Shown here: in pieces, positions 1 through 54,388 of the stretch | Layout: every line of letters starts with the position of its first letter | Numbering within the stretch: position 1 is the stretch's first letter | Source: an uncultured virus (IMG/VR IMGVR_UViG_2061766007_000491) | Taxonomy: Duplodnaviria; Heunggongvirae; Uroviricota; Caudoviricetes | Strand: one strand, 5' to 3' | Length of the DNA: 54,388 bases | Virus record (IMG/VR): IMGVR_UViG_2061766007_000491 | The notes under the pieces: generated by a model | Database searches by the model: none | Told to the model about the DNA's origin: nothing | The model's input: only the letters and a program-made list of their open reading frames with translations | Made by a program: the position numbers and the translations under genes

Positions 1-174
1 TGAAGAGATAAAAAAGGATGACCCCTTTGATTTGAAGCGTTATAAGGGGGACATACCTGAGTATATGGGCGGTGGGATGCCTAAGAAGCCCGAAGTGATC
101 GTGACGGGTTTGGATAATAATACAACACCGTATGAGAACCCTGTGAGTGGTGGAACGACAAAGACATATCCAAG

Positions 175-783
175 ATGACAACGGTAGATTTATATATTAA
201 AGAGGCTAAGAAACTAAACAGACATAACAATTCTTGGGTGAACTATGCCTTGAGACTTGTGTTACAGGAATACGAAAAGCTGGATAAAAGCGATGATGAG
301 TCTGTGGAACGGTTTTATACTTGGGCTATGGAGACGTTATGTCCAGCATTCTGGGGTGTTTATGAAATGCACTTCCTGTATGGTGATCGTGACCCTGAGC
401 AGTGGTTAAAAGAGAATACGGGTTTTCTGTATCGCTTAGAGAGACTGCTGATAGACGGCAAGGGCGAGGCTTTGAAGCAGATGCGTGATAAGTTGCCGAT
501 GTTGTTTAATATGCCTTCTGCTGAGGATGTGCCAGCCGAGGAAGTGATGTGTACTTGTGATGGTGACTGTAGCAGGTGCGATGGTCAGCAAGTGGAGTGT
601 AAAGATTGCAAGTATTGTGGGGATATTCCAGACGATGAAAAGGTAGCGTGTACCTGTGAGGATGGGGACTGTATGGATTGCAATGGGCAGAATGTGGCGT
701 GTAAGGATTGCAAGTATGGTGGGTGTAAGAAGGATATAGATGGTGATATGCCTGTGATGGGTGTAGATGTGAGGGTTCCATGA
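175..783 (+). CDS. Hypothetical protein with two Cys-rich C-terminal repeats
   Basis: Repeats CTCDGDCSRCDGQQVECKDCKYCG and CTCEDGDCMDCNGQNVACKDCKYGG; likely metal-binding. Confidence 0.7.
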   Translation: MTTVDLYIKEAKKLNRHNNSWVNYALRLVLQEYEKLDKSDDESVERFYTWAMETLCPAFWGVYEMHFLYGDRDPEQWLKENTGFLYRLERLLIDGKGEALKQMRDKLPMLFNMPSAEDVPAEEVMCTCDGDCSRCDGQQVECKDCKYCGDIPDDEKVACTCEDGDCMDCNGQNVACKDCKYGGCKKDIDGDMPVMGVDVRVP

Positions 784-1133
784 GTGATGTAGATTTTAGC
801 GATATTAAGAAGGAATACGAGGATGCTTGTATCAGGTGTTTAGCGAAGAGTTCTGGCATACCAGAGAAGAAGCTGAGAGCCTATTATGAAGAGCAGCGTG
901 AGTATTACAGGCGAAAACGAGAAGAAGCGAAAAAGCCTGTGGATGAAGCTATGTCCTTTGCGCTGGGTTCAATCCATGATGTGCTGGAAGGGCGTGAGAA
1001 GCAGAGACAAGAGCGAGAACGTGAACATGAGAAGCGTATAGAAGAGGTCAATAATAAGACTCGTGACTTCTTAAAGAAGCTGATAGATGCGGAGAAGGAG
1101 CGGATTATTGGAAAGGGAGACGTGTTGATATGA
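780..1133 (+). CDS. Hypothetical charged coiled-coil protein
   Basis: ORF coupled to both neighbours by ATGA overlaps; E/K/R-rich. Confidence 0.7.
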   Translation: MSDVDFSDIKKEYEDACIRCLAKSSGIPEKKLRAYYEEQREYYRRKREEAKKPVDEAMSFALGSIHDVLEGREKQRQEREREHEKRIEEVNNKTRDFLKKLIDAEKERIIGKGDVLI

Positions 1134-1357
1134 GTGCGATAAATAAGCGTCAGTGGGTATCTTTAGACGATAATGACCTGCTTGTTGTCCTGAATAAATC
1201 CAGGGTAGTGAAGGGCGTGTATATGCTGAACAGCCAAGGTGCGTTAGTAAGTGCGACTTATAGCGATGTTGCGGGCGGTTGGATAGATGCGAATGAATTT
1301 GAATTGAAAAAGGGTGACGATGGTTGGGTTAAGATAAAAGGAAAGATATTATGTTAG
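1130..1357 (+). CDS. Hypothetical protein
   Basis: ORF in a translationally coupled + strand string. Confidence 0.65.
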   Translation: MSAINKRQWVSLDDNDLLVVLNKSRVVKGVYMLNSQGALVSATYSDVAGGWIDANEFELKKGDDGWVKIKGKILC

Positions 1358-1563
1358 CTTATATATCTGATGAATGGTTCGTGTGCTGGTATGTGTTTGG
1401 GTTCTTTCTGGGTGCGTTTGGTGCGCTAGTGAACGGTGTAGCGATACACGAACAAAAGAAAGCATACAGCATACGGTTTGATACGGTGCTGTATTTTTGT
1501 TTATGTGTGGGTGCGATGGTGTTTAGCGGTGTGAAGCTGTTTTTGTTATGGCTGGCAAGATAA
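1351..1563 (+). CDS. Small membrane protein
   Basis: Two hydrophobic segments in 70 aa. Confidence 0.6.
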   Translation: MLAYISDEWFVCWYVFGFFLGAFGALVNGVAIHEQKKAYSIRFDTVLYFCLCVGAMVFSGVKLFLLWLAR

Positions 1564-1943
1564 AGGAATATAGAAGGGATTATAATACTTGGATTAAGTT
1601 TAATGGAAACGACCCCGTTGAATCAAGAGCCATGTTTTACTTTGAACTGGCTGAGTTATACGATCGCTACTGGAAAAAGGAATTGCTGATGTACGGACGA
1701 TGCGAGTGTTTGGTCTATGAGGAAGCTGGTTATGTAGAGATACGCTGTATAGAACGCAAGCATAGATTCTGGTTTGGTGAGAAGTGTAGTGCAATACGCA
1801 GGTTTAAGTTGCTGGATGACAAGCTCCATGTACTGATCTATATGGTGAAAGAAAGCATAGTAGATGATTGTATCATAGACAGAAGCACATCCTATAATCC
1901 GCATGATGGAACCGATGCAACAGTTGGAACTGTTCAAGGGTGA
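1548..1943 (+). CDS. Hypothetical protein
   Basis: ORF in the + strand string. Confidence 0.6.
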   Translation: MAGKIKEYRRDYNTWIKFNGNDPVESRAMFYFELAELYDRYWKKELLMYGRCECLVYEEAGYVEIRCIERKHRFWFGEKCSAIRRFKLLDDKLHVLIYMVKESIVDDCIIDRSTSYNPHDGTDATVGTVQG

Positions 1944-2328
1944 AGAGATCATCCTGGTGGACGGCGATAAGTGGGACTTATTCTTGTGGGATAACGAGGG
2001 TCTGGATAACCAGTTACACAAGATGAGACGGTACGGTATTCCATTGGATAAGGCTTCGTTCAAGCTGCACTTCTGGTTGAGGGTGTGGAATGGGTATCGG
2101 GTTGAGCCGTATAAGCTGATGATGACACATGAGTCTGAGGTGGTGGAAGGTTCGGTCGTGAAGCACAGGCAGTTATACACGGAGGGCAAGATAGTGGATA
2201 GTGTAATGTGGAAAGGCGAGAATATAAAAGAGAAAATTTTTGATTGGGTATTTGACACGATGCTGTTTTGTTTGTATAAAATAGCGCACGGTCACTGCGT
2301 AAAGAGTGATAGTAGTGTGAAAGGATAG
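1903..2328 (+). CDS. Hypothetical protein, probable paralog of 2333-2722
   Basis: LVDGDKWDLFLWD resembles LDEGEKWDIFCWN in the next ORF; ENIKEKIFDWV resembles EDITQDIIDRV. Confidence 0.65.
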   Translation: MMEPMQQLELFKGEEIILVDGDKWDLFLWDNEGLDNQLHKMRRYGIPLDKASFKLHFWLRVWNGYRVEPYKLMMTHESEVVEGSVVKHRQLYTEGKIVDSVMWKGENIKEKIFDWVFDTMLFCLYKIAHGHCVKSDSSVKG

Positions 2329-2332
2329 CGAT

Positions 2333-2722
2333 ATGGTTGAGCATAAGGATTGTATATTTTTAGAACTGGATGAGGGAGAAAAGTGGGATATATTCTGCTG
2401 GAACGATGCGAAACGGTTTGTCAGTGCTGCGGGTGTGTATGGTTCTGCACCATTTACGCTGGATTTTAGGTTGCAGACGTATCACTTAGGCAATCTGTGG
2501 AAGAGCTACCCTATAAGGTTCAATCACACAACGTATAACGGCAAGACGAAGCGGAACTCACTTGAATATCTGGGCATAGAAAAACTTGTTTTGCCGTTAC
2601 ACACGGTGAAGTTTTATTTTGAGGATATAACACAGGACATTATAGACAGGGTAGCTGAACAGTTACTAGAGAAACAGGCTGAAATGACAGCGGAGGATGT
2701 GACTTATGACACAGAAGGTTGA
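2333..2722 (+). CDS. Hypothetical protein, probable paralog of 1903-2328
   Basis: Shared motifs with the previous ORF; AAGGA upstream. Confidence 0.65.
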   Translation: MVEHKDCIFLELDEGEKWDIFCWNDAKRFVSAAGVYGSAPFTLDFRLQTYHLGNLWKSYPIRFNHTTYNGKTKRNSLEYLGIEKLVLPLHTVKFYFEDITQDIIDRVAEQLLEKQAEMTAEDVTYDTEG

Positions 2723-2900
2723 GGAAATAACCGAGAAAGAGCTATTCCTGAATCGGTTAGAGGATATGTATAATAAAGCGACCGAGAAAGGTGACTTGGA
2801 ACTGATGTTTAGGGTAGCGTGTAAGCGTTATGAAGTGAACGGCCTGAGTGATGGTGTGAAGGATGTTAAGGCACTCTTAGAAGGTTTAGCGAATGCGTGA
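2706..2900 (+). CDS. Hypothetical protein
   Basis: 64 aa ORF in the + strand string. Confidence 0.6.
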   Translation: MTQKVEEITEKELFLNRLEDMYNKATEKGDLELMFRVACKRYEVNGLSDGVKDVKALLEGLANA

Positions 2901-3006
2901 TGACGTGGGAAGAGATAGTAGCGATTATTGTATTGGTAGGGATGATAGCGTCTGGCGTGTATATATTAGCGGATATATGTCGGATGCTGTGGGTCTTATA
3001 CAATGA

Positions 3007-3450
3007 TTGGAGGAACAGGCAGTGAACAAGGAAGTGTACCATGTGGATAAGGAGCTTGACCCTTTTGGGGAGGGTAACTTAGTGTGGGGTGTGCGTATTG
3101 TTCCTGACAGCTTTAAGATCGTTCAGTGGGAAGAGGACTTGATGTTTTGGTATATAAATGTGTTTTTGGACTTTAAGAAGGACACACCGTATGCGTTAGG
3201 AGGGTACCATTCTTTGTTGATGTATCGTTTTAAGTGGATGAAAAACACAAAGAACAATAGAGTGTTTATGAGGCATATACTTGAACGTGAGAATCATTCT
3301 GGTGTGATTGTAGGTTTATCTAAGATCATGTTGTATAAACAGGACATAATGAATGGTGTGGTGAATGAGGTGCATAACTTGGTGAAGGAAATGCTGACGT
3401 GTGTGTCTCTGGATATGGGTGCAAAGGTAAAGGAGTGTTTTAAGTGTTAG
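3007..3450 (+). CDS. Hypothetical protein
   Basis: ORF; start codon uncertain. Confidence 0.6.
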   Translation: MEEQAVNKEVYHVDKELDPFGEGNLVWGVRIVPDSFKIVQWEEDLMFWYINVFLDFKKDTPYALGGYHSLLMYRFKWMKNTKNNRVFMRHILERENHSGVIVGLSKIMLYKQDIMNGVVNEVHNLVKEMLTCVSLDMGAKVKECFKC

Positions 3451-3452
3451 GT

Positions 3453-3566
3453 ATGTGGGTTGTGTATTTGCTTATCAGCATGGCTACGTTTTTTGTGGTG
3501 GGGTATCTGGCTCTGTTATGGGCGTTTACAGCATACAATATATATTTGGATTTTAAGAAGCGATAA
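3453..3566 (+). CDS. Small membrane protein (37 aa, below the ORF-track cutoff)
   Basis: MWVVYLLISMATFFVVGYLALLWAFTAYNIYLDFKKR*; TAATG overlap with the next ORF. Confidence 0.5.
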   Translation: MWVVYLLISMATFFVVGYLALLWAFTAYNIYLDFKKR

Positions 3567-3718
3567 TGGATTTTGTAAGTTTTTGTATTATTATACTAGG
3601 GTTAGTGGGTATTGTATGTTCTTTTGCTCTGATCGTGTTGACGCTGGCGGTGCTATGGTACAACATGAGGAAGTGGAAAAAGGAATTTGACTTGGACAAA
3701 GGACGGTTTGACGTATGA
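3566..3718 (+). CDS. Small membrane protein (50 aa, below the ORF-track cutoff)
   Basis: MDFVSFCIIILGLVGIVCSFALIVLTLAVLWYNMRKWKK...; ATGA overlap with the MTase start at 3715. Confidence 0.5.
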   Translation: MDFVSFCIIILGLVGIVCSFALIVLTLAVLWYNMRKWKKEFDLDKGRFDV

Positions 3719-5130
3719 CGATAAACGCATTGGAATCAGCGAAAAGCTGTTACAACAGCATGGAGAGGGCAGGTATTAAGGATGACGTGAAGCCGTACCT
3801 GCTGGGGTTATGCTGGTGTTACCTGAACGAGTTGGAAAAGACGCTGGGCAGAATGCTTGACTTTGACCTGATACATGAGCGGTTAAAGCTGATGACTAGG
3901 GACGAGTTAGAGTTAGAACTGCTTTCAGGATACCGTAAATGGTTTAGAGCAGGGTTTCACCGTGAGTATGATATAAAGTATTTGACGGATATTGTCTGGA
4001 AGGACGCAACGAGGCTACCAGCGGAGGAACTGCTGGGCGTGGTGATGAACGTGTGGAAGTTGTGGAGAACATACAGAGAGGATATGTATGATTTTCTGGG
4101 CTTTTTCCTGAGTGTACTGTGCGAGGGCAATGAATCCAAGAACGAGGTTTATACACCAGATCATATCGGTGGTTTCCTGTGCGAAGTGCTGGGAGTGGAT
4201 AAGAACTCGGTTGTGCTTGACCCGACTTGCGGGACAGGGGCGTTGTTACTACAGGCGCATAGGTATATGTTAAAGAATTGTGTAGAGTTGTCTGATGTGG
4301 CGAATATCTTTGATAATGTTCTGGGTATTGAATGCAAAGAAACGACTTATGAGATAGCGACACTGAACATGGCGTGTCAGAACAACGGTATGGCTAATAT
4401 ATGGTATGGCAGTTGTTTCTACATGGATGATTATATCAAGAAGCTACGGCCAGATGTGATATTGATGAATCCACCGTATAACACGCATATAAGTGATGTG
4501 CCAGAGGATTATCGCCGTGAGTGGGGTAATGTGAAGGGTACTGAGGAACCGACTAAGGGTCTAGTGTTCGTGCGGTATATAAGCGATCTTGTGCGTGAGT
4601 ACAATGACAACCATGAAGCGAAGTGGTTGCCGAAGCTGGCGGTGATCGTGCCGACCAGTGCTGCAATAGGCAACGGTAAAGTGTTGCAGGGCGTGAGAGA
4701 ATCGTTACTGAGGGATAATACACTGGATGCGGTGTTTAGCTTGCCAGAGGGGTTATTTTATCCGTGTGCGAGCGTGTCTGTGGTGGCTATGGTGTTTAAC
4801 ATGGGAGTGCCACACTGTGACGAGAACGGCGATGTGAAGCGAGATACCTTTTTTGGGTATTACAAGGATGACGGTTTTAAGAACAAGAAAGGGTTAGGCA
4901 GAGCAGAGTCACCTGGATGGCAAGCTGGTATCAGCAGGGAATGGGTGTACTTGTACGAACACAGGGAGCCGAGGGATGGAAAAAGCGCAGTGATGAAGGT
5001 GAAAGCGAGTGATGAATGGCTGTGTGAAGCGTATATGAAAACGGACTATAGCAAGTTGACTGCACAGGATTTTGAGCAGACAGTGAGGAACTATGTAGCG
5101 TATAGGATAAAGAAAGGCGATACATTATGA
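3715..5130 (+). CDS. N6-adenine DNA methyltransferase (HsdM/type IIG-like domain)
   Basis: YTP motif, SAM-binding VLDPTCGTG, catalytic NPPY. Confidence 0.9.
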   Translation: MTINALESAKSCYNSMERAGIKDDVKPYLLGLCWCYLNELEKTLGRMLDFDLIHERLKLMTRDELELELLSGYRKWFRAGFHREYDIKYLTDIVWKDATRLPAEELLGVVMNVWKLWRTYREDMYDFLGFFLSVLCEGNESKNEVYTPDHIGGFLCEVLGVDKNSVVLDPTCGTGALLLQAHRYMLKNCVELSDVANIFDNVLGIECKETTYEIATLNMACQNNGMANIWYGSCFYMDDYIKKLRPDVILMNPPYNTHISDVPEDYRREWGNVKGTEEPTKGLVFVRYISDLVREYNDNHEAKWLPKLAVIVPTSAAIGNGKVLQGVRESLLRDNTLDAVFSLPEGLFYPCASVSVVAMVFNMGVPHCDENGDVKRDTFFGYYKDDGFKNKKGLGRAESPGWQAGISREWVYLYEHREPRDGKSAVMKVKASDEWLCEAYMKTDYSKLTAQDFEQTVRNYVAYRIKKGDTL

Positions 5131-5543
5131 AAATTGATTTGGATGAGACTTTGAAGGGCAGAGGTGCTATGAAGTGGAACCTCATATCTACGAACAATCA
5201 GCTTAAATACTACGAAAAGAGTAAGTTAAAGGAATGGTTGAACATGGAGTTTGACCCTGCAAAGGAGTTGGGCTTAGTGTTGTATGTGAGTGCAGAGGGT
5301 TGTCTTTTTAGCTGGCCGATGGTGTACGATAAAGATACGGAGAAGTTGCGGTTTTGTGGCTGGTATCATGGTGATGTCTGTGAAGCAGAACCCGATGAAG
5401 TGGAAGCGATTATCGGAGGTGGGCGTGACCTGATAGAGTTTGTTAAGCATGATGCGAGGGTGGATTTTATATATCACGAACGGTATAAGGGCGAAGAGCA
5501 TGAGGATGAATTTGACCCCAGCGAGCAATGGTATGATATTTAG
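5127..5543 (+). CDS. Hypothetical protein
   Basis: ATGA-coupled to the MTase. Confidence 0.6.
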   Translation: MKIDLDETLKGRGAMKWNLISTNNQLKYYEKSKLKEWLNMEFDPAKELGLVLYVSAEGCLFSWPMVYDKDTEKLRFCGWYHGDVCEAEPDEVEAIIGGGRDLIEFVKHDARVDFIYHERYKGEEHEDEFDPSEQWYDI

Positions 5544-5549
5544 AATAGT

Positions 5550-6376
5550 ATGGGAGAGTTGATTAGACCACCTTTTGCGTACATAGGAGCCAAGACAAGG
5601 TTTCTGGACTGGATATATTCTTTTTTCCCACACCATACTACGTTTGTGGATGTGTTTGGTGGTTCGGGGGTAGTGACGTTTAACAAAGTACCTTCCAAGA
5701 ATGATGTGTATAACGATCTGAACGGAAGGATAGTGAACTTCTATTCAGTGTTAAGGGACGTGTATATGCGACAGGTACTAGCGGAGTTGATAAGCCTGAC
5801 ACCGTATTCCAGAGAGGAGTTTAAGGCGTGTAAAGAACCAAGTGACGAACCTGTGGAGGATGCCAGACGTTTTTATGTGAAGCAGAACATGAGCTTTTCA
5901 GCGTGTGGGCATAGTTTTGGTTATGTACGAGGTGATGTAACATCCAAGCGCACAACATTTTATGAGCTAGATTGGGGGGGGTAATAAAGAGGATGCAGAT
6001 GATTACGTTTGAGAATTTGCCCTTTGAACGTATGTTTGAGAACTACGATTCATCTAGCACGTTGTTTTATTGTGACCCACCGTATATTGAGACTTATGGA
6101 ACGAATGAATATACAGGCGAGTGGGGACAGAAGGAACAGGATAGACTTATAGATGTGTTACGGAATGCTAAGGGTTATGTGGTTATGTCCAGCTATGAGC
6201 ATGAGTCTCTGGATAGGTTATTAAAAGAGGGATGGCAGTTGGAAAAGAAAGAGGTTTCCTGTGCTTATAAGAACTCGGTGGATGGTTTGGGCAAGGTAGA
6301 TACAAAGAGGGTTGAGTGCTTGTATATCAATCCGAAAGTGGTTAATGATGTAAAGAATAGGTTTTTATTCAAGTAA
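5550..6376 (+). pseudogene. Dam/D12-class adenine methyltransferase frameshifted at a G8 tract (possibly phase variable)
   Basis: First half (5550-5984) has YIGAK, FVDVFGGSG, VYNDLN; second half (5972-6376) has FYCDPPY; frames join if the tract at 5974-5981 is G9. Confidence 0.85.
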
Positions 6377-7408
6377 TGGCATGGACGTTATCGAGAAGGT
6401 TTGTAGAGGAATGCGTGAGCTTGCCTTGTTCGCAGGTGCGGGAGGCGGAATCCTCGGAGGTAAGATGTTGGGTTGGAGAACTGTGTGCGCAGTTGAGATC
6501 GAACCCTGGTGTCAAAGCGTTTTGTGCGCCAGACAGAATGAAGGAACGCTCGAAGCATTCCCGATTTGGGATGACGTATGCACCTTTGACGGAAGAGCTT
6601 GGGAGGGACGTTGTGACGTTGTATCGGGAGGGTTCCCTTGCCAAGACATATCCGCAGCCAATACGAAGGGTGCTGGAATCAGCGGATTACGAAGCGGATT
6701 ATGGTCGCAGATGTTCAGGATTATATCGGAGGTACGACCGAGGTTCGTGTTCGTGGAAAACAGCCCAATGCTTATTCACAGGGGTTTGGGAAGAGTGCTT
6801 GGAGACTTGGCCTCAATGGGGTACGATGCGGAATATGGAGTGTTGGGAGCGGACGGCGTGGGAGCCAACCATGAACGGAAACGGATGTGGATTCTGGGGG
6901 CAAAAGTGGATGACACCGACAGCGCACGATGCGAGCGAGAGGGATGCCAGCAAGACGAGTGTAGTCAAGAGGGACAATCCGTTACTGGAAACACAGGCAC
7001 TATTTTTTCCGACACCAGTAGCGAGATCATGGAAGGACACAGCGAGTACGTCAGAAATGGCGAGGCACGAACCAGCCCTGTCCAAGCTCTTCCCAGAGAA
7101 GGGGGAGTATGTGAACCCTGGGGACAAGTGCATAGCGATAGCAGAGGAACGGATGCGCAAAGCTGGCGTGACTGGTGTGGAGTCTTTCTTTCCGACACCT
7201 ACAACGATCGGCATGAGGGGGGGGGGCACACAGTTGGCAGAAACTCAAGAAACTCAGAGACTTAGGGTATATAACGCCAGAGGAAATGAGTGCTATGGCT
7301 TCCACGACTGGTGGCAAACTGAACCCGATGTGGGTCGAGTGGCTAATGGGATGGCCTCTAGGGTGGACAGACTTAAAGCCACTGGAAACGGTCAAGTACC
7401 TGCGGTAG
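6376..7408 (+). CDS. Overlapping alternate-frame partner polypeptide of the C5 MTase, interrupted by the same G10
   Basis: Long open frame with WMTP/FPTP repeats; with G9 it continues into KLNPMWVEWLMGWPLGWTD (motif IX-like) and stops at 7408. Confidence 0.6.
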
Positions 7409-7464
7409 CAGCAGTTATGTTTGTTGTGCTGTTACGGAGGATGCTGGAAAAGAAAAAAAGTTAA
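6381..7464 (+). pseudogene. C5-cytosine DNA methyltransferase frameshifted at a G10 tract (possibly phase variable)
   Basis: LFAGAGG, GGFPCQD, ENSP and HERKRMWI in frame 6381; motif X-like RLKATGNGQVP lies in the +1 frame after the G10 at 7217-7226. Confidence 0.85.
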
Positions 7465-7471
7465 AAATAAA

Positions 7472-7509
7472 TGTAGAAAAAACGGTGTCTAAAGTATATT
7501 ATTAGAATG
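7472..7509 (+). promoter_or_regulatory. Recurrent phage promoter motif, copy 1
   Basis: TGTAGAAAAAACGGTGTCTAAAGTATATTATTAGA, i.e. TAGAAA-N17-TATTAT; related copies at 15856, 17394, 26405. Confidence 0.65.
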
Positions 7510-7537
7510 GACACCTTTTGTGGTGTGGAGTGTTTAT

Positions 7538-8002
7538 ATGGATAAAAATACAGAAAAAGACGTTACAAGATACGATGAAACTGCCACAGGCTACCAGTGG
7601 GTAGCTGATGGTCATTTGAAAGAGAAGCACCAATTTGTTGCTTGGGATAACACGGTAGAGACCTGCAAAGTGTGGAGCGAGTCTTTATCAGGAGTGGCTA
7701 ACCTGACATTATACGGTATAGTGTCTCTTGCGGGCAACATGGTAATGAACAAGGTGAATAGCAAGTATATGTATCTCTGGTATAAGGATGATGCTCTTCC
7801 GAAGCTGTTTGCTAGCAGAGACCCCAAAGAAGTCGAGGATAAGAGCAAGCAGGTGTACTTGTCCGAAGTGAGTGTGAATAACACGGATATACATGGTGCG
7901 CTAGTTGCAAGCATTCTGGTTGATTTGAAGCACCGCTTCAAAGATAGTATTTTAGAGAAGTGGGGTAAGAATCCGTTTGATATTTTTAAGCGTGGAGAGT
8001 AG
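7538..8002 (+). CDS. Hypothetical protein
   Basis: ATG at 7538 after GGAG preferred over the GTG at 7520. Confidence 0.65.
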   Translation: MDKNTEKDVTRYDETATGYQWVADGHLKEKHQFVAWDNTVETCKVWSESLSGVANLTLYGIVSLAGNMVMNKVNSKYMYLWYKDDALPKLFASRDPKEVEDKSKQVYLSEVSVNNTDIHGALVASILVDLKHRFKDSILEKWGKNPFDIFKRGE

Positions 8003-8005
8003 GTT

Positions 8006-8785
8006 ATGGCGGTACAGTTTAGACGAAGTGCTTATATTGACTTAGATGACCTGTTCAATGATCGCCCAGAAGGTGTGACTGGATGGGACTTGAGGGATGA
8101 TATTAAGGATATGGGTGTGACTGGCACGGATGGCAGGTTGCGCCCGATATATGTAGAACTGCGAGCGGTATCGGGTCGGTTATCGAGACGTGCTGCGATG
8201 ATGCGGTTTGACTTGGACACAGGAAAGTTTACTGTAGTGGATGATGTCTTTGACCAAGCAGACGAGGAAGAGTACGGCTATACACTGGCTGGCGTGACGT
8301 ATCAGGGCAACCAGATATTAAAGACGCTGGAAGAGGTGATGAGGGCTAAGGTTAAGGCAGAATACAGTAAGCAACAGGAAGAGGCAGCCCAGAACAGAAA
8401 GAAAAAGATGGGCGAGCAGGGTGTTTTGGTGATAGGCTGGGATAAGCCGAACAGAGAGACACTGAGAACGGACATACAGTTTGATGTGAGTTGTTTTCGG
8501 TTCCGCAGCAGCTACAGGTGGGAAGCGGATGTGAAGTTTATCGTAACGGATTACGTAAGTGCGCAGAGAACGCAGAAGTATAACTTCACTGCAAGCGGTG
8601 TATTAAGTCAGGGCTATTTGACCTTGAAGGAACTGGTATTGAACTATCCAGCGGAGAAGTATCCTGTGAAGGAGATATACTGGAAAGATACGAATATGTT
8701 TGCTTTTGAGAATATCTACGATAATGTGCGCAAGGAACTGCAAGATGTGATTTGGCACACAGTGAGGAAAACGATATGCGGTTAG
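8006..8785 (+). CDS. Hypothetical protein
   Basis: 259 aa ORF with GGAG upstream. Confidence 0.7.
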   Translation: MAVQFRRSAYIDLDDLFNDRPEGVTGWDLRDDIKDMGVTGTDGRLRPIYVELRAVSGRLSRRAAMMRFDLDTGKFTVVDDVFDQADEEEYGYTLAGVTYQGNQILKTLEEVMRAKVKAEYSKQQEEAAQNRKKKMGEQGVLVIGWDKPNRETLRTDIQFDVSCFRFRSSYRWEADVKFIVTDYVSAQRTQKYNFTASGVLSQGYLTLKELVLNYPAEKYPVKEIYWKDTNMFAFENIYDNVRKELQDVIWHTVRKTICG

Positions 8786-9249
8786 AGGGTAAGGGTGACG
8801 AGATCGCTCATGTAGCGAAGATATTGAAGCTGGGCGTGTACTTGCCTGACGAATGGATGATCGAGTACAGTGTGGTGGGTGATGAGCATGGTGATAAGAC
8901 CTTTGAGACACCTGGGATTAAGATGCGTATGCCTTTTTCGCTGGAAGTGACCGCCGTGAAGGGTAAGAACAGCAGCAGACGTGCGTTGTTTGTAGAGATA
9001 CCGATGGAGTATGTACGGTATGAACAACGGCATACTAAGACGATGCTGAACAGTAAAAAGGCGACACTGGCGAGCAAGAACGGTGGCATAGCGGATGAGC
9101 TTTGGCTACAGAGCGACTTAGACAATGCGCTTGACGATGTTCAGATACGAGATAAGAGCGTTTACACGGAGATCACGAAACAGTGTAGCGAGATACTGGA
9201 TAAGGCGATTGAGTATGCAGAAAACCATAGAAAAAGCTGGCAAGACTAA
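8752..9249 (+). CDS. Hypothetical protein
   Basis: ORF; true start is probably the internal ATG (MRLEG). Confidence 0.6.
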   Translation: MAHSEENDMRLEGKGDEIAHVAKILKLGVYLPDEWMIEYSVVGDEHGDKTFETPGIKMRMPFSLEVTAVKGKNSSRRALFVEIPMEYVRYEQRHTKTMLNSKKATLASKNGGIADELWLQSDLDNALDDVQIRDKSVYTEITKQCSEILDKAIEYAENHRKSWQD

Positions 9250-9652
9250 GTTGTTAGATTGCATCCGAGACGATTACGGTTGGCAAGATAACTTCGTGGA
9301 GGTTACAGTTAAGATGCTGAAACGTATTGATGCGGAGGCTAAGAACGTAAAAGCGTTTCTATTGAGCTTGGTGTGGCAGTTGGACAACTACGAGAGGAGC
9401 TATGCGGAGAAGCATTATTATCCCTCAATAAAGCCAGATACACAGTTCAGTTACGATGTGAAGTTTGCTGGGTTTGATGTACGTTTTCACGGCTGGTGTC
9501 CACATGAGACGAACCAGGAGGATTATGTGATGTATGTCCTGACTAGAAGATTGAAGTGTATGCTCAAGAACGTGTTAGAGAAGTTGGGTGATAACAAGTA
9601 TATAAAGGATGTTATAGAATATGAATGGTATGTTAAAACGCTTGGTTACTGA
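9125..9652 (+). CDS. Hypothetical protein
   Basis: ORF; true start is probably the internal MQKTIE. Confidence 0.55.
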   Translation: MRLTMFRYEIRAFTRRSRNSVARYWIRRLSMQKTIEKAGKTKLLDCIRDDYGWQDNFVEVTVKMLKRIDAEAKNVKAFLLSLVWQLDNYERSYAEKHYYPSIKPDTQFSYDVKFAGFDVRFHGWCPHETNQEDYVMYVLTRRLKCMLKNVLEKLGDNKYIKDVIEYEWYVKTLGY

Positions 9653-10070
9653 GTATGGTGTTGACGTGGAAAGTACGTTCAATAAGCAGGTAGAAGATTG
9701 CAAATATGAATCAGATGGGCATGAGTTTCTGAAAAATGGAATAAACTTCATAAGCAGACGGCAGAAGGGGGATGAATACGCTGAGGGTGCTATGCTTGGG
9801 TTTATTCTGGGCAGTGCGCATTGTGCTGAGAACATGAAAGTGCTATGTAACGGTCAGAACGAAGGTTTTACGGATGAAATGAATGAGGCTGCGGATAACG
9901 CTATCAGGTCGTTTAAGAAAATGCTGACACCTACACAGTTGGATATGTTTGAAGCGGTGTGGGGTTCGGATGAAGTGCCTATAATGAGTAAGACCAGAGC
10001 CAAGCACTTTTTTATGGTGATAATGACACTGGCAGAGGAAATGTTTGGACATAGACATGAAGTGCAATAG
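9621..10070 (+). CDS. Hypothetical protein
   Basis: ORF in the coupled string. Confidence 0.6.
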   Translation: MNGMLKRLVTEYGVDVESTFNKQVEDCKYESDGHEFLKNGINFISRRQKGDEYAEGAMLGFILGSAHCAENMKVLCNGQNEGFTDEMNEAADNAIRSFKKMLTPTQLDMFEAVWGSDEVPIMSKTRAKHFFMVIMTLAEEMFGHRHEVQ

Positions 10071-10380
10071 AGAGGCGTTATTACAGACGGCAAAGCTGGT
10101 TCTGGTGTGTGACAGACCACAGCAGAAGGCAGAATTGTACGCTGATGTTTATAATGCGTTTTTTAAGCCGTATGTGGACACTAAGCTGGTGGATGATAGG
10201 AGTGTGCAGGTATGGGTTTATAAGCGGTTGGACAAGCACATGGAAGCATACGATATTGGGTATGACGAGGAAGAGCGTTTTGTGAACGGTGTACTGGGTG
10301 ACGTGAAGGTGTTACGAGACTTGATGAATGCCATGAGTGTGTCGAAGGACGCAGTTTTTTCGTTTGTAGAATCATGTTAG
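10045..10380 (+). CDS. Hypothetical protein
   Basis: ORF in the coupled string. Confidence 0.6.
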   Translation: MDIDMKCNREALLQTAKLVLVCDRPQQKAELYADVYNAFFKPYVDTKLVDDRSVQVWVYKRLDKHMEAYDIGYDEEERFVNGVLGDVKVLRDLMNAMSVSKDAVFSFVESC

Positions 10381-10592
10381 AGATCAAAAAGGTATTAGAG
10401 GATTATGAAGCGGGTAAGATCAAGCTGTCACCTGCGTTTGTGGAAGAGTTGAGACAATACGGTGATGATAAGGTTTTACTGGCTATGCCTACCGTTGACG
10501 GTAATAAGATGATCGTGATGGATAAGACGAAAGCAACCGAGTTGTATGAATTAGCAAAAAAGGAGATACAGAAAAATGTATATAGTTTATAA
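10374..10592 (+). CDS. Hypothetical protein
   Basis: ORF in the coupled string. Confidence 0.6.
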   Translation: MLEIKKVLEDYEAGKIKLSPAFVEELRQYGDDKVLLAMPTVDGNKMIVMDKTKATELYELAKKEIQKNVYSL

Positions 10593-11205
10593 GACGGCCA
10601 CCACAGGATTGTGGGATAGGAACAAGGAAATGGGTGATGCGACACAGGCCAGAATGTGTGGCTTGGCGTGGTGTTTATACGATGACAATGGAGCGGTGCT
10701 GGGCAATGAGAAGTATCGGATATGCAAGTTGCCAGAGGGTGTCGAGATACCCGTGACAGCTTCGAGAATACACGGTATCACAAATGAGATATGCAAAGAG
10801 GCAGGTAAGCCGATACGCTGGGTTTTAGGCGAGTTCCTGATGGACTGGTACAAGGCGAACTATGAATGTGTGTTTACGTTCCCGTTTGACTTGAATATAA
10901 TTTCTAATGAGTTATACTTGGACGGGCGAGAAACGCTTTGGCAGCTACGAGAAAAGCGTGGGAGCTTTCCTTACTACGATCTGATGGAGGACAGTAAGCC
11001 GTTCTGTGGAATGAAAAACGAATGGGGTAAGTGGAAAGCACCTAAGATGTTCCTGGCTTATGAGCTTTTAACAGGGAATAAGTGGGGGTTTAACCCGACT
11101 TTGATCGAGCAGGTAAACAAGTTGTCAGAGTTGTTTCAGGCGTTAAAGCGGAGATACAATGAGCAGAACAAACTTGAGAATCAACCTAGTGAGTTGCCTG
11201 TCTGA
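10576..11205 (+). CDS. DnaQ/DEDD-fold exonuclease homologue, apparently catalytically degenerate
   Basis: IVYKTATTGL in place of the usual FDxETTGL; SRIHGIT and FD motifs retained. Confidence 0.65.
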   Translation: MYIVYKTATTGLWDRNKEMGDATQARMCGLAWCLYDDNGAVLGNEKYRICKLPEGVEIPVTASRIHGITNEICKEAGKPIRWVLGEFLMDWYKANYECVFTFPFDLNIISNELYLDGRETLWQLREKRGSFPYYDLMEDSKPFCGMKNEWGKWKAPKMFLAYELLTGNKWGFNPTLIEQVNKLSELFQALKRRYNEQNKLENQPSELPV

Positions 11206-11330
11206 CTATGAGCCGAGCGGAATAATAGCAGATAGGATATATAAAGAACTTGTGAAACGGCAGGGGGGNNNNNNNNNNNNNNNNNNNNNNNNNNNNNNNN
11301 NNNNNNNNNNNNNTTCCTGACGGTGCATTA

Positions 11331-12161
11331 TTGAACGTGTATGTGAGCGAACTGGACAAGGATATACCGTTAGCGGATATACCGAAGTTCAGCACGAACT
11401 TGGACACGTTTTACATTACGTGGTTTCGGGGGACTAATATCAGTCCTGAGATTGTGGCATTGCTGAACAAAAAGAATGTAACGGTGATCGTGCCGAGCGA
11501 GTTTTGCCTGACGGTGCTGACAGCCAGCGGTGTGGAATGTCCGATGTACCTGATACCGTTTGGAGTGGATGCAGTTGAAGAGGATGACACCATTGATTAT
11601 GAACTGCCGAAGGACGGTGAACGGACACGGTTCTTAGCTGTGTTGAACCAGTGGGATAACGTGGACAATGCCGAGGTCGCAGCGTACTTGTTTACAGCAT
11701 TGAATGAAGCGGTCAAGAAGGATGCGGAACTGGTGATTAAAGCGAACGGCGTGATGCTGAACAAAGAATGCAGTGAGGGTATTAAGATACTGGATAAGAT
11801 AGTGCCATATAACAGCATGAAAGAGTTATACAGACAGTGCGACTATTTTATATCACTGCACCATTGCCAGTGCTTCGACATGGATATGCTGAGGGCTATG
11901 AGCTATGGTCTGCCCGTGATCGCACCTCGCTTTGCGGGGAACTTGGAGTATTTTAGTAACCATGTAGGCTGGGAAGTGCCTTTCGAGTATGGATATAGGA
12001 ATGGGAACATGGTGTGTGTGTTTGATATAGACGAGACTGTTAAGCTAGTCAATGAAGCCTGTGTGACCCGACAAGAAAGCAAGGGCAAGCTGGCTTATGG
12101 TACGGCGAAACGATATACATGGTATGAGTTTGTGCGGAGACTGTTAGATGTTGTATATTAG
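11331..12161 (+). CDS. Glycosyltransferase (GT-B/GT4-like); 5' end next to an N-gap
   Basis: ELYRQCDYFISL...AMSYGLPVIAP; paralogous to the next ORF. Confidence 0.75.
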   Translation: MNVYVSELDKDIPLADIPKFSTNLDTFYITWFRGTNISPEIVALLNKKNVTVIVPSEFCLTVLTASGVECPMYLIPFGVDAVEEDDTIDYELPKDGERTRFLAVLNQWDNVDNAEVAAYLFTALNEAVKKDAELVIKANGVMLNKECSEGIKILDKIVPYNSMKELYRQCDYFISLHHCQCFDMDMLRAMSYGLPVIAPRFAGNLEYFSNHVGWEVPFEYGYRNGNMVCVFDIDETVKLVNEACVTRQESKGKLAYGTAKRYTWYEFVRRLLDVVY

Positions 12162-13209
12162 AGGACACTTTGATAATTGCAACTCATACGGTATCTTAGC
12201 CAGTGAGTTGGCTATGGCAATGATCGAGTTGGGTGTGGACGTGCGGATTATCCCGATGCCTGGGAGTGGGTTCAGGGATGCGGATAATAAGCTGATGGAA
12301 TCACCGCTGGACAGGTATGAGTTGCCTTGGTCGTATAAGGCTGAGAAGGAACTGGTGATACAGCCACCAGTGGTGACTAGGAGCTTTTGGAAAAACGGGA
12401 CTATCGGGAAGAGATATGTCCATTTGACGATGTTTGAGACACCGAGGATATACCATGAGTGGGTCGAGTTTGAGAATACCTGTGAAGCGGTCGTGTTGCC
12501 GAATGAACTGAACGTGCTTGGGTTCCATTGCTGCGGTGTGAATGTGCCGATGTATAAAATCCCTTTGGGCTACGATGAAAAGGTGTTTCACTATCGAGGA
12601 ATGCGCACAGACGGCTTATGCGTGTTTGGAATTGGTGGAAGGATACATCCTAACACAGACATAAGAAAAGGCGTTAAAGACGCTGTAGGGCTGTTTAATG
12701 AGGCATTCCCAGATGAAGAGGATGTGCGGTTAGAGGTAAAATCATTCCAGTACGATGCAGCCGTTGTGCAGAGCATGGATAAGCGGATTAAGTTTATCAG
12801 GGCGATGTTCACAAAACAGCAGATGTCAGACTGGTATAGTGGATTGACGGCTTATTTGAGTATGAGCAGATCAGAGGGCTGGGGATTGATGCAGATGGAA
12901 GCGATGGTGACTGGACGACCGATCATTAGCACACGGTACATGGGGATTAAAGAGTTCTGCACGAGACAAGCGATGTATGAAGTGGATTGGGATTGCGAGC
13001 CTGGAAAGGTGTATGGGTTGAACTTCCCAACAGGCGTGTGGACAAGACCAGTGTTAGAGAGTATTATTGAGCAGATGCGAGCGGTGTACGATGACGATTA
13101 TCTGGCAAGGGCAAAGGGTGTTCTGGCATACAACCAAGTAAAGCACTTGACGTGGAAAAACAGTGCCAGTGCGTTGTTAAAGATTTTAAGGAAGTTAGAT
13201 TATGTCTAA
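12148..13209 (+). CDS. Glycosyltransferase family 4-like
   Basis: RKG motif and SRSEGWGLMQMEAMVTGRPII (EX7E motif). Confidence 0.85.
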   Translation: MLYIRGHFDNCNSYGILASELAMAMIELGVDVRIIPMPGSGFRDADNKLMESPLDRYELPWSYKAEKELVIQPPVVTRSFWKNGTIGKRYVHLTMFETPRIYHEWVEFENTCEAVVLPNELNVLGFHCCGVNVPMYKIPLGYDEKVFHYRGMRTDGLCVFGIGGRIHPNTDIRKGVKDAVGLFNEAFPDEEDVRLEVKSFQYDAAVVQSMDKRIKFIRAMFTKQQMSDWYSGLTAYLSMSRSEGWGLMQMEAMVTGRPIISTRYMGIKEFCTRQAMYEVDWDCEPGKVYGLNFPTGVWTRPVLESIIEQMRAVYDDDYLARAKGVLAYNQVKHLTWKNSASALLKILRKLDYV

Positions 13210-13963
13210 AAAGGTAAAGAAACACTTGTTACTGTGGCATATCGGGTTAGGTGATGCGTTTATGTGTCATGGACTGGTGCGTACACTGGTTGAACGGTAT
13301 GGGGATATAACATTGCCGATACTGCCTGACTATGAGGCGAGCATTAAGTGGATGTTTAAGGACGACCCCAGAATTGAGTTTTTCGTGTTGCCAGAGTGGA
13401 ATAAGTTGGTGAACGACTTAGAGTTAAAGAAGGAACACCTAGCAAAGTACCTGAACTTTAAGGATTGGAATGTAACCGAGATAGGTTTCTTTAATGAGAA
13501 AAACAGGTTATTTGACGGTACTAAAGCGACTATAGATCAGCGGTTTTATGCACAAGCGGATGTGCCTTTTGAGAATAAGTATAACAAGGTTAAGATATTA
13601 AGGGCAAGCAACCAGATTGAAGTGCCGAAAGGTAAGTATGCGTTCGTGCATTGGGATAAAACGAGGGGCATGACGTTTGACTTGGACTTGATGGATAAGC
13701 GGTTGAAGGTGGTGCAGAGTACAGATTATAAGCGTGAGAATATCTTTGAGTATGTTGATTTGATACGAGGGGCTGCTGAGATACACGTTGCGGATTCCAG
13801 CTTTGCGAACCTGATTGAGCTAGTGGGTGCGCCTGGTAAGAAGTGGGTTTACGATACGAAACATTTGAGAGTACGAACACAGGGATTCCCGACATACCTG
13901 AGAGACTGGACGATTGTGGATGTGAAAGGGAATCATTTTACACAGATACCGAAAAGGAAGTGA
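13202..13963 (+). CDS. Putative glycosyltransferase (GT9-like motifs)
   Basis: HIGLGDAF near the N-terminus and IHVADSSFANL. Confidence 0.55.
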   Translation: MSKKVKKHLLLWHIGLGDAFMCHGLVRTLVERYGDITLPILPDYEASIKWMFKDDPRIEFFVLPEWNKLVNDLELKKEHLAKYLNFKDWNVTEIGFFNEKNRLFDGTKATIDQRFYAQADVPFENKYNKVKILRASNQIEVPKGKYAFVHWDKTRGMTFDLDLMDKRLKVVQSTDYKRENIFEYVDLIRGAAEIHVADSSFANLIELVGAPGKKWVYDTKHLRVRTQGFPTYLRDWTIVDVKGNHFTQIPKRK

Positions 13964-13966
13964 GTT

Positions 13967-14587
13967 ATGGCAAAAGTAATGGATTATTATGTACCTTCTA
14001 TGGGTATAGAAGTTGAAGCGGTTTACTGGATTCCCACAAGGGTAACAGTTGACAAAAGGGAAGGTCATGTGATTATCCAGTTGACAGGCTACAGAGACAG
14101 AGAGAGCCGTCAGGCTGGCGAGAACGTGATTGATACAAAGGTGTGGGACTTGTGGAACACCGAGGCACTTGACTTTATTGAAGGGCTTGTACGGTGCGAA
14201 TACAATGCGATCAAGTACATCTATGAGTGGGTGACGAACCGAAACGATGTCTTGGATGTATTGACTGGCGAGACACGGAGCTTCTTTGCAGGGGCTATTG
14301 ATATATTTGAACAGGAAGAGGAAAGAGAACAAGATGACACCGAAGAAGAGCAAGATCAAGCTGACGAAGAGCCAGAGGTTGAAGCTGAGGGAAGCACGGA
14401 GGAACCTATGGACAGTATTGAGTCAGAATCAGGAGAAGATACAGGCATTGACCTCTCTGAGTCAATTACAATCCCAGGGGGCGCAACAGCACCCGAAGTA
14501 GAGTCTAATGAGGATGATTATGATTTTAATGGTGGGTTAGTTATTCCACCTACAGAGGGCGAGGAAGAGGAGCAGAATAATGGCTAA
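13967..14587 (+). CDS. Hypothetical protein with a long acidic tail
   Basis: C-terminal ~90 aa dominated by E/D. Confidence 0.7.
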   Translation: MAKVMDYYVPSMGIEVEAVYWIPTRVTVDKREGHVIIQLTGYRDRESRQAGENVIDTKVWDLWNTEALDFIEGLVRCEYNAIKYIYEWVTNRNDVLDVLTGETRSFFAGAIDIFEQEEEREQDDTEEEQDQADEEPEVEAEGSTEEPMDSIESESGEDTGIDLSESITIPGGATAPEVESNEDDYDFNGGLVIPPTEGEEEEQNNG

Positions 14588-15323
14588 GTTTGTATTTTGT
14601 TTTCCAGGGAGGACGTTCAGCAATAACTTTCTGGCAGCGTGGACGGAAACGGTTACGCAGATGCAGAAGGAAGGACACCAAGTACGTCTGAGCATGGCAC
14701 AGGACAGCAATGTGTACTACGTGCGCCAGAAGTGCGTGGGTGCGTCTGTGCTGAATGGTAAGAGACAGAAGCCTTGGCAGTTGCAGGATAAGACGTTACA
14801 CCCTGCGTACTTGGAGGCTATGGACTACGACTACATGATGTGGATTGACTCTGATGTGGTTTGGAGATATAGCCAGATTAAGATGCTGATACAGGATAAT
14901 AAGCCTATTGTCAGTGGGCTGTATATCATGGAAGGGAATAAGGCGTTTACGGCGGTGATTGATTGGGATGAGAACTTTTACCGTGACAGAGGTGCGTTCC
15001 ATTTTGTAGAACCCCATGAGTTAAAGAAACTTCCTAACTTGTTTAAGGTAGCGTATATTGGCTTTGGGTTTATCCTGATTAAAAAAGGTGTGTTCGAGAA
15101 GCTGGAATATCCTTGGTTTAGACCGATCATGTATCACTTTAAGGGTGAGGTACAGGACTTTTGTTCTGAGGATGTAGGCTGGTGCAGAACAGCAACACAG
15201 CACGGCTTAGAGATTTGGATAGACAAGCGTGTGATCGTGGGACATGAGAAGCCTGTGGTGCTGGGTACGGATTTAGTGAAAAAAAGCATGGAAGAGTGCG
15301 AAAAACTGACGATAAACACTTGA
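14580..15323 (+). CDS. GT-A fold glycosyltransferase
   Basis: DYMMWIDSD (DxD), GFGFILIK, SEDVGWC, VGHEK. Confidence 0.8.
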   Translation: MAKFVFCFPGRTFSNNFLAAWTETVTQMQKEGHQVRLSMAQDSNVYYVRQKCVGASVLNGKRQKPWQLQDKTLHPAYLEAMDYDYMMWIDSDVVWRYSQIKMLIQDNKPIVSGLYIMEGNKAFTAVIDWDENFYRDRGAFHFVEPHELKKLPNLFKVAYIGFGFILIKKGVFEKLEYPWFRPIMYHFKGEVQDFCSEDVGWCRTATQHGLEIWIDKRVIVGHEKPVVLGTDLVKKSMEECEKLTINT

Positions 15324-15348
15324 CATGATGGTGTACGTTGTGTAAGCT
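15320..15348 (+). promoter_or_regulatory. Sigma70-like promoter
   Basis: TTGACA-N17-TAAGCT. Confidence 0.4.
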
Positions 15349-15409
15349 AATAAGGTCTCCTACGTTGAAGGGGATGTATGGATTCTTCATGTATTTTAGG
15401 GCTATATGA

Positions 15410-15811
15410 GTGTATAGCCCTTTTTTAGTTAAGACTATAATATGTAAAGCTATGTTGATAGGTATATTAGATAAAAACGAAGTTGTGTTGCGTTTTGAGG
15501 CGCAAGGGAGTCATTTTAGCGAGTACGGTGTTGAATTGCTGTACGATTATTACGCTAAACAGGATAAGGATGTGATGCTGGACATACCCTCTATTGAAGC
15601 GGATTGGAAGGAGTTTGCCAGTGCTAAAGATGCAGTGGATATACTCGCATCGAACCCTGATGAAGTGTATGGCTGGATAACCGATGAAGTAGCCGATGAG
15701 GAAGGTATGCTGAAAGACGACCTGATCTATGAGAAGTGCAAGGAATGGTTAGAGATACAGGATGATTTCGTTGCGCTGGTGTGTGAGGATAGTGTGATGG
15801 TGTTGGAATAA
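15410..15811 (+). CDS. Hypothetical protein
   Basis: ORF; start is probably the internal ATG (MLIGI). Confidence 0.6.
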   Translation: MYSPFLVKTIICKAMLIGILDKNEVVLRFEAQGSHFSEYGVELLYDYYAKQDKDVMLDIPSIEADWKEFASAKDAVDILASNPDEVYGWITDEVADEEGMLKDDLIYEKCKEWLEIQDDFVALVCEDSVMVLE

Positions 15812-15847
15812 AATGTGCATAAATGTGCATAAATGTGCATAAATGTG
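15811..15847. repeat. Tandem 10-bp repeat AAATGTGCAT x3.7
   Basis: Read directly; lies just upstream of promoter motif copy 2. Confidence 0.9.
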
Positions 15848-15855
15848 AAAATAAT

Positions 15856-15893
15856 TGTAGAAAAAACGCCTCGAAAAGTATATTATGAGAGTG
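15856..15893 (+). promoter_or_regulatory. Recurrent phage promoter motif, copy 2
   Basis: TGTAGAAAAAACGCCTCGAAAAGTATATTATGAGAGTG. Confidence 0.65.
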
Positions 15894-15930
15894 TACGCCA
15901 TTGTGGGTGTACGATTATTGTTCATTGTTA

Positions 15931-16010
15931 GGGGCGAATTGAGTTTAGATGTAACTCTTAGGCATAGCGACCTGGGTGGGTCGTTACGGTGTAGCAAGAC
16001 AGTTCGCCCT
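15931..16010 (+). ncRNA. Putative structured RNA (multi-stem junction)
   Basis: Closing stem GGGCGAATTG/CAGTTCGCCC encloses GAGTT/AACTC and TAGCGACC/GGTCGTTA hairpins. Confidence 0.4.
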
Positions 16011-16016
16011 TTTAAT

Positions 16017-16092
16017 GTCCCCATAGCTCAAATGGATAGAGCAGTGGTTTCCTAAACCATAGATCGCAGTTCAATTCTGTGTGGGGATGCCA
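16017..16092 (+). tRNA. tRNA-Arg(CCT)
   Basis: GTCCCCA/TGGGGAT acceptor stem, anticodon arm GTGGT-TTCCTAA-ACCAT, T-loop, encoded CCA. Confidence 0.9.
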
Positions 16093-16365
16093 GATTTCGG
16101 CAGGTGTTTTATCGTTTTGTCACCTGCCGTTATGCCGAAAGGCGGTTAANNNNNNNNNNCTGCGAGGCCAATGCGCAGTACACCTGACGGGTCAGGCAGT
16201 AGCGGAACTATGGTCGCAATGGCTGGGAAGAGCCGATAGTGGATTCCCTCTTTTTTGGTTTTGTGGGGNNNNNNNNNNNNNNNNNTAGCGGATTTTAGCC
16301 ATAAAAACATAAGCATAAACAAAGTCCTAAGAAAATGTTGTTTAAGTTATACACCCTTTTTTACT

Positions 16366-16647
16366 ATGAAGGTGAGCGAATACGCAAATAAGCTGATACG
16401 AGCCAGCGGTGAGAGGCAGAGAATAGAGGACAGAGCCTTGCTGGAATATGCGAAGGTACGATTTTTCGACCGTGCCAAGAGTATGGGACTGCGCCCAGCC
16501 GTGAAGGTAAGAGTGAAACATAGTGGGCTAAGTTTTTGGCAACGGGTATTACATGGAATAGATATTTTGGTTGGTAGAGATACAGAGTTCGTGTTATTTT
16601 TGAACAGCAAGAGTATTGCAGTGTGTGATGAACGGAGATCAGATTAA
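16366..16647 (+). CDS. Hypothetical protein
   Basis: Likely start MKVSEY inside ORF 16255-16647. Confidence 0.55.
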   Translation: MKVSEYANKLIRASGERQRIEDRALLEYAKVRFFDRAKSMGLRPAVKVRVKHSGLSFWQRVLHGIDILVGRDTEFVLFLNSKSIAVCDERRSD

Positions 16648-16993
16648 GACAGTTCCGATGGGGCAGCCTTGGTTGGTAGGTATGTACCATAACAGACTGA
16701 ACCCGATGGAACACAAGATAAGCCTGAGAACCTGCTTTGAAAAGAAGGAACTACAGGCGTTGATTGAACAGGCATCCGCAGCAGTGCCACCGCCAGAGGG
16801 TAAAGAGGGTGAGTATGTGCCAACGACATACACATCCGAGGTGCGTTTACCGCTTGGCCCTGGTATGGTATTGCCGATAGAGATCAGCCTTGAGGTGTAT
16901 GACGAGGATAAGGTGAAACTGAATCAGACGTTGTACGGGTATGCGAGGAGTCAGGTAGAAGGTAAAGGTGAAAGCCCGATCATTAAGCCATGA
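16616..16993 (+). CDS. Hypothetical protein
   Basis: ORF coupled by ATGA to the next gene. Confidence 0.65.
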   Translation: MQCVMNGDQIKTVPMGQPWLVGMYHNRLNPMEHKISLRTCFEKKELQALIEQASAAVPPPEGKEGEYVPTTYTSEVRLPLGPGMVLPIEISLEVYDEDKVKLNQTLYGYARSQVEGKGESPIIKP

Positions 16994-17388
16994 CCCCTAT
17001 TGAGGAAATGACGAACATGGTGCGCCGAGCGGAGGATGATTACACTCGATTTAACGAGCTTTTATTTGAGTACCGCTCTACTAGCCACACCAGTGATAAA
17101 AATGGCTTACAGGCCAAGCTGGACGCATTAGAAACGATTTTAATAGAAGGGTCTAGTGTTCAGACACAGCTTTATCTTATCAAATACTTCATATTGACGA
17201 AAGTGATGAAGGATTTACCGTTACAAGCAGTGAATAAGTTGAAGGTACGGTTGACACAGTTGGATGAGCTAAGGGAAGGTGTACGGTCAGCTATGTTTCC
17301 GCTGGTTGAGGCGAGCAAGGGCATCCGTGAACGGCATTTTGATTTGTTAGAAGAGACTAAAAAGATGGAATTTCGAGATACAGAGTAG
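16990..17388 (+). CDS. Hypothetical helical protein
   Basis: 132 aa ORF. Confidence 0.65.
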   Translation: MTPIEEMTNMVRRAEDDYTRFNELLFEYRSTSHTSDKNGLQAKLDALETILIEGSSVQTQLYLIKYFILTKVMKDLPLQAVNKLKVRLTQLDELREGVRSAMFPLVEASKGIRERHFDLLEETKKMEFRDTE

Positions 17389-17393
17389 TTTTT

Positions 17394-17431
17394 TGTAGAA
17401 AAAGTGTCTCGAAAAGGATATTATGAGAGTG
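17394..17431 (+). promoter_or_regulatory. Recurrent phage promoter motif, copy 3
   Basis: TGTAGAAAAAGTGTCTCGAAAAGGATATTATGAGAGTG upstream of the recombination operon. Confidence 0.65.
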
Positions 17432-17467
17432 TAGTCCTATTATGGGACTGAAAAATAGAGTTAAGAT

Positions 17468-18586
17468 ATGGAAAATAATGGTATGATGGGTTTCCAGCCG
17501 ATTCCGATTGGCAGTTACATGAAACCTGTAGGTATTGAGAGGTTAAGATTGAACGATGGACAGTCCGAGATATGCTCAATCATTAGTGCAGAGGCATATA
17601 CGGTTCATGTGCATTACGATGAAGAATTAAGGATGCTTTTCCACTGCTTTAAGGGGCAGTGTTGCATTGAAAACGCACAGCCACAGGACAGATATGTGGT
17701 TCCTGTACTGTGTTATAGCGGTACGAAAGAGAGCTATGGCCCTCCGTACACGTTGAAGTACCTGATTATGGGTAAGATGGTGTATGAACGTCTGTGCAAG
17801 AAGCGTGAGACGTGCCAGCAGGTATTCAAGAGCGATATAAACCTGTGCGATATTGAAGTGATCTGTGAAAACGGTAACTTCCAGACGTTTAACTTTGAGA
17901 TTATCAATAAGGATGCACTTTACAGGATGACTGAGCCGAACTTGGGTCAGGATTTGGTAAGGAGCTTCATGGACGACTGGAACGCTCTGGCATTCAACAG
18001 CATTGCAAAGCCGATGAACGAGCAGAAGTTTATGGAACTGAGGGCTGCTGCCAGAGATAGGCAGTCTATGGCGAATGGCGGTTATGGTCAGAATCCGAAT
18101 AACCGCTTGTATGGTGGACAACAGCAACAGAGATACGGTCAGCAACAGCGGTATGGTGGACAACAGCAATACCAGCAGAGACAATTACAGCAGCCACAGC
18201 AACAGTATGGTGGTGGGTATAATAACCAACAGCAGTATAGACCGCAACAGCACCAGACACAGGCGCAGATTGGTTTTACACCTAGCCCTAGCCAGTTAGC
18301 TGGGACAACGGCTCAAGTGCAACCGATACAGGGTCAGGTAGTGGTTCAACAGCCACAACAGCCTATTATGCAACAGCCACAGGTATTGCAAGTGCAAGCG
18401 CAGACACAGCCATTTACGTCACAGCAACCTGCACAGCCAGTGCAACCACAGCAATACCAGACTGCACAGCCGTCAGGAAGTGATATGAGCGGTGTGGATA
18501 TTGATGCTCTGGTGGCGAACCCACCGCAACAGACACCCTCGCCAGCAGCGGATGAGAGTGACTTCGATCAGATAATGGGTAACTAA
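17468..18586 (+). CDS. Putative single-stranded DNA-binding protein with a Gln-rich linker and acidic tip
   Basis: Folded N-domain with His/Cys cluster, ~170 aa Q/P/G-rich region, C-terminal DESDFDQIMGN; heads the RuvC/RecA/SbcC block. Confidence 0.55.
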   Translation: MENNGMMGFQPIPIGSYMKPVGIERLRLNDGQSEICSIISAEAYTVHVHYDEELRMLFHCFKGQCCIENAQPQDRYVVPVLCYSGTKESYGPPYTLKYLIMGKMVYERLCKKRETCQQVFKSDINLCDIEVICENGNFQTFNFEIINKDALYRMTEPNLGQDLVRSFMDDWNALAFNSIAKPMNEQKFMELRAAARDRQSMANGGYGQNPNNRLYGGQQQQRYGQQQRYGGQQQYQQRQLQQPQQQYGGGYNNQQQYRPQQHQTQAQIGFTPSPSQLAGTTAQVQPIQGQVVVQQPQQPIMQQPQVLQVQAQTQPFTSQQPAQPVQPQQYQTAQPSGSDMSGVDIDALVANPPQQTPSPAADESDFDQIMGN

Positions 18587-19185
18587 TGCGTTTGTTTGTC
18601 TATACACGGGAGGGCAGTGAACCCCAGCAGAGCGATTATGTGGTGGGGATTGACCCAGGTGTAAAGACAAACGGTATTAGTATTCTGGATAAAAGCAACA
18701 TGAGCATTGACATGGAAGCGTTTGAAGAGAAGGGTATCAATGCGAACAGGATATTTTTGCCCTTCTTTTATGTATTTGTGAGAAACCAGGTTAAGCGGTT
18801 CATAGATAAGAAGGTGATGCCTTTGAACGGTACAGTGGAGTGTGTGATAGAGTTCGCCCACATGACAGGCGAGTACAGTCTGGGCATGGCAGTGGTGGTC
18901 AATACATGGCTGAATCTGCTCTTTGCAATCAAAAAGGTTGTGAAGGTGACGCTGATACCGAATCGTGTGCCTGAGTTTTTTCTGAAAAAGAAGAGCGTCA
19001 CCCCGATGGAAACAGTTTGGTTCGTGCGTAAAGCAATGGCAAGGTTTGTGCCTGAGCGAGACATAGCTGTCCATGCGTATGACGCTTTGATTTATATTTT
19101 ATATACACAGTATGGTCTATTAAAGGATATGCTGTCTGATAATGTTAGAGTGCCAGAGCCTCTTATAGTTGAGGTAAACTGGTGA
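18586..19185 (+). CDS. RuvC-like (RNase H fold) Holliday junction resolvase
   Basis: VVGIDPG, central VIE, C-terminal HAYDAL; recombination context. Confidence 0.65.
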   Translation: MRLFVYTREGSEPQQSDYVVGIDPGVKTNGISILDKSNMSIDMEAFEEKGINANRIFLPFFYVFVRNQVKRFIDKKVMPLNGTVECVIEFAHMTGEYSLGMAVVVNTWLNLLFAIKKVVKVTLIPNRVPEFFLKKKSVTPMETVWFVRKAMARFVPERDIAVHAYDALIYILYTQYGLLKDMLSDNVRVPEPLIVEVNW

Positions 19186-19200
19186 TTTATAAATAGATAT

Positions 19201-21237
19201 ATGGCTAAGAATAAGAATGATTACAGTTCAATGTGTCGCCTGAGCAATCCAAAGATGGCTACAGGCATATTGCCACTTGATATTATTACGAACGGTGGAA
19301 TCGTGAGGGGCGATATTGTAGCCCTCACCGCAGCCGAAGGTGTGGGCAAGTGTCTCACCAAAGATAATATCATCTACACGGCAGAAGGTTTACGCAGACT
19401 GGCAGATTTGGTGGAAGTGCCTGGTCTGGCTGGTGAAGGAACCAGTATAGTGGCTGAGGTACGTTTACAAGTGTTAGGTCAGGTACATTACAGTAAGAAG
19501 CTGTACCATAGAGGCGTGAGTCCTGTTTATAAGCTGACAACGAAGTGGGGTCATACGATCACGGCTACACCTGAGCATAAGGTTCGTATGGCAAGCGGAG
19601 AATGGAAGGATGTTTCCGACATAAATGTCGGGGAGAAGGTCGAGCTTAACTACGAGGAACATGGTGCAGAGGTACAGAGACCTTTAACGTATCCGATATG
19701 CGCAGAAGTAAGTGATGATGTGCGTCAGGAGATCGGTGGGCGTGAGTGTTGGGTGATGGGTTATCTGTATAGCCACACAGCACTATGCGCTGGGAATTTC
19801 GGTACAGGTAAGTTTTATGCCTATGTTGATATGATGGATATTTCAGAGCGTGAGGATAAGATAGCTCTGGTGGACACTCTTCAAAGCCTGGGTGCTGATG
19901 TCGTGTTGACAGGCGAAAGCATTATCAAGTTCGCATACGATCAAAAGAGCTTCATGGGCGCAGCGTTTAACCGATGGGAAAAGAAGTCTGCGAGAATACC
20001 TTGGTTTGTCTGGAAAAACAGTTATGAGAACCAAGTCCAGTTCGTTCTAGGTTACATGGCGAAGTCGGACGTAAAAGAGTGTTTCTCTGATGGTGCAGTG
20101 CGTTTCCATAGTTATGAAGCAGCACGTTTCGCAAAAAACGTGTTCCAGTTGAACAAGAGTAATTATAAGATATACTGCGATTGTGGTTCATGGTATGTAG
20201 GCGAACTTGATTTTAATGGCGAGGGCGAGGACACAGTGGTCAGTGTTGAATACGCTGGCATGGAAGAGGTGTTCGACATCCAAGACAGTGATTGCAGTTG
20301 CTTTATCGCTGAGGGTATCGTGGTTCATAATAGTACAACCATGATGCAGTTGGTAAAGAACAGGATTGCACAGGAACAGAATGTGGCTTTTCTGGACGTG
20401 GAAACAGGGTTCACTGAGGATATTCTGCGAGACAGTTATCATGTGTTGGAATACCATAGCTGTGAGATTGGCCAGAATAAGCTGTTTATGGTATCACCGA
20501 CTACTTGGGCAGAGGTAGATGAACTGTTTACCAAGATATTGGAATCGGACTATTACAGCGATATTATCATTGACTCGATCAGTAGTATTATCAGCAGTGG
20601 GTTAGGCATTAAGAACATTGAACAGGGTGCTGCCATTGGTGAGGATGCGAGGATGCAGAGCTTATTCCTGAGAAAGTATAAGCCATTGTTACGAGCAAAG
20701 GGTGTGACGCTCTGGTGTGTCAATCAGGTTCGTGCGAACATTAGCAATACAGGATTCAGCGGGTTCGGTGCGCCGTTGACAAAGCCGTCTGGCGGTAAGG
20801 CGTTAAAGCACATGGCTGATATTTTGCTAACGATGACAGCAGGTGAGCCTATTACGAGACGAGGTATCAATACTATCAATCAGGACGATAAGGCTGTTAT
20901 TATTGGCAATAAAGCATGGTTGAAAGCGGATAAGAACCGCAGAGCAATGCCTAAGATTAAGGTGATGATAGCTATTCTGTTCGGTCTGGGCGTGAGCAAT
21001 CAGATGAGCCTTTTTGATATATTATTGAAAAGTTCGTACTTGACACAGAGCAGTCCTGGGCGTTATGTTCTGAACGGCTTTGATGACCAAAAGCTGCAAG
21101 GACAGGAAAAGGTCTTTGCGTACATCCGAGACAACTATGCAGAGTTATTGCCCTGGTGTGAAAAGCAGGGTATCTTGAACCTGATTCAAGAGGGGATTCA
21201 GGTTGACGATGAAATAGAGTCTGTGGATGCAGAATAA
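19201..21237 (+). CDS. RecA/UvsX-like recombinase containing an intein
   Basis: TGILPLDIITNGGI, Walker A AEGVGK/S, FLDVE, IIIDS, VNQVR, PSGGKALKH. Confidence 0.9.
   Translation: MAKNKNDYSSMCRLSNPKMATGILPLDIITNGGIVRGDIVALTAAEGVGKCLTKDNIIYTAEGLRRLADLVEVPGLAGEGTSIVAEVRLQVLGQVHYSKKLYHRGVSPVYKLTTKWGHTITATPEHKVRMASGEWKDVSDINVGEKVELNYEEHGAEVQRPLTYPICAEVSDDVRQEIGGRECWVMGYLYSHTALCAGNFGTGKFYAYVDMMDISEREDKIALVDTLQSLGADVVLTGESIIKFAYDQKSFMGAAFNRWEKKSARIPWFVWKNSYENQVQFVLGYMAKSDVKECFSDGAVRFHSYEAARFAKNVFQLNKSNYKIYCDCGSWYVGELDFNGEGEDTVVSVEYAGMEEVFDIQDSDCSCFIAEGIVVHNSTTMMQLVKNRIAQEQNVAFLDVETGFTEDILRDSYHVLEYHSCEIGQNKLFMVSPTTWAEVDELFTKILESDYYSDIIIDSISSIISSGLGIKNIEQGAAIGEDARMQSLFLRKYKPLLRAKGVTLWCVNQVRANISNTGFSGFGAPLTKPSGGKALKHMADILLTMTAGEPITRRGINTINQDDKAVIIGNKAWLKADKNRRAMPKIKVMIAILFGLGVSNQMSLFDILLKSSYLTQSSPGRYVLNGFDDQKLQGQEKVFAYIRDNYAELLPWCEKQGILNLIQEGIQVDDEIESVDAE
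19351..20331 (+). mobile_element. Intein (327 aa) in the Walker A motif of the recombinase
   Basis: Starts CLTKD, block B ATPEH, ends FIAEGIVVHN followed by Ser; central degenerate LAGLIDADG-like helices. Confidence 0.9.
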
Positions 21238-21255
21238 GTGTGTTTGAGGTGTGGG

Positions 21256-22515
21256 ATGAAGGTAAAGATTCATAATTTCCAATCCATTGCAGATGCCGAA
21301 TTGACGTTTGACAAGGGTTTAATAGCGATCACTGGCCCGAATAGCTCTGGGAAGAGTGCAATTTTCAGAGCGTTAAGGTCAGTGATACAGAACCCTTCGA
21401 CTGCCAAGCATTCTGTGAAAAAAGGTACAAAGCGAGCCGAGGTTACTGTTTCTGGACTCGATAATGCACCTGATGTTACTTGGGCAAGAACCTCACTGGA
21501 AAGCAGTTATAAGACAGCAGAAGGTGAGTTTCAACGGGCAGGTCGCAATAACGTCTATGACTTTTTACCTTCATTCCCGCTTAAAATGGACGGAGCGAGG
21601 ATGTTGAACTTTCAGACGGAATGGGATACGCTGTTTCCGTTCGAGAAGAGCAATACCGAGCTATACACTTTATTTGAACGTATATTCAGTGTAGTGGATA
21701 GTGCTTCTATCGTGAATGTGATGAAGCAAGACGAGAAGGAAGCGAAAGCAAAGCTGAACAATACGATTGATGAATTGAACAAGCTGTCTCAACGAGAACA
21801 ACTGAGAAAGGATATTTTTACCGATGACCAGAATGAGGCTATGGTGCTGAACCTGGTTAAAAAGGTAGAGGAGACAGAGACTTTAGCCAGTGCAGCGAAA
21901 GAAGCGTTTGGTGCGCTAAGTACATGGTCTAGTTTGTTAGAATTAGCTAAGAAGGTTACAGACATAACCGTTTCAGACACCGACATAACAACCGTGAAAC
22001 AAGCGTTAGACCTTCGTAAAGACTATGATACGGTCTGTGAGCTTTCAAAGTTACTGGCTTTATCAAACATTTCCCCTATAGAGTGCTTCATAGGGGGTAT
22101 TGAAGAATACTTCGCAATAGCGAGGGACTTGGAGGATTTGGAAACTATGACTAGAATCGTCAATAGCTTTTCTCTTGATACACCACTATTTGACGATGGT
22201 TCACTAGATGTAGTTTCACGGGCATTAGCGATGCGTGCTGATTACCTAAACTTAACTAAACTTGAATCACTTACAACTGAAGCACAAGGGGTTCAAGATA
22301 TAAATTCTTCTCTTACTGCGCTGGATGAGTTATCTAGCGTCTTGCCAAAAATCACACAACTCAAAGATGCCCTCACTTTATACGAAGAACTAAAGAAGAA
22401 AGAAGCAGAACTCGCTGAATTGGAGAAGGATTTAGCAGTGGTGAATGCTGAATTAAATAAAATAAATGTGTGTCCGTTATGCGGTACACCAATAGGAGAC
22501 CATAAACATGAATAA
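21256..22515 (+). CDS. SbcC/Rad50-like ATPase, N-terminal part
   Basis: IHNFQSI, Walker A GPNSSGKS, Q-loop, coiled coil ending in zinc hook CPLCG. Confidence 0.85.
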   Translation: MKVKIHNFQSIADAELTFDKGLIAITGPNSSGKSAIFRALRSVIQNPSTAKHSVKKGTKRAEVTVSGLDNAPDVTWARTSLESSYKTAEGEFQRAGRNNVYDFLPSFPLKMDGARMLNFQTEWDTLFPFEKSNTELYTLFERIFSVVDSASIVNVMKQDEKEAKAKLNNTIDELNKLSQREQLRKDIFTDDQNEAMVLNLVKKVEETETLASAAKEAFGALSTWSSLLELAKKVTDITVSDTDITTVKQALDLRKDYDTVCELSKLLALSNISPIECFIGGIEEYFAIARDLEDLETMTRIVNSFSLDTPLFDDGSLDVVSRALAMRADYLNLTKLESLTTEAQGVQDINSSLTALDELSSVLPKITQLKDALTLYEELKKKEAELAELEKDLAVVNAELNKINVCPLCGTPIGDHKHE

Positions 22516-22795
22516 TGAATTAAGTGTAGAAAGATACCAGAACTTGCTGAAACGTAAGGCGAGTCTGGAAGCGCAGATAAGCTCTGTCCATGCTGACCAG
22601 AGAATGCTCGATCAGAAAATAACCGAGACCTTCCAGAAGTGGCAGGTCAATTCTGTGGAAGAGGCCAGAGTGAAAAAAGAGGAACTGGAAACATTGGCTA
22701 TAAATACGATGAATAATGCCGATCAAATACTGGACAAAGCACAGACAGCGGTGAATAGCTATCTGAACGAAAAAGCACGGGCGAATATATTATGA
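22508..22795 (+). CDS. Coiled-coil protein, probable middle piece of the split SbcC
   Basis: Heptad pattern; overlaps both SbcC halves. Confidence 0.6.
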   Translation: MNNELSVERYQNLLKRKASLEAQISSVHADQRMLDQKITETFQKWQVNSVEEARVKKEELETLAINTMNNADQILDKAQTAVNSYLNEKARANIL

Positions 22796-23412
22796 CGGAG
22801 GAGTTTCGTCTAAAAGCTGATAAGTTGCGCTGGGAACTCCGTAAGATGCGAGAGGAACAGGCATCCGACTTATTGAAGATTGAAGAGGATAGAAAGAGCA
22901 AAGCGTCTCTGGAAGCCCAGATCAATCTTATCAATGATGGTCTGACCTATCTGCGGAAAGCGGTGGATGCCGTATATGAGGCGAGCCGAGGCTATCTGGA
23001 AAAGACATTGAACATGGCTTTGCGTTATGTGTTTAATGACCGTGACTATTCAATCAGGGTTGAGATAGACGATAAGAGAGGTAAGAGTCTGTCTTTTGTA
23101 CTGGTGGACGGGAATCAGACACCGCCTTTGGAAGTGGATTTGAAAGAGGGCTGTGGTGCAGGTGTGCGAACGGTAGTGTCGTTTGTATTACAGTTTTTTT
23201 ATATTACACAGATCAAAGCAGCACCGTACCTGTTTATTGACGAGGGCTATCACAATGTGAGTGCGACCTATAGGGGACGGTTTTTTGGTTTTATCAAACA
23301 GCTAGTGCAGAAGTGGTCGGGAGCCGTGATTATAATAAGCCACGACCCTGACATACTGAGTGTAGCGGATAAGACCTATGTGGTTGCTGATGGTGTAGTG
23401 ACACAGAAGTAG
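22792..23412 (+). CDS. SbcC/Rad50-like ATPase, C-terminal part
   Basis: Signature-like CGAG, Walker B LFIDE, H-loop IISH. Confidence 0.85.
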   Translation: MTEEFRLKADKLRWELRKMREEQASDLLKIEEDRKSKASLEAQINLINDGLTYLRKAVDAVYEASRGYLEKTLNMALRYVFNDRDYSIRVEIDDKRGKSLSFVLVDGNQTPPLEVDLKEGCGAGVRTVVSFVLQFFYITQIKAAPYLFIDEGYHNVSATYRGRFFGFIKQLVQKWSGAVIIISHDPDILSVADKTYVVADGVVTQK

Positions 23413-23418
23413 AGCTAT

Positions 23419-23673
23419 ATGTTGAAGGTACGCACACTGGAATTAAAGAATCGGCAGTTTAAGATTGTAGTGAACTCGGTGGACATGACGGATAAGACCG
23501 TTACGGTTACACCGTATGTAGTGGACATATTGAGGATGGTCGAGGTGGGTCAGACACGGAAGGTAACACTGGAAGAGACGTATCAAAGTGCGCCTGAGAA
23601 GTGGGATGTTGTGCTGGAACCCTTGATTGAGGAGGCGATAGAGGATGTCAGAAACTATTGTAACAAACTGTAA
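23419..23673 (+). CDS. Hypothetical protein
   Basis: 84 aa ORF. Confidence 0.6.
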   Translation: MLKVRTLELKNRQFKIVVNSVDMTDKTVTVTPYVVDILRMVEVGQTRKVTLEETYQSAPEKWDVVLEPLIEEAIEDVRNYCNKL

Positions 23674-24148
23674 ATGGTCAGCGATATTTGCGTCTGATCG
23701 GAACTTCTGCATTGGTGTGGATGGGCATATACCTTGGTACGATGCAGAGGACTTGCAGTTTTTTAAGCGGACGACACTAGGTTCGACTGTGGTGATGGGA
23801 CGTAAGACCTGGGAGAGCTTAGGCTGTAAACCATTGCCAAAGCGTGAGAATGTGGTGTTGAGCCGAACCTTGAGAGGTGTGCCTTCTGGGGTGTACTTAG
23901 TTAGTGACGTAAAGACGCTGCCATACCTATGTGATGAGCGCATAGGTAAGAGGGTGTTTGTGATCGGTGGCAGTGCAGTCTATGAGAAATTATTGGACTA
24001 TTGTACCAAAATTTATCACACACTGTACGATTTTCAGGTGGCGAATCCAGAAGTGTATTTCCCTGAGCAAAAGCTGAGGGATTTTAAGATTATAGATAAT
24101 GTTGAAGTGAGTGAAGGTAAGAGGAGATTGATATATGAACGATTTTAG
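23645..24148 (+). CDS. folA: Dihydrofolate reductase
   Basis: IGxDGHIPW, DLQFFK, VVMGRKTWES, PLPKRENVVLS, VIGG. Confidence 0.95.
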   Translation: MSETIVTNCKWSAIFASDRNFCIGVDGHIPWYDAEDLQFFKRTTLGSTVVMGRKTWESLGCKPLPKRENVVLSRTLRGVPSGVYLVSDVKTLPYLCDERIGKRVFVIGGSAVYEKLLDYCTKIYHTLYDFQVANPEVYFPEQKLRDFKIIDNVEVSEGKRRLIYERF

Positions 24149-24200
24149 TACAACTCCTTCGGATTTGAATGAGGTTACGTAGCTAAGGCAAGAGCATGAG

Positions 24201-24548
24201 GTGTTAGAGTCCTTTATGGAATACCATAAAGAGGAGTGGAAAGGCGGTAGAACGCTGTATGTGCCTTTGTATGGTAAAGTCAGCAAGGGGATATATACAT
24301 ACATGAGGGCTGCTTGGTTTGATTATGGCTTTGTGGGGTTTATCTCAAACGATGGTAAAGAGGATGAACTGAGACAGAACGCCATTGAAAACTTAGCCTC
24401 TATCGTGATTACGGTAGTGGAAGATGGTGAGGATATGAAAAAGCTGATGCTGGAATGTGCGAATGCAGGTGTACCGTATGTGATATTCTGCTGGATAGAC
24501 GGAGTGTTCAGAGTGTACCTGCAAAGCCCTAGTCTTGGGGCAGCGTAG
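24201..24548 (+). CDS. Hypothetical protein
   Basis: ORF; start uncertain. Confidence 0.55.
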   Translation: MLESFMEYHKEEWKGGRTLYVPLYGKVSKGIYTYMRAAWFDYGFVGFISNDGKEDELRQNAIENLASIVITVVEDGEDMKKLMLECANAGVPYVIFCWIDGVFRVYLQSPSLGAA

Positions 24549-24552
24549 GATG

Positions 24553-24580
24553 TTGACAGCCTGATATATTCTGCTATACT
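24553..24580 (+). promoter_or_regulatory. Sigma70-like promoter with extended -10
   Basis: TTGACA-N16-TATACT with TG just upstream of the -10. Confidence 0.55.
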
Positions 24581-24616
24581 TGTACTTGTGAACCCTGAGT
24601 GGGTTGGAGGAAGAAT

Positions 24617-24814
24617 ATGGAAGAGATATTGAACAGGCTGAAACATATTGAGATCAAGCAAGACGAGACTTTACGGAATTGCAGGATTCTCATTGAGGCG
24701 ATTGAATTTTCACATAATAATCCTGATAAGACTTTTGATTCTGAGGTTTATTATGAGAAAATGTCCCGAAGTGTGATGTTGGACAAAGATAGAATTAAAT
24801 ATCACCGTAAATAG
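24617..24814 (+). CDS. Hypothetical protein
   Basis: ATG after GGAGG inside ORF 24599-24814. Confidence 0.55.
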   Translation: MEEILNRLKHIEIKQDETLRNCRILIEAIEFSHNNPDKTFDSEVYYEKMSRSVMLDKDRIKYHRK

Positions 24815-24892
24815 GTGGTATAAAACTTGTTATTCATATTACGATGCGGTTAAGGCAGGGACACTCTAAAAGAGACTCTGCCTTTTTGTTTT

Positions 24893-25768
24893 ATGGCAAA
24901 GATAGACGAGATATATTTAGATAACTTATGCACCATATTGGAAAAGGGTGTGGAGAAAAAGGATAGAACGGGGACAGGCACGGTAAGCTATCCGTTTGTG
25001 ACGATCAGGCATGATATGGCAGACGGTTTTCCGTTGCTGACACTGAGACGTATGCCGTTTAAGGGTGCATTGGTGGAGCTAGAAGGGTTCTTGAAGGGTA
25101 TAACGAGCAAGGCATGGTATCAGGAGAAGGGTTGTCACTTCTGGGACGAATGGGCGAGTCCTGATGCGGTGCAACAGTGGGAGAAAGAGAACCATCCTAT
25201 TAAGGACGATGCAGAGCGGAAAGCGGTGATGAAGAGCCTGAACGAGCTTGGCCCTGTGTATGGGAGTCAGTGGAACTACTTTTCGGGTGGGCTGACGGAT
25301 AGAGCTTGCCAGTTACAAGAGGTACGAAGGCTGTTAAAGACTGACCCGACCTCACGCAGAATGGTTGTGACGGCATGGAACCCCGATTTTAATGGGAGTA
25401 TGGCATTACCTCCGTGTCACTTGCTATGGCAGGTGAATGTGACGGGTAACAAACTGAATCTTGTTTACTATCAGCGGAGTTGTGATTATATATTGGGGCA
25501 TAACTTAACAGGGTATGGTATGCTATTGACGTTGTTAGCGAAGGAATATGGGTATCAGCCAGGTGTGTTGGGGGCGGTGTTTATGGATTGTCATGTGTAC
25601 CGTAACCACCTGAATGGTGTGAAGTTGCTACTGCATAGAGATATAGACAGACCTGCACCGAGGATTAGGTTTAAGAATTGGGATGGTTTTGATAAGTGGA
25701 GTGCAGCCGATGTGGTGGTTGAAAACTATAACCCAGGGGATAAGATAGAATTTCCTGTGAGCGTATGA
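24893..25768 (+). CDS. thyA: Thymidylate synthase
   Basis: DRTGTGT, GFPLLT, LGPVYGSQW, SRR, MALPPCH, QRSCD, HVY. Confidence 0.97.
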   Translation: MAKIDEIYLDNLCTILEKGVEKKDRTGTGTVSYPFVTIRHDMADGFPLLTLRRMPFKGALVELEGFLKGITSKAWYQEKGCHFWDEWASPDAVQQWEKENHPIKDDAERKAVMKSLNELGPVYGSQWNYFSGGLTDRACQLQEVRRLLKTDPTSRRMVVTAWNPDFNGSMALPPCHLLWQVNVTGNKLNLVYYQRSCDYILGHNLTGYGMLLTLLAKEYGYQPGVLGAVFMDCHVYRNHLNGVKLLLHRDIDRPAPRIRFKNWDGFDKWSAADVVVENYNPGDKIEFPVSV

Positions 25769-26403
25769 AGCTAGTAGTTTTAACAGTAGGCGAGCCTGAA
25801 CTGGATAGGCTTATATATACAACGGCATCCGAGTGTATGGAGTGCAAGGTGGGTATTGTGCTTGTAGTGGATGCGGATAAGGAAGTGGATTATCACCATT
25901 TTAAGGTGATGCAGACGTTATATCCGAGCATAGAAGTGGTGACACACCCGATGAGTAAGAATTTCTCACAGCAACGGAACTGGATAATGAACAAGCTGAT
26001 GGGTGAGTGGGTCGTGTTTATAGATGCGGATGAATACGTCAATCCAGGGTTCTGGCGTGTACTGACGACCAAGGAAGCGAGCGGTGATCTGAATCCCAAG
26101 CTGGCTTATTACTTACCGAGGCATAACCAAGTGTGGGAGAATGAGCCTGTGCCACTGGAAAAGGATTATCGGTTTTCTGATTTTGACCCGATCAAGTGCG
26201 ATCAACAGCCGAGGGTGATATATACGGCAAGTGGGTACTATTTTAGGAAAGCTGTGCATAATTGCTTATGTGATGAGAAAGGAGCGCATTATCCGCACCG
26301 ATTATTGACTGAGCCTGAGTTAGTTATCTATCACAATAAATGTGAGGGCAGACGGCAGAGTCATAACTATCGGTATTGGGAGACAGAAAAAAATGAAAAA
26401 TAA
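25765..26403 (+). CDS. Glycosyltransferase family 2-like
   Basis: NFSQQRN and WVVFIDADE. Confidence 0.8.
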   Translation: MKLVVLTVGEPELDRLIYTTASECMECKVGIVLVVDADKEVDYHHFKVMQTLYPSIEVVTHPMSKNFSQQRNWIMNKLMGEWVVFIDADEYVNPGFWRVLTTKEASGDLNPKLAYYLPRHNQVWENEPVPLEKDYRFSDFDPIKCDQQPRVIYTASGYYFRKAVHNCLCDEKGAHYPHRLLTEPELVIYHNKCEGRRQSHNYRYWETEKNEK

Positions 26404-26404
26404 A

Positions 26405-26443
26405 TGTAGAAAAAAGGGTGTCTCAACGGTATATATTAGAGAG
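26405..26443 (+). promoter_or_regulatory. Recurrent phage promoter motif, copy 4
   Basis: TGTAGAAAAAAGGGTGTCTCAACGGTATATATTAGAG; overlaps a predicted ORF. Confidence 0.5.
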
Positions 26444-26627
26444 AGGGACGCTGAATTACAGCGTGACCTGATTGAATTTGAGATTGCGGATAAGATTGCA
26501 GGTCTGGCACGGTTATTAGACATTAGCGTACCTGAATTGCGTGAGCTAGTGCCAGTGGAAGATGATTTTGACCTGTTACATGAAATGTTCCGCATGGCGA
26601 TTGAGTATAGAGAAAAGAGGAAGCGAC

Positions 26628-27533
26628 ATGAAGTTAGTGGTGATAGGAGACGTGCATCTAAGCGAGACCACGCCTAGAAGCTGGTGTGCGGATTATGCAC
26701 AAGTCACGTTAGACGACTTTATCAAGGCAGTGGAAATGGGTGATGTAGCCCTTGTGCTGGGCGATATGCTCAACACACCTGTAGTGAGCGAGAGCTATAA
26801 GGTGGCGATTGCGGATAGACTGAAAGCGACTGGCAGAGCGGTTTACACAATCTGGGGCAACCATGATATAGATGGTCTGAACATGAGTGCAACACACCGA
26901 ACAAGTCTGAACCTGCTGGGGTCGTTTGGTGTGTTGAATGTGTTGCCGATGGGTTGGTATAAAATGGAAGGGGTTGACATGATGGTGTTACCCCTGATGA
27001 AAAACGTACAAGTACCGACATACACAGGCACGAATGATTCAATCATGGTAGGTCACTTATTTTTTGAGAGCAGTCTGGATAAGGACTTTTCACTGACAAA
27101 GGAACAGGTGTTCAATAGTGGGTTCAATTATGTGTTCTTAGGACATGACCATGAGCCGTATAAGGACATATCCAGTGACAAGACAAGACTGGTACGGTTA
27201 GGCAGTCTGTGTCGCAATACGAGTCACGAATACAATCTACAACGTGTGCCAGAGGTTGCTGTGCTGGAATTAAAAGATGGTAAGATACTGAGCTATGAAC
27301 GGAAGCAGATACCCACTTTGAAAGGGATGCAGATATTTCGGGCAGACGTGTTTGATAAGCCAGTTAAGAATCGGTTAAGCAGTTTGATGGATATTGGTGA
27401 TATTTTACAGATGTTTGAGACGGATAACAAGGAAGGGTTGACCGTGCGCAAGGCATTGAATGACATGGCAGCACCGAAGGAAGTGATTGAATACATTGAA
27501 TCGTGCTACGAACGAGTAGGTGCAAGGTTATAA
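26628..27533 (+). CDS. SbcD/Mre11-like metallophosphoesterase nuclease
   Basis: GDVH, LGD, GNHD, LGHDH, GSL; start MKLVVIG after AGAGG. Confidence 0.9.
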   Translation: MKLVVIGDVHLSETTPRSWCADYAQVTLDDFIKAVEMGDVALVLGDMLNTPVVSESYKVAIADRLKATGRAVYTIWGNHDIDGLNMSATHRTSLNLLGSFGVLNVLPMGWYKMEGVDMMVLPLMKNVQVPTYTGTNDSIMVGHLFFESSLDKDFSLTKEQVFNSGFNYVFLGHDHEPYKDISSDKTRLVRLGSLCRNTSHEYNLQRVPEVAVLELKDGKILSYERKQIPTLKGMQIFRADVFDKPVKNRLSSLMDIGDILQMFETDNKEGLTVRKALNDMAAPKEVIEYIESCYERVGARL

Positions 27534-27666
27534 TGGATTTAATAAAGGCAATACTGATTGTATTAGCTACATTTATATTGTGGGCAGTGAACTATCTGCT
27601 GTGGTTATTGCCGAGACTGATATTATTAGTGGTGTGTTTGAAGATAATTAAACAGATGTTTTTGTT

Positions 27667-28833
27667 ATGAGTGAATACGAAGAAGTGAAACCTATTACAG
27701 AGGAAGAGGTTGCAGAGGTGAACACAATAGTGTCCGATGGTTTTAACTATGACGCATTGGAGATACCTCATTGGTTGTTTGAGAGAGCTATTCTCTTGAA
27801 CAGTATGCAGTTATTGGCGATTGCCGTGAAGGAAGGAAGCGATCAAGTGTCCAGTTTGGTTGAGTTAAAGCCTATAGCTGGAACGCCAGCGGTAGAGTTG
27901 ACAGCAAACACAGGCGACATCCTGGTGCGCAGTGTGGTTCCGATACTGAATGAAGCGCATATCTTGGAAGGATGCTATCATGTGGACTTCAAGACTTTGT
28001 TTGGTCTGGTCAAGAATGGGGGCAATAAGCTGGTATTAAAAGCGGTGAACGATGCACCAGTAGTGATGACTCTGGGCGGTGAAGCCGAATTAGATCAGTT
28101 TACCGTAGCAGATGAGGTGTTCAACCAGCCTGTATTAGACACACAAGGGGGTTTTTCGGGTTCGTATGAGAGTGTGGACTTCCTGAATGTGTTGTCACGG
28201 GTAAGTGCTTCAATGGCACTAGCACAGACGGTAGAGTCTAAGAAGGTCAAGATTGATGCGGAAGGAACAGCGTATTGTAATTTTATATCGAGTTTGTTTC
28301 GAGCAGTGGGAAGTCCTGTGAAGGGTATCTCATTGAGAGCGATTGATGTGCAGATACTACAGAAGCTATTGACACCGAACCCGACTTTCTTGTTTAAGGA
28401 ACTGGAAGAGGGTTATCTTTTCAAGACCGAGCGTGAATGTGTAGTATTGAGGAAGTGGAAAGCTGAAAACGCAGAGGGCATTCAAGATTACTTTATCCAA
28501 GCTGAGAATTGGTTTAACCTCGACCCGAACTATACGTCTAAGATCGTGGGCTTGATGAAGGATAGACTTGGTTCTATGGGCGTGATGCGCATGAAAACAG
28601 AGAACACGAAGCTCATTTTCACAGCTAAGACACGCAACAGCAAGCAGTTACAATTCCCTGTAACGAATATACTGCCACCTGGGATTGAGTTTAACATACT
28701 TTGTCCAGTGCAGGTGGTTTCAGCGATGTTGTCACTGTTTAAGGATGAAGCAGTGATGAAGGTATCTGTAAAGGAAAACAAAGTACAGTTTAGCACCGAT
28801 AAGATTGAAGTGGTGTTCGGTAGCTGTATGTAA
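27667..28833 (+). CDS. Hypothetical protein, possibly a divergent sliding clamp
   Basis: 388 aa with a repeating helix/strand pattern and clamp-like segments (VELTANTGD, VDFKTLFGLVK); weak. Confidence 0.4.
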   Translation: MSEYEEVKPITEEEVAEVNTIVSDGFNYDALEIPHWLFERAILLNSMQLLAIAVKEGSDQVSSLVELKPIAGTPAVELTANTGDILVRSVVPILNEAHILEGCYHVDFKTLFGLVKNGGNKLVLKAVNDAPVVMTLGGEAELDQFTVADEVFNQPVLDTQGGFSGSYESVDFLNVLSRVSASMALAQTVESKKVKIDAEGTAYCNFISSLFRAVGSPVKGISLRAIDVQILQKLLTPNPTFLFKELEEGYLFKTERECVVLRKWKAENAEGIQDYFIQAENWFNLDPNYTSKIVGLMKDRLGSMGVMRMKTENTKLIFTAKTRNSKQLQFPVTNILPPGIEFNILCPVQVVSAMLSLFKDEAVMKVSVKENKVQFSTDKIEVVFGSCM

Positions 28834-31529
28834 TGAATCTGGAATCTGCATTATTGCAGCCTTTATGTGGGGTGGGTGGTTATCCGTTTTTAGAGCGGTT
28901 AAGCATTGCACCCTACTTATGTGGGAATGAGACTCTAAACTTAGGTAATCCTGAATGGGATGACACTGAGTTTAGAGTTTGTATTTTACAGCCTGGACAC
29001 TTGGAACCGAAGCTAATGAGCCACACATTGACGCAGTTGGTGGCTTTGATGCGAAAAGCAGAGGAAAAGACAGGTGTGCGGATGTATATAGACTTTGCGT
29101 TTCGCCCTGGGCAAAGGGATTGCGCTGAGTTGCGCAAAAAAGGTGTACCAGAGGTGTTCGGATGGACAAGTCTGCATGAACTGAGCGACTTTGATATGTT
29201 ATGTTGCTCTTTTTCAGTACATTTTGAGAGCGCAAGCATACTTCCAGTGCTATGGGGCGGTGGAATTGAGCCGTTCCACAGGAAAAGAGACCAGAAAACA
29301 CCGTTTGTAATGGGCGGTGGCATTATGGCACAGTATTTGGAAGCCTTGTTCGGGTATAAGGACGGTGCAGTGCTGGATTTACTGTTTCTGGGCGAGGGTG
29401 AGGGGCGTTTAACTGAGCTTTTAGAGGTATTAGTCAAGGAACGGTCACGGTTAAGATGGGATAGGTTAGGTGTTATACACGATTTGGTGACGAAGTTTGA
29501 TAACTTCTACTACCCAGACGGCTATGAACACGTTTATGAAGGTACAAAGCTGGTAGAGATCAGGAAACGCTTTGATTGGTGTCCCGATAAGGTCAAGTAT
29601 TATCGGAACTACAACCTGAGACCTACGATTTTTGAGAATAGACTGCTACTGACGGACAACGATCATGCTGGAAGGGCTGCGTTGCGTATAAGTCAGGGAT
29701 GCAGTGGTGCTGGGTGTTGTTCGTTTTGTACGGAAGGGAGTGAGGCTGGCCCTTGGCGTGAATACCCGATAGATCATGTAGTGGGTAAGTTTAATGACTT
29801 GGTGAGGTCATGCGCACCGAACCTATTAAGTTATTACGCATATAATCTTAACTTTCATAGTGGTTATGTGAAGTTGATGGAAGAGGCTGGCAAGCGGTTT
29901 GCCAACCAAAGTGTGATAGCGTTTAGGGCTGATGTGGTTGCGGAAACACCTGGATATATCCGTTTATTAAAGCAGATGGGAGCCAGCCGTATCACGATTG
30001 CATTAGAAGGGATTAGTGAGCGGATGCGTGTCATGCTGAACAAGAACGTGACATGGAACCACTTTGATAAGGTAGCAGAACAGGTGTTCGCCGAGGATAT
30101 TGGCGTGTTAAAAGTGAACCTGATCGTGACTGGCTATGAGACGCAAGAGGATTATGACGAGTTTATATCTAAGGTAGAGGCGTTTATCCGTAAGCGTGAT
30201 GAAGTGGGCAGTAGAGTTAAGTTGAGCTTTTCTGCAACTATACTGGTGACATATTGGAATACGGCTATGCAATGGAGTCCGAGAAGGTCAATAGTAGAAG
30301 CCATGAATACTGATAAGGTTTACCAGTTATTTGAACGGTGTCGTGCGTTAGGTGTGGCGGTCAAGTTGCATAGCGGTCACGAATACACGTTCCAACAGTT
30401 GATGATAGACGCAGGGCGGTCTATTACAGAGCCAGTGGTGCGCTGGTATAGAGCCGTATGGGAACAGAATAAGGCTTTGTTTTATCCGTTCGAGGACTTG
30501 AATAACAGGATATTTGAGTATCTGGGTGTAACAGACAGAGAAGCGTACTTTCTACAGGAACATGGGTACGGTGAACTGAATCCGACCAGCATCTACGATA
30601 TTATACCATACCAGACACAGCGTATGTGGTTCCAGAGACAGAGCTTGCCTTATTGTTTGAGGACACAGGCGAATAAGAATCCCAAGTGTCACGGATGTGG
30701 TCTGTGTAATGTGGACTTACGGAACACTATACTGACCAGAGCGGTGGAAACTGATTTGAATGTGCCTCTGGGACGGAATCAGGCACGTTCTACGCTAAGA
30801 GTGTATTATCAGATCGCAGGGAATGATTTTGCACGGTGTAGGCATAAGCTGGTGTTATGTCACTCTATCGCTGGTAAGTTGATAAAGATGCTGGGTCTGG
30901 AAGAGCAATTCCATTCTGTGTGTAATTACTCTGATGAAGCTATCACTGCGAACGGTCAGAATGACGTGTGGGATGGGTTCGGTGCGTTTGATATTGATTT
31001 CCGATGCGGATTACGAGAGTTGCAGAATAAAGTCCCCAGAACGCTCTACAGCGAGTTTAAGGATGGAAGGGTTATAAGTACCCAGACACTAGATAAAAAC
31101 GCCTTAGAAGTCAAATATGGAAGCGTATGGAGGTTTTATGCGAAACAATCCCCAGATGTACTGTCGGAACGGATGGATAAGTGGGATGGTACAGTGGTGA
31201 TACGGACACAGACGGATGCGGTTACGGTGCAGAATGGCACACTCTATGCTGACAGAAAGGACATGGGTTTGTGTTTAGGTGGTGGAGGTTCGGGCAGTGT
31301 GGGGTTTATGTACTTGGGGCATAGGCTGAATCCTTTAATGGTGTTAGCGTCTATGTTTAAGATACCGTTATTAAAGGTTAAAAGCGAGTTTAGGGTTTCA
31401 CGGCTGGGTTTATATCGGGATAGAATCGGAATCTGCAAAATGTGTGGTGGTGTGTCAGAGCGTGATGTGATTTCGCACTCGACCGCCGTGTGCGGTAAAT
31501 GCGCTTGTAAACTATACTATAGGAGGTAG
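28833..31529 (+). CDS. Large radical SAM protein
   Basis: ISQGCSGAGCCSFC cluster motif, FRAD, ITIALEGISERMR, GYETQED; C-terminal CxxC pairs. Confidence 0.85.
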   Translation: MNLESALLQPLCGVGGYPFLERLSIAPYLCGNETLNLGNPEWDDTEFRVCILQPGHLEPKLMSHTLTQLVALMRKAEEKTGVRMYIDFAFRPGQRDCAELRKKGVPEVFGWTSLHELSDFDMLCCSFSVHFESASILPVLWGGGIEPFHRKRDQKTPFVMGGGIMAQYLEALFGYKDGAVLDLLFLGEGEGRLTELLEVLVKERSRLRWDRLGVIHDLVTKFDNFYYPDGYEHVYEGTKLVEIRKRFDWCPDKVKYYRNYNLRPTIFENRLLLTDNDHAGRAALRISQGCSGAGCCSFCTEGSEAGPWREYPIDHVVGKFNDLVRSCAPNLLSYYAYNLNFHSGYVKLMEEAGKRFANQSVIAFRADVVAETPGYIRLLKQMGASRITIALEGISERMRVMLNKNVTWNHFDKVAEQVFAEDIGVLKVNLIVTGYETQEDYDEFISKVEAFIRKRDEVGSRVKLSFSATILVTYWNTAMQWSPRRSIVEAMNTDKVYQLFERCRALGVAVKLHSGHEYTFQQLMIDAGRSITEPVVRWYRAVWEQNKALFYPFEDLNNRIFEYLGVTDREAYFLQEHGYGELNPTSIYDIIPYQTQRMWFQRQSLPYCLRTQANKNPKCHGCGLCNVDLRNTILTRAVETDLNVPLGRNQARSTLRVYYQIAGNDFARCRHKLVLCHSIAGKLIKMLGLEEQFHSVCNYSDEAITANGQNDVWDGFGAFDIDFRCGLRELQNKVPRTLYSEFKDGRVISTQTLDKNALEVKYGSVWRFYAKQSPDVLSERMDKWDGTVVIRTQTDAVTVQNGTLYADRKDMGLCLGGGGSGSVGFMYLGHRLNPLMVLASMFKIPLLKVKSEFRVSRLGLYRDRIGICKMCGGVSERDVISHSTAVCGKCACKLYYRR

Positions 31530-31778
31530 TTATGATTGAGTTACTTTGTACTTTGAGTTGCTTGCTGGGTGTGTCTATCGTGCTGGGCATAGCCTACATC
31601 TTATTGGTGGGCAAAGCGGAAGCAAAGATAGAGCAGATCAGACGTATTACCGATAAATTAACCATTGATGTTGAGAGTAAGGATGACAATGACAAGTGAG
31701 ATATTTTGCGCCGTGATGGTGAGTATTACGGTTTTATCTTTTGTTTTGGGGTATTATGTGGGGAAGGAGAGCTAGAGA

Positions 31779-32108
31779 ATGTGCATAAGGGTGTTGGATT
31801 GGTATGACGGGCCATTGTTATGGCTCGAAAGCAGAGGTGAAGATAAGACGTATATCTGTATGCGTGAGGCTGAGGATTGGTATTTGGCTGCACAGGTAAC
31901 AACAGAAGAGAAAGAATCGTTCTTGGAAGGCAAACTGGACTTGCGGACTATTTATGAGACGCATGACTGTTTTGCCTTTTTGCCGTATTTTGACAGACCG
32001 ATTTACAGAATATCGTTGCCGAAAGATAAGATAACTGAAAAATTTTTACCTTCACCTGGATATTTTTATTGTCAAAAAGAGTGTGAGGACATAAAATGCA
32101 CTTGGTAA
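31779..32108 (+). CDS. Hypothetical protein
   Basis: 109 aa ORF with WYDGPLL and LDLRTIY. Confidence 0.6.
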   Translation: MCIRVLDWYDGPLLWLESRGEDKTYICMREAEDWYLAAQVTTEEKESFLEGKLDLRTIYETHDCFAFLPYFDRPIYRISLPKDKITEKFLPSPGYFYCQKECEDIKCTW

Positions 32109-32115
32109 CGACACG

Positions 32116-33135
32116 GTGGAGGTCATTTTGGTGGTTAAAAAGGCTCTAATAACGGGTATCACAGGACAGGATGGTAGCTACCTAGCGGATTATCTGGTAG
32201 GTTTAGGTTATCAGGTGTATGGCTTAGTGCGCAGAACCAGTATTGATTCTGTGCAGAGGATGTATCGTATAGCGCATTTGATGGCGAATAGTAGCTACTT
32301 GCATATACTCCCAGGAAGTTTGGAATCGTACACCAGCGTGTGTAATGCAGTGATTGAATCGAAGCCAGATGAAGTGTATCACTTAGGAGCGCAGTCTTTC
32401 GTGAAGGTGAGTTGGGAGGATATTGGAACCACCATGAATATCAACGTGAACGGAACCGTGAATGTACTGGAAGCAGTACGGCATTTTAAGAAGGACGCAA
32501 AGGTGTATCTGGCTTGCAGCAGTGAAATGTTTGGCAAGGTACTAGAGACACCACAGAGGGAGACAACACCATTTAACCCAAGAAGTCCTTATGGCATAAG
32601 TAAATGCACAGAATTTTATTTAGGAAAGAATTATCGTGAGTCTTATGGTATGTTTGTATCGAACGGCATACTGTTTAACCACGAGAGCGAGCGCAGAGGT
32701 TTAGAGTTTGTGACTCGTAAGATCACACACGGATTGGCTAGGGTAAAAGCAGGGTTACAGGATTGTGTGACGCTTGGCAATCTGGATGCACAGAGGGATT
32801 GGGGTCATGCGAGGGATTATGTGGTCGCTATGTGGAAGATGTTACAGCACGATGTTCCAGACGATTTTGTTATAGCGACAGGCGAGACGCATACGGTCAG
32901 AGAGTTTGCGAGCTTGGCTTGCCAGTTTTTGAAGCTGCCGTTCGAGGAAGTGATTAAGGTGTCTGAGGAGTTTATGCGCCCAGCAGATGTGAACCTGTTA
33001 TTGGGTGATAGCATGAAAGCACGGACGCAGTTAGGGTGGAGTCCTACGACCAGTTTCACCAAACTGGTTCGGGATATGACCTATTACGACTTGAGGCAGG
33101 TGGGAGTGGATGAGGTTGAGTATGACACGCAATAG
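32116..33135 (+). CDS. gmd: GDP-mannose 4,6-dehydratase
   Basis: ALITGITGQDGSYLA, AQSFV, SSEMFG, PRSPYGISK, LFNHES, FVTRKIT, GNLDAQRDWG. Confidence 0.97.
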   Translation: MEVILVVKKALITGITGQDGSYLADYLVGLGYQVYGLVRRTSIDSVQRMYRIAHLMANSSYLHILPGSLESYTSVCNAVIESKPDEVYHLGAQSFVKVSWEDIGTTMNINVNGTVNVLEAVRHFKKDAKVYLACSSEMFGKVLETPQRETTPFNPRSPYGISKCTEFYLGKNYRESYGMFVSNGILFNHESERRGLEFVTRKITHGLARVKAGLQDCVTLGNLDAQRDWGHARDYVVAMWKMLQHDVPDDFVIATGETHTVREFASLACQFLKLPFEEVIKVSEEFMRPADVNLLLGDSMKARTQLGWSPTTSFTKLVRDMTYYDLRQVGVDEVEYDTQ

Positions 33136-33424
33136 ACGATTGCAGATCAATATATACGGTTTGTCTCTGCATGAAGAGACGGCTTTACGAGAATTACTAT
33201 ACCAAGTAGTCCAGAAGTATGAGAACAAACAGAGTGGATGGGTGTGCTTATATGTGGACACTGATGTTGAAAGAAACCCAAGAATCCTGGTGAACGAGTC
33301 GAGACCCGTTTCCACAGGAATGTTTCTTCCCGATACAATTAAGCAAACAACTAATTTAGACCGTCCGAGTACAGTGTGTATTGACAGTGATTACAGCTTT
33401 ACTTGGGAAACTTATAAAAAATAA
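33110..33424 (+). CDS. Hypothetical protein
   Basis: ORF between gmd and nrdJ. Confidence 0.5.
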   Translation: MRLSMTRNRRLQINIYGLSLHEETALRELLYQVVQKYENKQSGWVCLYVDTDVERNPRILVNESRPVSTGMFLPDTIKQTTNLDRPSTVCIDSDYSFTWETYKK

Positions 33425-33429
33425 ACGAC

Positions 33430-36255
33430 ATGAGCAAGAAGAGTGATTATAAAGGTTTTGTATTCCACAGGATGTTCACCGAAGAAGGTGTAAGTCCTTA
33501 CGATACAGTGAAATGGAAGAAAACGACCGCCGAGATTACAGACGGTGCAGGTAACGTGTTTTTCAGACAGGAGAATGTGGAAGTCCCTGAGAACTGGTCA
33601 GAAATGGCTACTAAGGTGATTGTGTCCAAGTATTTCTACGGAAAGAACGGCACTCCTGAGCGTGAGAGCAGTGTGAAGCAGTTAGTCCACCGTGTGTGTA
33701 GGACGATTGCGGATTGGGGTGTGGAGCATGGCTATTTTGATAAGGCTAATGCTGATATTTTTTACGATGAACTGGCTTGGCTGTGTGTCCACCAGTACGG
33801 TGCGTTTAATTCCCCTGTGTGGTTTAATGTGGGCTTATTCCAGCAGTATGGTGTGGGTGTAGGCTCTGGTGAAGGGAATTGGGCTTACGATTGGAACACT
33901 GGCGATATTAAGAGGGCTAAGACACAGTATGAGAGACCACAGTGTAGTGCCTGTTTTATTCAGTCTGTAGAGGATAACATGGACAGCATTATGGAACTGG
34001 CTAAGAGCGAGGCTATGCTGTTTAAGTTTGGTTCTGGGACTGGTACGGATTTAAGTACGATCAGGTCGAGCAAAGAGGAACTGAGCGGAGGCGGTAAACC
34101 TAGTGGCCCATTGTCGTTCTTGAAGGTGTATGACCAAGTGGCGAACGTGGTTAAGTCTGGGGGCAAGACCCGAAGGGCTGCCAAGATGAATACACTGTTC
34201 GACTGGCATGGTGATATTAAGGAGTTTATCGAGGTCAAGTCTAAGGAAGAGAAGAAGGTACAGGCATTGATAAATGAGGGGTATGACCCTTCGTTCAATG
34301 GCGAGGCTTATGGTTCCGCTATGTACCAGAACGAGAACCTGTCTGTCAGGGTAACGGATGAGTTTATGCAAGCTGCCATAGATGATAAGCCCTGGTACAC
34401 TAAGGCGGTTACGGATGGACGGGTGCTTGAGGAACTGAGCGCAAAGGAATTGCTGTATGGTGTGGCAAAGGGTACTTGGGAATGTGGCGACCCTGGTTTG
34501 CAGTACGATGGTGCTATTCAGAAGTGGCATACTTGTAAGGCAGCAGGTAAGATAATGTCGAGCAATCCGTGTTCGGAATACCTGTTTTTGAATGACAGTG
34601 CTTGTAACTTGGCTTCGCTGAACCTGATGCGGTTTATCAATGACAAGGGCGAGTTTGACTTGGACTGGTTCTGTGAGGCAGTGCATTATTTCATTATCGC
34701 ACAGGAGATTATCGTGGATTGTGCGAGCTACCCGACTAAGAAGATTGCCAAAAACAGCCATAAGTACAGAGCGTTGGGCTTGGGCTTTGCGAATATCGGT
34801 GCATTACTGATGAGCTATGGTCTGCCCTATGACTCCGAGGATGGTCGTGGCATTGCTGGCTGTATCGCTGCGATTATGACAGGTCAGGCTTATGTGACTT
34901 CGGCGCAGTGTGCAAGCATACTTGGGCCTTTCGAGGGATATAAGGCGAACGAGGAGAGCATGAACGAGGTGATCGCCCTGCATACCAAGTGTGCGGAAGA
35001 GCTGAAAGTGCCTGATAAGTTTAAGTACCTGAAAGAATCCGCCGTGAACACATGGTCAGCGGTGGACACTTATAACTCGAATGGGTTTAGGAACGCACAG
35101 GTGACAGTGCTGGCTCCGACTGGAACGATCTCGTTTATGATGGACTGCGATACCACAGGCGTGGAACCTGACATTGCGCTGGTGAAGTATAAGTTCCTTG
35201 TGGGCGGTGGAATGCTCAAGATGACGAACCGCATTGTACCGATGGGGTTAAAGGCTCTGGGGTACAAGAAGGATGCCATTGAAAAGATACTGGCACATAT
35301 CCAGCAGTGGGACACCATTGAGGATGTAGTGGAGGATGGCAAGGTGTATCAGTCTGGTTTGAATCCTGACCACTTGGCCGTGTTTGACTGTGCGTTTAAG
35401 GCATTGAAGGGTAAGAGGAGTATTTCTCCGATGGGACACCTGCGGATGATGGCAGCGTGTCAGCCGTTTATTAGTGGGGCAATCTCTAAGACGGTGAATA
35501 TGCCACACGATTGTACGGTCGAGGATATTATGGAGACATACATTCAGGCGTGGAAGATTGGCTTGAAGTGTGTGGCTATTTATCGTGATGGTTCTAAGTG
35601 TAGTCAGCCATTGCGTACCTCTGGGGATGATGATAACCCCGTCACGAACGCTGAGATCGAAGCGTTAAAGAAAGAGAATGAGACTTTGAGCAAGGAAGTG
35701 GACGCATTGAGAGAGAAAGCGGACGCTCCTGTACGGCATAGGTTGAAGCCTGTGCGCAAGGCGATTACGCATAAGTTCGAGATCGCTGGACACGAAGGGT
35801 ACATGACAGTGGGACTCTATGAGAATGGCGAGCCAGGTGAGTTGTTTGTGACAATGAGCAAGGAAGGCAGCACGATCAGGGGTCTTATTGACGTGATTGC
35901 GACTTTGACAAGTATTTCGTTGCAGTACGGAGTACCTTTGGAGGATTTGGTGCATAAGTTTGAATACCAGAGGTTTGAACCGAGTGGGTTTACAGGGAAT
36001 CCTGAGATTCACACGGCAAGCTCAATCATTGATTACATTTACAGATGGATGGGTAAGCGATTCTTGGAACCCAAGACACAGGAAACGGTTACAGCGAATG
36101 AGAAGATAGCACCAGCTAAAGTAAATGAGTTCAATGAGGCAATCAGCCATTTTCAAAAGGATGCACCGATATGCCCAAACTGCGGGCATATCACGGTCAG
36201 GAATGGTGCTTGTTACAAGTGCCTGAACTGCGGTGACAGTCTGGGATGCAGTTAA
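33430..36255 (+). CDS. nrdJ: Class II (AdoCbl-dependent) ribonucleotide reductase with C-terminal TSCPD/Zn-ribbon
   Basis: FNSPVWFN, QCSACFI, SNPCSE, APTGTIS, GAISKTVN, YRDGSK, CPNCG...CLNCG. Confidence 0.95.
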   Translation: MSKKSDYKGFVFHRMFTEEGVSPYDTVKWKKTTAEITDGAGNVFFRQENVEVPENWSEMATKVIVSKYFYGKNGTPERESSVKQLVHRVCRTIADWGVEHGYFDKANADIFYDELAWLCVHQYGAFNSPVWFNVGLFQQYGVGVGSGEGNWAYDWNTGDIKRAKTQYERPQCSACFIQSVEDNMDSIMELAKSEAMLFKFGSGTGTDLSTIRSSKEELSGGGKPSGPLSFLKVYDQVANVVKSGGKTRRAAKMNTLFDWHGDIKEFIEVKSKEEKKVQALINEGYDPSFNGEAYGSAMYQNENLSVRVTDEFMQAAIDDKPWYTKAVTDGRVLEELSAKELLYGVAKGTWECGDPGLQYDGAIQKWHTCKAAGKIMSSNPCSEYLFLNDSACNLASLNLMRFINDKGEFDLDWFCEAVHYFIIAQEIIVDCASYPTKKIAKNSHKYRALGLGFANIGALLMSYGLPYDSEDGRGIAGCIAAIMTGQAYVTSAQCASILGPFEGYKANEESMNEVIALHTKCAEELKVPDKFKYLKESAVNTWSAVDTYNSNGFRNAQVTVLAPTGTISFMMDCDTTGVEPDIALVKYKFLVGGGMLKMTNRIVPMGLKALGYKKDAIEKILAHIQQWDTIEDVVEDGKVYQSGLNPDHLAVFDCAFKALKGKRSISPMGHLRMMAACQPFISGAISKTVNMPHDCTVEDIMETYIQAWKIGLKCVAIYRDGSKCSQPLRTSGDDDNPVTNAEIEALKKENETLSKEVDALREKADAPVRHRLKPVRKAITHKFEIAGHEGYMTVGLYENGEPGELFVTMSKEGSTIRGLIDVIATLTSISLQYGVPLEDLVHKFEYQRFEPSGFTGNPEIHTASSIIDYIYRWMGKRFLEPKTQETVTANEKIAPAKVNEFNEAISHFQKDAPICPNCGHITVRNGACYKCLNCGDSLGCS

Positions 36256-36294
36256 AAATGAATAGTTAGACGGAAAATACAACTACTAATGTAC

Positions 36295-36320
36295 GGGGGT
36301 TGCATGGGTGTGTAACCCCT
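36295..36320 (+). repeat. Intergenic hairpin, copy 1
   Basis: GGGGTTGCA-TGGGTG-TGTAACCCC; near-identical copy at 37559. Confidence 0.6.
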
Positions 36321-36327
36321 TCTTAGA

Positions 36328-36528
36328 ATGACAAATATAATACTAGGTGGCGCATTATTGTTACCGTACCTGATCGGGTTGTGGATAGCGGAGAAGCTGA
36401 GGATAAAAGGGTGGGTAACGGGATGCGTTATTTTGTTTGTCATGGTGGTGTGGAATTGGCTGATTGTGTTTGGTGTTGGTTGGATAATCTATAGGATAGG
36501 AAAGATATGCGTAAGTTGGCTTACATAG
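36328..36528 (+). CDS. Small membrane protein
   Basis: Two hydrophobic helices. Confidence 0.6.
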   Translation: MTNIILGGALLLPYLIGLWIAEKLRIKGWVTGCVILFVMVVWNWLIVFGVGWIIYRIGKICVSWLT

Positions 36529-37535
36529 TGAATGTTGACGAGATCACACCCATAGAAGGTGCGGACAGGATTGAACTGGCACGGGTGATGGGGTGGCGAG
36601 CAGTGGTCAAGAAGGATGCTTTTAAGGTGGGACAGAAAGCAGTGTTCTTTGAGATAGACTCCTTTTTGCCGATGAAGCCTGAGTATGAGTTTTTGAAAGC
36701 AAGCAGTTACCGTAAGTTAAAGTGCGGTGTGGAAGGGTATAGGCTCAAGACGTGCAAGCTGAGAGGTCAGTTGTCACAAGGGTTGCTGATGCCGTTAGCG
36801 GATGTTTGGCTGCCAGAGGACATTGAAGTGGGTACAGACGTTACGGACTTGCTAAAGGTGCTGGAATGGCAAGACCTACAGCCTTTGCCTGGTGCGAAGC
36901 TGGGCAGTATCAGCAAGGGTACTGGACACCCATTCCCTGCGTTTCTGAGCAAGACTGACGAGGAACGTGTGCAGACGTATAACGCCTTGCAGAGCTTTGT
37001 GGATAAGGAATTGTATATCACTGAAAAGGTGGACGGCACTAGCATGACGGTGTACTACAAAGCGGATGAAGGTCGGTTCGGTGTTTGTTCCCGAAACATT
37101 GAATTGGAGTATGAGGAAGGTAACGCTTATTGGGATTATGTGAAACTGATCGGGTTGGATGTACGGTTAAAGAATTACGGTGAGAGTATAGCCTTGCAGG
37201 GTGAATTGTTTGGTGCGGGAATCCAGAGCAATCCATACAAGATGAAAATGCGTCAAGTATTGTGGTTTAATGTGTATGACATTAAGAACCACACACGGAT
37301 GGATTATTATGCCATGCACGGTGTTTTAGCGAATTTGAAGCTGAGTATGGTTCCTGAATTGGATATTAAAGTGGATGCCAGTAAAGTATTGGATAGGGAT
37401 TACTGGTTGACACTGGCAGAAGGTAAGTCTGTTCTGGGCGATACAGAGCGAGAAGGTATCGTGATTAGACAGAAAAGGAACACGGAGTATAGCTTCAAGG
37501 CAATCTCTAACAAGTATTTGCTTGTTAGTGAATAG
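36507..37535 (+). CDS. ATP-dependent RNA ligase (Rnl2-like, with N-terminal OB domain)
   Basis: PIEGADRIE, LRGQLSQG, motif I TEKVDGTS, QGE, REGIV, FKAISNKYL. Confidence 0.9.
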   Translation: MRKLAYIVNVDEITPIEGADRIELARVMGWRAVVKKDAFKVGQKAVFFEIDSFLPMKPEYEFLKASSYRKLKCGVEGYRLKTCKLRGQLSQGLLMPLADVWLPEDIEVGTDVTDLLKVLEWQDLQPLPGAKLGSISKGTGHPFPAFLSKTDEERVQTYNALQSFVDKELYITEKVDGTSMTVYYKADEGRFGVCSRNIELEYEEGNAYWDYVKLIGLDVRLKNYGESIALQGELFGAGIQSNPYKMKMRQVLWFNVYDIKNHTRMDYYAMHGVLANLKLSMVPELDIKVDASKVLDRDYWLTLAEGKSVLGDTEREGIVIRQKRNTEYSFKAISNKYLLVSE

Positions 37536-37558
37536 AACATAGGTTAATAAGGGTATGA

Positions 37559-37583
37559 GGGGCTGCATGGGTGTGTAGTCCCT
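37559..37583 (+). repeat. Intergenic hairpin, copy 2
   Basis: GGGGCTGCA-TGGGTG-TGTAGTCCC. Confidence 0.6.
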
Positions 37584-37590
37584 TTATCGT

Positions 37591-38061
37591 ATGAAATTAA
37601 AGAGCGATAAGTTAAAACTGGAAGAGTTGTTAAGGGTGGACGTGAACGATGAACGGTTCACCGAGGTGTTACGTTTTGTATCAGTTATTCTGAGGGCTGC
37701 GGACACTGTTTGCGACCAAGACGGGAAATGCGCTTATCATGTACTGCATGACGCTTTTAAGATGGGGTTCCCTGATGGTGCGTTCTATGTGGATGACACG
37801 ATAAACACTGCTGGTTTTACATGGAGCTATGAGGGACGGCATACGCATTGTGTAATAGCGTTTCCACCTGATATTAAAGCGACGGAACAGATATGTTATG
37901 AGGTGTTTACCAGGGTGGTTCGTTATGTGGAGATAGTCTGGTGTTATGTGGAGTTTGTTTGTCTGTATCGCTCTGAGAATAATATGGGTAAGTATATTAG
38001 GGATTTTATAGACTACGAGTTAGAAGATGCAAACGCAGTTAAAAAGAACATTGAGCTTTAA
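37591..38061 (+). CDS. Hypothetical protein
   Basis: 156 aa ORF. Confidence 0.6.
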   Translation: MKLKSDKLKLEELLRVDVNDERFTEVLRFVSVILRAADTVCDQDGKCAYHVLHDAFKMGFPDGAFYVDDTINTAGFTWSYEGRHTHCVIAFPPDIKATEQICYEVFTRVVRYVEIVWCYVEFVCLYRSENNMGKYIRDFIDYELEDANAVKKNIEL

Positions 38062-38434
38062 TGCTAATTACAAGGGCTGTGAGTATGTGGGTGAAATGTA
38101 CGGATGCGAAGCCAGCGTGTTCAGACAGCGGTGGGAGAATAATGAGTTACTGTTTATCGTTATGGATTGGGTACAGAATGCACAGCTAGGGCATCCACCG
38201 AAAGACAGTATATTCAGATACGATCAAGTACCAGATAACATCCTGATAGGCATACTGGTATCACAGGCAGAGGGTGATAGGTTCTGTGATGTTGTACCAT
38301 GTAAAGAGCGATGGAAGGTAACAATGGGCAATCACTACATAAAGAGTATGCCGAGATTTGCGTTTCCATACATTTGCATGAGCGATTCACAGGTGGATAA
38401 AGTGGAAAAACGACTGGAACAAATAAAAAATTAA
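38027..38434 (+). CDS. Hypothetical protein
   Basis: 135 aa ORF. Confidence 0.6.
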   Translation: MQTQLKRTLSFNANYKGCEYVGEMYGCEASVFRQRWENNELLFIVMDWVQNAQLGHPPKDSIFRYDQVPDNILIGILVSQAEGDRFCDVVPCKERWKVTMGNHYIKSMPRFAFPYICMSDSQVDKVEKRLEQIKN

Positions 38435-38520
38435 ATTTTTTTTTCATGTTGTATATACTTGCAGGGAAGTGGTTTTTGCAGTGGCTATGAAAAAATAAGA
38501 AAAAATTTTATACAAAAATG

Positions 38521-38548
38521 TTGACAAGAAAGCGAGATTGTATAAAAT
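38521..38548 (+). promoter_or_regulatory. Sigma70-like promoter with A-rich UP element
   Basis: TTGACA-N16-TAAAAT after an A-tract-rich intergenic region. Confidence 0.6.
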
Positions 38549-38599
38549 TTTTTTCGTTGCGAGGGAATGACCCCTGCGCATGAATAGAAAGGCAATACG

Positions 38600-38971
38600 A
38601 TGACATTGATTCAAAAACGTAGAGTGGTCGCTGTAATAGCGATTGTGGTTTGTGTGAGTTTAATAGCTTGTGGATGGTTCTCTGACCTGAAACTGTGGCA
38701 GAAGATTGTGAATGATCTCTGCTGCACCCTGCTGGGAGTGGCGTTCATACTGGTTGGATTCCCTGAGAGAGTGGATGCGGTGTTGAGCCGTTTCCGCAAG
38801 AGTGAGCCTGTGGAGGTGGAAGATGACTATGACACCGAAGCTGATGAAGAGGATGACTCCGAGATCGAGACCGACACGGAGGTGGATGCGGACGCTGATT
38901 ACAGCGATTCCTGTGAGGGTGACGATTGTGATGTTACCTGTGATTGTGAGACTACTGAGGATGAGGAATAA
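38600..38971 (+). CDS. Membrane protein with an acidic tail
   Basis: Two TM segments followed by a D/E-rich C-terminus. Confidence 0.7.
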   Translation: MTLIQKRRVVAVIAIVVCVSLIACGWFSDLKLWQKIVNDLCCTLLGVAFILVGFPERVDAVLSRFRKSEPVEVEDDYDTEADEEDDSEIETDTEVDADADYSDSCEGDDCDVTCDCETTEDEE

Positions 38972-38985
38972 GGAGGGACTAGACC

Positions 38986-40362
38986 ATGACAATTCTTTTC
39001 AAAGACATTAAGAAAGCTCTCGGATTTTTGCACATTACAGGCAAGGAAAGCCTGTGGGCAGCCAGGAACGTACTGGTGAATATCAGTGCGGACAGTGTGA
39101 AGTTTTCCTTTGCGACACCCTTCGAGTACAAAACGAAGGATAGAATCTGCTGTGACCCAACAGAATGGCTAAATCGGGTTGCAGAGGACGAGAACGAGGG
39201 ACACAGACTCTACACTGTAGAGAATCTGGGATGCCAGATTATCGTAGATATTTATACCCAGGACTATGGGTATCAAGTACCTATCAATGAGTTTGTGGGT
39301 GACGTGAGTGTGTTTCAGGCGTTGCTCTCCGAAAAGAAGCTCAAGACAGTGGAGTTGTTTGTGGACACTGACCATAAGTGTTGGGGTTTTAAGACTCCTA
39401 CAGGTGTTGAGATAACCAAGGGTGAGTTGAAGGACACGACTGTGCTGGGCAAGACAAAGTATCTGTATAGTCTGCCTGTGTTGCAAAATCCAGAGGAAAG
39501 CCCGATAGGTCTCTTTAATGGTGAGGCTAAGAAGGTATTGGATGCCTGTCCGCAAGCGGAAGAGTCTCTGCGTTCAGAAGAGTCTAGCCGTTGTGTGTTG
39601 CAGGGTATCAATCTGAGGGCAAAGGGTGACTTCTGGTATGCGTACAGCACCGATGGACGTACCCTGACGGAGTACGAGATCAAGACTCCGAACAACCTGA
39701 CTGTGGTGTCTGAACCGTTTAACCACTTCTTGCTGAACGTGTTGAAGTGGAAAGCGATTGCAGGGTTCAAAGAAGTGCGACTCACACCGTGCTATGTGCA
39801 AGCGAACCCGAATGCAAAGACCGACTCGGCTAAGGATGAGAAGCGGGCGTGTTATGTGCAGTTGGAAGAGGGGTCACTGAACATTGAATTTGTGATACTG
39901 GAACAGGAAGGTGCGTTCCCTGCGGTGGATAGGGTGATTCCTGATAAGCCTATGAAAAACCATATCGAGATAACCAATTACGATGTAGAGGCTATCTGTG
40001 ATACATTCTACAACAGCTTTTCTAATACGAAGTATCACAAGCTGAGTGAGAGTAGTGAGGAAAACCTGTATATCTACTTCCAAGCGGACGAGACTGATCG
40101 CTTAGTGGTGACTATTAAGCAACGGTCGTATAAGAAGGATGCCCAGACCGTGAAACAGCGTGAATTGAAGCTGAGTCCAGCGTTTCCGAAGCTGGGTGAT
40201 ACGGGGTATATGTTCTTTAATGCTAAACTTTTTGTCAATTTGCTCCGTGAATTGACAAACAACGGCGAGGACGTGGTTCTCGAATTTGATGACCAGTATA
40301 GTCCTGTAGTGCTGACCTCAACGGTTGGCAAGGCGGTTGTGATGCCGATGCGGAGTATATAA
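38986..40362 (+). CDS. DNA polymerase III beta-clamp-like protein
   Basis: SRCVLQGINL, STDGRTL, GAFPAVDRVIP, FNAKLF, C-terminal VVMPMR; strong AAGGAGG RBS. Confidence 0.8.
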   Translation: MTILFKDIKKALGFLHITGKESLWAARNVLVNISADSVKFSFATPFEYKTKDRICCDPTEWLNRVAEDENEGHRLYTVENLGCQIIVDIYTQDYGYQVPINEFVGDVSVFQALLSEKKLKTVELFVDTDHKCWGFKTPTGVEITKGELKDTTVLGKTKYLYSLPVLQNPEESPIGLFNGEAKKVLDACPQAEESLRSEESSRCVLQGINLRAKGDFWYAYSTDGRTLTEYEIKTPNNLTVVSEPFNHFLLNVLKWKAIAGFKEVRLTPCYVQANPNAKTDSAKDEKRACYVQLEEGSLNIEFVILEQEGAFPAVDRVIPDKPMKNHIEITNYDVEAICDTFYNSFSNTKYHKLSESSEENLYIYFQADETDRLVVTIKQRSYKKDAQTVKQRELKLSPAFPKLGDTGYMFFNAKLFVNLLRELTNNGEDVVLEFDDQYSPVVLTSTVGKAVVMPMRSI

Positions 40363-40426
40363 GTAAGTGTATTGCCTAACAGGGGACTATCTGAGTGGGT
40401 AGTCCCCATAGGCGAAAGCGAGGTGT

Positions 40427-40669
40427 GTGATGATACCTGGGAAGTGGAATAGAGACGATGGACGTATCGAAGTGCCAGTGGGCGAGGTGATACGTCACAG
40501 TGAACATGAGGGACGTACAAAAGACGGTGAGTTTCACAGCATTAGATTGAAGTGCGTGGAAGTGCCAGACCGCTTTTGTGAGTCGTGCGAGTGCGATGAG
40601 TATTGGTGTAAGCGACTGTGCTGTGATAAGTTACAGCGCAAAGACAAGAAGGATGTCATCTTTGTATGA
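40427..40669 (+). CDS. Small Cys-rich protein, paralog of 40666-40899
   Basis: VPVGE...CESC...C...C...RKDKKDVIF. Confidence 0.65.
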   Translation: MMIPGKWNRDDGRIEVPVGEVIRHSEHEGRTKDGEFHSIRLKCVEVPDRFCESCECDEYWCKRLCCDKLQRKDKKDVIFV

Positions 40670-40899
40670 AGATAAAGGATGATTACGTTATACTGGACAG
40701 GGAGGGGAATATCTATTACGATATTCCTGTAGGTGAGAGTTTTGTGTCGTATAAGAGGCGTTTTGAGGTTGTGGCAGGTGATCGCCCGAAGTGTTCTTGG
40801 TGTGCTTTGGCGAAGTTGCCAGGAGTATGTAAGAAAATGTATTGTCTGAGCCATGAGCGCAAGGACGGTGCGGATGTGTATTTTAATGAGGTGTTATGA
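40666..40899 (+). CDS. Small Cys-rich protein, paralog of 40427-40669
   Basis: IPVGE...CSWC...C...C...RKDGADVYF. Confidence 0.65.
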   Translation: MKIKDDYVILDREGNIYYDIPVGESFVSYKRRFEVVAGDRPKCSWCALAKLPGVCKKMYCLSHERKDGADVYFNEVL

Positions 40900-41621
40900 C
40901 AGATATTAGTTTTTGTGTAAGTTGGTCTAACTTTGTGCAGACCGTGAATGAGAAGCTGGAACATGGACTTGAGGATGGTACGTTCAAGTCTAACAAGGTC
41001 GAGATATGTGTGGATGAGGATGTTGTCAAGAAAGTGGGCTTTGATCTGATAGTGAATGAAGCTGTTGGTCAGATAAAGGCACATATCAGGGCTATGGGCA
41101 AGGGTGATGGCGGTAGGATTGATGTGGAGTATAGGGATGCCAGCTTTGATATTGTAGAAGGGAGTAAGGCTCGCTATGCAATTATAACGGATAATAGTGT
41201 TAGGGTCATGGTGGTGTCTAACCTGTGTACTAAACTTAGTATGAGTCACCCTGTGCTGGACAGCATCTTTAAGCAGGTGTGTGGTTCATTAGGAGAACTG
41301 ATGCGTACAGAGTGCAGAAAGGAGAATCTGGAACGGTGGAAGCACAAGGAAAACGTGGTTAAGATGTGTGTGCAGAGAACAGTGAGTAATGAACTGACGT
41401 TCTTTGCAAAGCATAACTTGGCTTATACAGTTAAACCTGGTACATTCAACAGTACATGGGATGTGGAGTTTAGTGAGAAGCATGAGACCTATACTCTGAC
41501 AGTGGACTTGGATATGTTTCTGGGTACGATCAAGGTGTATGTCCTGAACACTGCCAAACATAATGAGGTAATGGTATCGGAAACACTTGAATTTGAGAAA
41601 GTAAATGAGCATAACGACTAA
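40896..41621 (+). CDS. Hypothetical protein
   Basis: 241 aa, ATGA-coupled. Confidence 0.65.
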   Translation: MTDISFCVSWSNFVQTVNEKLEHGLEDGTFKSNKVEICVDEDVVKKVGFDLIVNEAVGQIKAHIRAMGKGDGGRIDVEYRDASFDIVEGSKARYAIITDNSVRVMVVSNLCTKLSMSHPVLDSIFKQVCGSLGELMRTECRKENLERWKHKENVVKMCVQRTVSNELTFFAKHNLAYTVKPGTFNSTWDVEFSEKHETYTLTVDLDMFLGTIKVYVLNTAKHNEVMVSETLEFEKVNEHND

Positions 41622-42795
41622 AAAAGGTGATGCGGGGATGACCGACATTCTGTTCGGTCAACGTGTGCGGAAGGATGACCTGCATATCCAGACCGTTGGG
41701 GCTATGGATATGTTTCAGGCACAGTTAGGCGTTATCCGTGCGAGAATCCCAGGCTGGAAAAAGAAGTGGGATGCGGTCAAGGATTGTAAGGACAGCACTA
41801 CAAAGGAATGGTCTGATGGGTTCTGGGACACGCTGGAAGGTGTGATCTATCGGGCAGAGATTGACCTACAGGCTGCAATGGGTGTATGTTCCACACCTGC
41901 GAGGGTCGAGAACAAGGTCACAGTGCAGTGGGGTAAGTTGTTCACCGATGAAAAGATAAAGCCGATGGAGGACTTGATACACTCTACAGAGAGTGTGTTA
42001 AAGGAAGCTGTGAAGGAAGGTGAAGTCAAGTGCGGGTTCTTAAAATCGAATTGGCTCGTTCCAGGCAGTGACCCTGTGAGCGCACAGTTTAACTTAGCCA
42101 GAACCTATTGCAGACACGCAGAGAGTTGTGTGTGGAATCTGGTGCTGAATAGATACCTGACTGATCGCTTAGAGCTTGCTGAGAGAGTGGCAAAGTGGCT
42201 GAACCGTTTGTCTGATGTGTTGTTTATCCTGACTCGGTATCTGGCCGAGCGAGTGATTCCACAGTATCGGTATTGGATGCACGAACGGAATAAGGCAAAT
42301 AACGAACGGAAACACCCCAAGAAGCTCTTTAAGGAGCTAAAGAGGGTAAAGACACTCACCCCACTGCAAAAATCCCTTGTATGGCGAATTGAGAACGCTT
42401 ATAAGCAAAATGATCTCATAGCCCAGAGACGGGATAAGCTGGTGCGGTATTTTATCCAGAAGGTTATAAAGCCGACTGTGAGGGTGAAGGACTGGAAGGG
42501 TCGGTATAGCCAATATACGATGATGACTTGTCAGGTATTCTTAGAGTTGGCGCAGAATCTATCGGATGCGGTGAAGCAGTGCAAGTGGGACTGGTTAGAG
42601 TTCTTTCATGCAAAGGGCGAGGGCTGGGATAAGATGGTGCTGGACGTGATTATCTATAGCAGTGAGGATAATTATGCGAAGTATGAGTACCTGTTTGATG
42701 TGCATTTGGATTGCTTGAAGCTGAAAGTGTACTATACCGATTATGAGACTAAAACGCTTATAACGGAGAAAAGTTTTTCTTATGAGAGTGTTTAG
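41605..42795 (+). CDS. PduO-type ATP:cob(I)alamin adenosyltransferase with an extra C-terminal domain
   Basis: ITTKKGDAGMT, RVRKDD, LARTYCRHAE, WLNRLSDVLFILTR; ~180 extra aa. Confidence 0.85.
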   Translation: MSITTKKGDAGMTDILFGQRVRKDDLHIQTVGAMDMFQAQLGVIRARIPGWKKKWDAVKDCKDSTTKEWSDGFWDTLEGVIYRAEIDLQAAMGVCSTPARVENKVTVQWGKLFTDEKIKPMEDLIHSTESVLKEAVKEGEVKCGFLKSNWLVPGSDPVSAQFNLARTYCRHAESCVWNLVLNRYLTDRLELAERVAKWLNRLSDVLFILTRYLAERVIPQYRYWMHERNKANNERKHPKKLFKELKRVKTLTPLQKSLVWRIENAYKQNDLIAQRRDKLVRYFIQKVIKPTVRVKDWKGRYSQYTMMTCQVFLELAQNLSDAVKQCKWDWLEFFHAKGEGWDKMVLDVIIYSSEDNYAKYEYLFDVHLDCLKLKVYYTDYETKTLITEKSFSYESV

Positions 42796-43138
42796 AGGAA
42801 TGGCTTATGAAGCTATGAAGTACAGTATCACTCATGCTTTGCTGTATAGCGGGATGTATCGCTATTACGATAATTATTGTACGGACAGAGCGGTACGAGC
42901 GTGTGGTGAAGAGTACAAGCTGATGTTGCAGAGAGACTTGAAGGAGTGGGGCTGGACGTATCTAGGTATGCGGTCTGTCCCACCGCCGTCTAAGTGTAAG
43001 GTGCGCTTGGTAGGCATAGATGTGATGAACGATGAGTCTGGGCGCAGGGAGACGTATAGGTTTCAGGTGGATGCAGGTATGTTTCCTTTATTTGAAGTAC
43101 GACCGATTTTAGTGAACTCATGGCAGGGTTCACACTAA
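42782..43138 (+). CDS. Hypothetical protein
   Basis: 118 aa ORF. Confidence 0.55.
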   Translation: MRVFRGMAYEAMKYSITHALLYSGMYRYYDNYCTDRAVRACGEEYKLMLQRDLKEWGWTYLGMRSVPPPSKCKVRLVGIDVMNDESGRRETYRFQVDAGMFPLFEVRPILVNSWQGSH

Positions 43139-43178
43139 TGTCACGCTGAATAAGTGTGTGGATTGAAACGAGATAAAT

Positions 43179-43484
43179 ATGAGTAAAAGAAAAGTAGTAG
43201 TGTTCGGTAATGAGGCCGATGTTGTGTATAAACTCAAACGTGAGCAGAGTGCGGTTTTAGGACGGTACAATAAGCTGATTACGTTTATGGCGAGCGATGC
43301 GTTCAAGAAACTGCCTGGCGTGGAACAGGAATTGATGTATCACCAGAAGTTTTGTATGCTGAACTATAGTTATTGCTTGCAGAAGCGAATGAACGAGATC
43401 GAAAATAGGCGCAATGCTTTCGAGGCGAGCAAGGCAAAGAAGCTGTGTAAGTGTGCTAAGAAAGCAACGAAGCCTAATGCCTAA
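43179..43484 (+). CDS. Small helical phage protein
   Basis: KLITFM...FKKL...EQELM..Q...M..Y...L..RM pattern resembling a common small phage protein family. Confidence 0.55.
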   Translation: MSKRKVVVFGNEADVVYKLKREQSAVLGRYNKLITFMASDAFKKLPGVEQELMYHQKFCMLNYSYCLQKRMNEIENRRNAFEASKAKKLCKCAKKATKPNA

Positions 43485-43667
43485 TGATTCAAGTCTCTGG
43501 TTGTTCTTGGTTGTGTTGTTGGTGTTGACAATATATTCAGGTACAAGTAGATAAATGGATGCAACATTGATTAGTATGTTACTACTGTTTGTGGCTAATA
43601 TGTTAGCGACTTACGGACTGGTGACAGAGGATGACAGTGTGATCGGGTACATTGGATTGGCTGGTTC

Positions 43668-44108
43668 ATGCCTGATGGGTCTGGTCACACTGGTTATTTA
43701 TTTGATGGAATACCATATACATTTATGAATAATTGGTCGGGTAAAGAGAAGTTGGAGATACGAGACTGGCATACCTTTGGGGAATGGCTGGCCTGTGGGT
43801 TAGAGTGTTATATGCTCTATAGAGGGATATATACGTTTTATCGGTTAGCACCATACCTGAGCTTTTCGGATAATTGGTATGACATGGTTATGTATTTTGA
43901 CGCTGCGCTAAAGGATGCACAGTTGCCTATGGATATTGTATCAGAGTATTCAGTTAAGCATGAAGAGGATAAGACTATAGACTTGTACTTTATGTGTAGG
44001 CGCAGAGCCGTGTGGAGTACCGTTATGTGCGCATTGCGTTTGACAGTGGAGTATGGTCAGGAACCTATGTTTGAAGTAAAAGTGTCTGGGGTGTACGTTC
44101 AGCCGTGA
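43668..44108 (+). CDS. Hypothetical protein
   Basis: ORF; start uncertain. Confidence 0.55.
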   Translation: MPDGSGHTGYLFDGIPYTFMNNWSGKEKLEIRDWHTFGEWLACGLECYMLYRGIYTFYRLAPYLSFSDNWYDMVMYFDAALKDAQLPMDIVSEYSVKHEEDKTIDLYFMCRRRAVWSTVMCALRLTVEYGQEPMFEVKVSGVYVQP

Positions 44109-44284
44109 TGACTGTCTATTTTATAAAGACCGCTTTTGCGGGTTTGAATGGTTGGAATCTATGTCATAGTGGTTTCAGTAATGACGGCTATAGTGGATGC
44201 AGTGCTGTTCCAAGACGGTGCTACTTTTCTTCTTAGTGCGTTGGGTGTGGTGTTTGGCAGTGCGATTTATTTGAGGGAGTTATT

Positions 44285-44515
44285 ATGAGAGTTGCTGATG
44301 AGTGTGTGTATGGGAGACCAGTGGTTATCCCTGATGAGGTGTATGAACCGCAATTCATTGAGTGTTTGACGAAACAACAGGCATACGATCTCTTAGAGAA
44401 GTTCTGGCAAAGAACAGGCTTTAGTGTTGTGATCGAGAATGATGAAGGGTTTGTGTATGAGGATTGCGGTGATTATTTAGTCTGTACTAACATTGTGAGT
44501 TATAGAAGGAAATGA
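44285..44515 (+). CDS. Hypothetical protein
   Basis: GAGGGAG RBS; ATGA overlap with the next ORF. Confidence 0.6.
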   Translation: MRVADECVYGRPVVIPDEVYEPQFIECLTKQQAYDLLEKFWQRTGFSVVIENDEGFVYEDCGDYLVCTNIVSYRRK

Positions 44516-44700
44516 CTACCGTACAAGAGATTATCGTTATATTCACGGCGGTTTTATCACTCGCCTGTGCTATTTTTGTGTTGTATGCTCTGAATAAAAT
44601 GTGGAAAGGGCTGACGGTGCTGGGTAAGACATGGTTTTTCTGTCTGTTTACAGAGGCATTGATTTTTACGACCTATGCTGTATATGTTCTGTTTAAGTAA
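44512..44700 (+). CDS. Small membrane protein
   Basis: Two TM segments. Confidence 0.6.
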   Translation: MTTVQEIIVIFTAVLSLACAIFVLYALNKMWKGLTVLGKTWFFCLFTEALIFTTYAVYVLFK

Positions 44701-44702
44701 TT

Positions 44703-44885
44703 ATGAGTGAGGCATTACAGACAATAGTGTTTTTAGTGAGCGCAGTAGGCTGGCTATGCTGTTTAGGGGTGTGGTTGCACGAGGAAGAGGGTGAAAACAG
44801 AGTATGGCCTTTTTGTGGGTTTATAATTTTTTTCGGTATTTTTGTAACTTTTTTTGTTATTCACTTGACAGGAGTGTGTGGATGA
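44703..44885 (+). CDS. Small membrane protein
   Basis: Two TM segments. Confidence 0.6.
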   Translation: MSEALQTIVFLVSAVGWLCCLGVWLHEEEGENRVWPFCGFIIFFGIFVTFFVIHLTGVCG

Positions 44886-44893
44886 CATAAAAT
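44865..44893 (+). promoter_or_regulatory. Sigma70-like promoter upstream of the RNA gene region
   Basis: TTGACA-N17-TAAAAT. Confidence 0.6.
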
Positions 44894-45008
44894 GCGTGTG
44901 TTGTTAATCCCATAACAACATGATCGCCAAAGTAGGGGTACTGGTGCGTTAGGTATGTTTATGAACGCATGAACAGCCAGAAAGGTATCACGAAAGAGGC
45001 GGTCAATG

Positions 45009-45122
45009 ATAGAGGGTCATGCGAGTCACACTTGCGCCCGTTTAGCATTGGGGAATGCGGTTTACGAAGTGGGTTCGACACTCACAGGACGCCCGTGACT
45101 TGGGTAAACCATGAATCTCTAT
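45009..45122 (+). ncRNA. Putative structured RNA with a tRNA-like T-arm
   Basis: T-arm GTGGG-TTCGACA-CTCAC and GCATT/AATGC hairpin inside GAGTCAC/GTGACTT and ATAGAG..TCATG/CATGA..CTCTAT stems; no anticodon arm. Confidence 0.4.
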
Positions 45123-45126
45123 TTAA

Positions 45127-45203
45127 TGCCCTGTAGCTCAGTTGGATAGAGCGGGTGACTGTTAATCACTAGGGCGGTGGTTCGAGTCCACCTGGGGCAG
45201 CCA
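45127..45203 (+). tRNA. tRNA-Asn(GTT)
   Basis: TAGCTCAGTTGGATAGAGC D-arm, GGTGA-CTGTTAA-TCACT anticodon arm, GGTTCGAGTCC, encoded CCA. Confidence 0.93.
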
Positions 45204-45304
45204 TTTCTCTCTGTGATAGAGAGATTTATACAATACTTGTAAGAGGTTAGTTCTCCTTTCTTGACCTCTCTGTGTTGCAGGGTATTGTGTGTTCATATTG
45301 AATG

Positions 45305-45338
45305 CCGTGTGTAGCTAAGGTTATACACGGTTTTTTAT
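45305..45338 (+). terminator. Intrinsic terminator directly upstream of cassette array 1
   Basis: CCGTGTGTAGC-TAAG-GTTATACACGG followed by TTTTTT. Confidence 0.75.
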
Positions 45339-45341
45339 TGT

Positions 45342-46523
45342 CTGAATGGTGTTATCCGAGGTGGGCATTACAGTACAAGCAAGGTGTTATATGCTAGGTG
45401 TAGCGGATATAGGAATGCGCATAGTCATGTAGAGAGTCAAATAGGGTTTCGCTGTGAATGGTGTAGAAAGGGGTGGCAGATCAAATATAGCATCTAATAG
45501 TCAGAGGTGTGGGAGTAGGTTAGTGCATTACAGTAGGGGTACAGAGATAAGTTCCTTTGGGTTTCGTCTGTGAATGGTGTATTGATGGGAGGGGCAAATA
45601 GTAATGCAGCAATGTATGTGCGGTGTGGTGGGTATAGGAATGCAGATGGTACAAGATGGAACGCACATACAGCAGTGAGAGGGTTTCGCTGGGGTGTGAA
45701 TGGTGTAGAAAGGAGGGTGGATAGAGGTGCTAGGTGGATGTTAGCTAGTGATTATGTAAGAGCTAGTTATAGGGATGTTTCTAAGGTAGTGGCGATACAG
45801 GATATAATAGGGTTTCCCTGTGGATGGTGTATTCAGGGGTGGACGTGCAGGGTTACAATCTAGGTATATTAGGTGTGGTCTTAGGAATGGGAGTGAAGTT
45901 TTGAGTTATGGAGGTAGCGGAGTAGGGTTTCGCTGAATGGTGTAGTGAGAGGCAGTGGTTCCTATAAGGGTACGTCAGTAGTTTATTTTAGGAGTGGTTA
46001 TAGAATTGGGACTAATTTAAGGAGTAGGGTAGCAGAACACATAGGGTTTCGTCTGAATGGTGTACGAAGGGGTGGTACAGGTATAGTGTCAGTTACAATG
46101 TTTCAGGCGAACAGGGTAAGGTGTGGGAGTAGATACACTAGGCAATTTAGCGGTGATAGTAGTTTAATAGGGTTTCGTTTGGGGTGTGAATGGTGTAATA
46201 AGAGGCGGGAATTGGTCAAGGTTTCAGGGGGCAGATGCTTATAGATGTGGTCGAAGAGTAGGGAGTGTGTTAAGTAATGAAGTAGGGTTTCGTTCTGAAT
46301 GGTGCTATACGGAGTGGGAGATATAGCTACAGTCCGTTTTATATGCGAGGTGGGTATAGGAATAATGGTGCGTTGAGTTATGTGAATAAGACGTTAGGGT
46401 TTCGTTCTGAATGGTGTATATCGAGGTGCAGGTGCTATTAGTATGAATGTAATGTGGTTTAGAGGAGGTGAAAGAGGTGGGGTATATGCGAGGTCGTATG
46501 CGACTTCTAATGTAGGGTTTCGT
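45342..46523 (+). repeat. Cassette array 1: 10 variant C-terminal segments of the FGE/CLec-fold proteins
   Basis: Units start (C/G)TG(A/G)ATGGTG near 45342, 45454, 45570, 45696, 45820, 45933, 46053, 46186, 46295, 46407 and end GGGTTTC(G/C); each reads NGVxRG...GFR without stops. Confidence 0.9.
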
Positions 46524-46550
46524 TGACAACTCTCTGGGGCATGGTATAGT
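46523..46550 (+). promoter_or_regulatory. Sigma70-like promoter abutting the last cassette of array 1
   Basis: TTGACA-N16-TATAGT with TG extension. Confidence 0.65.
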
Positions 46551-46578
46551 GGGGTTGGCTATATTGTGAGGTGGGTAT

Positions 46579-48057
46579 ATGATAGATAGGAATTGGGTTA
46601 TAGATGTAGATGACATTGCTTGCTGGCTCGACCAGATGGACAATCCGCAACGGTATGGGGCGCAGAGCATGGGTAACTTCCCTGTGACGTGTGATGTGAG
46701 TTATCAGGGCAGTCCGTGTACGAATGTGTTTGGCTATTTACAGCCTGATTATGGCGGGAGTTATTGGCCTCCTGGGACGTATGCGCCTGGGTGGAGTGCA
46801 ACACTGCATAATGACGCTGTAAAGGTGACTGTGCCTGCTACATGGGGGGATTATTATTCCAGTGTAACGAGTCCTAGCAGTGGGTATCATGCGAAGTGGA
46901 TATTAGACAAGGACATACCTGGTGGCTTGATGATGGAAATGAATAATCCGTCAGGGGGCAACGGCGGTGTGGTCAACAGGGATATACGCTCTTGGGTGAA
47001 CATAGATGCGTTGTTATCACAGCAGAAGGAGTGTGTGATTAGCTTTGAGGGCAGAGGCAGTGCAGGGATGCAGGTACGCACAGCGGTTCATGGTAAGTAC
47101 GCAAGCGCAGATAGTAACGCTTTTCTGTATCAAGAGGACATTGATCTGGATGAGGCTTGGCACGAATACGCTGGACACTGGCATTGTACGGGTGTGAGCG
47201 GTTCAGGGAGTTTTTACTTTTTCGGGAATCTGGTGGCTGGACAGTTGCAGGTGCGGAATCCGATGCTGACTACAACAGGGAGGAAATGCAGATACACGCC
47301 TGGGACACGAGGGGCTACAGTGAATACGGGGGGTGGATGGCAAGATGTTACCTTTCAGGGTAACAATGTGGACTTAACAGACGGTGCTTTTGACTGGAAC
47401 GATTGGATTTTATCGCTTGGCAAATACTTCACAGATACCAGTTCCATATTGAATGTGGGGTCAGAGGTTATATCCCCGACTTATAACAGGTATAGGTTTA
47501 TCACGATTGAATGCTGGGTGCGTAAGAATAGCCTAGCCAGTGACGCTATAACGGACTGTGCCATATACGGAGCGCAGAATACAAGCGGTCTGGTGCTGAA
47601 TCGGTACGGTCAGTTTAACTTTGTATGTGCCAACAGTTCGAGCAATCTGGATAGGTATGAGTACCCTGGTATTGACAGCAATAGGATTATCCAGTATATC
47701 AATACCGATCAATGGTATCATGTCGTGCAGATGATAGGGAATAAGCACGTTTGTTATGTGAATGGTGTGAAGGTGCATGAGACGAGTGATCTGGCTTGGA
47801 ATCCCACCATAGGCACTAGCTTTAAGTTTTTACACGGAAATGCAGACTGGCTGACTCAGACAGTGAACACGAATAACAGCAAGTCCAGAGTCATGCAGAA
47901 TGGATGCTGGTCAGTGCAGTGCTTGAGAGTGTATAAACGGTTATTGACCGATGAAGAGGTTTTAGCGTGTTACAACGCTGAAAAGGAAATGTATGTGGGG
48001 GCGTTAGGTGATGCCTCTTTTGATACGAATAATATAGCGGATATAGCGTATGCTTGA
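46579..48057 (+). CDS. LamG/ConA-like lectin-domain protein with an upstream carbohydrate-binding-like domain (possible virion adhesin)
   Basis: ITIECWV, QWYHVV, YVNGV, LRVYKRLLTDEEV...YNA. Confidence 0.8.
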   Translation: MIDRNWVIDVDDIACWLDQMDNPQRYGAQSMGNFPVTCDVSYQGSPCTNVFGYLQPDYGGSYWPPGTYAPGWSATLHNDAVKVTVPATWGDYYSSVTSPSSGYHAKWILDKDIPGGLMMEMNNPSGGNGGVVNRDIRSWVNIDALLSQQKECVISFEGRGSAGMQVRTAVHGKYASADSNAFLYQEDIDLDEAWHEYAGHWHCTGVSGSGSFYFFGNLVAGQLQVRNPMLTTTGRKCRYTPGTRGATVNTGGGWQDVTFQGNNVDLTDGAFDWNDWILSLGKYFTDTSSILNVGSEVISPTYNRYRFITIECWVRKNSLASDAITDCAIYGAQNTSGLVLNRYGQFNFVCANSSSNLDRYEYPGIDSNRIIQYINTDQWYHVVQMIGNKHVCYVNGVKVHETSDLAWNPTIGTSFKFLHGNADWLTQTVNTNNSKSRVMQNGCWSVQCLRVYKRLLTDEEVLACYNAEKEMYVGALGDASFDTNNIADIAYA

Positions 48058-49249
48058 TTTTTTGGAGATAGTAGGGAGTAGTGCCACGTTTAAGTTGTCA
48101 GGTGGTGCGATCAGTAACTTTGCAAAGACACCGACCTTGAGGGTGCAGTGTATAGATCAACAGAACCATGCCGTGTTTGAATATACATTCACGGGAAGTG
48201 AATCTACAACGTATGGCAGTGCGTTACCGTATGGGTATTATGAGGTGCGTGTCGTGGCTTATAATAGCTATGGTCAGGTGGTCAGTAAGACAAAGCCGTT
48301 ACTTTTGTATAAAACACCGATGGCAGGGTTCGTGTATATTAAGAAAGGCACGTTCACGATGGGCAGTCCTGAAAGTGAAGTGGGACACCAAGCGAATGAG
48401 GCACAGCAGAGCTTTACCATAAGCAAGGATTATCTTATCCAGAGAACGCCCTGCACACCGAAGTATTTGAGTGCTGTTAAGACTGCGTATGCGACATTGT
48501 ATAACAGTGGGGTGACTCTGACTAGGGTTAAGATCACGAATGCGGAATGGTCAACCACAGCAATCAATCAGGGTACAATGTACGGTAGCTGGTCTGCCAG
48601 TGATGAGACGCCAGCAGTTAGTATCTCGTGGGAGCGTATCATGGATGTGGACACAGCGAATAGTACGATTAGTGGCAGTGCTGCGCCTTACACGGCTACT
48701 GCGACACCGTTCAGTAGTAGTGGTGTGGGTATCTGCACGGCGTTGAATGCGTTGAATCGAAGCGGTCAGGATTATTATTTGAGTGGGTATCAGTATTGTT
48801 TACCAACGGAATGCCAGTGGGAATTTGCGTGTAGGGCAGGTTGTTCCGATGCGTTGTATAATGACACGGCTTTGGATGCCACGACAACGCCAGCCTATAC
48901 AGCAGCCAGCAGTCCCCAGCCGAACCTATGCGAGATAGCTTGGTATAACTATAATTCAGGCGGTTCTAAGAAAAAGGTGGGATTGTTAAAGCCAAACGCA
49001 TGGGGGTTATACGATATGTTAGGGAACGTATGGGAATGGGTGCTAGACCAGTACAATGCGAGTTACGCAGCAGTAGCTACAGCAGGTGAAACGGTGCATG
49101 GCTCGCCAGTTTACACGGAAGTGTCAAGTGGCTCCTGGGGTGTGAATGGTGTATTAAGGGGTGGGCATTATGGGAATCAAGCTGGTAGGTTAAAGCAGAG
49201 AGCGAATGTATTGTTTAGNNNNNNNNNNATAGCTCTTAGCCCAGCATAG
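48050..49249 (+). CDS. FGE-sulfatase/C-type-lectin-fold protein, target gene 1 (N-gap in its variable tail)
   Basis: GTFTMGSP.SE, PAVSISW, LPTECQWEFACRAG, KPNAWGLYDMLGNVWEW, VLRGG; ends IALSPA* after the gap. Confidence 0.9.
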   Translation: MLDFLEIVGSSATFKLSGGAISNFAKTPTLRVQCIDQQNHAVFEYTFTGSESTTYGSALPYGYYEVRVVAYNSYGQVVSKTKPLLLYKTPMAGFVYIKKGTFTMGSPESEVGHQANEAQQSFTISKDYLIQRTPCTPKYLSAVKTAYATLYNSGVTLTRVKITNAEWSTTAINQGTMYGSWSASDETPAVSISWERIMDVDTANSTISGSAAPYTATATPFSSSGVGICTALNALNRSGQDYYLSGYQYCLPTECQWEFACRAGCSDALYNDTALDATTTPAYTAASSPQPNLCEIAWYNYNSGGSKKKVGLLKPNAWGLYDMLGNVWEWVLDQYNASYAAVATAGETVHGSPVYTEVSSGSWGVNGVLRGGHYGNQAGRLKQRANVLFXXXXIALSPA

Positions 49250-50320
49250 CGCAGTGTTGGAGGCGGAGCCGACAACAGCATAGGATTTCCACGGCGGATG
49301 CCGTTGTGCCGAAGGCACTTATGGTATATACTAATAGCAAGTATTTTTTACTTACTATTAGTATAATTATTTTATAAATAATAGAGCCATATTTAGTTAT
49401 GGATGTCCAGCCCGAAGAGGCGAGACGAGTGGGGATAGAAGGGATAATGGTGTATTAAGGGGTGGGCAGTATAGCAGGGATGCTTACTTAGCACGGTGTA
49501 GTGGGTTAAGGAATGGATGGGGGAAGTGGAATCAAGGTGGTGGAGTAGGGTTTCGTATTGGGGTCGAGTCCGCAGAGACCAGACGGCAGTGGTTGAATGG
49601 TGGTGTAATAAGGGGAGCAGGGTTAGGGTATGCTTATGCTTTCAGGACGAGGGTAGGTTTTAGGTTGACAGGATATAACTTTAAGTATAGTAGTGTAAGT
49701 GACTTAGGGTTTCGTTGTGGGGTAGGCGTGAATGGTGTAAGAGCGGATAGAGGCGGTAGATGGGGTTTAGGGTCAGATTATATACGTTGTAGTTATAGGG
49801 ATAGGAGTAGTCAAGGGAGTGGTGGTGATAAGGTAGGGTTTCGCTGAATGGTGTAAATAGGGGAGGTTGCATTAGGGCAGAAGAACCAGCATGGAGGGTA
49901 AGGAATGCTAGTAGGATGAATTGGTATGGTTTAACGCATACATGGAATATAAAAGGGTTTCGTCTGAATGGTGTTAGTAGAGGTGGTGCTTATGTGCGAA
50001 CAGGAGGTCATACTAGGAGTAGTGGGAATAGGTGGCATAGCAGTTCAAGGGTGGATGTGAATAGTGGAATAGGGTTTCGTTCTGAATGGTGATTATAGAG
50101 GGGGTTCGTATAAAAGTGGGCAACCAATGTATATTAGAATTGGTTATAGAAGTGGTTTTAGTAGGGGGTATGTGAGTGTTTACATAGGGTTTCGCTGTGA
50201 ATGGTGTGTTAAGGGGTGGAGTATATACAAGAACAGGTGAATACAATAGAAGTAGTGGGTATAGGTTTAATAGAGTAATGACGTTAGTGAATAGTGGAAT
50301 AGGGTTTCGTTTTGTGTAAA

Positions 50321-50338
50321 TTGTTCCACGTGGAACAA
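50321..50338. promoter_or_regulatory. parS-like palindrome, copy 1
   Basis: TTGTTCCACGTGGAACAA matches the bacterial parS consensus TGTTNCACGTGNAACA. Confidence 0.75.
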
Positions 50339-50592
50339 AGGTGAATGGTGCGTTAAGGTCGTATGCGTATGATAGAGCCAGTTTGTATATGAGGAGTGGA
50401 AATAGACGGTCTTATGCAATTAGTGGGACAGGTACAGGTGGTGCATTAGGGTTTCGTTTAGCTGTGAATGGTGTCCGTAGGGGTGGATGTAGCTTAGGGT
50501 CTTTTAGTAATGCGTTTTTTAATAGAATTGTTTATAAGCGAGTTACTGCTATGGATTATGTGTATAATGCGTTAGGGTTTCGTTTGTGTAAA

Positions 50593-50610
50593 TTGTTCCA
50601 CGTGGAACAA
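50593..50610. promoter_or_regulatory. parS-like palindrome, copy 2
   Basis: TTGTTCCACGTGGAACAA with the same TTTGTGTAAA flank as copy 1. Confidence 0.75.
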
Positions 50611-53098
50611 AAGGAATGGTGTCTATCGAGGTGGGCAGGTTGATTCATCCAGTGCAGATAAGCAATGTGTGTCTTATAGGAGTAGTTATCCAGTATTGAG
50701 TTATGTGAATAAGACGTTAGGGTTTCGTCTGAATGGTGTATTGATGGGAGGGGCATATAGTAATGCAGCAATGTATGTGCGGTGTGGTGGGTATAGGAAT
50801 GCAGATGGTACAAGATGGAACGCACATACAGCAGTGAGAGGGTTTCGTCTGAATGGTGTATATCGGGGTGGCAGTGTGACACAAACGGCTAGTGTAGTGA
50901 AGGTTAATTATAAGAGAGGAGATAAGAGGGGCATGACGTATCAGGCAGTAGGGTTTCGCTGAATGGTGTATTGAGAGGTGGAGCATCTAATTCAGCAACG
51001 GTATGGTATTATCGCAGTAGTGGATATAGGAATGTTAAAGGTTTAGAGATAACAGCGGAAAATAGAGGGTTTCGTCTGAATGGTGTGCAGAGAGGTGGGT
51101 CGTGGTTTAATGTAAGTGTGTATTCAAGACATGGTTATAGAAGGGGTGTTGCTTTTAATACTATAGGTAATACAGCGTTTGGGTTTCGTTCTGTGTGAAT
51201 GGTAGTGGAATAGTAAGGGGAGGAGGGTATCATTATCATGCTACAGGTTTTAGATGTGGGAGGAGGATGGCTAGGGCGAATGAATCGTCATTAGGGGGGA
51301 TTTATATAGGGTTTCGCCTGAATGGTGTATATCGGGGTGGAAGCAGTAGTACAAGTTTAGCTAGTAATACGAATAGGAGTGGGCATAGGAGAACAAGGGA
51401 AAAGAATGTAAGTGGGATGAGTGCAGTAGGGTTTCGTATCTGAATGGCGTGGCTAGGGGTGGACAGACAAGTAATTTAGTGGATAGATATAGAAGTGGGT
51501 ATAGGTGGGTATCGAGTGCGAGGACGTATGTGCATGGTGGGATAGGGTTTCGTGCTGTGGGGTGAATGGTGTAATAAGGCCAGCGCATAAGATACATCAG
51601 GCATATATGTATAGGTGTGGAATGAGATATGGATATGCAAGTAGGAATACGGCATGGAATGGATATATAGGGTTTCGTTTATCTGAATGGTGTAGCCAGA
51701 GGTGGATATTATAGTGCAACGTATGGTCATGCAAAGGATTGTAGGAGTGGAAGGAGACGTGAGGACTTTAATAGGAGGGTGGGCAATGTGGTGATAGGGT
51801 TTCGTTCTGAATGTTGTGGTTCGAGGTGGGGCTTATAACAATAGTTCAGATAGGTGTATATGTGCAGGGCATAGGAGGAATACTTATACAAGACCAACAG
51901 CGAATAGTGCGGTAGGGTTTCGTTTGGGGGTGTGAATGGTGTATTGAGGGGTGGGCAGTATGGGAATCAAGCTGGTAGGTTAAAGCAGAGAGCGAATGTA
52001 TTGTTTAGCTATAGTACGGCTTATGTAGGGTTTCGTTCTGAATGGTGCTAGGCGGGCTAGTAGGGTAAACGAGGTTAATAGTGCTAAGGAAGAAAGGTGT
52101 GCGTGGAGAACTCCGAGGGAACGAGATTCAGGGAATGCGAGTATAGGGTTTCGTTCTGAATGGTGTAGATCGTGGGGGCAGTACACATATTAGCTGGAAG
52201 GCATATCAGTATAGGGTTGGGAATCGTGAGACTAACACTAGGAGGACATCAGGGGGTGGATTAGGGTTTCGTTTGGGGTGTGAATGGTGTATTACGGGGG
52301 TCGGGATATAGGAGTCCGTCAATGGAGTTTAGGAATGGTGGGCGTAGGTATCAGAACTATAAGAAGAGTCAATCAGCGGAGAGCTTAGGGTTTCGTTTGA
52401 GGTGTGAAGGGTGCTAGGAGGAGTGTTGCGTTTGATAATACGAACTTTGCAACGTATGGAAGGAGTGGTCGAAGGAATGGAAGCAGTGCTAGGTCGGACA
52501 GAGCGATATACATAGGGTTTCGCTGAGGGTGTGAATGGTGTAGTGTTAAGAGGGGGTGACGCATGGAATACGCTAANNNNNNNNNNNNNNNNNNNNNNNN
52601 NNNNNNNNNNNNNNNNNNNNNNNNNNNNNNNNNNNNCTGAATGGTGCTAGTAGGGGTGGGTATTTTAATAACAGTGCAAGTCTGTTTAGATGTGGTGGAT
52701 ATAGAAATAGCGGTTCATTGAGTTATGTGCATAGTGGGATAGGGTTTCGCTGGGGTGTGGATGGTGTAGAAAGGGGTTGTTATTATAGTTCTAGTTATGG
52801 GTATGCTTCTAGGACTAGGAGCGGACGCAGACAGAGTGTTACAGTGGGTAATGATAATCCAGCAGTAGGGTTTCGCCTGAATGGTGTACGTAGAGGTGGC
52901 GCACATGAGCAGGTATCGAGAAGTGTGAGGTGTTCGTGGAGGGTTGCTAGGTTAAGGGACAATCCTAGTGCCACGTTCGGGTTTCGTCTGAATGGTGTGA
53001 ATCGAGGTGGGAGTTATACGCAGTACAATTTAGTGTATATGTATAGAAGTGGTGGGTTAAGACAACCGTATGTAAGGAGTCATCCATTAGGGTTTCGC

Positions 53099-53127
53099 TT
53101 GACGTTCTGATATGTGTTTGATAGAGT
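53099..53127 (+). promoter_or_regulatory. Sigma70-like promoter abutting the last cassette of array 2
   Basis: TTGACG-N17-TAGAGT followed by GGGGTCGGCTATATTG, like the leader after array 1. Confidence 0.5.
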
Positions 53128-53158
53128 GGGGGTCGGCTATATTGGATAGGGTTGGGTT

Positions 53159-54388
53159 ATGTACGATTTTTTGGAGATAGTAGGGAGTAGTGCCACGTTT
53201 AAGTTGGTGGGTGCAACGCAGAGCGGTTTTGTTAAAGCACCGACATTGAAGGTGCAGTGTGTAGATCAGCAGACGCAGATGGCTTATGAAGAGCCGTATT
53301 ATGGTACGGACGCAGCACAGTATGGAGCGAAACTGCCATGCGGTTATTTTAAGGTGCGAGTGGTCGCCTATAACGAGTACGGTATGGAAATGGCTGGCAC
53401 TAAGCCGTTATACCTGTATAAGACGCTGGTTCCTGGCTTTGTGTATGTCAAGAAGGGTGCGTTTAAGATAGGCAGTCCGTCAACCGAAGTGGGACACCAG
53501 AGCAACGAGAATCAGGCGAACTATGTTTTGACACAGGATTTTATGATACAGCGGACGTGTTGCACGGGTGCGTATCTAAGAGGTGTAGCAGACGCATACC
53601 ATAGTCTGACGAAAACAGGCATTACACGGACACAGATCACGAATGCGACTTGGTACAGTCCTGAGCCAGCATTGCCAGCGGATATGTTCAACTATTCAGG
53701 CAGTGCTGCATGGGTGGGTACAGATGAAACGCCAGCGGTGAGTATATCATGGGAGAGGATTATGGACGTGCAGACGACTAACGCTAACAGTACGGTGAGC
53801 AATCATGTGGCGGTGGCTTATCCGTTCGCTGATTATGCAGGGGTGTGTACCGCTCTGAACGCTCTGAATAGTGCCAGTGATACGGACTATGGATGCAGTG
53901 GGTGGGTTTATACATTGCCGACCGAAGCACAGTGGGAGTACGCTTGCAGGGGTGGCACGACTACGGCGTTATATAACGGTACAGGGCTGGATATGACAGC
54001 AGTGCCGAGCTATACGACAGCGAACAGTCCACAGCCTAACTTGCAGAGGATTGCATGGTACAATTACAATAGCTATGGAAGCAAGAAGGTAGTGGGTCAG
54101 CTAGAACCGAACAGGTGGGGGCTATACGATATGTTAGGGAACGTATGGGAATGGGTGTTAGATCAGTATAATAGCAGTTATACGAGTGTGCTTAATGGTG
54201 GCGAGACACTACACGGGTCGCCAGTTTATACAGAAGTCACCTCTAACTCCTGGGGTGTGAATGGTGTAGTGTTAAGAGGGGGTGACGCATGGAATACGCT
54301 AACAAGCGCAAGTGGATGGAGGTGTGGACGCAGGTATGGGTATAGGAATGTAGGCCCTACTTATACTGGAAAGGCTTTAGGGTTTCGT
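53159..54388 (+). CDS. FGE-sulfatase/C-type-lectin-fold protein, target gene 2 (runs off the window; absent from the ORF track)
   Basis: Frame MYDFLEIVGSSATFKL...LPTEAQWEYACRGG...NRWGLYDMLGNVWEW...WGVNGVVLRGGDAWNTLTSASGWRCGRRYGYRNVGPTYTGKALGFR; paralog of 48050-49249. Confidence 0.9.
   Translation, partial: MYDFLEIVGSSATFKLVGATQSGFVKAPTLKVQCVDQQTQMAYEEPYYGTDAAQYGAKLPCGYFKVRVVAYNEYGMEMAGTKPLYLYKTLVPGFVYVKKGAFKIGSPSTEVGHQSNENQANYVLTQDFMIQRTCCTGAYLRGVADAYHSLTKTGITRTQITNATWYSPEPALPADMFNYSGSAAWVGTDETPAVSISWERIMDVQTTNANSTVSNHVAVAYPFADYAGVCTALNALNSASDTDYGCSGWVYTLPTEAQWEYACRGGTTTALYNGTGLDMTAVPSYTTANSPQPNLQRIAWYNYNSYGSKKVVGQLEPNRWGLYDMLGNVWEWVLDQYNSSYTSVLNGGETLHGSPVYTEVTSNSWGVNGVVLRGGDAWNTLTSASGWRCGRRYGYRNVGPTYTGKALGFR

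Follow-up and report, generated by a model that had tools for sequence, protein, structure and literature searches.

The question raised by this locus is whether a virus may carry, beside two expressed genes, a store of silent alternatives for their binding tips, and bring them into use by copying. The window, i.e., the whole stretch of 54,388 nucleotides that was analysed, comes from a member of the Caudoviricetes whose source is described as a rumen phage. In its last part (45342..54388), an earlier note had pointed to short tandem units next to two genes of the CLec fold, proposing that the phage stores a library of tips and swaps them into these genes. The analysis described here leads us to consider a library of silent cassettes, copied non-reciprocally into two expression sites, as the best and a probable reading of the locus.

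Organization of the locus

Motif and unit mapping confirmed the two tandem arrays of 10 and 30 units that had been counted before, with one unit partly N, all of them on the same strand (+). Array 1 (45342..46523) contains 10 silent cassettes of 105-123 nt (units 45345-46523) with an open NGV..GFR frame, and array 2 (49446..53098) contains 30, i.e., 29 fully readable ones and one, starting at 52534, that is interrupted by an N run (52577-52636). The lengths of the 39 readable units range from 102 to 123 nt and are divisible by three in every case.

The exact motif GGGTTTCG occurs 39 times on the plus strand, 38 times in the two arrays and once in the tail of the gene at 53159, and every copy has a partner (G)AATGGTG upstream. 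On the minus strand of the whole window there are no copies of it and no reverse-complement boundary motifs. The cassettes are bounded by a 5′ box, TGAATGGTGT, with the codons for NGV, and by a 3′ box, AGGGTTTCG, with those for GFR, each of about 10 nt. Both boxes show a conservation of at least 90% across the 39 units and are also present in both genes, which indeed end in the scaffold that the earlier note had recognized in the cassettes.

Each array is flanked by a terminator hairpin upstream and a promoter-like site downstream. A tRNA-Asn(GTT) gene (45127..45203, +; ARAGORN, and Rfam tRNA with 63.8 bits) lies directly upstream of array 1, and the Rfam search returned nothing beyond a tRNA. 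It is followed by an intrinsic terminator hairpin with a T run (45304..45331, +; -18.5 kcal/mol, z -4.8, with none of 200 shuffles as good) directly 5′ of array 1. Directly after the last cassette of this array there is a promoter-like TTGACA-16-TATAGT with TG (46523..46550, +), which is a consensus match only, at 11 of 12 positions, and then a gene for a 492-residue protein with a Laminin_G_3/ConA-like lectin domain (46579..48057, +; Pfam PF13385, E 1e-9), overlapping the start of the first expression site.

This gene 1 (48050..49249, +) encodes a protein of the FGE-sulfatase/CLec fold (Pfam PF03781, E 4.4e-26) and belongs with orthologue cluster P0003. Its variable tail begins at 49145, its 3′ part is masked by N at 49219-49228, and its end reads GFR-IALSPA-stop; in the contigs of all four runs compared, the sequence preceding 49229-49233 closes with the 3′ box. 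A degenerate tail-like remnant (..IGFPR) can be read about 50 nt downstream of the stop. The likely terminator of gene 1, a 16-bp hairpin and an A/T-rich run (49327..49364, +; -16.6 kcal/mol, z -4.5, again with 0 of 200 shuffles as good), precedes array 2. Directly after that array, another promoter-like consensus match, TTGACG-17-TAGAGT with TG (53099..53127, +), leads to gene 2 (53159..54388, +; Pfam PF03781, E 7.1e-27), a paralogue 60% identical to gene 1 (BLASTP), whose tail occupies 54260-54388, the window stopping at the 3′ box. The leaders that follow the two arrays resemble each other on reading.

Silent twins and the tails of relatives

The expressed tails of both genes each have a near-identical silent twin in array 2. 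The twin of the gene 1 tail (51935..52036, +) shares with it an exact block of 50 nt up to the N gap, with two mismatches further 5′ (by reading), and that of the gene 2 tail (52534..52576, +) shares an exact interior block of 34 nt, also up to an N gap, the remainder being N; here the identity begins within the 5′ box. Blocks longer than 22 nt are shared by only three pairs among the 41 complete or partial units, and two of these pairs are composed of an expressed tail and an array 2 cassette. One cassette is duplicated between the arrays (45573..45689, +, with its copy at 50732-50848; 99% over 118 nt), and it corresponds to the expressed tail of the orthologues P0001 and P0130, with 92% peptide identity to the former. 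As far as can be read, the differences between twin copies are not adenine-specific.

There are five N runs in the window, two of them within the array and gene region. The N runs coincide exactly with the spots where two-copy repeats, such as a tail and its twin, would break an assembly; they mask the 3′ part of the gene 1 tail and leave little of the gene 2 twin readable. The end of the window also falls inside a repeat.

Invariant tails among relatives had been set beforehand as a result that would speak against swapping. In the 24 full-length orthologues, which come from other assemblies, the bodies share 83-99.5% identity with the window genes, yet there are 23 distinct tails. Identical bodies with unrelated tails form groups of four, two, two and two, the largest consisting of four unrelated tails on identical bodies of 365 residues. 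Column identity is 0.9-1.0 over most of the body, falls to about 0.2 in the cassette and returns to 0.83-0.87 after it.

Moreover, six of the 24 tails match silent cassettes of the window at the peptide level (100, 95, 92, 92, 81 and 76%), compared with a median of 53% and a maximum of 66% for the closest match of one window cassette to another. Among them, the cassette at 50467..50583 (+) equals the expressed tail of the gene 1 orthologue P0142 over 39 residues (100%), and the one at 52283..52396 (+) matches that of another gene 1 orthologue, P0143 (95%). For the other 18 tails no window cassette exceeds 66%, so that the full repertoire would either be larger than the set seen here or have other sources, e.g., co-infecting phages. 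Nearly the same tail is found in P0122, of the gene 2 type, and in P0135, of the gene 1 type. P0140 has the only clear mosaic tail seen, and in P0001 a body of the gene 2 type ends in a patch resembling gene 1. Three of the 24 proteins continue from the body through a tail into an array junction, as expected if that tail is present twice; in other assemblies, P0130, P0134 and P0136 extend over cassette junctions.

Independent samples, i.e., assembled contigs of public runs, point in the same direction. Parts of both arrays are found, several units at a time, in contigs from three further runs that belong to other studies. Between the boxes, one cassette has given way to another (110 letters for 97) with its neighbours kept, and the cassettes at 52262-52542 keep their position in three other runs.

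The units also bear a coding signal. Their NGV..GFR frame shows no stop in the 1476 codons of the 39 readable units, bearing out what the earlier note had seen in those it translated, and the other two frames contain 124 and 188; 1000 shuffles that preserved composition gave 96.8 stops on average and never fewer than 69. Furthermore, third codon positions carry 5% C and 45% T in the cassettes vs. 16-20% C and 29-33% T in the expressed genes, which suggests that the cassettes have long resided in a silent state.

These observations could be seen as a passive by-product: co-infecting strains would trade tails by ordinary recombination, and the arrays, devoid of any donor role, would be leftovers of tandem duplication or old tails that were displaced. 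This is unlikely, despite the 18 tails without a close match among the window cassettes, the P0001 patch, which shows that paralogues or strains do undergo ordinary recombination, and the remnant past the gene 1 stop. Leftovers ought to decay, yet all 39 units are kept in threes and in open frame, with a third-position shift that suggests long silent residence; both expressed tails keep a twin in the array, six foreign expressed tails match local silent cassettes, and the cassettes at 52262-52542 stay in place in three other runs.

Silence of the array units

As judged from the sequence, the array units are silent, since the arrays have the terminator and promoter-like flanks described above, 22 of the 36 junctions are frame-shifted, as had been remarked, and 15 of the 39 units have no ATG, GTG or TTG after the closest in-frame stop on their 5′ side, a stop that the TAG within the 3′ box often provides. 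The earlier statement that units lack a ribosome-binding site and start of their own holds for these 15, and no Shine-Dalgarno-like sequence was seen on reading before the GTGs of the units, although one precedes the gene at 46579; it has to be qualified in that some units have an in-frame GTG provided by the boundary motif.

Another explanation would be that each unit gives a small peptide (through GTG or CTG starts or reinitiation), or that the array gives one repeat protein via frameshifts. About 17 of the 39 units do present an in-frame GTG or TTG three bases 5′ of NGV (by reading), the 14 junctions that are in frame create ORFs of up to 130 residues, and in L144, a phage unrelated to this one, each of the similar units possesses an ATG, in most of them after a GGAGG-like site. 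Nevertheless, we regard expression of the units as very improbable, given those without a canonical start, the missing Shine-Dalgarno-like sequences, the position of the arrays downstream of terminators and upstream of promoter-like sites, and the 22 frame shifts that a read-through would need; it also leaves unexplained why the tails of relatives equal silent cassettes.

Fold of the tail and comparison with diversity-generating retroelements

The claim that the target has the CLec fold, as in TvpA, was borne out by Pfam PF03781, by a PDB sequence match and by structure comparison, and the fold extends over the whole domain, including its cassette-encoded end. The Pfam FGE-sulfatase match of gene 2 reaches into the tail, to residue 394 of 409; the PDB sequence matches of the gene product include TvpA, and the PorK alignment spans residues 251-404, tail included. 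An AF2 model of the orthologue P0126 (pTM 0.82; mean pLDDT 80-90 in the ten-residue blocks covering 371-409) has strands at the RGG and GFR ends, and in Foldseek its top matches include PvdO, FGE and TvpA (2y3c, E 3.6e-11). In the model, the cassette is thus the C-terminal part of the FGE/C-lectin fold, comprising the RGG strand, variable loops and the GFR strand.

This is the same fold, with the same C-terminal variable segment, as in targets of diversity-generating retroelements (DGRs) such as TvpA of Treponema denticola and Mtd of Bordetella phage BPP-1. DGRs also occur in phages and diversify a ligand-binding surface, and it could be argued that a reverse transcriptase encoded in the unseen genome beyond the window diversifies the tails, the units being multiple variable or template repeats. 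However, adenine mutagenesis of one template cannot yield tails that vary in length and share about 50% identity, and here tails and cassettes range from 102 to 129 nt with about 50% peptide identity. The variants would be pre-stored, finite and unrelated in sequence, unlike those that a DGR creates de novo from one template. Within the window no Asn-rich template-like unit, adenine-specific template or inverted cassette was found, whereas L254 has an ordinary DGR template; twin differences lack the adenine-specific pattern, no RVT_1 or other retroelement family matches any of the 111 ORF translations scanned, and Rfam gives only the tRNA. In addition, a complete phage with an analogous array (the L144 record) has no RVT_1 match. 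A DGR-related origin appears, therefore, highly improbable.

Even less credible is that an assembler strung together population variants of one hypervariable tail: despite the N runs and a window end within a repeat, the junction (3′ box, spacer, 5′ box) is absent from a single-tail gene and present 36 times, multi-unit pieces and junction-crossing proteins recur in other assemblies, and the N runs sit exactly at the breakpoints expected of two-copy repeats.

Silent cassettes and invertible segments

Silent-cassette gene conversion is well known in antigenic variation, as in Borrelia vlsE with its contiguous vls array, Neisseria pilE/pilS, Treponema pallidum tprK and Anaplasma msp2. The present locus shares with these systems a few promoter-bearing expression sites and nearby cassettes that are start-less, open in frame and limited to the variable segment, short conserved sequences that bound both cassette and recipient, a donor that is probably kept, and clonal relatives that differ only in this segment. 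Promoter-like sites are found only after the arrays and terminators before them, 15 of the 39 cassettes have no start codon, the homologous, box-bounded cassettes are translatable, and six of the 24 tails of relatives can be traced to them. In contrast, the system is carried here by a virus instead of a cell, what varies is the binding segment at the C-terminal end of a C-lectin fold of the FGE type, one archive is common to two paralogous expression sites, mostly whole cassettes seem to be exchanged, with the P0140 mosaic as the clear exception, and selection would presumably be exerted by variation of the host surface instead of by antibody.

Shufflons and invertible segments of tail-fibre genes (Mu Gin, P1 Cin, R64 Rci) likewise keep, beside the gene of a phage or pilus adhesin, a choice of C-termini for it. 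Unlike in these, all cassettes here are direct repeats, with no boundary motif on the minus strand of the window; there are about 40 alternatives instead of 2-7, and the donor would be copied and not inverted. No reverse transcriptase, integrase or invertase matched among the 111 ORF translations of the window, in agreement with the earlier remark that neither enzyme was visible, and, together with the single orientation of all boundary motifs, this supports the proposed distinction from both DGRs and shufflons.

A proposed mechanism

A library of silent cassettes feeding two expression sites is supported, as the earlier note had claimed for the two CLec-fold genes, by the twins, by the variety of tails among the orthologues and by those that match window cassettes. 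The arrays would be an archive of about 40 cassettes, silent in both transcription and translation, each an alternative for the last 35-40 residues or so of the fold, with the genes at 48050 and 53159 as expression sites. One cassette at a time would be copied from the array into the tail of either gene, the donor being kept and the copied stretch bounded by TGAATGGTGT and AGGGTTTCG, so that sister phages with identical bodies would display unrelated tips.

Boxes of about 10 nt are short for RecA-type recombination, and ordinary homologous recombination may therefore not suffice; no enzyme dedicated to the task turned up in the window. We would favour short-homology gene conversion, or template switching in recombination-dependent replication, possibly using the phage's own UvsX-like recombinase. 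Candidate machinery is encoded in the window by a UvsX/RecA-like gene with an intein (19201-21237, +; Pfam RecA and Intein_splicing, PHROG UvsX-like) and an adjacent one for an SbcC-like ATPase (21238-22515, +; Pfam AAA_23). The purpose would probably be to alter ligand or host-surface specificity.

More tentatively, one could imagine a programmed viral system independent of reverse transcription, in which a dedicated activity recognizes the short boxes and copies one of the approximately 40 tips into either gene at high frequency. Such an activity might, equally tentatively, consist of site-directed cutting and repair, or of guided template switching. If this were the case, each burst would hold phages with different receptor specificities.

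Significance

The swapping of silent cassettes, known from bacterial pathogens, would apparently be new in a virus, since our literature search found no description of a silent-cassette tip library for any of them. Phages are known to vary their adhesins by DGR hypermutation, by inverting segments and by recombining with other phages; silent tips that the phage itself archives, if copied into expression sites, would add a fourth route, the one that pathogens such as Borrelia and Neisseria use against immune systems. Analogous tail arrays exist in two unrelated viral lineages (L144, and L137/L221), one of them represented by a complete genome without a reverse transcriptase match, which suggests that cassette archives could be a general alternative to DGRs for diversifying the C-lectin fold.

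For genome annotation this is also a warning, as such arrays resemble repeats without coding function and disrupt assemblies; here repeat copies coincide with two N gaps and with the window end. In turn, the C-lectin fold, the classic DGR substrate, could be diversified without a retroelement, and the locus, with its two genes, 40 cassettes and two boxes of 10 nt, constitutes a testable system for how a phage population may spread its bets over host surface variants in the dense rumen community.

The cassette arrays and their coding signal

The stretch contains an archive of silent yet translatable tail tips, accompanied by two expression sites (the genes at 48050 and 53159, hereafter gene 1 and gene 2) and by retained twins of the expressed tails. 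The exact motif GGGTTTCG occurs in 39 copies on the + strand and in none on the − strand of the window; gene 53159 carries one of these copies in its tail, and the arrays contain the other 38. Units were delimited by matching every copy to the AATGGTG ahead of it, which confirmed the repeats at their previously reported positions: ten units in array 1 (45345-46523, + strand) and 30 in array 2 (49446-53098, + strand), 29 of the latter being fully readable and one interrupted by an N run. Unit length varies between 102 and 123 nt and is divisible by three in 39/39 readable units. Furthermore, the absence of internal stops claimed in the earlier note is borne out, as the NGV..GFR frame of these 39 units is stop-free over 1476 codons; the remaining frames hold 124 and 188 stops, and in 1000 composition-preserving shuffles the NGV..GFR frame averaged 96.8, with a minimum of 69. 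The units have in common the peptide scaffold N-G-V-x-R-G-G ... R-x-x-G-x-R ... (I/V/L)-G-F-R, the rest being unrelated (identity to the closest other unit, median 53%).

Within array 2, two identical 25-nt copies carrying the palindrome TTCCACGTGGAA (50315-50339 and 50587-50611) flank two cassettes. Summed depth is raised over this stretch in the public runs compared, and contigs continue from there into unrelated sequence. The motif seems to be present elsewhere in those metagenomes too, and perhaps marks the end of a mobile element or a site bound by a protein.

The cassette as part of a C-lectin fold

Genes 48050 and 53159 are paralogues at 60% identity, and in both the Pfam FGE-sulfatase match (E 4e-26 and 7e-27, respectively) extends into the tail. 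PvdO, PorK/GldK, human FGE and TvpA are among the PDB sequence matches, the tail falling within the PorK alignment. AlphaFold2 was applied to P0126, an orthologue with a 99% identical body and a complete C-terminus (alignment of 102 rows); the model has a pTM of 0.82, a mean pLDDT of 80-90 in the ten-residue blocks covering 371-409 and strands at both the RGG and GFR ends, and Foldseek grouped it with PvdO, FGE and TvpA (2y3c, E 3.6e-11). Because of the Pfam match reaching the tail, the PorK alignment, the model and the Foldseek matches, the cassette makes up the C-terminal part of a C-lectin fold of FGE type, which supports the earlier claim that the unit scaffold corresponds to the C-terminus of these two genes. 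The C-terminal segment of the C-lectin fold is the ligand-binding variable region of DGR targets. The adjoining 492-aa protein has a ConA-like lectin domain (LamG), and a search for relatives of this protein found nothing.

Tail replacement and retained twins

A protein search with gene 2 gave three clusters of close relatives with 27 members, 24 of which are full-length orthologues (gene-2 type, 14; gene-1 type, 10), compared at the protein level only since DNA searches yielded no close relatives. Their bodies are 83-99.5% identical to those of the window genes, and the 24 proteins carry 23 distinct tails. Four of them combine identical 365-residue bodies with four unrelated tails, and three more identical-body pairs have two tails each. 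Column identity is 0.9-1.0 over most of the body, about 0.2 in the cassette and 0.83-0.87 in the terminal GFR-LALSPA stretch. For six of the 24 proteins, the tail has a counterpart among the silent cassettes of the window: P0142 (cassette 50467, 100%), P0143 (52283, 95%), P0001 and P0130 (both 45573, 92%), P0140 (51443, 81%, a mosaic with an identical 3′ half) and P0132 (51935, 76%); for the other 18 no match exceeds 66%. Moreover, P0122, of gene-2 type, and P0135, of gene-1 type, have an almost identical tail. In P0130, P0134 and P0136 the sequence continues from the body via the tail into an array-type junction, as expected if the tail also sits in that genome's array and assembly continued along that copy instead. 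The diversity of tails and the correspondence of six of them with local silent cassettes support the proposal that a stored library of tips is swapped into the expressed genes; as judged from these sequences, rapid tail replacement can be seen to draw on the same cassette pool.

The gene 53159 orthologue P0001 presents a patch in which the last ~30 body residues ahead of the tail are of gene-1 type, the rest being of gene-2 type; thus, either exchange tracts can reach past the 5′ box on its upstream side, or recombination takes place between the two expression sites.

A block comparison within the window covered 41 units, complete or partial: the 39 readable cassettes, cassette 52534, which an N run obscures in part, and the tails of both genes. 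Long exact blocks are common to three pairs only, the next longest block being 22 nt. Cassettes 45573 and 50732 share 81 nt exactly, and 118 nt at 99%; cassette 51935 and the gene 1 tail share 50 exact nt, and cassette 52534 and the gene 2 tail 34, in both cases as far as an N gap and with identity beginning within the 5′ box. Both N runs of the array region coincide with sites where two-copy repeats would break short-read assembly. In 4/4 public runs compared, the letters ahead of 49229-49233 end in the 3′ box, so that gene 1 ends in GFR plus six residues, like the orthologues. About 50 nt past the gene 1 stop, a degenerate tail-like remnant (49250-49300, ..DNSIGFPR in one frame) lies in a C-richer stretch and may derive from a former 3′ end of gene 1. 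A DGR-like homing hairpin considered in this C-richer stretch (49229-49325) was rejected, the structure not being unusual (z −0.6).

The main rival explanation, that the arrays are passive leftovers of inter-phage recombination, would account neither for 1476 stop-free codons nor for the retained twins, and we consider it improbable.

A putative mechanism and its relation to known systems

One cassette would be copied into a gene tail, the donor being kept, with the 5′ box TGAATGGTGT and the 3′ box AGGGTTTCG as boundaries, both of which extend over ~10 nt at a conservation of at least 90%. Because the boxes are so short, short-homology gene conversion or template switching in recombination-dependent replication would fit such a process. 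The UvsX-like recombinase and the SbcCD-like proteins of the phage are candidate machinery, through a hypothetical link to the arrays; an enzyme dedicated to the task, encoded elsewhere in the genome, is just as possible.

In its logic the system follows the vls, pilS, tprK and msp2 archives, whereas its substrate, a C-lectin-fold tail, is that of DGRs. A DGR as the source of the tail diversity is opposed by the 111 ORF translations scanned, among which neither a reverse transcriptase, as previously claimed, nor any other retroelement family was found; an adenine-specific template is absent, the tails differ in length, and an ordinary template, such as that of the DGR locus L254, looks quite different. 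A shufflon would imply inversion, but all boxes of the window are on the + strand, with none inverted, and no invertase was found among those translations, in agreement with the distinction drawn earlier. Passages of a DGR survey (PMC5758913) deal with target genes and FGE domains arranged in tandem, and not with tail-only arrays. No paper on silent cassette archives of phages was among the listings from full-text literature searches.

Silence of the units

Spacers of 3 to 40 nt separate the units, and the frame is kept at only 14 of 36 junctions, consistent with the claim that junctions often shift frame. For many units, the closest in-frame upstream stop is a TAG within the conserved 3′ box of the preceding unit. 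The assertion that units lack their own start holds for 15/39, which have no ATG, GTG or TTG between the nearest upstream in-frame stop and NGV (an N run precedes one of these 15); in the others such a codon is available. An intrinsic terminator (45304-45331, z −4.8) immediately precedes array 1, which has at its end a promoter-like TTGACA-16-TATAGT (46523-46550), ahead of gene 46579. Similarly, a 16-bp hairpin (49327-49364, z −4.5) stands after gene 48050 and before array 2, at whose end a promoter-like TTGACG-17-TAGAGT (53099-53127) precedes gene 53159; both promoter-like elements are consensus matches only. The missing starts, the frame shifts at junctions and the position of the arrays between terminator and promoter argue against the units being translated as they stand. 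Third codon positions of the cassettes are 5% C and 45% T, compared with 16-20% C and 29-33% T in nearby expressed genes, a hint of long residence without translational selection, with the frame still kept open.

Independent DNA from other runs

Public runs with this DNA number 20, from 10 studies, and are metagenomes of bovine and sheep gut or rumen; those compared here consisted of assembled contigs throughout. Three runs of other studies (bovine, sheep and one unlabelled) have contigs over parts of both arrays at 90-99% identity, and the cassettes around 52262-52542 are preserved at the same place in them. In one run the last cassette is swapped for 110 different letters between the boxes, and in another a single 119-letter stretch takes the place of two units. 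Gene-body contigs end 16-22 letters into either tail, and those letters differ from the window. Most reported contig joints were rejected as recombination events, their sides of 21-35 letters being the conserved boxes themselves. An assembly artefact is argued against by the recurrence of arrays and tails in other runs and other assemblies.

Analogous tail units in other lineages

A loose junction pattern gave 120 single matches in IMG/VR, ascribed to chance; the two-junction pattern gave none in IMG/VR and eight single matches in GTDB genome contigs, also chance because none contains a unit by the unit HMM. Viral and metagenome contigs held only distant relatives of gene 2 (≤ ~50% identity, best segment), and GenBank phages showed no DNA match to the window and only remote protein matches. 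A loose peptide regex over loci was too noisy alone and useful once clustered, and the unit HMM run over 270 loci flagged L144 and L221/L137. The suggested search for arrays beside FGE genes in other phages thus recovered analogous tail units in L144 and in L137/L235/L221.

The locus L144 belongs to an unrelated phage, whose 87.8-kb record is complete, has terminal repeats and gave no match to RVT_1; no close relatives of L144 were found by search. It contains 16 tandem units of ~145 nt (L144:7750-10585), each encoding an FGE-fold tail RGGSW..CRSAxR..IGFR and nearly all having their own start codon (13 ATG, 2 GTG), with a GGAGG-like site ahead of most. They lie upstream of the sole FGE body, which ends before the RGG segment, and the last unit reads in frame into the N-terminus of that body; possibly, the lectin fold here is split or circularly permuted and has alternative pieces.

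L137/L235 and L221 represent two strains of one further virus, in which one tail unit is fused upstream of the FGE body (L137/L235:9900-11600 and L221:4800-6200) and others, seven in L137 and five in L221, lie downstream of it in other frames. Unit content differs between the strains, and one unit of this lineage looks mosaic. The 33.7-kb record of the lineage (48% complete) had no RVT_1 match.

The phage and the probable biological role of the archive

The window appears to come from a large phage, its convincing genes being all on the + strand. GC skew is strongly positive throughout (1-54388; +0.14 to +0.60 per kb, maximal in the arrays), so that the coding strand is C-poor. The encoded proteins include a UvsX/RecA-like recombinase with an intein (gene at 19201-21237; Intein_splicing domain, residues 66-377), SbcC-like and SbcD-like proteins, ribonucleotide reductase and a crAss001_48-domain protein. 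Several N6 and C5 DNA methylases, thymidylate synthase (ThyA), DHFR, a large radical-SAM protein and several glycosyltransferases are also encoded, and might point to modified DNA. An adjacent, slightly overlapping ORF pair at 5550-6376 matches the D12 adenine methyltransferase family, one ORF its N-terminal part (profile 1-90) and the other its C-terminal part (153-241), and is a split or frameshifted gene. The only Rfam match was a tRNA. The phage carries tRNA-Arg(CCT) at 16017-16092 and tRNA-Asn(GTT) at 45127-45203; AGG is the commonest Arg codon of the cassettes (99/221), and Asn makes up 7.7% of their residues.

By analogy, replacement of the lectin-like tip would probably alter its binding, and hence adsorption or host range.

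Follow-up and report, generated by a model that had tools for sequence, protein, structure and literature searches.

Silent-cassette systems are known from Borrelia burgdorferi (vlsE/vls) and from Borrelia hermsii (vlp/vsp, with upstream and downstream homology sequences), and stored partial coding segments give rise to mosaics in Neisseria pilE/pilS, Treponema pallidum tprK, chicken immunoglobulin pseudo-V and lamprey VLR. Phages retarget their binding proteins by point mutation, through module exchange from one genome to another, and with the help of DGR hypermutation or invertible segments. The invertible systems Mu Gin, P1 Cin and the R64 shufflon combine inverted repeats with a site-specific recombinase and hold 2-7 alternatives, while gp38, a phage host-specificity determinant, has segments that are thought to be exchanged between phage genomes via short conserved motifs. 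In DGR targets the variable region is followed by a hairpin. CLec1 variable regions in such targets lie at the C-terminal end of the domain (PMC5758913), and the hypervariable segments of the gp38 adhesins of T4-type phages lie between glycine-rich motifs (PMC3157838).

Here we analysed a stretch of 54,388 nt from an uncultured virus, a phage of the ruminant gut (the window). Like the Borrelia systems, it has a promoter-bearing expression site adjoining a head-to-tail array of promoterless partial copies, short conserved repeats as bounds, non-reciprocal copying with the donor retained, and a G-rich, C-poor strand composition. Unlike them, its owner is a phage and not a bacterial pathogen, the product is predicted to be a C-type-lectin-fold binding protein and not an antibody-facing surface antigen, two expression sites draw on one cassette pool, and the silent cassettes are themselves mosaic and do not share one continuous frame. 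As in pilE/pilS, tprK, pseudo-V and VLR, a segment library is copied into an expressed gene through short homologies; unlike in that group, no G-quadruplex motif (G3+N1-7 x4) occurs on either strand of the window, no deaminase was identified, and the exchanged unit is a single C-terminal segment of about 37 codons.

The locus shares with DGRs (Bordetella phage BPP-1 Mtd, Treponema TvpA) the fold, the C-terminal position of the variable region in an FGE-sulfatase/CLec domain and the presumed purpose of altering ligand specificity. It differs in that neither a reverse transcriptase nor Avd was found in the window, in showing no changes specific to adenine, and in holding dozens of distinct stored variants, a selected library, in place of one template repeat and random mutagenesis. 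Its variable segments resemble those of gp38 in that they are probably exchanged through short conserved motifs, but they come from silent arrays within one genome whereas gp38 exchange runs between phage genomes. Alternative C-terminal ends of one adhesin gene are stored beside the gene, as in Mu Gin, P1 Cin and R64; in contrast to those systems every unit has the direct orientation, the window yielded no such recombinase, and there are at least 40 alternatives. Unlike an integron, the locus has no integrase among the 58 window ORFs, and its junctions of 2-15 nt lack an attC-like structure.

Organisation of the arrays and expressed genes

The window contains two arrays with 39 complete cassettes and one partial cassette, each of 102-123 nt. 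These, with the genes and sites around them, are as follows.

45304..45331, + strand: terminator-like hairpin, a 12-pair stem followed by a T run, immediately ahead of the opening cassette of array A
45345..46523, + strand: array A, 10 silent head-to-tail cassettes of 105-123 nt, all with NGV...GFR as an open frame
46523..46550, + strand: promoter-like site TTGACA-16-TATAGT, 11/12 matches, with TG ahead of the second hexamer; between array A and the expressed genes
46579..48057, + strand: Laminin_G_3/concanavalin-like lectin gene (PF13385, E = 1e-09), upstream of gene 1 and overlapping it
48050..49249, + strand: expressed gene 1, FGE-sulfatase/C-type lectin fold (PF03781, E = 3.8e-26)
49229..49285, + strand: conserved flank on the 3' side of the expression site, with tail codons and a small hairpin, GTTGGAGGCGRAGCCGACAAC, invariant in 7/7 expression-site flanks
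49446..53098, + strand: array B, 29 complete silent cassettes, the partial cassette 52534-52576 and an N gap at 52577-52636
50321..50338, no strand: perfect 18-bp palindrome TTGTTCCACGTGGAACAA in an inter-cassette spacer, with a second copy at 50593-50610
53099..53127, + strand: promoter-like site TTGACG-17-TAGAGT, past array B and ahead of gene 2
53159..54388, + strand: expressed gene 2, FGE-sulfatase fold (PF03781, E = 8.2e-28), variable region 54260-54388

Every cassette encodes an alternative form of the C-terminal variable region of the two FGE-sulfatase/C-type-lectin-fold genes. It corresponds to their last 34-41 residues, with the consensus NGV.RGG...R.G.R...GFR, and is bounded in the DNA by a 5' anchor (TG AAT GGT GT, for which some cassettes carry TGGGGTGTGAATGGTGT) and a 3' anchor (GGG TTT CGY). 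All window cassettes are promoterless and share a single orientation; on the reverse strand the cassette motif has one occurrence in the entire window and 0-1 in the relatives. Spacers of 2-15 nt give short, stereotyped junctions (GGGTTTCGY..TGAATGGTG). Of the 193 candidate units on six contigs, the window and five related ones, 178 conform to both anchors and frame; of the remaining 15, 11 are open with variant 5' anchors, three are cut by contig starts and one is false. The 18-bp palindrome is confined to the arrays, where it occurs in 7/126 junctions (five contigs). Because the array of one related contig, L075, runs on for at least 21 cassettes past the orthologue of gene 2, the figure of 40 cassettes is an underestimate.

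The constant body of the expression-site genes reads ...TCCTGGGGTGTG before the cassette core. In gene 1 the variable region (49145-49218) is interrupted by an N gap (49219-49228), and the gene closes with the tail IALSPA and a stop at 49229-49249; a loose end, TAGGGTTTCGT, lies immediately 5' of 49229. A small conserved hairpin is found about 30 nt past the variable region in 7/7 expression sites, and after the conserved 3' flank of gene 1 an AT-rich variable spacer reaches 49445. The last letters of the window, inside gene 2, are GGGTTTCGT. In the expressed gene GFR is followed by tail codons, and cassette-to-cassette junctions are absent there.

The PF03781 profile was matched over positions 2-252 of 255, reaching the GFR end, and relatives of gene 2 among solved structures include TvpA (2y3c). 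An AlphaFold2 model of gene 2 (27-row alignment) had a mean pLDDT of 54, below 50 in the variable-region part, and was too poor to inform. The products of genes 1 and 2 may bind a host receptor and are candidate receptor-binding proteins of the virion. The array palindrome and the conserved hairpin past the variable region may be cis elements of the system's own. An Rfam scan of 44000-54388 passed a tRNA alone, with two other weak matches (E = 0.36 and 0.72).

Cassettes are maintained as coding information

No stop was found in the cassette frame among the 1519 codons of the 40 window cassettes, whereas the other two frames contain 129 and 190, and none of the 40 is open in either alternative frame. 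Shuffling within cassettes (1000 times) gave a mean of 99 stops and a minimum of 75. Over 37 orthologous cassette pairs, which are non-independent, pN/pS was approximately 0.48. We conclude that the coding capacity of the cassettes is under selection.

Promoter-like sites numbered 17 against 20.4 in shuffles and show no enrichment; a terminator lies before array A, and promoters lie solely ahead of the genes. Only 31 of 126 spacers are divisible by three. Since the junctions shift frame, direct translation of the cassettes, or translation through a recoded stop, was rejected.

Expressed variable regions match silent cassettes

Both expressed genes have a silent counterpart in array B.

51935..52036, + strand: silent copy of the gene 1 variable region, 2 mismatches in 74 nt, identity beginning at GGGGTGTGAATGG
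52534..52576, + strand: silent copy of the gene 2 variable region, truncated by the N gap, with 0 mismatches over 43 nt

A silent copy of the expressed variable region was present on the same contig at 3/3 testable sites (mismatches 2/74, 0/43 and 0/78), and the expressed variable region of contig L078 equals a silent cassette of L075 (0/117 mismatches). Identity between expressed and silent copies is bounded by the anchors, starting at (GGGG)TGTGAATGG and ending at GGGTTTCGTCT. For comparison, orthologous silent cassettes differ by 2-10%. Transfer is therefore non-reciprocal, with the donor kept. The variable region of gene 1 has two differences from its donor, both at a donor G. On our own reading one of the two matches the cassette at 49446, a weak sign of a mosaic.

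Orthologous gene bodies are 93-96% identical in nucleotide sequence, yet every variable region is different. Positions 55-3243 of contig L077 and 800-3988 of L079 are 100% identical over 3189 nt, with 0 mismatches and 0 gaps, while their expressed variable regions are unrelated, the break falling 5 nt before GGGTTTCG. It can be seen that replacement of the variable region is recent and has occurred on identical genetic backgrounds. Contigs of the source sample show one form of the variable region, although contigs alone leave minor variants invisible. Contig joints with short sides (21-35 nt) gave anchor-only matches to other arrays and were set aside.

Shared blocks and mosaic cassettes

The initial annotation had listed five repeats among the cassettes and proposed that cassettes are shared between the arrays and recombine in segments. 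All five repeats are present where it placed them. A 3'-terminal 33-mer is exact at 46373-46405 and 50696-50728, in otherwise different cassettes and with no extension on either side, a 25-nt 3' block is exact at 50057-50081 and 50287-50311 (+ strand), and a 26-nt 3' block with one difference is found at 51527-51552 and 52724-52749 (the latter previously given as near 52725). The cassettes at 45696 and 49728 are, as described, diverged relatives. The cassette at 45570-45689 does recur over 120 nt at 50729-50848 with A45597/T50756 (Asn/Tyr) as the sole internal change, but two further differences lie at its ends (45570 G/C and 45689 C/T). This duplicate and the 33-nt block each connect array A with array B, so that the arrays do share cassettes.

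The 40 window cassettes (780 pairs) were compared with 100 codon-column shuffles that preserve scaffold constraint and composition. Exact blocks of at least 20 nt were shared by 4/780 pairs against a shuffle mean of 0.43 (largest 2), and blocks of at least 25 nt by two pairs, which none of the 100 shuffles produced. Blocks of at least 16 nt, in six pairs against 4.6, are at chance level, and the signal therefore sits in the longest blocks only. The same test on the six contigs (156 non-redundant cassettes, 12,090 pairs, 37 family pairs excluded, 200 shuffles) gave 53 non-family pairs with a common exact 20-mer against 9.2 +/- 3.7 (largest 22), 11 with a common 25-mer against 0.075, and seven with a common 30-mer against 0. 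The longest shared blocks thus exceed what scaffold constraint and base composition predict.

Comparison with the five related metagenome contigs, which are free of N, carry arrays and keep partly the same array order, supports segmental exchange. Chimeric cassettes with two and three parents are visible: cassette L078_6920 joins the 5' part of an L075_1175-type cassette to the 3' part of an L077_2546-type one, and L075_3169 has three parents. Cassette W_46298 of the window differs from L075_2581 at one position in the first 75 nt and at six in the last 33. The L075 orthologues of the two cassettes that carry the 33-nt block have unlike 3' ends, which indicates that this block was homogenised in the lineage of the window, as a conversion tract.

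Partial blocks of at least 30 nt at 90% identity or more were found in 22 cassette pairs, one of which is an artefact; eight of the 22 are 5'-anchored, 11 are 3'-anchored and three are internal. Local conservation at the block edges was 0.17-0.53 against a mean of 0.59, so the edges do not fall at the most conserved columns, and the idea that breakpoints lie at conserved microhomology was unsupported. Segmental exchange would make the repertoire combinatorial, as the initial annotation had suggested, if the expressed variable regions are themselves assembled as mosaics.

Searches for related loci

In IMG/VR, the junction pattern and the palindrome pattern each gave 0 matches. The three-anchor pattern found 32 loci, 0 of them with a match to the cassette HMM, and these are therefore chance matches or other repeats. 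GTDB genome contigs gave no match to the protein pattern or to the two-junction DNA pattern. Among GenBank phages, neither a blastn query combining the LamG gene and gene 1 nor a tblastn query of the ORF at 38986-40362 gave a match, and the tblastn matches to gene 2 were limited to cyanophage and other relatives of at most 37% identity, which lack arrays. No phage precedent for silent-cassette copying as a change of binding specificity was found in the literature searched. At three further loci (L026, L045 and L062), what appear to be tandem variable-region modules lie next to apparently circularly permuted FGE bodies.

A proposed mechanism and its alternatives

These observations are best accounted for by cassette conversion of the vls or pilS kind, non-reciprocal and guided by homology, to which we give a probability of roughly 0.7. 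A silent cassette would be copied into the expression site without loss of the donor, the copied tract spanning the short 5' anchor to the 3' anchor, and the likely route would be gene conversion guided by homology, or template switching. Such copying would also take place between silent cassettes, within one array or across arrays, and when halted inside a cassette it would leave duplicates, shared ends and mosaics. The switching rate of cassette conversion and its enzymes we can only infer, the following being putative candidates for the latter.

19201..21237, + strand: UvsX/RecA-like recombinase with an intein
21238..22515, + strand: SbcC-like ATPase, paired with an SbcD-like phosphoesterase at 26562-27533

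Anchors of about 10-17 nt are short for RecA-type recombination.

Retrohoming derived from a DGR, in which the arrays would be many template repeats copied by a reverse transcriptase encoded outside the window, would account for the fold and variable-region position, which are those of CLec1 DGR targets, and for the small hairpin after the variable region at all seven expression sites; the stretch from gene 1 to array B showed no terminator, and transcription of the array is therefore possible. It is nonetheless unlikely, given that donor and variable region are the same (0/43, 0/78, 0/117) and that gene 1's two differences are at a donor G and not A. Of the 1519 residues in cassette cores, 121 are K, E, Q, M or W, and NNY makes up only 46% of core codons, a spectrum that by our reasoning could not be produced by AAY-codon mutagenesis. 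Pfam detected no RVT or Avd family in the 58 ORFs of the window, which may be a partial genome, and the structurally analogous array in the complete 87.8-kb phage genome L026 comes with no RVT_1 match. A dedicated recombinase acting on the junction sequence, as in an integron or shufflon, would fit the short, stereotyped junctions, and the array-specific palindrome could be a protein-binding site. We consider such site-specific exchange highly improbable: donors are retained, breakpoints also fall within cassettes, the direct orientation of all cassettes excludes inversion, and the 58 ORFs of this possibly partial genome include no integrase, invertase or resolvase family.

The arrays might instead be debris of tandem duplication, with rare or co-infection recombination and no programmed switching, as the one dominant form in the source sample and the mere four window pairs above chance would allow. 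This is quite improbable when the frames are perfectly open and pN/pS is below 1 in units without a start codon or promoter of their own, when expressed regions equal their donors although orthologous silent cassettes have diverged, and when identical backgrounds carry different variable regions. That the assembler strung together population variants of one hypervariable region is barely credible. Although the N gaps of the window fall exactly at repeated cassettes, the cassette-to-cassette junctions are not present in the gene, five independent N-free contigs carry arrays in partly the same order, and contigs from a second assembler (same sample, hence partly independent) match 45659-46402, 49527-50725 and 50818-51988 with 0 differences.

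Discussion

Beyond cassette conversion itself, we tentatively propose, at rather less than even odds, a programmed phage diversification without a reverse transcriptase, in which at least 60 pre-selected cassettes would be copied whole or in segments to give combinatorial receptor specificity in two lectin-fold genes. If this is true, a resident library of dozens of silent, selected cassettes would be a fourth way for phages to retarget binding proteins, using stored variants and not random mutation. In phages it would parallel immunoglobulin gene conversion or lamprey VLR assembly, on a scaffold that DGRs mutate randomly, and two unrelated mechanisms would each have recruited the C-type-lectin scaffold for targeted diversification. 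The L026, L045 and L062 loci (no reverse transcriptase in the complete genome) would then make module arrays a wider strategy. The locus also offers a compact natural design for cassette exchange, of use in engineering binders. If the proteins bind host receptors, the finding would bear on how rumen phages track the changing surfaces of their hosts.

Organisation of the cassette arrays

On its + strand the window has 43 copies of the motif GGGTTTC, 40 of them downstream of position 45300; the reverse strand has one. The motif closes units of 102-123 nt that start with AAT GGT GT (Asn-Gly-Val) and end with GGG TTT CGY (Gly-Phe-Arg). These silent cassettes form two arrays, placed among the following features, where the two promoter-like sites are the best-scoring array-adjacent ones.

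45345-46523, array A, 10 units
46523-46550, + strand, promoter-like site just upstream of an expressed gene
46579-48057, Laminin_G_3 gene, between arrays A and B
48050-49249, gene 1, FGE-sulfatase fold, between arrays A and B
49446-53098, array B, 29 complete units, unit 52534-52576 cut by an N gap, and the gap itself
53099-53127, + strand, promoter-like site just upstream of an expressed gene
53159-54388, gene 2, paralogue of gene 1, downstream of array B

The two genes are 61% identical and the same kind of unit closes both, followed by an IALSPA tail and stop in gene 1 and, as read in relatives, by an LALSPA tail and stop in gene 2. Among solved structures, the relatives of gene 2 are formylglycine-generating enzymes, PvdO, PorK/GldK and the DGR variable protein TvpA (2y3c). 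DGR targets of the largest class carry their variable region at the C-terminus of an FGE-sulfatase/C-type-lectin domain (PMC5758913), so the cassettes encode the portion of the fold that is diversified by DGRs.

A terminator-like hairpin lies upstream of array A, and an invariant 57-nt flank containing a small hairpin follows the expression sites, the gene ends carrying a variable region, in 7/7 cases. C makes up only 9.6% of the + strand of the arrays (45345-46523 and 49446-53098), compared with 15.8-17.5% in the remaining window, and GC skew peaks at 0.58. An 18-bp perfect palindrome is confined to array spacers: the 54 kb of the window contain just 2 copies, both in such spacers, and 7 of 126 cassette junctions hold it. 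The palindrome TTGTTCCACGTGGAACAA is carried by an insert of ~31 nt in two inter-cassette spacers (50313-50343 and 50585-50614); it is seen again in arrays of related contigs, is abutted by many unrelated loose ends of metagenome contigs, and has no match in IMG/VR.

The cassettes are coding information

The units are coding information, yet they are not translated in place. Taking the 39 silent units together with gene 2's variable region, 40 window units in all, the NGV...GFR frame contains no stop in 1519 codons; 129 and 190 stops fall in the other two frames, in which no unit is open, and shuffling each core gave a mean of 99 stops (minimum 75 in 1000 shuffles). IMG/VR yielded only distant FGE relatives and no match to the junction pattern, and a metagenome scan identified five N-free contigs (L075-L079) with the same genes and arrays. 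Across the window and these contigs, 178 of 193 candidate units conform to the anchors and frame, one of the 178 being an artefact that spans a gene tail; the other 15 comprise 11 open units with variant 5' anchors, 3 cut at contig starts and 1 false match in a 3' flank. For orthologous silent cassettes pN/pS was ~0.48 (108 synonymous and 176 non-synonymous differences in 37 non-independent pairs). The units have no start codons of their own, their spacers of 2-15 nt are a multiple of three in only 31 of 126 cases, and promoter-like sites are not enriched (17 found vs 20.4 +/- 5.3 in shuffles).

Cassettes share blocks and form mosaics

The initial annotation had proposed, from five named repeats, that cassettes are common to both arrays and recombine into mosaics. 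All five repeats were found, which confirms the observation. Against a null model in which codon columns of the cassette alignment were shuffled, preserving scaffold constraint and composition, shared blocks are longer than expected: exact blocks of at least 20 nt join 4 of 780 window pairs (0.43 expected; largest value 2 in 100 shuffles), and those of at least 25 nt join 2 pairs, with none in shuffles. Blocks of at least 16 nt are at chance level (6 vs 4.6), and since only the longest exceed the shuffles, the window-only signal amounts to one whole-cassette duplicate and three common 3' ends.

The related contigs, whose flanking genes share 90-96% nucleotide identity, extend this signal. Of the 178 cassettes, 93 are singletons when relatives must share 80% identity over 85% of length; among the window's 40, 13 are matched over their full length by a relative in another contig, the internal duplicate accounts for 2 and 25 have no relative. 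Array order is kept in part, with many replacements. Among 156 non-redundant cassettes, a 20-mer is common to 53 non-family pairs (9.2 +/- 3.7 expected from shuffles), a 25-mer to 11 (0.075 expected) and a 30-mer to 7 (0 expected). Individual chimeras can be resolved: in cassette L078_6920 the first ~44 nt follow L075_1175 and everything from position 52 onwards follows L077_2546, and L075_3169 combines three parents. Neither of the two cassettes with the window's 33-nt block has that block in its L075 orthologue, indicating that it arose in the window's lineage. Partial blocks of at least 30 nt at no less than 90% identity occur in 22 pairs (one an artefact), 8 anchored 5', 11 anchored 3' and 3 internal; their edges concentrate near codons 10-16 and 22-26 and do not coincide with the most conserved alignment columns. 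The chimeras and the excess of long words support the mosaic interpretation and show exchange among the silent units.

Cassette sequences in expression sites

The variable regions differ among all orthologous genes, and several match silent cassettes. That of gene 1 (49145-49218) differs from cassette 51935 at 2 of 74 nt, that of gene 2 matches partial cassette 52534-52576 without mismatch over 43 nt, and the L077 gene matches its own silent cassette 4314 over 78 nt, again with 0 mismatches. Between contigs, the expressed variable region of L078 is identical to silent cassette 1999 of L075 (0/117 mismatches). Identity between expressed and silent copies starts at TGAATGG and ends at GGGTTTCGTCT, and contigs of two other studies track gene 2 only to 54266-54268, which is the 5' anchor. 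Across 3189 nt covering tail, spacer and array, L077 and L079 agree completely (100% identity); the variable regions they express are unrelated, with the break 5 nt before the 3' anchor, although L077 starts only 54 nt before this identity begins and its variable region thus rests on one assembly path. Two expression sites of L075 (1-105 and 5872-5976) carry identical variable regions (105 nt, 0 mismatches), and their 3' flanks show 9 differences in the 95 positions that follow. These comparisons show that a unit delimited by short conserved anchors is replaced non-reciprocally at the DNA level.

Apparently permuted modules at other loci

A different design is seen in an unrelated phage (L026:7735-10585; IMG/VR record G001, 87,814 bp, direct terminal repeats, rated 100% complete). 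Here ~17 tandem mini-ORFs of 45-56 aa each have their own start codon, each of those inspected being preceded by a ribosome-binding-like GGAGG, and each codes for an RGGSW..CRSA.R..GFR(I/V)V module. The last is fused, in frame and at the N-terminal side, with an FGE body lacking its C-terminal module, an arrangement that looks like a circular permutation. RVT_1 had no match in the whole L026 genome. The permuted design is alike in L045:6668-7861 and L062:9689-10549, whereas there the modules are co-translated: single ORFs carry 4 and 2 tandem variable-region-like modules, respectively, in frame and N-terminal to FGE bodies that stop before the usual C-terminal module.

Phage setting

The window has the look of a section from a large phage genome. 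Long ORFs are almost all on the + strand, GC skew is strong throughout, there are two tRNAs, and the public runs in which the stretch occurs are gut metagenomes, bovine and sheep. PHROG/Pfam matches include a UvsX/RecA-like recombinase with an intein, SbcC-like and SbcD-like proteins, class II ribonucleotide reductase, thymidylate synthase, DHFR, RNA ligase and a crAss001_48-related protein. The intein interrupts the recombinase gene at 19201-21237 (Pfam Intein_splicing, E = 5.8e-11). One region groups a radical-SAM protein (898 aa), the B12-dependent ribonucleotide reductase and a cobalamin adenosyltransferase homologue (28833-31529, 33430-36255 and 41605-42795; Pfam). A single D12-class adenine methyltransferase profile is matched in its first part by ORF 5550-5984 and in its last part by the adjacent ORF 5972-6376; the pair is a split or frameshifted gene. 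At 44865-45203, ~230 ORF-free nt separate a near-consensus promoter (TTGACA-17-TAAAAT) from a downstream tRNA-Asn; 45048-45175 has a weak Y-RNA-like (YrlA) match (E = 0.36).

Mechanism and significance

Unit replacement would proceed by homology-guided gene conversion or template switching, with the phage's UvsX-like recombinase and SbcCD-like nuclease as candidate enzymes. A DGR is unlikely: the 58 window ORFs include no member of the reverse transcriptase or Avd families, adenine-specific differences are absent between expressed regions and silent copies, and AAY mutagenesis does not fit the residue and codon usage of the cassettes; a reverse transcriptase might still be encoded outside the window. 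Inversion or integron-like exchange is argued against by the direct orientation of every unit and the retention of donor cassettes, and no such recombinase was found in the window ORFs.

Full-text literature searches found no account of silent cassette arrays that serve a binding protein of a phage. Systems for comparison are vls, pilS, tprK, avian pseudo-V genes, lamprey VLR and shufflons. As a whole, the locus is a phage's library of cassettes for the variable region of a C-type-lectin fold, and probably a variant of cassette-based gene conversion.

Follow-up and report, generated by a model that had tools for sequence, protein, structure and literature searches.

The window analysed here, a 54-kb (54,388-nucleotide) stretch of the larger genome of a large uncultured rumen phage, contains two genes for FGE-sulfatase/C-type-lectin-fold proteins and two tandem arrays of promoterless cassettes, putatively silent alternatives of the tail module of these genes. 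It is likely that the gene tails are replaced through a non-reciprocal, cassette-based gene conversion that is independent of reverse transcriptase (RT) and in which UvsX and Rad50/Mre11-like proteins of the phage itself probably serve as the machinery.

The expressed genes

Gene 1 (expression site 1; 48050..49249, + strand; PF03781, E 4e-26), interrupted by an N gap at 49219-49228, encodes an N-terminal β-sandwich followed by an FGE-sulfatase/C-type-lectin-fold domain; its paralogue, gene 2 (expression site 2; 53159..54388, + strand; PF03781, E 8e-28), runs off the window at GFR. In both genes the final 34-43 codons, which start at NGV-RGG and finish at GFR, make up the tail module, presumed to form the ligand-binding surface; as far as it can be read ahead of the gap, the variable tail of gene 1 (49145..49218, + strand) begins with NGVLRGGHYGNQAGRLKQRANVLF, and the variable tail of gene 2 corresponds to 54260-54388. 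Both products, with a β-sandwich joined to a lectin-fold domain, would be adhesin-like, and at least two such genes are probably expressed in the phage; the proteins may be located on the virion, where they would set the host range. TvpA (2Y3C) is found among both the sequence and the fold hits of the lectin-fold protein. The start of gene 1 is overlapped by a gene for a 492-aa Laminin_G_3 (concanavalin-like) protein (46579..48057, + strand; PF13385, E 1e-9), which is probably co-transcribed with gene 1 and is conserved in L130, a locus of the relatives encoding the same first 80 residues as gene 1.

Organization of the putatively silent arrays

Array A1 (45345..46523, + strand) consists of ten tandem silent cassettes of 35-41 codons each, running from NGV to GFR, and array A2 (49446..53098, + strand) of 29 complete cassettes and one broken by the N gap at 52577-52636, so that the two arrays hold 39 complete units. 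The motif GGGTTTCG occurs in 39 copies in the window, on the + strand only, versus 0.66 expected by chance. The cassettes are bare coding units of 102-123 nt lacking a 3' end of their own and, since their junctions vary in phase (0, 1 and 2 are all present, and the phase varies within A1 as well), the arrays do not represent a single gene or reading frame. Every cassette is coding-competent: all 39 are open, with 0 stops, in the NGV...GFR frame, as against 124 and 188 stops and not one open cassette in either of the remaining two frames, and as against a mean of 1.9 and a maximum of 7 open cassettes out of 39 in a shuffle control (n=2000). The protein identity between cassettes (741 pairs) has a median of 0.37 and a 99th percentile of 0.54; that units so strongly diverged are nevertheless free of stops speaks for selection maintained by their use.

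The cassette boundaries are conserved as DNA and not as protein alone. The 5' box, (TGGGGTG)TGAATGGTGT, and the 3' box, (TA)GGGTTTCGY, are shared over 12-21 and 8-12 nt, respectively, and synonymous sites are fixed within them: the last three codons are GGG (39/39), TTT (39/39) and CGT or CGC (38/39), whereas inside the cassettes Arg is encoded by AGG or AGA in 152 of 183 cases and Gly by GGG in only 55 of 176.

A1 is flanked on its 5' side by a terminator-like hairpin (45304..45331, + strand; a 12-pair stem followed by the T run TTTTTATT) lying directly upstream and on its 3' side by a promoter-like site (46523..46550, + strand; TTGACA-16-TATAGT with TG, 11/12 matches) that adjoins the last cassette. 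A similar promoter-like site (53099..53127, + strand; TTGACG-17-TAGAGT with TG) adjoins the last cassette of A2. Within A2 a perfect 18-bp palindrome, TTGTTCCACGTGGAACAA (50321..50338, no strand), is located at a cassette junction, with a second copy at 50593-50610. Between the stop of gene 1 and A2 there is an AT-rich near-perfect palindrome (49327..49365, no strand; 17-nt arms, 5-nt spacer), close to small GC hairpins at about 49290-49322, in a region that folds with z = -4.9; this palindrome might act as a terminator or as a break site.

Matches between gene tails and cassettes

The sequence-only reading had claimed that the tail of gene 1 differs from the cassette at 51932 at only two of 77 nucleotides, and this claim was borne out. 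The tail (49142-49218) matches positions 51932-52008 of this donor-like cassette (51932..52036, + strand) at 75/77 nt, the mismatches being at 49156 (A in the gene, G in the cassette) and 49168 (T and G, respectively); the two translations are those previously given, and the asserted identity of a 23-nt stretch with the first cassette of A2 is exact (49145-49167 = 49446-49468). The match far exceeds the ordinary likeness between cassettes and becomes a full identity over the last 50 nt ahead of the gap (49169-49218 = 51959-52008). Likewise, the tail of gene 2 (54253-54302) is identical at 50/50 nt to the start of the A2 cassette that is cut by the second N gap (52527..52576, + strand).

In two runs (X1 and X2), the Logan k=31 contig pieces end at places that agree with the window's 31-mer repeat map. 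Since one piece begins at 52007, the stretch shared by gene 1 and its cassette must reach 52036, the end of GGGTTTCGT; record 7 of the pieces supplies 30 letters inside the gap 52577-52636, just before 52637, and the contig of a relative has GGTTTCGTCTCGCA before 49235, reading GFR-LALSPA*. The closure of gene 1 that had been predicted, ...SYSTAYVGFR-IALSPA*, agrees, indirectly, with these boundaries and with the C-termini of the relatives. Although N gaps interrupt both pairs, the contig-piece boundaries suggest that the two shared stretches are identical through to GFR.

That the process is one of copying, with the donor kept, rather than of excision or inversion was a further element of the earlier reading, and it is supported. 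The donors are retained in the array, the identical or nearly identical copies of both gene tails being still present in A2; furthermore, the gene 1 tail of a related strain (P0144) also stands as a silent cassette of locus L130 (37/37 residues). All cassettes are in direct orientation and neither an invertase nor an integrase was found in the window, which is also consistent with copying, as is the agreement on the predicted closure described above.

The lectin-fold scaffold recalls the diversity-generating retroelements (DGRs), whose variable proteins, such as Mtd of Bordetella phage BPP-1 and TvpA of Treponema denticola, are likewise phage-borne and diversified in a C-terminal stretch of C-type-lectin/FGE fold, with conserved scaffold residues (RGG...GFR) framing the variable part. 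The arrays could then be multiple DGR-like template repeats served by an RT encoded outside the window, the cassettes being transcribed, reverse-transcribed and homed. The PF03781 scaffold, the position of the tail, the TvpA hit and the hairpins downstream of the gene 1 tail are compatible with this explanation, as is the fact that only 54 kb of the genome are seen. Nevertheless, we regard it as very unlikely. Neither RT nor Avd is encoded by any ORF of at least 90 aa on either strand of the window, which also lacks a single template repeat; adenine mutagenesis is absent (0 of 34 cassette adenines altered in the genes), and both differences fall on cassette G positions. In addition, the tails vary in length, a relative's tail can reproduce a cassette in full (P0142, below), and A1 lies between terminator-like and promoter-like sites. 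Finally, in place of one template there are 39 different ones: DGR diversity is generated anew in each round, whereas here at least 39 pre-made cassettes of unequal lengths are at hand.

Tails in relatives

Tails were present in 24 of the 27 related proteins that were read. The bodies of these 24 share an identity of 0.91-0.98 with gene 1 or of 0.83-0.99 with gene 2; the tails, 34-40 aa long, are of 23 distinct kinds, and 20 of the 24 proteins end with GFR followed by [L/F]ALSPA. Six tails are 0.76-1.00 identical to silent cassettes of the window (99th percentile of the null, 0.54): P0142 equals cassette c50467 (1.00; 39/39 residues), followed by P0143 (0.95), P0001 and P0130 (0.92), P0140 (0.81), which resembles a mosaic of two cassette types, and P0132 (0.76). 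The other 18 have no match of 0.76 or above among these cassettes. Nearly the same tail is found on both paralogous bodies in P0122/P0135 (0.95) and P0134/P0141 (0.81). The repertoires vary by strain, only one of six L130 cassettes having a counterpart in the window, and the array ORFs of other assemblies are in a different order. No change of tail within a single population or between time points was seen in the Logan contigs of the runs examined, an assembly type from which minor variants are dropped.

The same data bear on the idea that the arrays are an archive of formerly expressed tails, transferred from gene to array or pushed aside as old tips in the manner of orphan Rhs/CdiA C-terminal modules, and not donors. 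This is improbable, even if the strong differences between the arrays of different strains fit it, if the open frames could reflect a recent origin as expressed tails and if the direction of transfer is something we infer. In fact, the cassettes stop exactly at GFR, none of them carrying the [L/F]ALSPA tag, the stop or the 3' flank with which a tip pushed aside should arrive; A1 is located upstream of the Laminin_G_3 gene and not behind a lectin-fold gene; the cassettes have no stops in spite of their divergence; and the same cassette types return as expressed tails in other strains. The direction of transfer would be from array to gene.

In four of the 24 proteins (P0130, P0131, P0134 and P0136) the tail reads on into the next cassette or junction. 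Such products, together with the direct orientation of the A2 cassettes downstream of gene 1, would be accounted for by a reciprocal crossover between the 5' box of the gene and that of a downstream cassette, with deletion of the intervening DNA, after which the gene reads into the array. On the other hand, read-on is what is expected from an assembly graph if the tail is duplicated identically in the array; indeed, P0001 and P0130 have body and tail in common and differ only after the tail, as they would if the graph forked at the end of one duplicated stretch. The standard end is kept in the other 20 proteins, the donors are still present in the window, a library used in this way would be irreversibly consumed and A1, lying upstream, could not serve by crossover and deletion. 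This explanation is therefore extremely improbable.

Also to be weighed is the absence of any selected system, the arrays being a decaying tandem duplication of the gene 3' end and the identities the outcome of incidental recombination or scaffolding artefacts. N gaps do abut both matching pairs, assemblies of these repeats are fragmentary and the contig product P0137 of one relative is an odd join, of the kind that metagenome assemblies contain near repeats, so that some relatives' contigs could be chimeric. However, decay is at odds with 39 open frames out of 39 and with the fixed synonymous sites of the boundaries. As to artefacts, gene and cassette copies are told apart by two single-base differences, the contig-piece ends in the two runs fit two separate contexts, and independent ENA and JGI contigs give the path from body to tail to ALSPA end, which would otherwise require repeats of at most 21 nt to be crossed twice. 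We consider this possibility highly unlikely, and cassette gene conversion remains the preferred reading.

Proposed mechanism

In the conversion envisaged, a cassette, whole or as a segment, would be copied into the expression site from a donor that is itself left unmoved, so that the binding tip is altered and the body and the C-terminal tag [L/I/F]ALSPA* remain unchanged. The exchange would be guided by the short 5' and 3' boundary boxes and may be performed by a UvsX-like recombinase together with a Rad50/Mre11-like nuclease, possibly through a break near the tail followed by synthesis-dependent strand annealing. The candidate strand-exchange enzyme is an intein-containing UvsX/RecA-like recombinase (19201..21237, + strand; PF00154, PF14890, phrog_97), and the candidate end-processing factors are an SbcC/Rad50-like ATPase (21238..22515, + strand) and an SbcD/Mre11-like phosphoesterase, the putative nuclease (26562..27533, + strand; PF00149, phrog_100). 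The enzymology is uncertain because the shared boxes, at 12-21 and 8-12 nt, are shorter than RecA-family recombinases normally need.

Comparison with known systems

An architectural parallel may be drawn with vlsE of Borrelia burgdorferi, in which the expression site lies beside contiguous promoterless cassettes with short direct repeats and conversion is unidirectional, often segmental, and leaves the donor intact. Expression site, adjoining promoterless array, short direct repeats and retained donor recur here; however, vls encodes a bacterial surface lipoprotein for host immune evasion, with RuvAB-dependent and RecA-independent genetics, whereas in the present case the fold is unrelated, the carrier is a virus and two expression sites share one common pool, with an array on either side, oriented like the genes. 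Numerous truncated silent donors, a non-reciprocal transfer into one expressed gene and mosaic products are also the hallmarks of Neisseria pilE/pilS and of the chicken immunoglobulin pseudo-V genes. Yet pilE depends on a G-quadruplex and an sRNA and chicken conversion is started by AID, whereas the whole window is free of canonical G4 motifs (loops of up to 7 nt) and no deaminase was detected in it.

Phages and plasmids are known to exchange the C-terminal portion of adhesins, and thereby to change host range, by means of invertible tail-fibre segments and shufflons (Gin/G of Mu, Cin/C of P1, Rci of R64), which rely on inverted sites, a dedicated site-specific recombinase and 2-8 alternatives; here, by contrast, there are direct repeats only and about 40 alternatives. 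Stand-alone C-terminal modules exchanged via a short conserved junction are likewise known from the Rhs and CdiA polymorphic toxin loci (PMC3482391), where orphan cassettes lie near the full gene, but the orphan tips are few and have their own stop codon and immunity gene, unlike the bare coding units of the phage. In the T4-type gp38 adhesins (PMC3157838), too, short hypervariable segments of a phage adhesin are framed by conserved glycine-rich motifs, thought to be mini recombination sites, but the exchange takes place between co-infecting phages and involves no in-genome library of silent segments.

The literature searches found no description of tail replacement from silent cassettes in a phage. 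If the conversion operates as proposed, this phage would keep some 40 ready-made tips for its lectin-like binding proteins beside the genes themselves, a way of changing specificity that is known from the antigenic variation of pathogens and not from phages.

Gene tails and their putative donors

The tail of gene 1 (49142-49218) and the cassette at 51932-52008 differ at only 2 of 77 nt (A/G at 49156 and T/G at 49168), the final 50 nt ahead of the sequence gap (49169-49218) being identical to 51959-52008, and the 23 nt at 49145-49167 recur exactly at 49446-49468; the two differences, the 23-nt match and the translations quoted for the two copies confirm what the sequence-only reading described. 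The likeness is far above background, since the 741 pairs of cassettes have a median protein identity of 0.37 and a 99th percentile of 0.54. Gene 2 provides a second case, its tail (54253-54302) matching the cassette at 52527-52576 in 50/50 nt and up to the other gap (52577-52636). The earlier proposal that tails are copied from donors that stay in place is supported by these two gene/cassette pairs, both on one scaffold, and by the 37/37 residues common to the tail of a relative's protein (P0144) and a cassette of a related metagenome contig (L130). The transfer would be non-reciprocal, as in silent-cassette systems, with the donor kept in the array. The gene 1 tail may be a mosaic, its first 23 nt corresponding to the cassette at 49446 and its last 50 nt to that at 51932, point mutation being the alternative source. 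The cassettes, too, are partly alike: c46298 and c50615 (cassettes are named by coordinate) have only their last 33 nt in common, c45573 and c50732 as many as 91 nt.

Could one of the two copies be a mis-scaffolded duplicate, the explanation that was to overturn the first reading? Evidence against it comes from the two bases at which the copies differ and from their distinct contexts. Contig pieces from two Logan runs (X1 and X2) end at 46402, 48085, 49037, 50725, 51988, 52556, 53194 and 54152, exactly where the duplicated 31-mers of the window predict. One piece begins at 52007 instead of 51979, from which it follows that the stretch common to another context reaches 52036, the T of GGGTTTCGT, and the piece beginning at 52637 carries 30 letters that belong in the gap; both observations are as expected if tails and cassettes are identical as far as GFR. 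In a relative (run X11), GGTTTCGTCTCGCA stands ahead of 49235 and yields GFR-LALSPA and a stop, and 20 of the 24 relatives' proteins end in GFR followed by [L/F]ALSPA. Since the piece boundaries fit identity through GFR and the relatives end in GFR plus ALSPA, the predicted closure of the gap at 49219-49228 (SYSTAYVGFR-IALSPA and a stop) gains indirect support.

In each of X1 and X2 a single contig (depth 14.7 and 18.1, respectively) matches many cassette junctions of 45300-54388 by 23-35 letters only. These short joints suggest at least one further cassette array of the same phage beyond the window, perhaps behind gene 2; that they are recombination products is less favored, all of them coming from one contig per run.

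Organization of the locus

All of the window reads on the plus strand, and its GC skew lies between 0.19 and 0.58. A tRNA-Asn gene (45127-45203) and a terminator-like hairpin (45304-45331) precede array A1, which comprises 10 cassettes (45345-46523) and is followed by a predicted promoter-like site (46523-46550), a gene for a 492-aa Laminin_G_3 protein (46579-48057) and, overlapping the latter, gene 1 (48050-49249; PF03781, E 4e-26). After the gene 1 stop there are hairpins and a palindrome with 17-nt arms (49327-49365), then array A2 with 29 complete cassettes and one cut by a gap (49446-53098), a second predicted promoter-like site (53099-53127) and gene 2 (53159 to beyond 54388; PF03781, E 8e-28), all these genes, arrays and promoter-like sites lying on the plus strand. 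Genes 1 and 2, full open reading frames with predicted promoter-like sites, have the properties of the expressed genes of a silent-cassette system.

The window also encodes a UvsX/RecA-like recombinase with an intein, SbcC/Rad50-like and SbcD/Mre11-like proteins (Pfam, PHROG), a class II ribonucleotide reductase, thymidylate synthase, DHFR, RNA ligase, several DNA methyltransferases and glycosyltransferases and one crAss001_48-like protein, functions that are typical of a large phage; the only Rfam match is the tRNA. The intein (PF14890) occupies residues 66-377 of the recombinase (19201-21237), between its RecA-like parts. Two methyltransferases appear in pieces in the region of 5550-6376 and 6376-7464: one of the D12 class (N6-adenine) falls into two ORFs, which correspond to the N- and C-terminal halves of PF02086, and the signal of a C5-cytosine enzyme extends across overlapping frames at 6381-7265 and 6376-7464. 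These arrangements could be due to sequencing errors, frameshifts or programmed splits. Finally, an 898-aa radical-SAM protein (28833-31529), the class II (B12-dependent) ribonucleotide reductase (33430-36255) and a protein with a cobalamin adenosyltransferase domain (41605-42795) are encoded in one region of the phage and suggest B12-linked nucleotide metabolism.

In the model of P0142, a gene 1 orthologue (49-row alignment; pLDDT 70, pTM 0.75), a beta-sandwich at the N-terminus is joined to a domain of FGE/C-type-lectin-like fold. The solved structures that Foldseek matches best to it are PvdO, formylglycine-generating enzymes (FGE) and the DGR variable protein TvpA, and PvdO, TvpA and FGE are also among the PDB sequence matches. 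Microcystis phage LMM01 provides the best BFVD match, its FGE-like protein, and weak FN3-like matches come from the N-terminal part of the model.

Cassettes as coding units with conserved borders

All 39 complete cassettes are open from NGV to GFR when the frame is anchored on the GFR codons, whereas the other two frames contain 124 and 188 stops and leave none of the 39 open; in 2000 trials with base-shuffled cassettes a mean of 1.9 and a maximum of 7 of 39 were open. The cassettes are 102-123 nt long and the spacers place neighbors in phase 0, 1 or 2, so that no long ORF runs across the arrays. Like the silent cassettes of known systems, they are partial, promoterless yet coding-competent copies of the variable part. 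R, G, S, Y, A, V and N are abundant in their interiors, and C makes up only 9.4% of their bases compared to 18.8% in the body of gene 1.

The borders of the cassettes are conserved as DNA beyond the needs of the protein, synonymous sites being fixed. Indeed, the last three codons are GGG (39/39), TTT (39/39) and CGT or CGC (38/39) and the first two are AAT (36/39) and GGT (37/39), whereas internally Arg is mostly AGG or AGA (152 of 183) and GGG accounts for only 55 of the 176 Gly codons. The same boxes flank the gene tails: exact 5' matches of 12-21 nt, containing TGGGGTGTGAATGGTGTA, tie the genes to many cassettes, and the exact 3' matches amount to 12 nt (TTAGGGTTTCGT). Short conserved sequences are thus common to the cassette borders and the expression sites, another trait of silent-cassette systems. 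The idea that TGAATGGTG might be Chi-like was set aside, and no G-quadruplex motif (loops of up to 7 nt) occurs anywhere in the window.

Two further features of the arrays may be recorded. The phage has genes for tRNA-Arg(CCT) at 16017-16092 and tRNA-Asn(GTT), the latter directly upstream of A1; among the Arg codons inside the cassettes AGG is the most frequent (99/183), AAT, for Asn, is their usual first codon, and the phage tRNAs may serve codons of its own tails. A perfect 18-bp palindrome, TTGTTCCACGTGGAACAA, follows GTGTAAA at two cassette junctions of A2 (50321-50338 and 50593-50610); it has unrelated flanks in X1 and X11 contigs (loose ends near 50308-50320 and 50592), which marks it as a small repeated element that also occurs elsewhere.

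Tails among relatives

The DNA of the window is present in bovine and sheep gut metagenome runs from nine studies, two of the best of these runs being possibly the source sample. No close relative emerged among cultured phages (12 INPHARED records, all below 60% identity, the RNA ligase reaching at most 42%) or in IMG/VR (17 loci, at most 48% identity). A scan of IMG/VR for the junction pattern gave 57 single matches and no array; the corresponding metagenome scan gave at least 119 stretches, and among the matches listed only L130 is a true relative. L130 is also the one locus of 195 with two or more spaced motifs, L080 having been rejected as a telomere-like repeat. A double-junction pattern had two matches in genome contigs, of which L195 is unrelated and L194 gave no sign of an array when scanned for the motif. 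Among all 195 loci, Tandem Repeats Finder picked out only a pentapeptide-repeat gene, in the high-GC IMG/VR contig L002. The same contig encodes (9602-10735) an unrelated FGE-domain protein with three in-frame tandem C-terminal RGG...G[FL]R modules joined by acidic linkers; this repeat is translated, unlike the silent arrays described here.

A search with the gene 2 protein gave three close clusters, whose 3 representatives and 24 members, 27 sequences in all, were read; after exclusion of three tail-less fragments, 24 proteins were compared. The bodies of 11 are 0.91-0.98 identical to gene 1 and those of 13 are 0.83-0.99 identical to gene 2, and these 24 near-identical bodies carry 23 distinct tails of 34-40 residues, a variation seen between assemblies only. 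Six of the 24 tails match silent cassettes of the window: P0142 equals c50467 (1.00) and P0143 resembles c52283 (0.95), P0001 and P0130 c45573 (0.92), P0140 c51443 (0.81) and P0132 c51935 (0.76). For the other 18 the best cassette match is 0.44-0.65. L130, 2.5 kb long, comprises the last part of an A1-type array, then the LamG gene and the beginning of gene 1; it is its first cassette that equals the P0144 tail, the first 80 residues of P0144 equal its gene 1 start, and only one of its six cassettes has a counterpart in the window. In array-derived ORFs of six additional assemblies the cassettes are arranged differently, and these ORFs yield no new tail/cassette match.

Nearly the same tail is found on paralogous bodies that are 61% identical (P0122/P0135, 0.95; P0134/P0141, 0.81). 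P0140 begins like an L130 cassette and ends like c51443; in view of this apparent mosaic and of the partial sharing among cassettes, the exchange looks segmental and seems to occur between cassettes as well, point mutation being the other possible source of such patterns. P0001 has a body of gene 2 type (0.95), except that the ~35 residues directly ahead of the tail (DQYNASYAAVATAGETVHGSPVYTEVSSGSW) belong to the gene 1 type, so that the two expression sites exchange sequence too, probably through their common 35-nt block (49008-49042 = 54123-54157).

In four proteins (P0130, P0131, P0134 and P0136) the sequence reads on beyond the tail into the following cassette or junction, and P0130 is the same as P0001 except for the sequence after the tail. 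The four may be real deletion products; we read them as the result of an assembler joining a tail with its identical array copy and, as such, as a further sign of donor retention. P0137 (119 aa, from an 809-nt ENA contig) combines a cassette junction, gene 1 interior and a frame-shifted cassette, its first join apparently having only ~4 nt in common. Illegitimate recombination or a chimeric assembly would explain it, and contigs at the gene/array locus need care.

Comparison with known diversification systems

Like the target of a DGR, the genes have their variable region at the C-terminus of a protein with the C-type-lectin/FGE fold. The hairpins and 17-nt-arm palindrome after the gene 1 stop may be compared with the hairpin/cruciform downstream of a DGR variable region, an IMH/IMH* pair being definable only with a template repeat. 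No RT or Avd was found by Pfam and PHROG searches within the 54-kb window (56 plus-strand, 31 minus-strand and 5 further plus-strand ORFs of at least 90 aa). In place of a single template repeat varying at adenines there are 39 different templates; in the two gene/cassette pairs none of the cassette adenines is altered (0/21 and 0/13, i.e., 0/34), both differences fall at cassette G positions, and tail lengths vary. On these grounds a DGR was rejected within the window.

An inversion switch or shufflon was likewise discarded, all units being direct repeats (39/39 motif copies on the plus strand) without a site-specific recombinase: neither inverted sites nor an invertase, Rci-type recombinase or other serine/tyrosine recombinase was detected in the window (Pfam, PHROG). 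The cassettes stop at GFR, the next one mostly following after 2-12 nt with no ORFs between, and since they have no C-terminus, stop codon or immunity gene of their own they are not displaced orphan tips of the Rhs/CdiA kind. Silent-cassette systems (vlsE/vls, pilE/pilS, tprK and the chicken pseudo-V genes), by contrast, are matched by the window in their expressed genes, partial copies, border boxes and donor retention.

A proposed model of cassette conversion

We consider it probable that the binding tips of the two phage adhesin-like genes are renewed by RT-independent gene conversion from the cassettes. The process would start with a break or a stalled fork in or close to a tail, which the Rad50/Mre11-like nuclease would resect, and the 3' end would invade or anneal, via UvsX, at the 5' box of a cassette or at internal patches; copying across the cassette would be followed by recapture at the GGGTTTCGY box or at an internal patch, in a form of synthesis-dependent strand annealing that would leave the donor unchanged and both the body and the ALSPA tag intact. 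The palindrome and hairpins behind gene 1 are a candidate break site or terminator. The boxes are short for RecA-type exchange, so annealing or template switching may outweigh classical strand invasion. Even rare events would be enough in large phage populations.

More tentatively, and in a form that we hold to be somewhat doubtful, the locus might constitute a programmed RT-independent diversity generator that writes a germline-like library of some 40 or more tip cassettes, whole or in segments and at high frequency, into at least two lectin-fold adhesin genes, the breaks being made at a dedicated site (e.g., the palindrome and hairpins behind the tail) by the SbcCD/Rad50-Mre11-like nuclease and repaired by UvsX from the cassette boxes. 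If so, it would be functionally equivalent, in a phage, to the gene conversion of chicken antibody genes or to Borrelia vlsE, built on the scaffold that DGRs mutate.

Novelty and biological meaning

Phages are known to retarget their receptor-binding proteins by mutagenic retrohoming (DGRs), by invertible segments and by exchange with other phages, and conversion from cassettes is a familiar basis of antigenic variation in bacteria and eukaryotes. The mechanism class is known, the carrier (a phage) and the scaffold (a lectin fold) being new. In the texts returned by a full-text literature search, which dealt with DGRs, bacterial antigenic variation, gp38 and polymorphic toxins, no description was found of a library of cassettes that serves a lectin-fold protein of a phage.

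If the conversion model is correct, stored silent tips copied into an expressed gene would represent a fourth route of retargeting and, so far as the literature search shows, the first cassette-type "antigenic variation" in a virus of bacteria. It would explain why metagenome assemblies break at such loci, and it would offer a compact natural design for programmable binders, with a fixed lectin fold, a swappable tip of 34-43 residues and defined junction boxes. A scaffold used by DGRs would be open to diversification without a retroelement, which bears on the evolution of such scaffolds, and host-range dynamics in the rumen would become more open to study.

Follow-up and report, generated by a model that had tools for sequence, protein, structure and literature searches.

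Tandem arrays of silent tail cassettes beside two FGE-sulfatase-fold genes of a rumen phage: a probable donor store for gene-conversion-like tail replacement

Genes, arrays and flanking elements

At one locus of a rumen phage two tandem arrays hold altogether about 40 silent cassettes. Each is a version of the sequence that, in two paralogous FGE-sulfatase (C-type-lectin-fold) genes, codes for the C-terminal segment. Within the window, by which is meant the whole stretch of 54,388 nucleotides that was analysed, the elements of the locus are as follows.

45304..45331, + strand: terminator-like hairpin with T run (12-pair stem; a consensus match only), directly upstream of array A
45345..46523, + strand: array A, 10 silent cassettes of 105-123 nt, each from N-G-V to G-F-R, all in frame and stop-free
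46523..46550, + strand: promoter-like site TTGACA-16 nt-TATAGT, with TG (11/12 matches), overlapping the final base of array A
46579..48057, + strand: gene whose 492-aa product has a Laminin_G_3 (concanavalin-like lectin) domain (PF13385, E 1e-09), overlapping the start of gene 1
48050..49249, + strand: FGE-sulfatase-fold gene 1, expression site 1 (PF03781, E 3.8e-26)
49229..49445, + strand: spacer after gene 1, a C-richer stretch and then an AT-rich 17-nt inverted repeat
49446..53098, + strand: array B, 29 complete silent cassettes, all in frame and stop-free, and one split by an N run
50310..50612, + strand: two junctions with an extra insert (about 50310-50340 and 50583-50612) that contain the palindrome TTGTTCCACGTGGAACAA
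51927..52036, + strand: gene 1 donor cassette, of which the gene 1 tail is a copy, of the long-linker class
52527..52576, + strand: start of the gene 2 donor cassette, 50/50 nt as in the gene 2 tail, of the long-linker class, with a 60-N gap (52577-52636) next to it
53099..53127, + strand: promoter-like site TTGACG-17 nt-TAGAGT, with TG (9/12 matches), directly after array B
53159..54388, + strand: FGE-sulfatase-fold gene 2, expression site 2 (PF03781, E 8.2e-28), 3' end open

The two gene bodies share 60% protein identity, and the fold matches of the FGE genes include PvdO, FGE and TvpA (2y3c), the last a DGR variable protein; the structure model has a mean pLDDT of 69.6, with low confidence (34-60) in the tail blocks. 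The gene for the 492-aa Laminin_G_3 protein lacks a tail cassette and does not resemble the FGE genes. Genes for nucleotide metabolism and small membrane proteins, not recognisable tail genes, adjoin the FGE genes, and with such neighbours the cellular role of the FGE proteins, the binding of the host surface or of another variable ligand, is a presumed one.

A cassette encodes 34-41 residues, from N-G-V to G-F-R, as one version of the last 35-43 residues of the two proteins. Each of the 39 complete cassettes of both arrays (102-123 nt, with a median pairwise identity of 0.65) is a multiple of 3 nt long and free of stops in the frame that leads from N-G-V to G-F-R, and not one of them (0/39) is stop-free in either alternative frame. 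No start codon is present in the linkers, which measure 3-11 nt in array A and 3-12 nt throughout apart from three longer ones, and the cassettes are not joined into a single ORF. What is found is the layout of silent-cassette systems, namely an expression site together with an array of promoterless, start-less partial copies. Cassettes have a C content of 9.4%, as against 19% for the gene bodies, and several of them have 3'-end segments of 24-33 nt in common. The density of G runs in the arrays is about double that of other regions. The palindrome insert with TTGTTCCACGTGGAACAA is also present in contigs of other organisms (loose ends at 50308 and 50610).

Shortly before the terminator-like hairpin there is a tRNA-Asn(GTT) (45127-45203). 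Both promoter-like sites have equal placement relative to the end of an array; they are suggestive only, the region's count of such sites being no higher than in shuffles. The inverted repeat of the gene 1 spacer (49327-49343 and 49349-49365) has arms that are 94% complementary with 5 nt between them. Structured RNA in the spacers was considered and rejected, as Rfam yielded no family near its gathering score for them and the GC-rich part of the gene 1 spacer folds ordinarily, with a stability that is not unusual (z -1.5). Rejected also was a G-quadruplex trigger, the motif (G3+N1-7)x4 being absent from both strands.

Cassette boundaries and the copies in the two genes

The motif GGGTTTCG occurs in 39 copies where 0.66 are expected; every copy is on the + strand and none lies before 45444. 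The borders of the tract are kept at the nucleotide level, as a 5' block (TGGGGTGT)GAATGGTGT and a 3' block TAGGGTTTCG. The terminal Gly codon is GGG in 39/39 cassettes versus 31% among interior Gly codons, and the terminal Arg codon is CGT or CGC in 38/38 cassettes versus 10/183 interior Arg codons. Cassette boundaries are conserved as DNA, beyond what is needed at the level of protein. The homology blocks that they provide, about 10-18 nt at the 5' side and 11 nt at the 3' side, are short for classical RecA-type recombination.

The tail of gene 1 starts at 49145, has Ns at 49219-49228 and leads to a gene end that reads G-F-R-IALSPA-stop. Its stretch 49137-49218 agrees with the cassette stretch 51927-52008 at 80/82 nt, including an exact run of 50 nt. 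The first 23 nt of this tail equal the cassette at 49446 and the remainder equals that at 51935, for which point mutation is an equally possible origin. The tail of gene 2 occupies 54260-54388, and its orthologues go on with LALSPA and then stop. A preliminary description of this DNA had pointed to a 46-nt string present identically in array B and in the tail of gene 2, and it does occur exactly twice (52531-52576 and 54257-54302; no matches expected from 100 shuffles); the identity in fact extends to 50 nt (52527-52576 and 54253-54302) and stops only as the N run 52577-52636 starts. That the two genes carry different cassettes of array B, as had also been proposed, is borne out by the 80/82 nt for the one and the 50/50 nt for the other. 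Array copy and gene copy coexist for both genes, the gene 2 donor being readable for its first 50 nt only, and on the readable sequence the donor is retained in each case, as in non-reciprocal transfer. Past these 50 nt the gene 2 tail presumably continues to follow its donor cassette. An exact run of at least 43 nt is found in 1 of 741 cassette-cassette pairs versus 2/2 gene tails with a cassette.

The same description placed the window end on the gene 2 boundary and the gene 1 gap just before its boundary. Both placements hold: GGGTTTCGT occupies 54380-54388, and the N run 49219-49228 is inside the tail, in the last part of the cassette since a source-run contig has TAGGGTTTCGT directly before 49229. 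It had further ascribed such breaks to segments that are duplicated or heterogeneous in the population, and here the two halves of the proposal part company. Duplication stands, the tails being present twice and contigs breaking at exact repeats. Wherever the window predicts an exact repeat, contigs of two source runs end exactly 30 letters into it (ends at 45627, 46402, 50725 and 51988 for repeats starting at 45598, 46373, 50696 and 51959) and therefore duplication alone explains the breaks; one source-run contig starts 30 letters before 52637. Two of the five N gaps, and the contig end, sit at duplicated tail or cassette sequence, because each expressed tail exactly duplicates a cassette and short-read assemblers fail there; the 3' flanks of genes 1 and 2, probably alike too, would also contribute. 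The other three N runs (11269-11313, 16150-16159 and 16269-16285) are unrelated to the arrays. Heterogeneity is not seen in the source sample, where contigs, which drop rare variants, have one allele and no alternative letters at the tails; across public assemblies it is strongly supported by the distinctness of the tails described below. In these comparisons contig joints with sides of at most 35 letters were counted as repeat effects, not as rearrangements, and stretches that runs X5 and X8 cover thinly or not at all were left out of the evidence.

Tails among public homologues

The strongest evidence, at the level of sequence comparison, for what would be tail replacement comes from public homologues. 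For the two gene types the mean pairwise identity is 0.92 and 0.96 in the body and 0.25 and 0.22 in the interior of the tail. Among the 22 homologue tails parsed, of 34-43 residues and on near-identical bodies, 21 are distinct. Four proteins of the gene 1 type have no differences over 365 body columns and four different tails, and bodies with zero differences but different tails are also those of P0139 and P0142, P0123 and P0128, and P0132 and P0133. With bodies identical and tails different, change is limited to the tail and is much faster there than point divergence.

Where do such tails come from? Five of them match cassettes of the window at 81-100% of residues, so that variation among lineages is both limited to the tail and drawn from stored units: the tail of P0142 is that of the silent cassette at 50467 (100%), that of P0143 the cassette at 52283 (95%), those of P0001 and P0130 the cassette at 45573 (92%) and that of P0140 the cassette at 51443 (81%). 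The tail of P0140 looks composite, with its 5' part as in P0144 and its 3' part as in the cassette at 51443, for which an unseen cassette elsewhere or mutation is equally possible. One tail type may be present on both paralogue bodies, as with P0135 and P0122, and again with P0141 and P0134. Eight other contigs carry ORFs of array origin that differ hardly at all from the end of array B. In P0130, P0134 and P0136 the protein runs on past the tail into a further cassette; they may be assembly chimeras or reflect a different arrangement.

Searches further afield gave no close relatives among GenBank phages, with DNA and protein, or in IMG/VR, with protein and the junction motif, where eight single-motif loci look like chance; in a metagenome scan the best locus among the matches listed (L083) is a bacterial two-domain protein. 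The sole hint of a crAss-like affiliation is one PF21825 match.

A donor store, competing explanations and kindred systems

We put at roughly 0.7 the probability that the arrays are a donor store for non-reciprocal, gene-conversion-like, cassette-templated replacement of the tails of the two expression genes. The arrays would be a store of promoterless, start-less donors, each one version of the FGE / C-type-lectin-fold tail, and the two paralogous full-length genes would act as expression sites. Occasionally a copied cassette would take the place of a gene tail or of part of it, with the donor staying put and the transfer tract bounded by the 5' (TGGGGTGT)GAATGGTGT and 3' TAGGGTTTCG blocks; the outcome would be otherwise identical proteins with different ligand-binding tails. 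A pre-made library would take the place of adenine mutagenesis, with a functional result like that of a DGR on the same fold. Against this, no switching is seen within one population, the source-run contigs showing a single tail allele. The recombination is presumably DNA-templated and carried out by the phage's own UvsX-like and SbcCD-like machinery, for which the window offers three candidates.

19201-21234, + strand: UvsX/RecA-like recombinase gene with intein
21238-22512, + strand: SbcC-like ATPase gene
26562-27530: SbcD-like phosphoesterase gene

A DGR as such was rejected on an adenine test and on the varying length of the tails. The target, a C-type-lectin / FGE-sulfatase-fold protein with a C-terminal variable segment, is what a DGR would have. 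In place of a single invariant template of constant length there are 39 cassettes of 102-123 nt, and template and variable copies do not differ at adenines: 34/34 cassette adenines are kept in the gene tails, which have just two mismatches, both at cassette G positions. No RVT_1 or other RT family was found in the 66 ORFs of the 54-kb window, near the target or elsewhere, nor was RVT_1 found in two complete phage genomes with analogous arrays, for which control genomes gave matches. The kept adenines, the variable tail length and the lack of an RT in the window together argue against a DGR. An RT encoded outside the window could still copy array transcripts, its cDNA replacing the tail from many templates without adenine mutagenesis, and it is in keeping with this that the window is only part of the phage genome, that the variable tract is sharp-ended like a DGR variable repeat, that TvpA (2y3c) is among both the sequence and the fold matches, and that the FGE-sulfatase / C-type-lectin fold is a classic DGR target according to PMC5758913. 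We nevertheless hold such a route to be unlikely, given the adenines and the G positions, tails of 34-43 residues of which one in a homologue is 100% a silent cassette, and the RT-less ORFs of the window and of the two complete genomes.

Equally unlikely in our estimation is site-specific exchange, in which a dedicated recombinase or nuclease would recognise the invariant boundary motifs and swap or copy cassettes. The motifs are indeed invariant in their nucleotides well past coding need and short for homologous recombination, and many window ORFs are without family assignment, but there is no integrase, resolvase or invertase family match in the window; all 39 motifs are direct, so that simple recombination would delete, yet donor and copy coexist; and tails that look partial or mosaic would point to cross-overs within cassettes.

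Very unlikely is that there is no programmed system at all, the arrays being decaying tandem duplicates of the tail and the tails being exchanged as ordinary alleles at co-infection. The cassette content of arrays does vary between related phages, and contigs reveal no variation within the sample, but decay would bring frameshifts and stops where 39/39 cassettes are intact and the other frames always closed, and on this account it is also awkward that tails expressed elsewhere are silent cassettes of the window and that identical bodies bear different tails. That mis-joined reads of a hypervariable region created the arrays or the tail-cassette identities is scarcely credible, for though the scaffold that forms the window has five N runs and comparison of contigs with it gives many short-sided joints, these joints have sides of at most 35 letters and lie at shared boundary motifs, independent contigs of two source-sample runs reproduce array stretches of 744-1199 nt without difference, and array pieces are present in related runs of other studies and array ORFs on other contigs.

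Silent-cassette gene conversion is familiar from vlsE/vls of Borrelia and pilE/pilS of Neisseria, and from pseudo-V conversion in chicken immunoglobulin genes. The present locus resembles these in having expression sites with a nearby tandem store of promoterless partial copies, short conserved blocks at cassette edges, a donor that is kept, possible signs of mosaic tracts, and variation limited to one segment of an otherwise constant protein. It is unlike vls and pilS in that its carrier is a phage, not a cellular pathogen, and unlike all three in that two paralogous expression sites share the stores, that the scaffold is an FGE-sulfatase / C-type-lectin fold, and that the homology blocks are very short, with no G-quadruplex motif on either strand. 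In the T-even adhesins gp37 and gp38, hypervariable segments are swapped with the mediation of motifs and exchanged between genomes; common to both are short conserved motifs flanking variable binding segments in a phage with UvsX-type recombination, whereas here the phage carries its donors within its own genome, as silent arrays. Invertible tail-fibre segments and shufflons (Mu Gin, P1 Cin, R64 Rci), with their inverted repeats and invertase, provide 2-7 alternatives, and like the arrays they keep, in DNA beside the gene, a supply of alternative C-terminal ends for a binding protein of a phage or pilus. Inversion was rejected for the present locus since all its repeats are direct; in place of inverted repeats and a site-specific invertase there are 39/39 motifs on the + strand and no such recombinase family in the window, and donor and copy coexist.

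DGRs, including those of crAss-like phages, are the subject of PMC7290462, PMC12386605 and PMC5758913. Fold, diversified part (a C-terminal segment ending in G-F-R) and sharp tract limits are the same here, and the array system likely shares the purpose of DGRs, an altered ligand specificity. It departs from them in having about 40 templates rather than one, a variable tail length, no adenine-specific substitution, and no RT in the window or in the two complete phage genomes with analogous arrays.

The known routes by which phages diversify their binding proteins in a targeted way are DGRs and DNA inversion, and a literature search found no description of such a phage cassette system. A silent-cassette store, as in bacterial and parasite antigenic variation, would be a third phage route, on the same fold as that of DGRs. 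It seems rather probable that phages have a second, RT-free way to hypervary C-type-lectin-fold binders, by programmed gene conversion from dozens of stored tail cassettes. If so, it would explain how some phages match variable host surfaces without an RT, and would provide a concrete, testable case of recombination via homology blocks of 10-18 nt. The arrays would also amount to a natural collection of about 40 functional variants of a loop on one scaffold, of use in binder engineering. Such loci break short-read assemblies and are at risk of mis-annotation as non-coding repeats.

Related layouts are present in unrelated phages, complete genomes without an RT among them. In these RT-less genomes the FGE body is without a tail of its own and the tail units form a tandem array upstream of it. 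Such layouts hint at a wider, undescribed class of diversifiers that work from cassettes and use the fold targeted by DGRs.

Locus layout and cassettes

Every gene in the window lies on the + strand, with a GC skew of about 0.3 all along. The phage is large, and the runs containing it are of bovine and sheep gut metagenomes. Among its genes are those for DNA methyltransferases, glycosyltransferases, thymidylate synthase, DHFR, class II ribonucleotide reductase, RNA ligase and, for recombination, an intein-bearing UvsX/RecA-like recombinase plus SbcC-like and SbcD-like proteins; one small protein matches the crAss001_48 family. Two paralogous FGE-sulfatase-fold genes, whose proteins are 60% identical, lie among two arrays of tandem silent cassettes coding versions of the genes' C-terminal ‘tail’ (N-G-V to G-F-R).

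Features of the array-gene region (promoter-like and terminator-like entries are consensus matches only, in no excess over shuffles in the region)
45127-45203: tRNA-Asn(GTT), upstream of the whole layout
45304-45331: terminator-like hairpin
45345-46523: array A, 10 cassettes
46523-46550: promoter-like site, overlapping the final base of array A
46579-48057, +: Laminin_G_3 gene
48050-49249, +: FGE-sulfatase gene 1
49229-49445: spacer with AT-rich palindrome
49446-53098: array B, 29 complete cassettes and 1 interrupted
53099-53127: second promoter-like site, same position relative to array
53159-54388, +: FGE-sulfatase gene 2

Complete units are 102-123 nt from N-G-V to G-F-R, divisible by three in 39/39, with the N-G-V frame free of stops in all 39 and either other frame in none. 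The linkers between them (3-12 nt, plus three longer) have no start codon and change the reading frame between successive units, so the arrays do not qualify as genes. Median pairwise identity among units is 0.65, and only one pair, with a member in each array, is near-identical. To judge by codon choice, unit edges are kept as DNA past the protein's needs: the terminal Gly codon is GGG in 39/39 units versus 31% for interior Gly, and the terminal Arg codon is CGT/CGC in 38/38 versus AGG/AGA in 152/183 of those in the interior. C content is 9.4% in cassettes overall and 5% at their third codon positions, with 19% in gene bodies (the part before the tail), a depletion that presumably reflects the phage's general strand bias on weakly constrained DNA. 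About a quarter of the linkers copy the gene's upstream codons (…GGGGTGTG ahead of AATGG); the donors of both present gene tails are in this class, and with two cases its link with donor use is only suggestive. Two cassette junctions (50310-50340 and 50583-50612) share an additional insert that contains the perfect palindrome TTGTTCCACGTGGAACAA and that is also on contigs of other organisms from the same runs; perhaps it is a mobile element of small size, or one that binds protein.

The predicted structure of the gene 2 protein, built on a 65-sequence alignment (mean pLDDT 69.6, pTM 0.75), has PvdO, formylglycine-generating enzymes and TvpA as best structural matches, with the tail modeled at low confidence.

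Gene tails as copies, and the assembly breaks

The 46-nt repeat that the preliminary description had reported between the gene 2 tail and a cassette occurs exactly twice in the window (52531-52576 and 54257-54302; none expected by chance), and when extended the identity covers 50 nt (52527-52576 = 54253-54302), cut off only by the 60-N run at 52577-52636. As also described, the window ends at the gene 2 boundary, its last letters being GGGTTTCGT (54380-54388). In gene 1 a 10-N run (49219-49228) falls within the tail, which ahead of this gap is alike at 80/82 nt to the array cassette at 51927-52008, with a 50-nt exact run. One source-run contig has TAGGGTTTCGT immediately 5' of 49229, so that gene 1 ends G-F-R-IALSPA-stop and its gap, placed near the boundary from the outset, is within the cassette's last part. 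Is this mere family resemblance? An exact run of at least 43 nt is common to only 1/741 cassette pairs, which rules that out and marks each tail as a specific copy. The two genes do carry different cassettes of one array, as had been proposed, the donors in array B being 51927-52008 for gene 1 and 52527-52576 for gene 2.

Exact repeats predicted from the window and ends of source-run contigs
Repeat start 45598: contig end 45627
Repeat start 46373: contig end 46402
Repeat start 50696: contig end 50725
Repeat start 51959: contig end 51988

Source-run contigs thus stop exactly 30 letters inside each repeat, and one begins 30 letters ahead of 52637; from the stated word length, we infer the behaviour of a 31-letter word graph at duplicates. 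Such ends make tail/cassette duplication sufficient for both gaps and the contig end, while the window end at 54388 probably also stems from a 3' flank in common with gene 1. Of the two causes suggested earlier for the breaks, duplication is supported; heterogeneity is strongly supported across public assemblies (below) but is not seen in the source-run contigs, which have one tail allele and in which minor variants would be invisible. At 10 and 60, the N-run lengths differ from the ~28 and ~86 nt that should be missing, a mismatch common in scaffold gaps. An assembly artefact is very unlikely, array stretches being reproduced without differences by two source-sample runs.

Relatives with constant bodies and changing tails

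A protein search with gene 2 gave 24 homologues, deriving from short-read assemblies, in three close clusters: a gene-2 type (87-94% identity), a second gene-2 type (80%) and a gene-1 type (88-95%). In both alignments the body is near-invariant to …S-W-G-V-N-G-V, every sequence differs between there and G-F-R, and LALSPA plus stop is conserved after. Mean pairwise identity is 0.92 for the body and 0.25 for the tail interior in the gene-2 type (105 pairs), and 0.96 and 0.22 in the gene-1 type (55 pairs). Tails are distinct in 21 of the 22 parsable homologues. Four gene-1-type proteins with 0 differences over 365 body columns have four different tails, and tails are also unlike in three more body pairs with zero differences, so tails change much faster than point divergence accrues.

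Several of these tails are silent units of the window: counted in residues, the tail of P0142 matches unit 50467 at 100%, so being equal to it, P0143 that at 52283 (95%), P0001 and P0130 that at 45573 (92%) and P0140 that at 51443 (81%). The tail of P0132, a gene-2 type, is akin to the unit now in the window's gene 1 (76%), and both paralogue bodies are found with the same tail type. False body-tail-flank joins, needing passage via shared blocks of ~11-22 nt, are unlikely at usual assembly word sizes; P0130, P0134 and P0136, whose tails run on into another cassette, may be chimeras. ORFs read from the end of array B turn up, 96% identical, on eight further contigs. Some other relatives, including contigs of other studies' runs, keep the last array B unit with a different one before it, so the arrays turn over too.

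Proposed copying mechanism, rivals and analogous layouts

The mechanism proposed is cassette gene conversion, in which the 3' end of one or the other gene would receive, non-reciprocally, a copy of a cassette or of part of one. A 5' block and a 3' block would bound the tract, and the donor would stay in place; for both genes it is still present in the window. UvsX-like and SbcCD-like functions would be the natural candidate machinery. A palindrome ~80-115 nt 3' of the gene 1 stop may serve for termination or for the initiation of breaks. In one source-sample run a contig over its left arm (49327-49344) has three letter differences and lacks one letter stretch through a deletion; this contig may represent either a second allele or the paralogous spacer 3' of gene 2.

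The obvious rival is a diversity-generating retroelement (DGR), since the FGE-sulfatase fold is a classic DGR target (PMC5758913). FGE proteins match PF03781, and the DGR variable protein TvpA is among the matches. This reading is made unlikely by cassette adenines being unchanged in the gene copies (34/34), with the sole two differences at G; variable tail length and a foreign tail identical to a silent cassette also speak against it. No reverse transcriptase family had a match in the 66 ORFs of the 54-kb window, which is part of the genome; one may be encoded elsewhere in it. An inversion system is ruled out by boundary motifs all being in direct orientation.

Full-text literature searches, with PMC12386605 and PMC5758913, gave DGRs in crAss-like and other phages, but no phage protein served by a tandem array of silent cassettes. 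The locus is read as probable cassette gene conversion, here in a phage and on the DGR target fold. Its closest analogues are the gene conversion systems of vlsE, pilE/pilS and chicken pseudo-V.

Tail-like units also accompany FGE-sulfatase bodies elsewhere. The phage genome L026 is complete, measures 87.8 kb, has terminal repeats and gave no match to RVT_1; ~16 tandem units of ~140 nt lie upstream of its body (7735-10585), mostly with their own Shine-Dalgarno-like site and ATG, as mini-ORFs of 45-56 aa ending G-F-R-I-V. Its body ends right before the R-G-G-S-W…G-F-R segment and shares its frame with the last unit; the arrangement may represent a domain that is split, or circularly permuted, and that has many tails to choose from. 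L045, a complete high-GC 65-kb phage genome, likewise without an RVT_1 match, has four same-frame units (6690-7865) ahead of a body lacking its own C-terminal tail. Units lie directly 3' of the body on the contigs L017 (9833-11640; also L125) and L112 (5650-6189). The seven in L017 are tandem (period 124-153 nt), with a short hairpin after each and only the last in the body's frame; genes for primase, Rad52 and SSB, of replication and recombination, are the neighbours, and a reverse transcriptase is absent within 10 kb on this ~48% complete contig.

Elsewhere in the window, the UvsX/RecA-like gene (19201-21234) is split by its intein (Intein_splicing domain, residues ~66 to 377). A D12-class adenine methyltransferase (5550-6373) is in two adjoining ORFs, N-terminal 5550-5981 and C-terminal 5972-6373, a split that may stem from a frameshift or from an error in the sequence. 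Directly 5' of tRNA-Asn(GTT), ~200 nt (44900-45127) are without a + strand ORF of at least 70 aa and, by eye, C-richer than their surroundings; no Rfam family was matched, with only a weak, sub-threshold YrlA-like match (22.8 bits; gathering score, 69). At 28833-31526 and 41605-42795, next to the B12-dependent ribonucleotide reductase, are genes for a cobalamin adenosyltransferase and for a large radical-SAM protein, which look like auxiliary cofactor supply.
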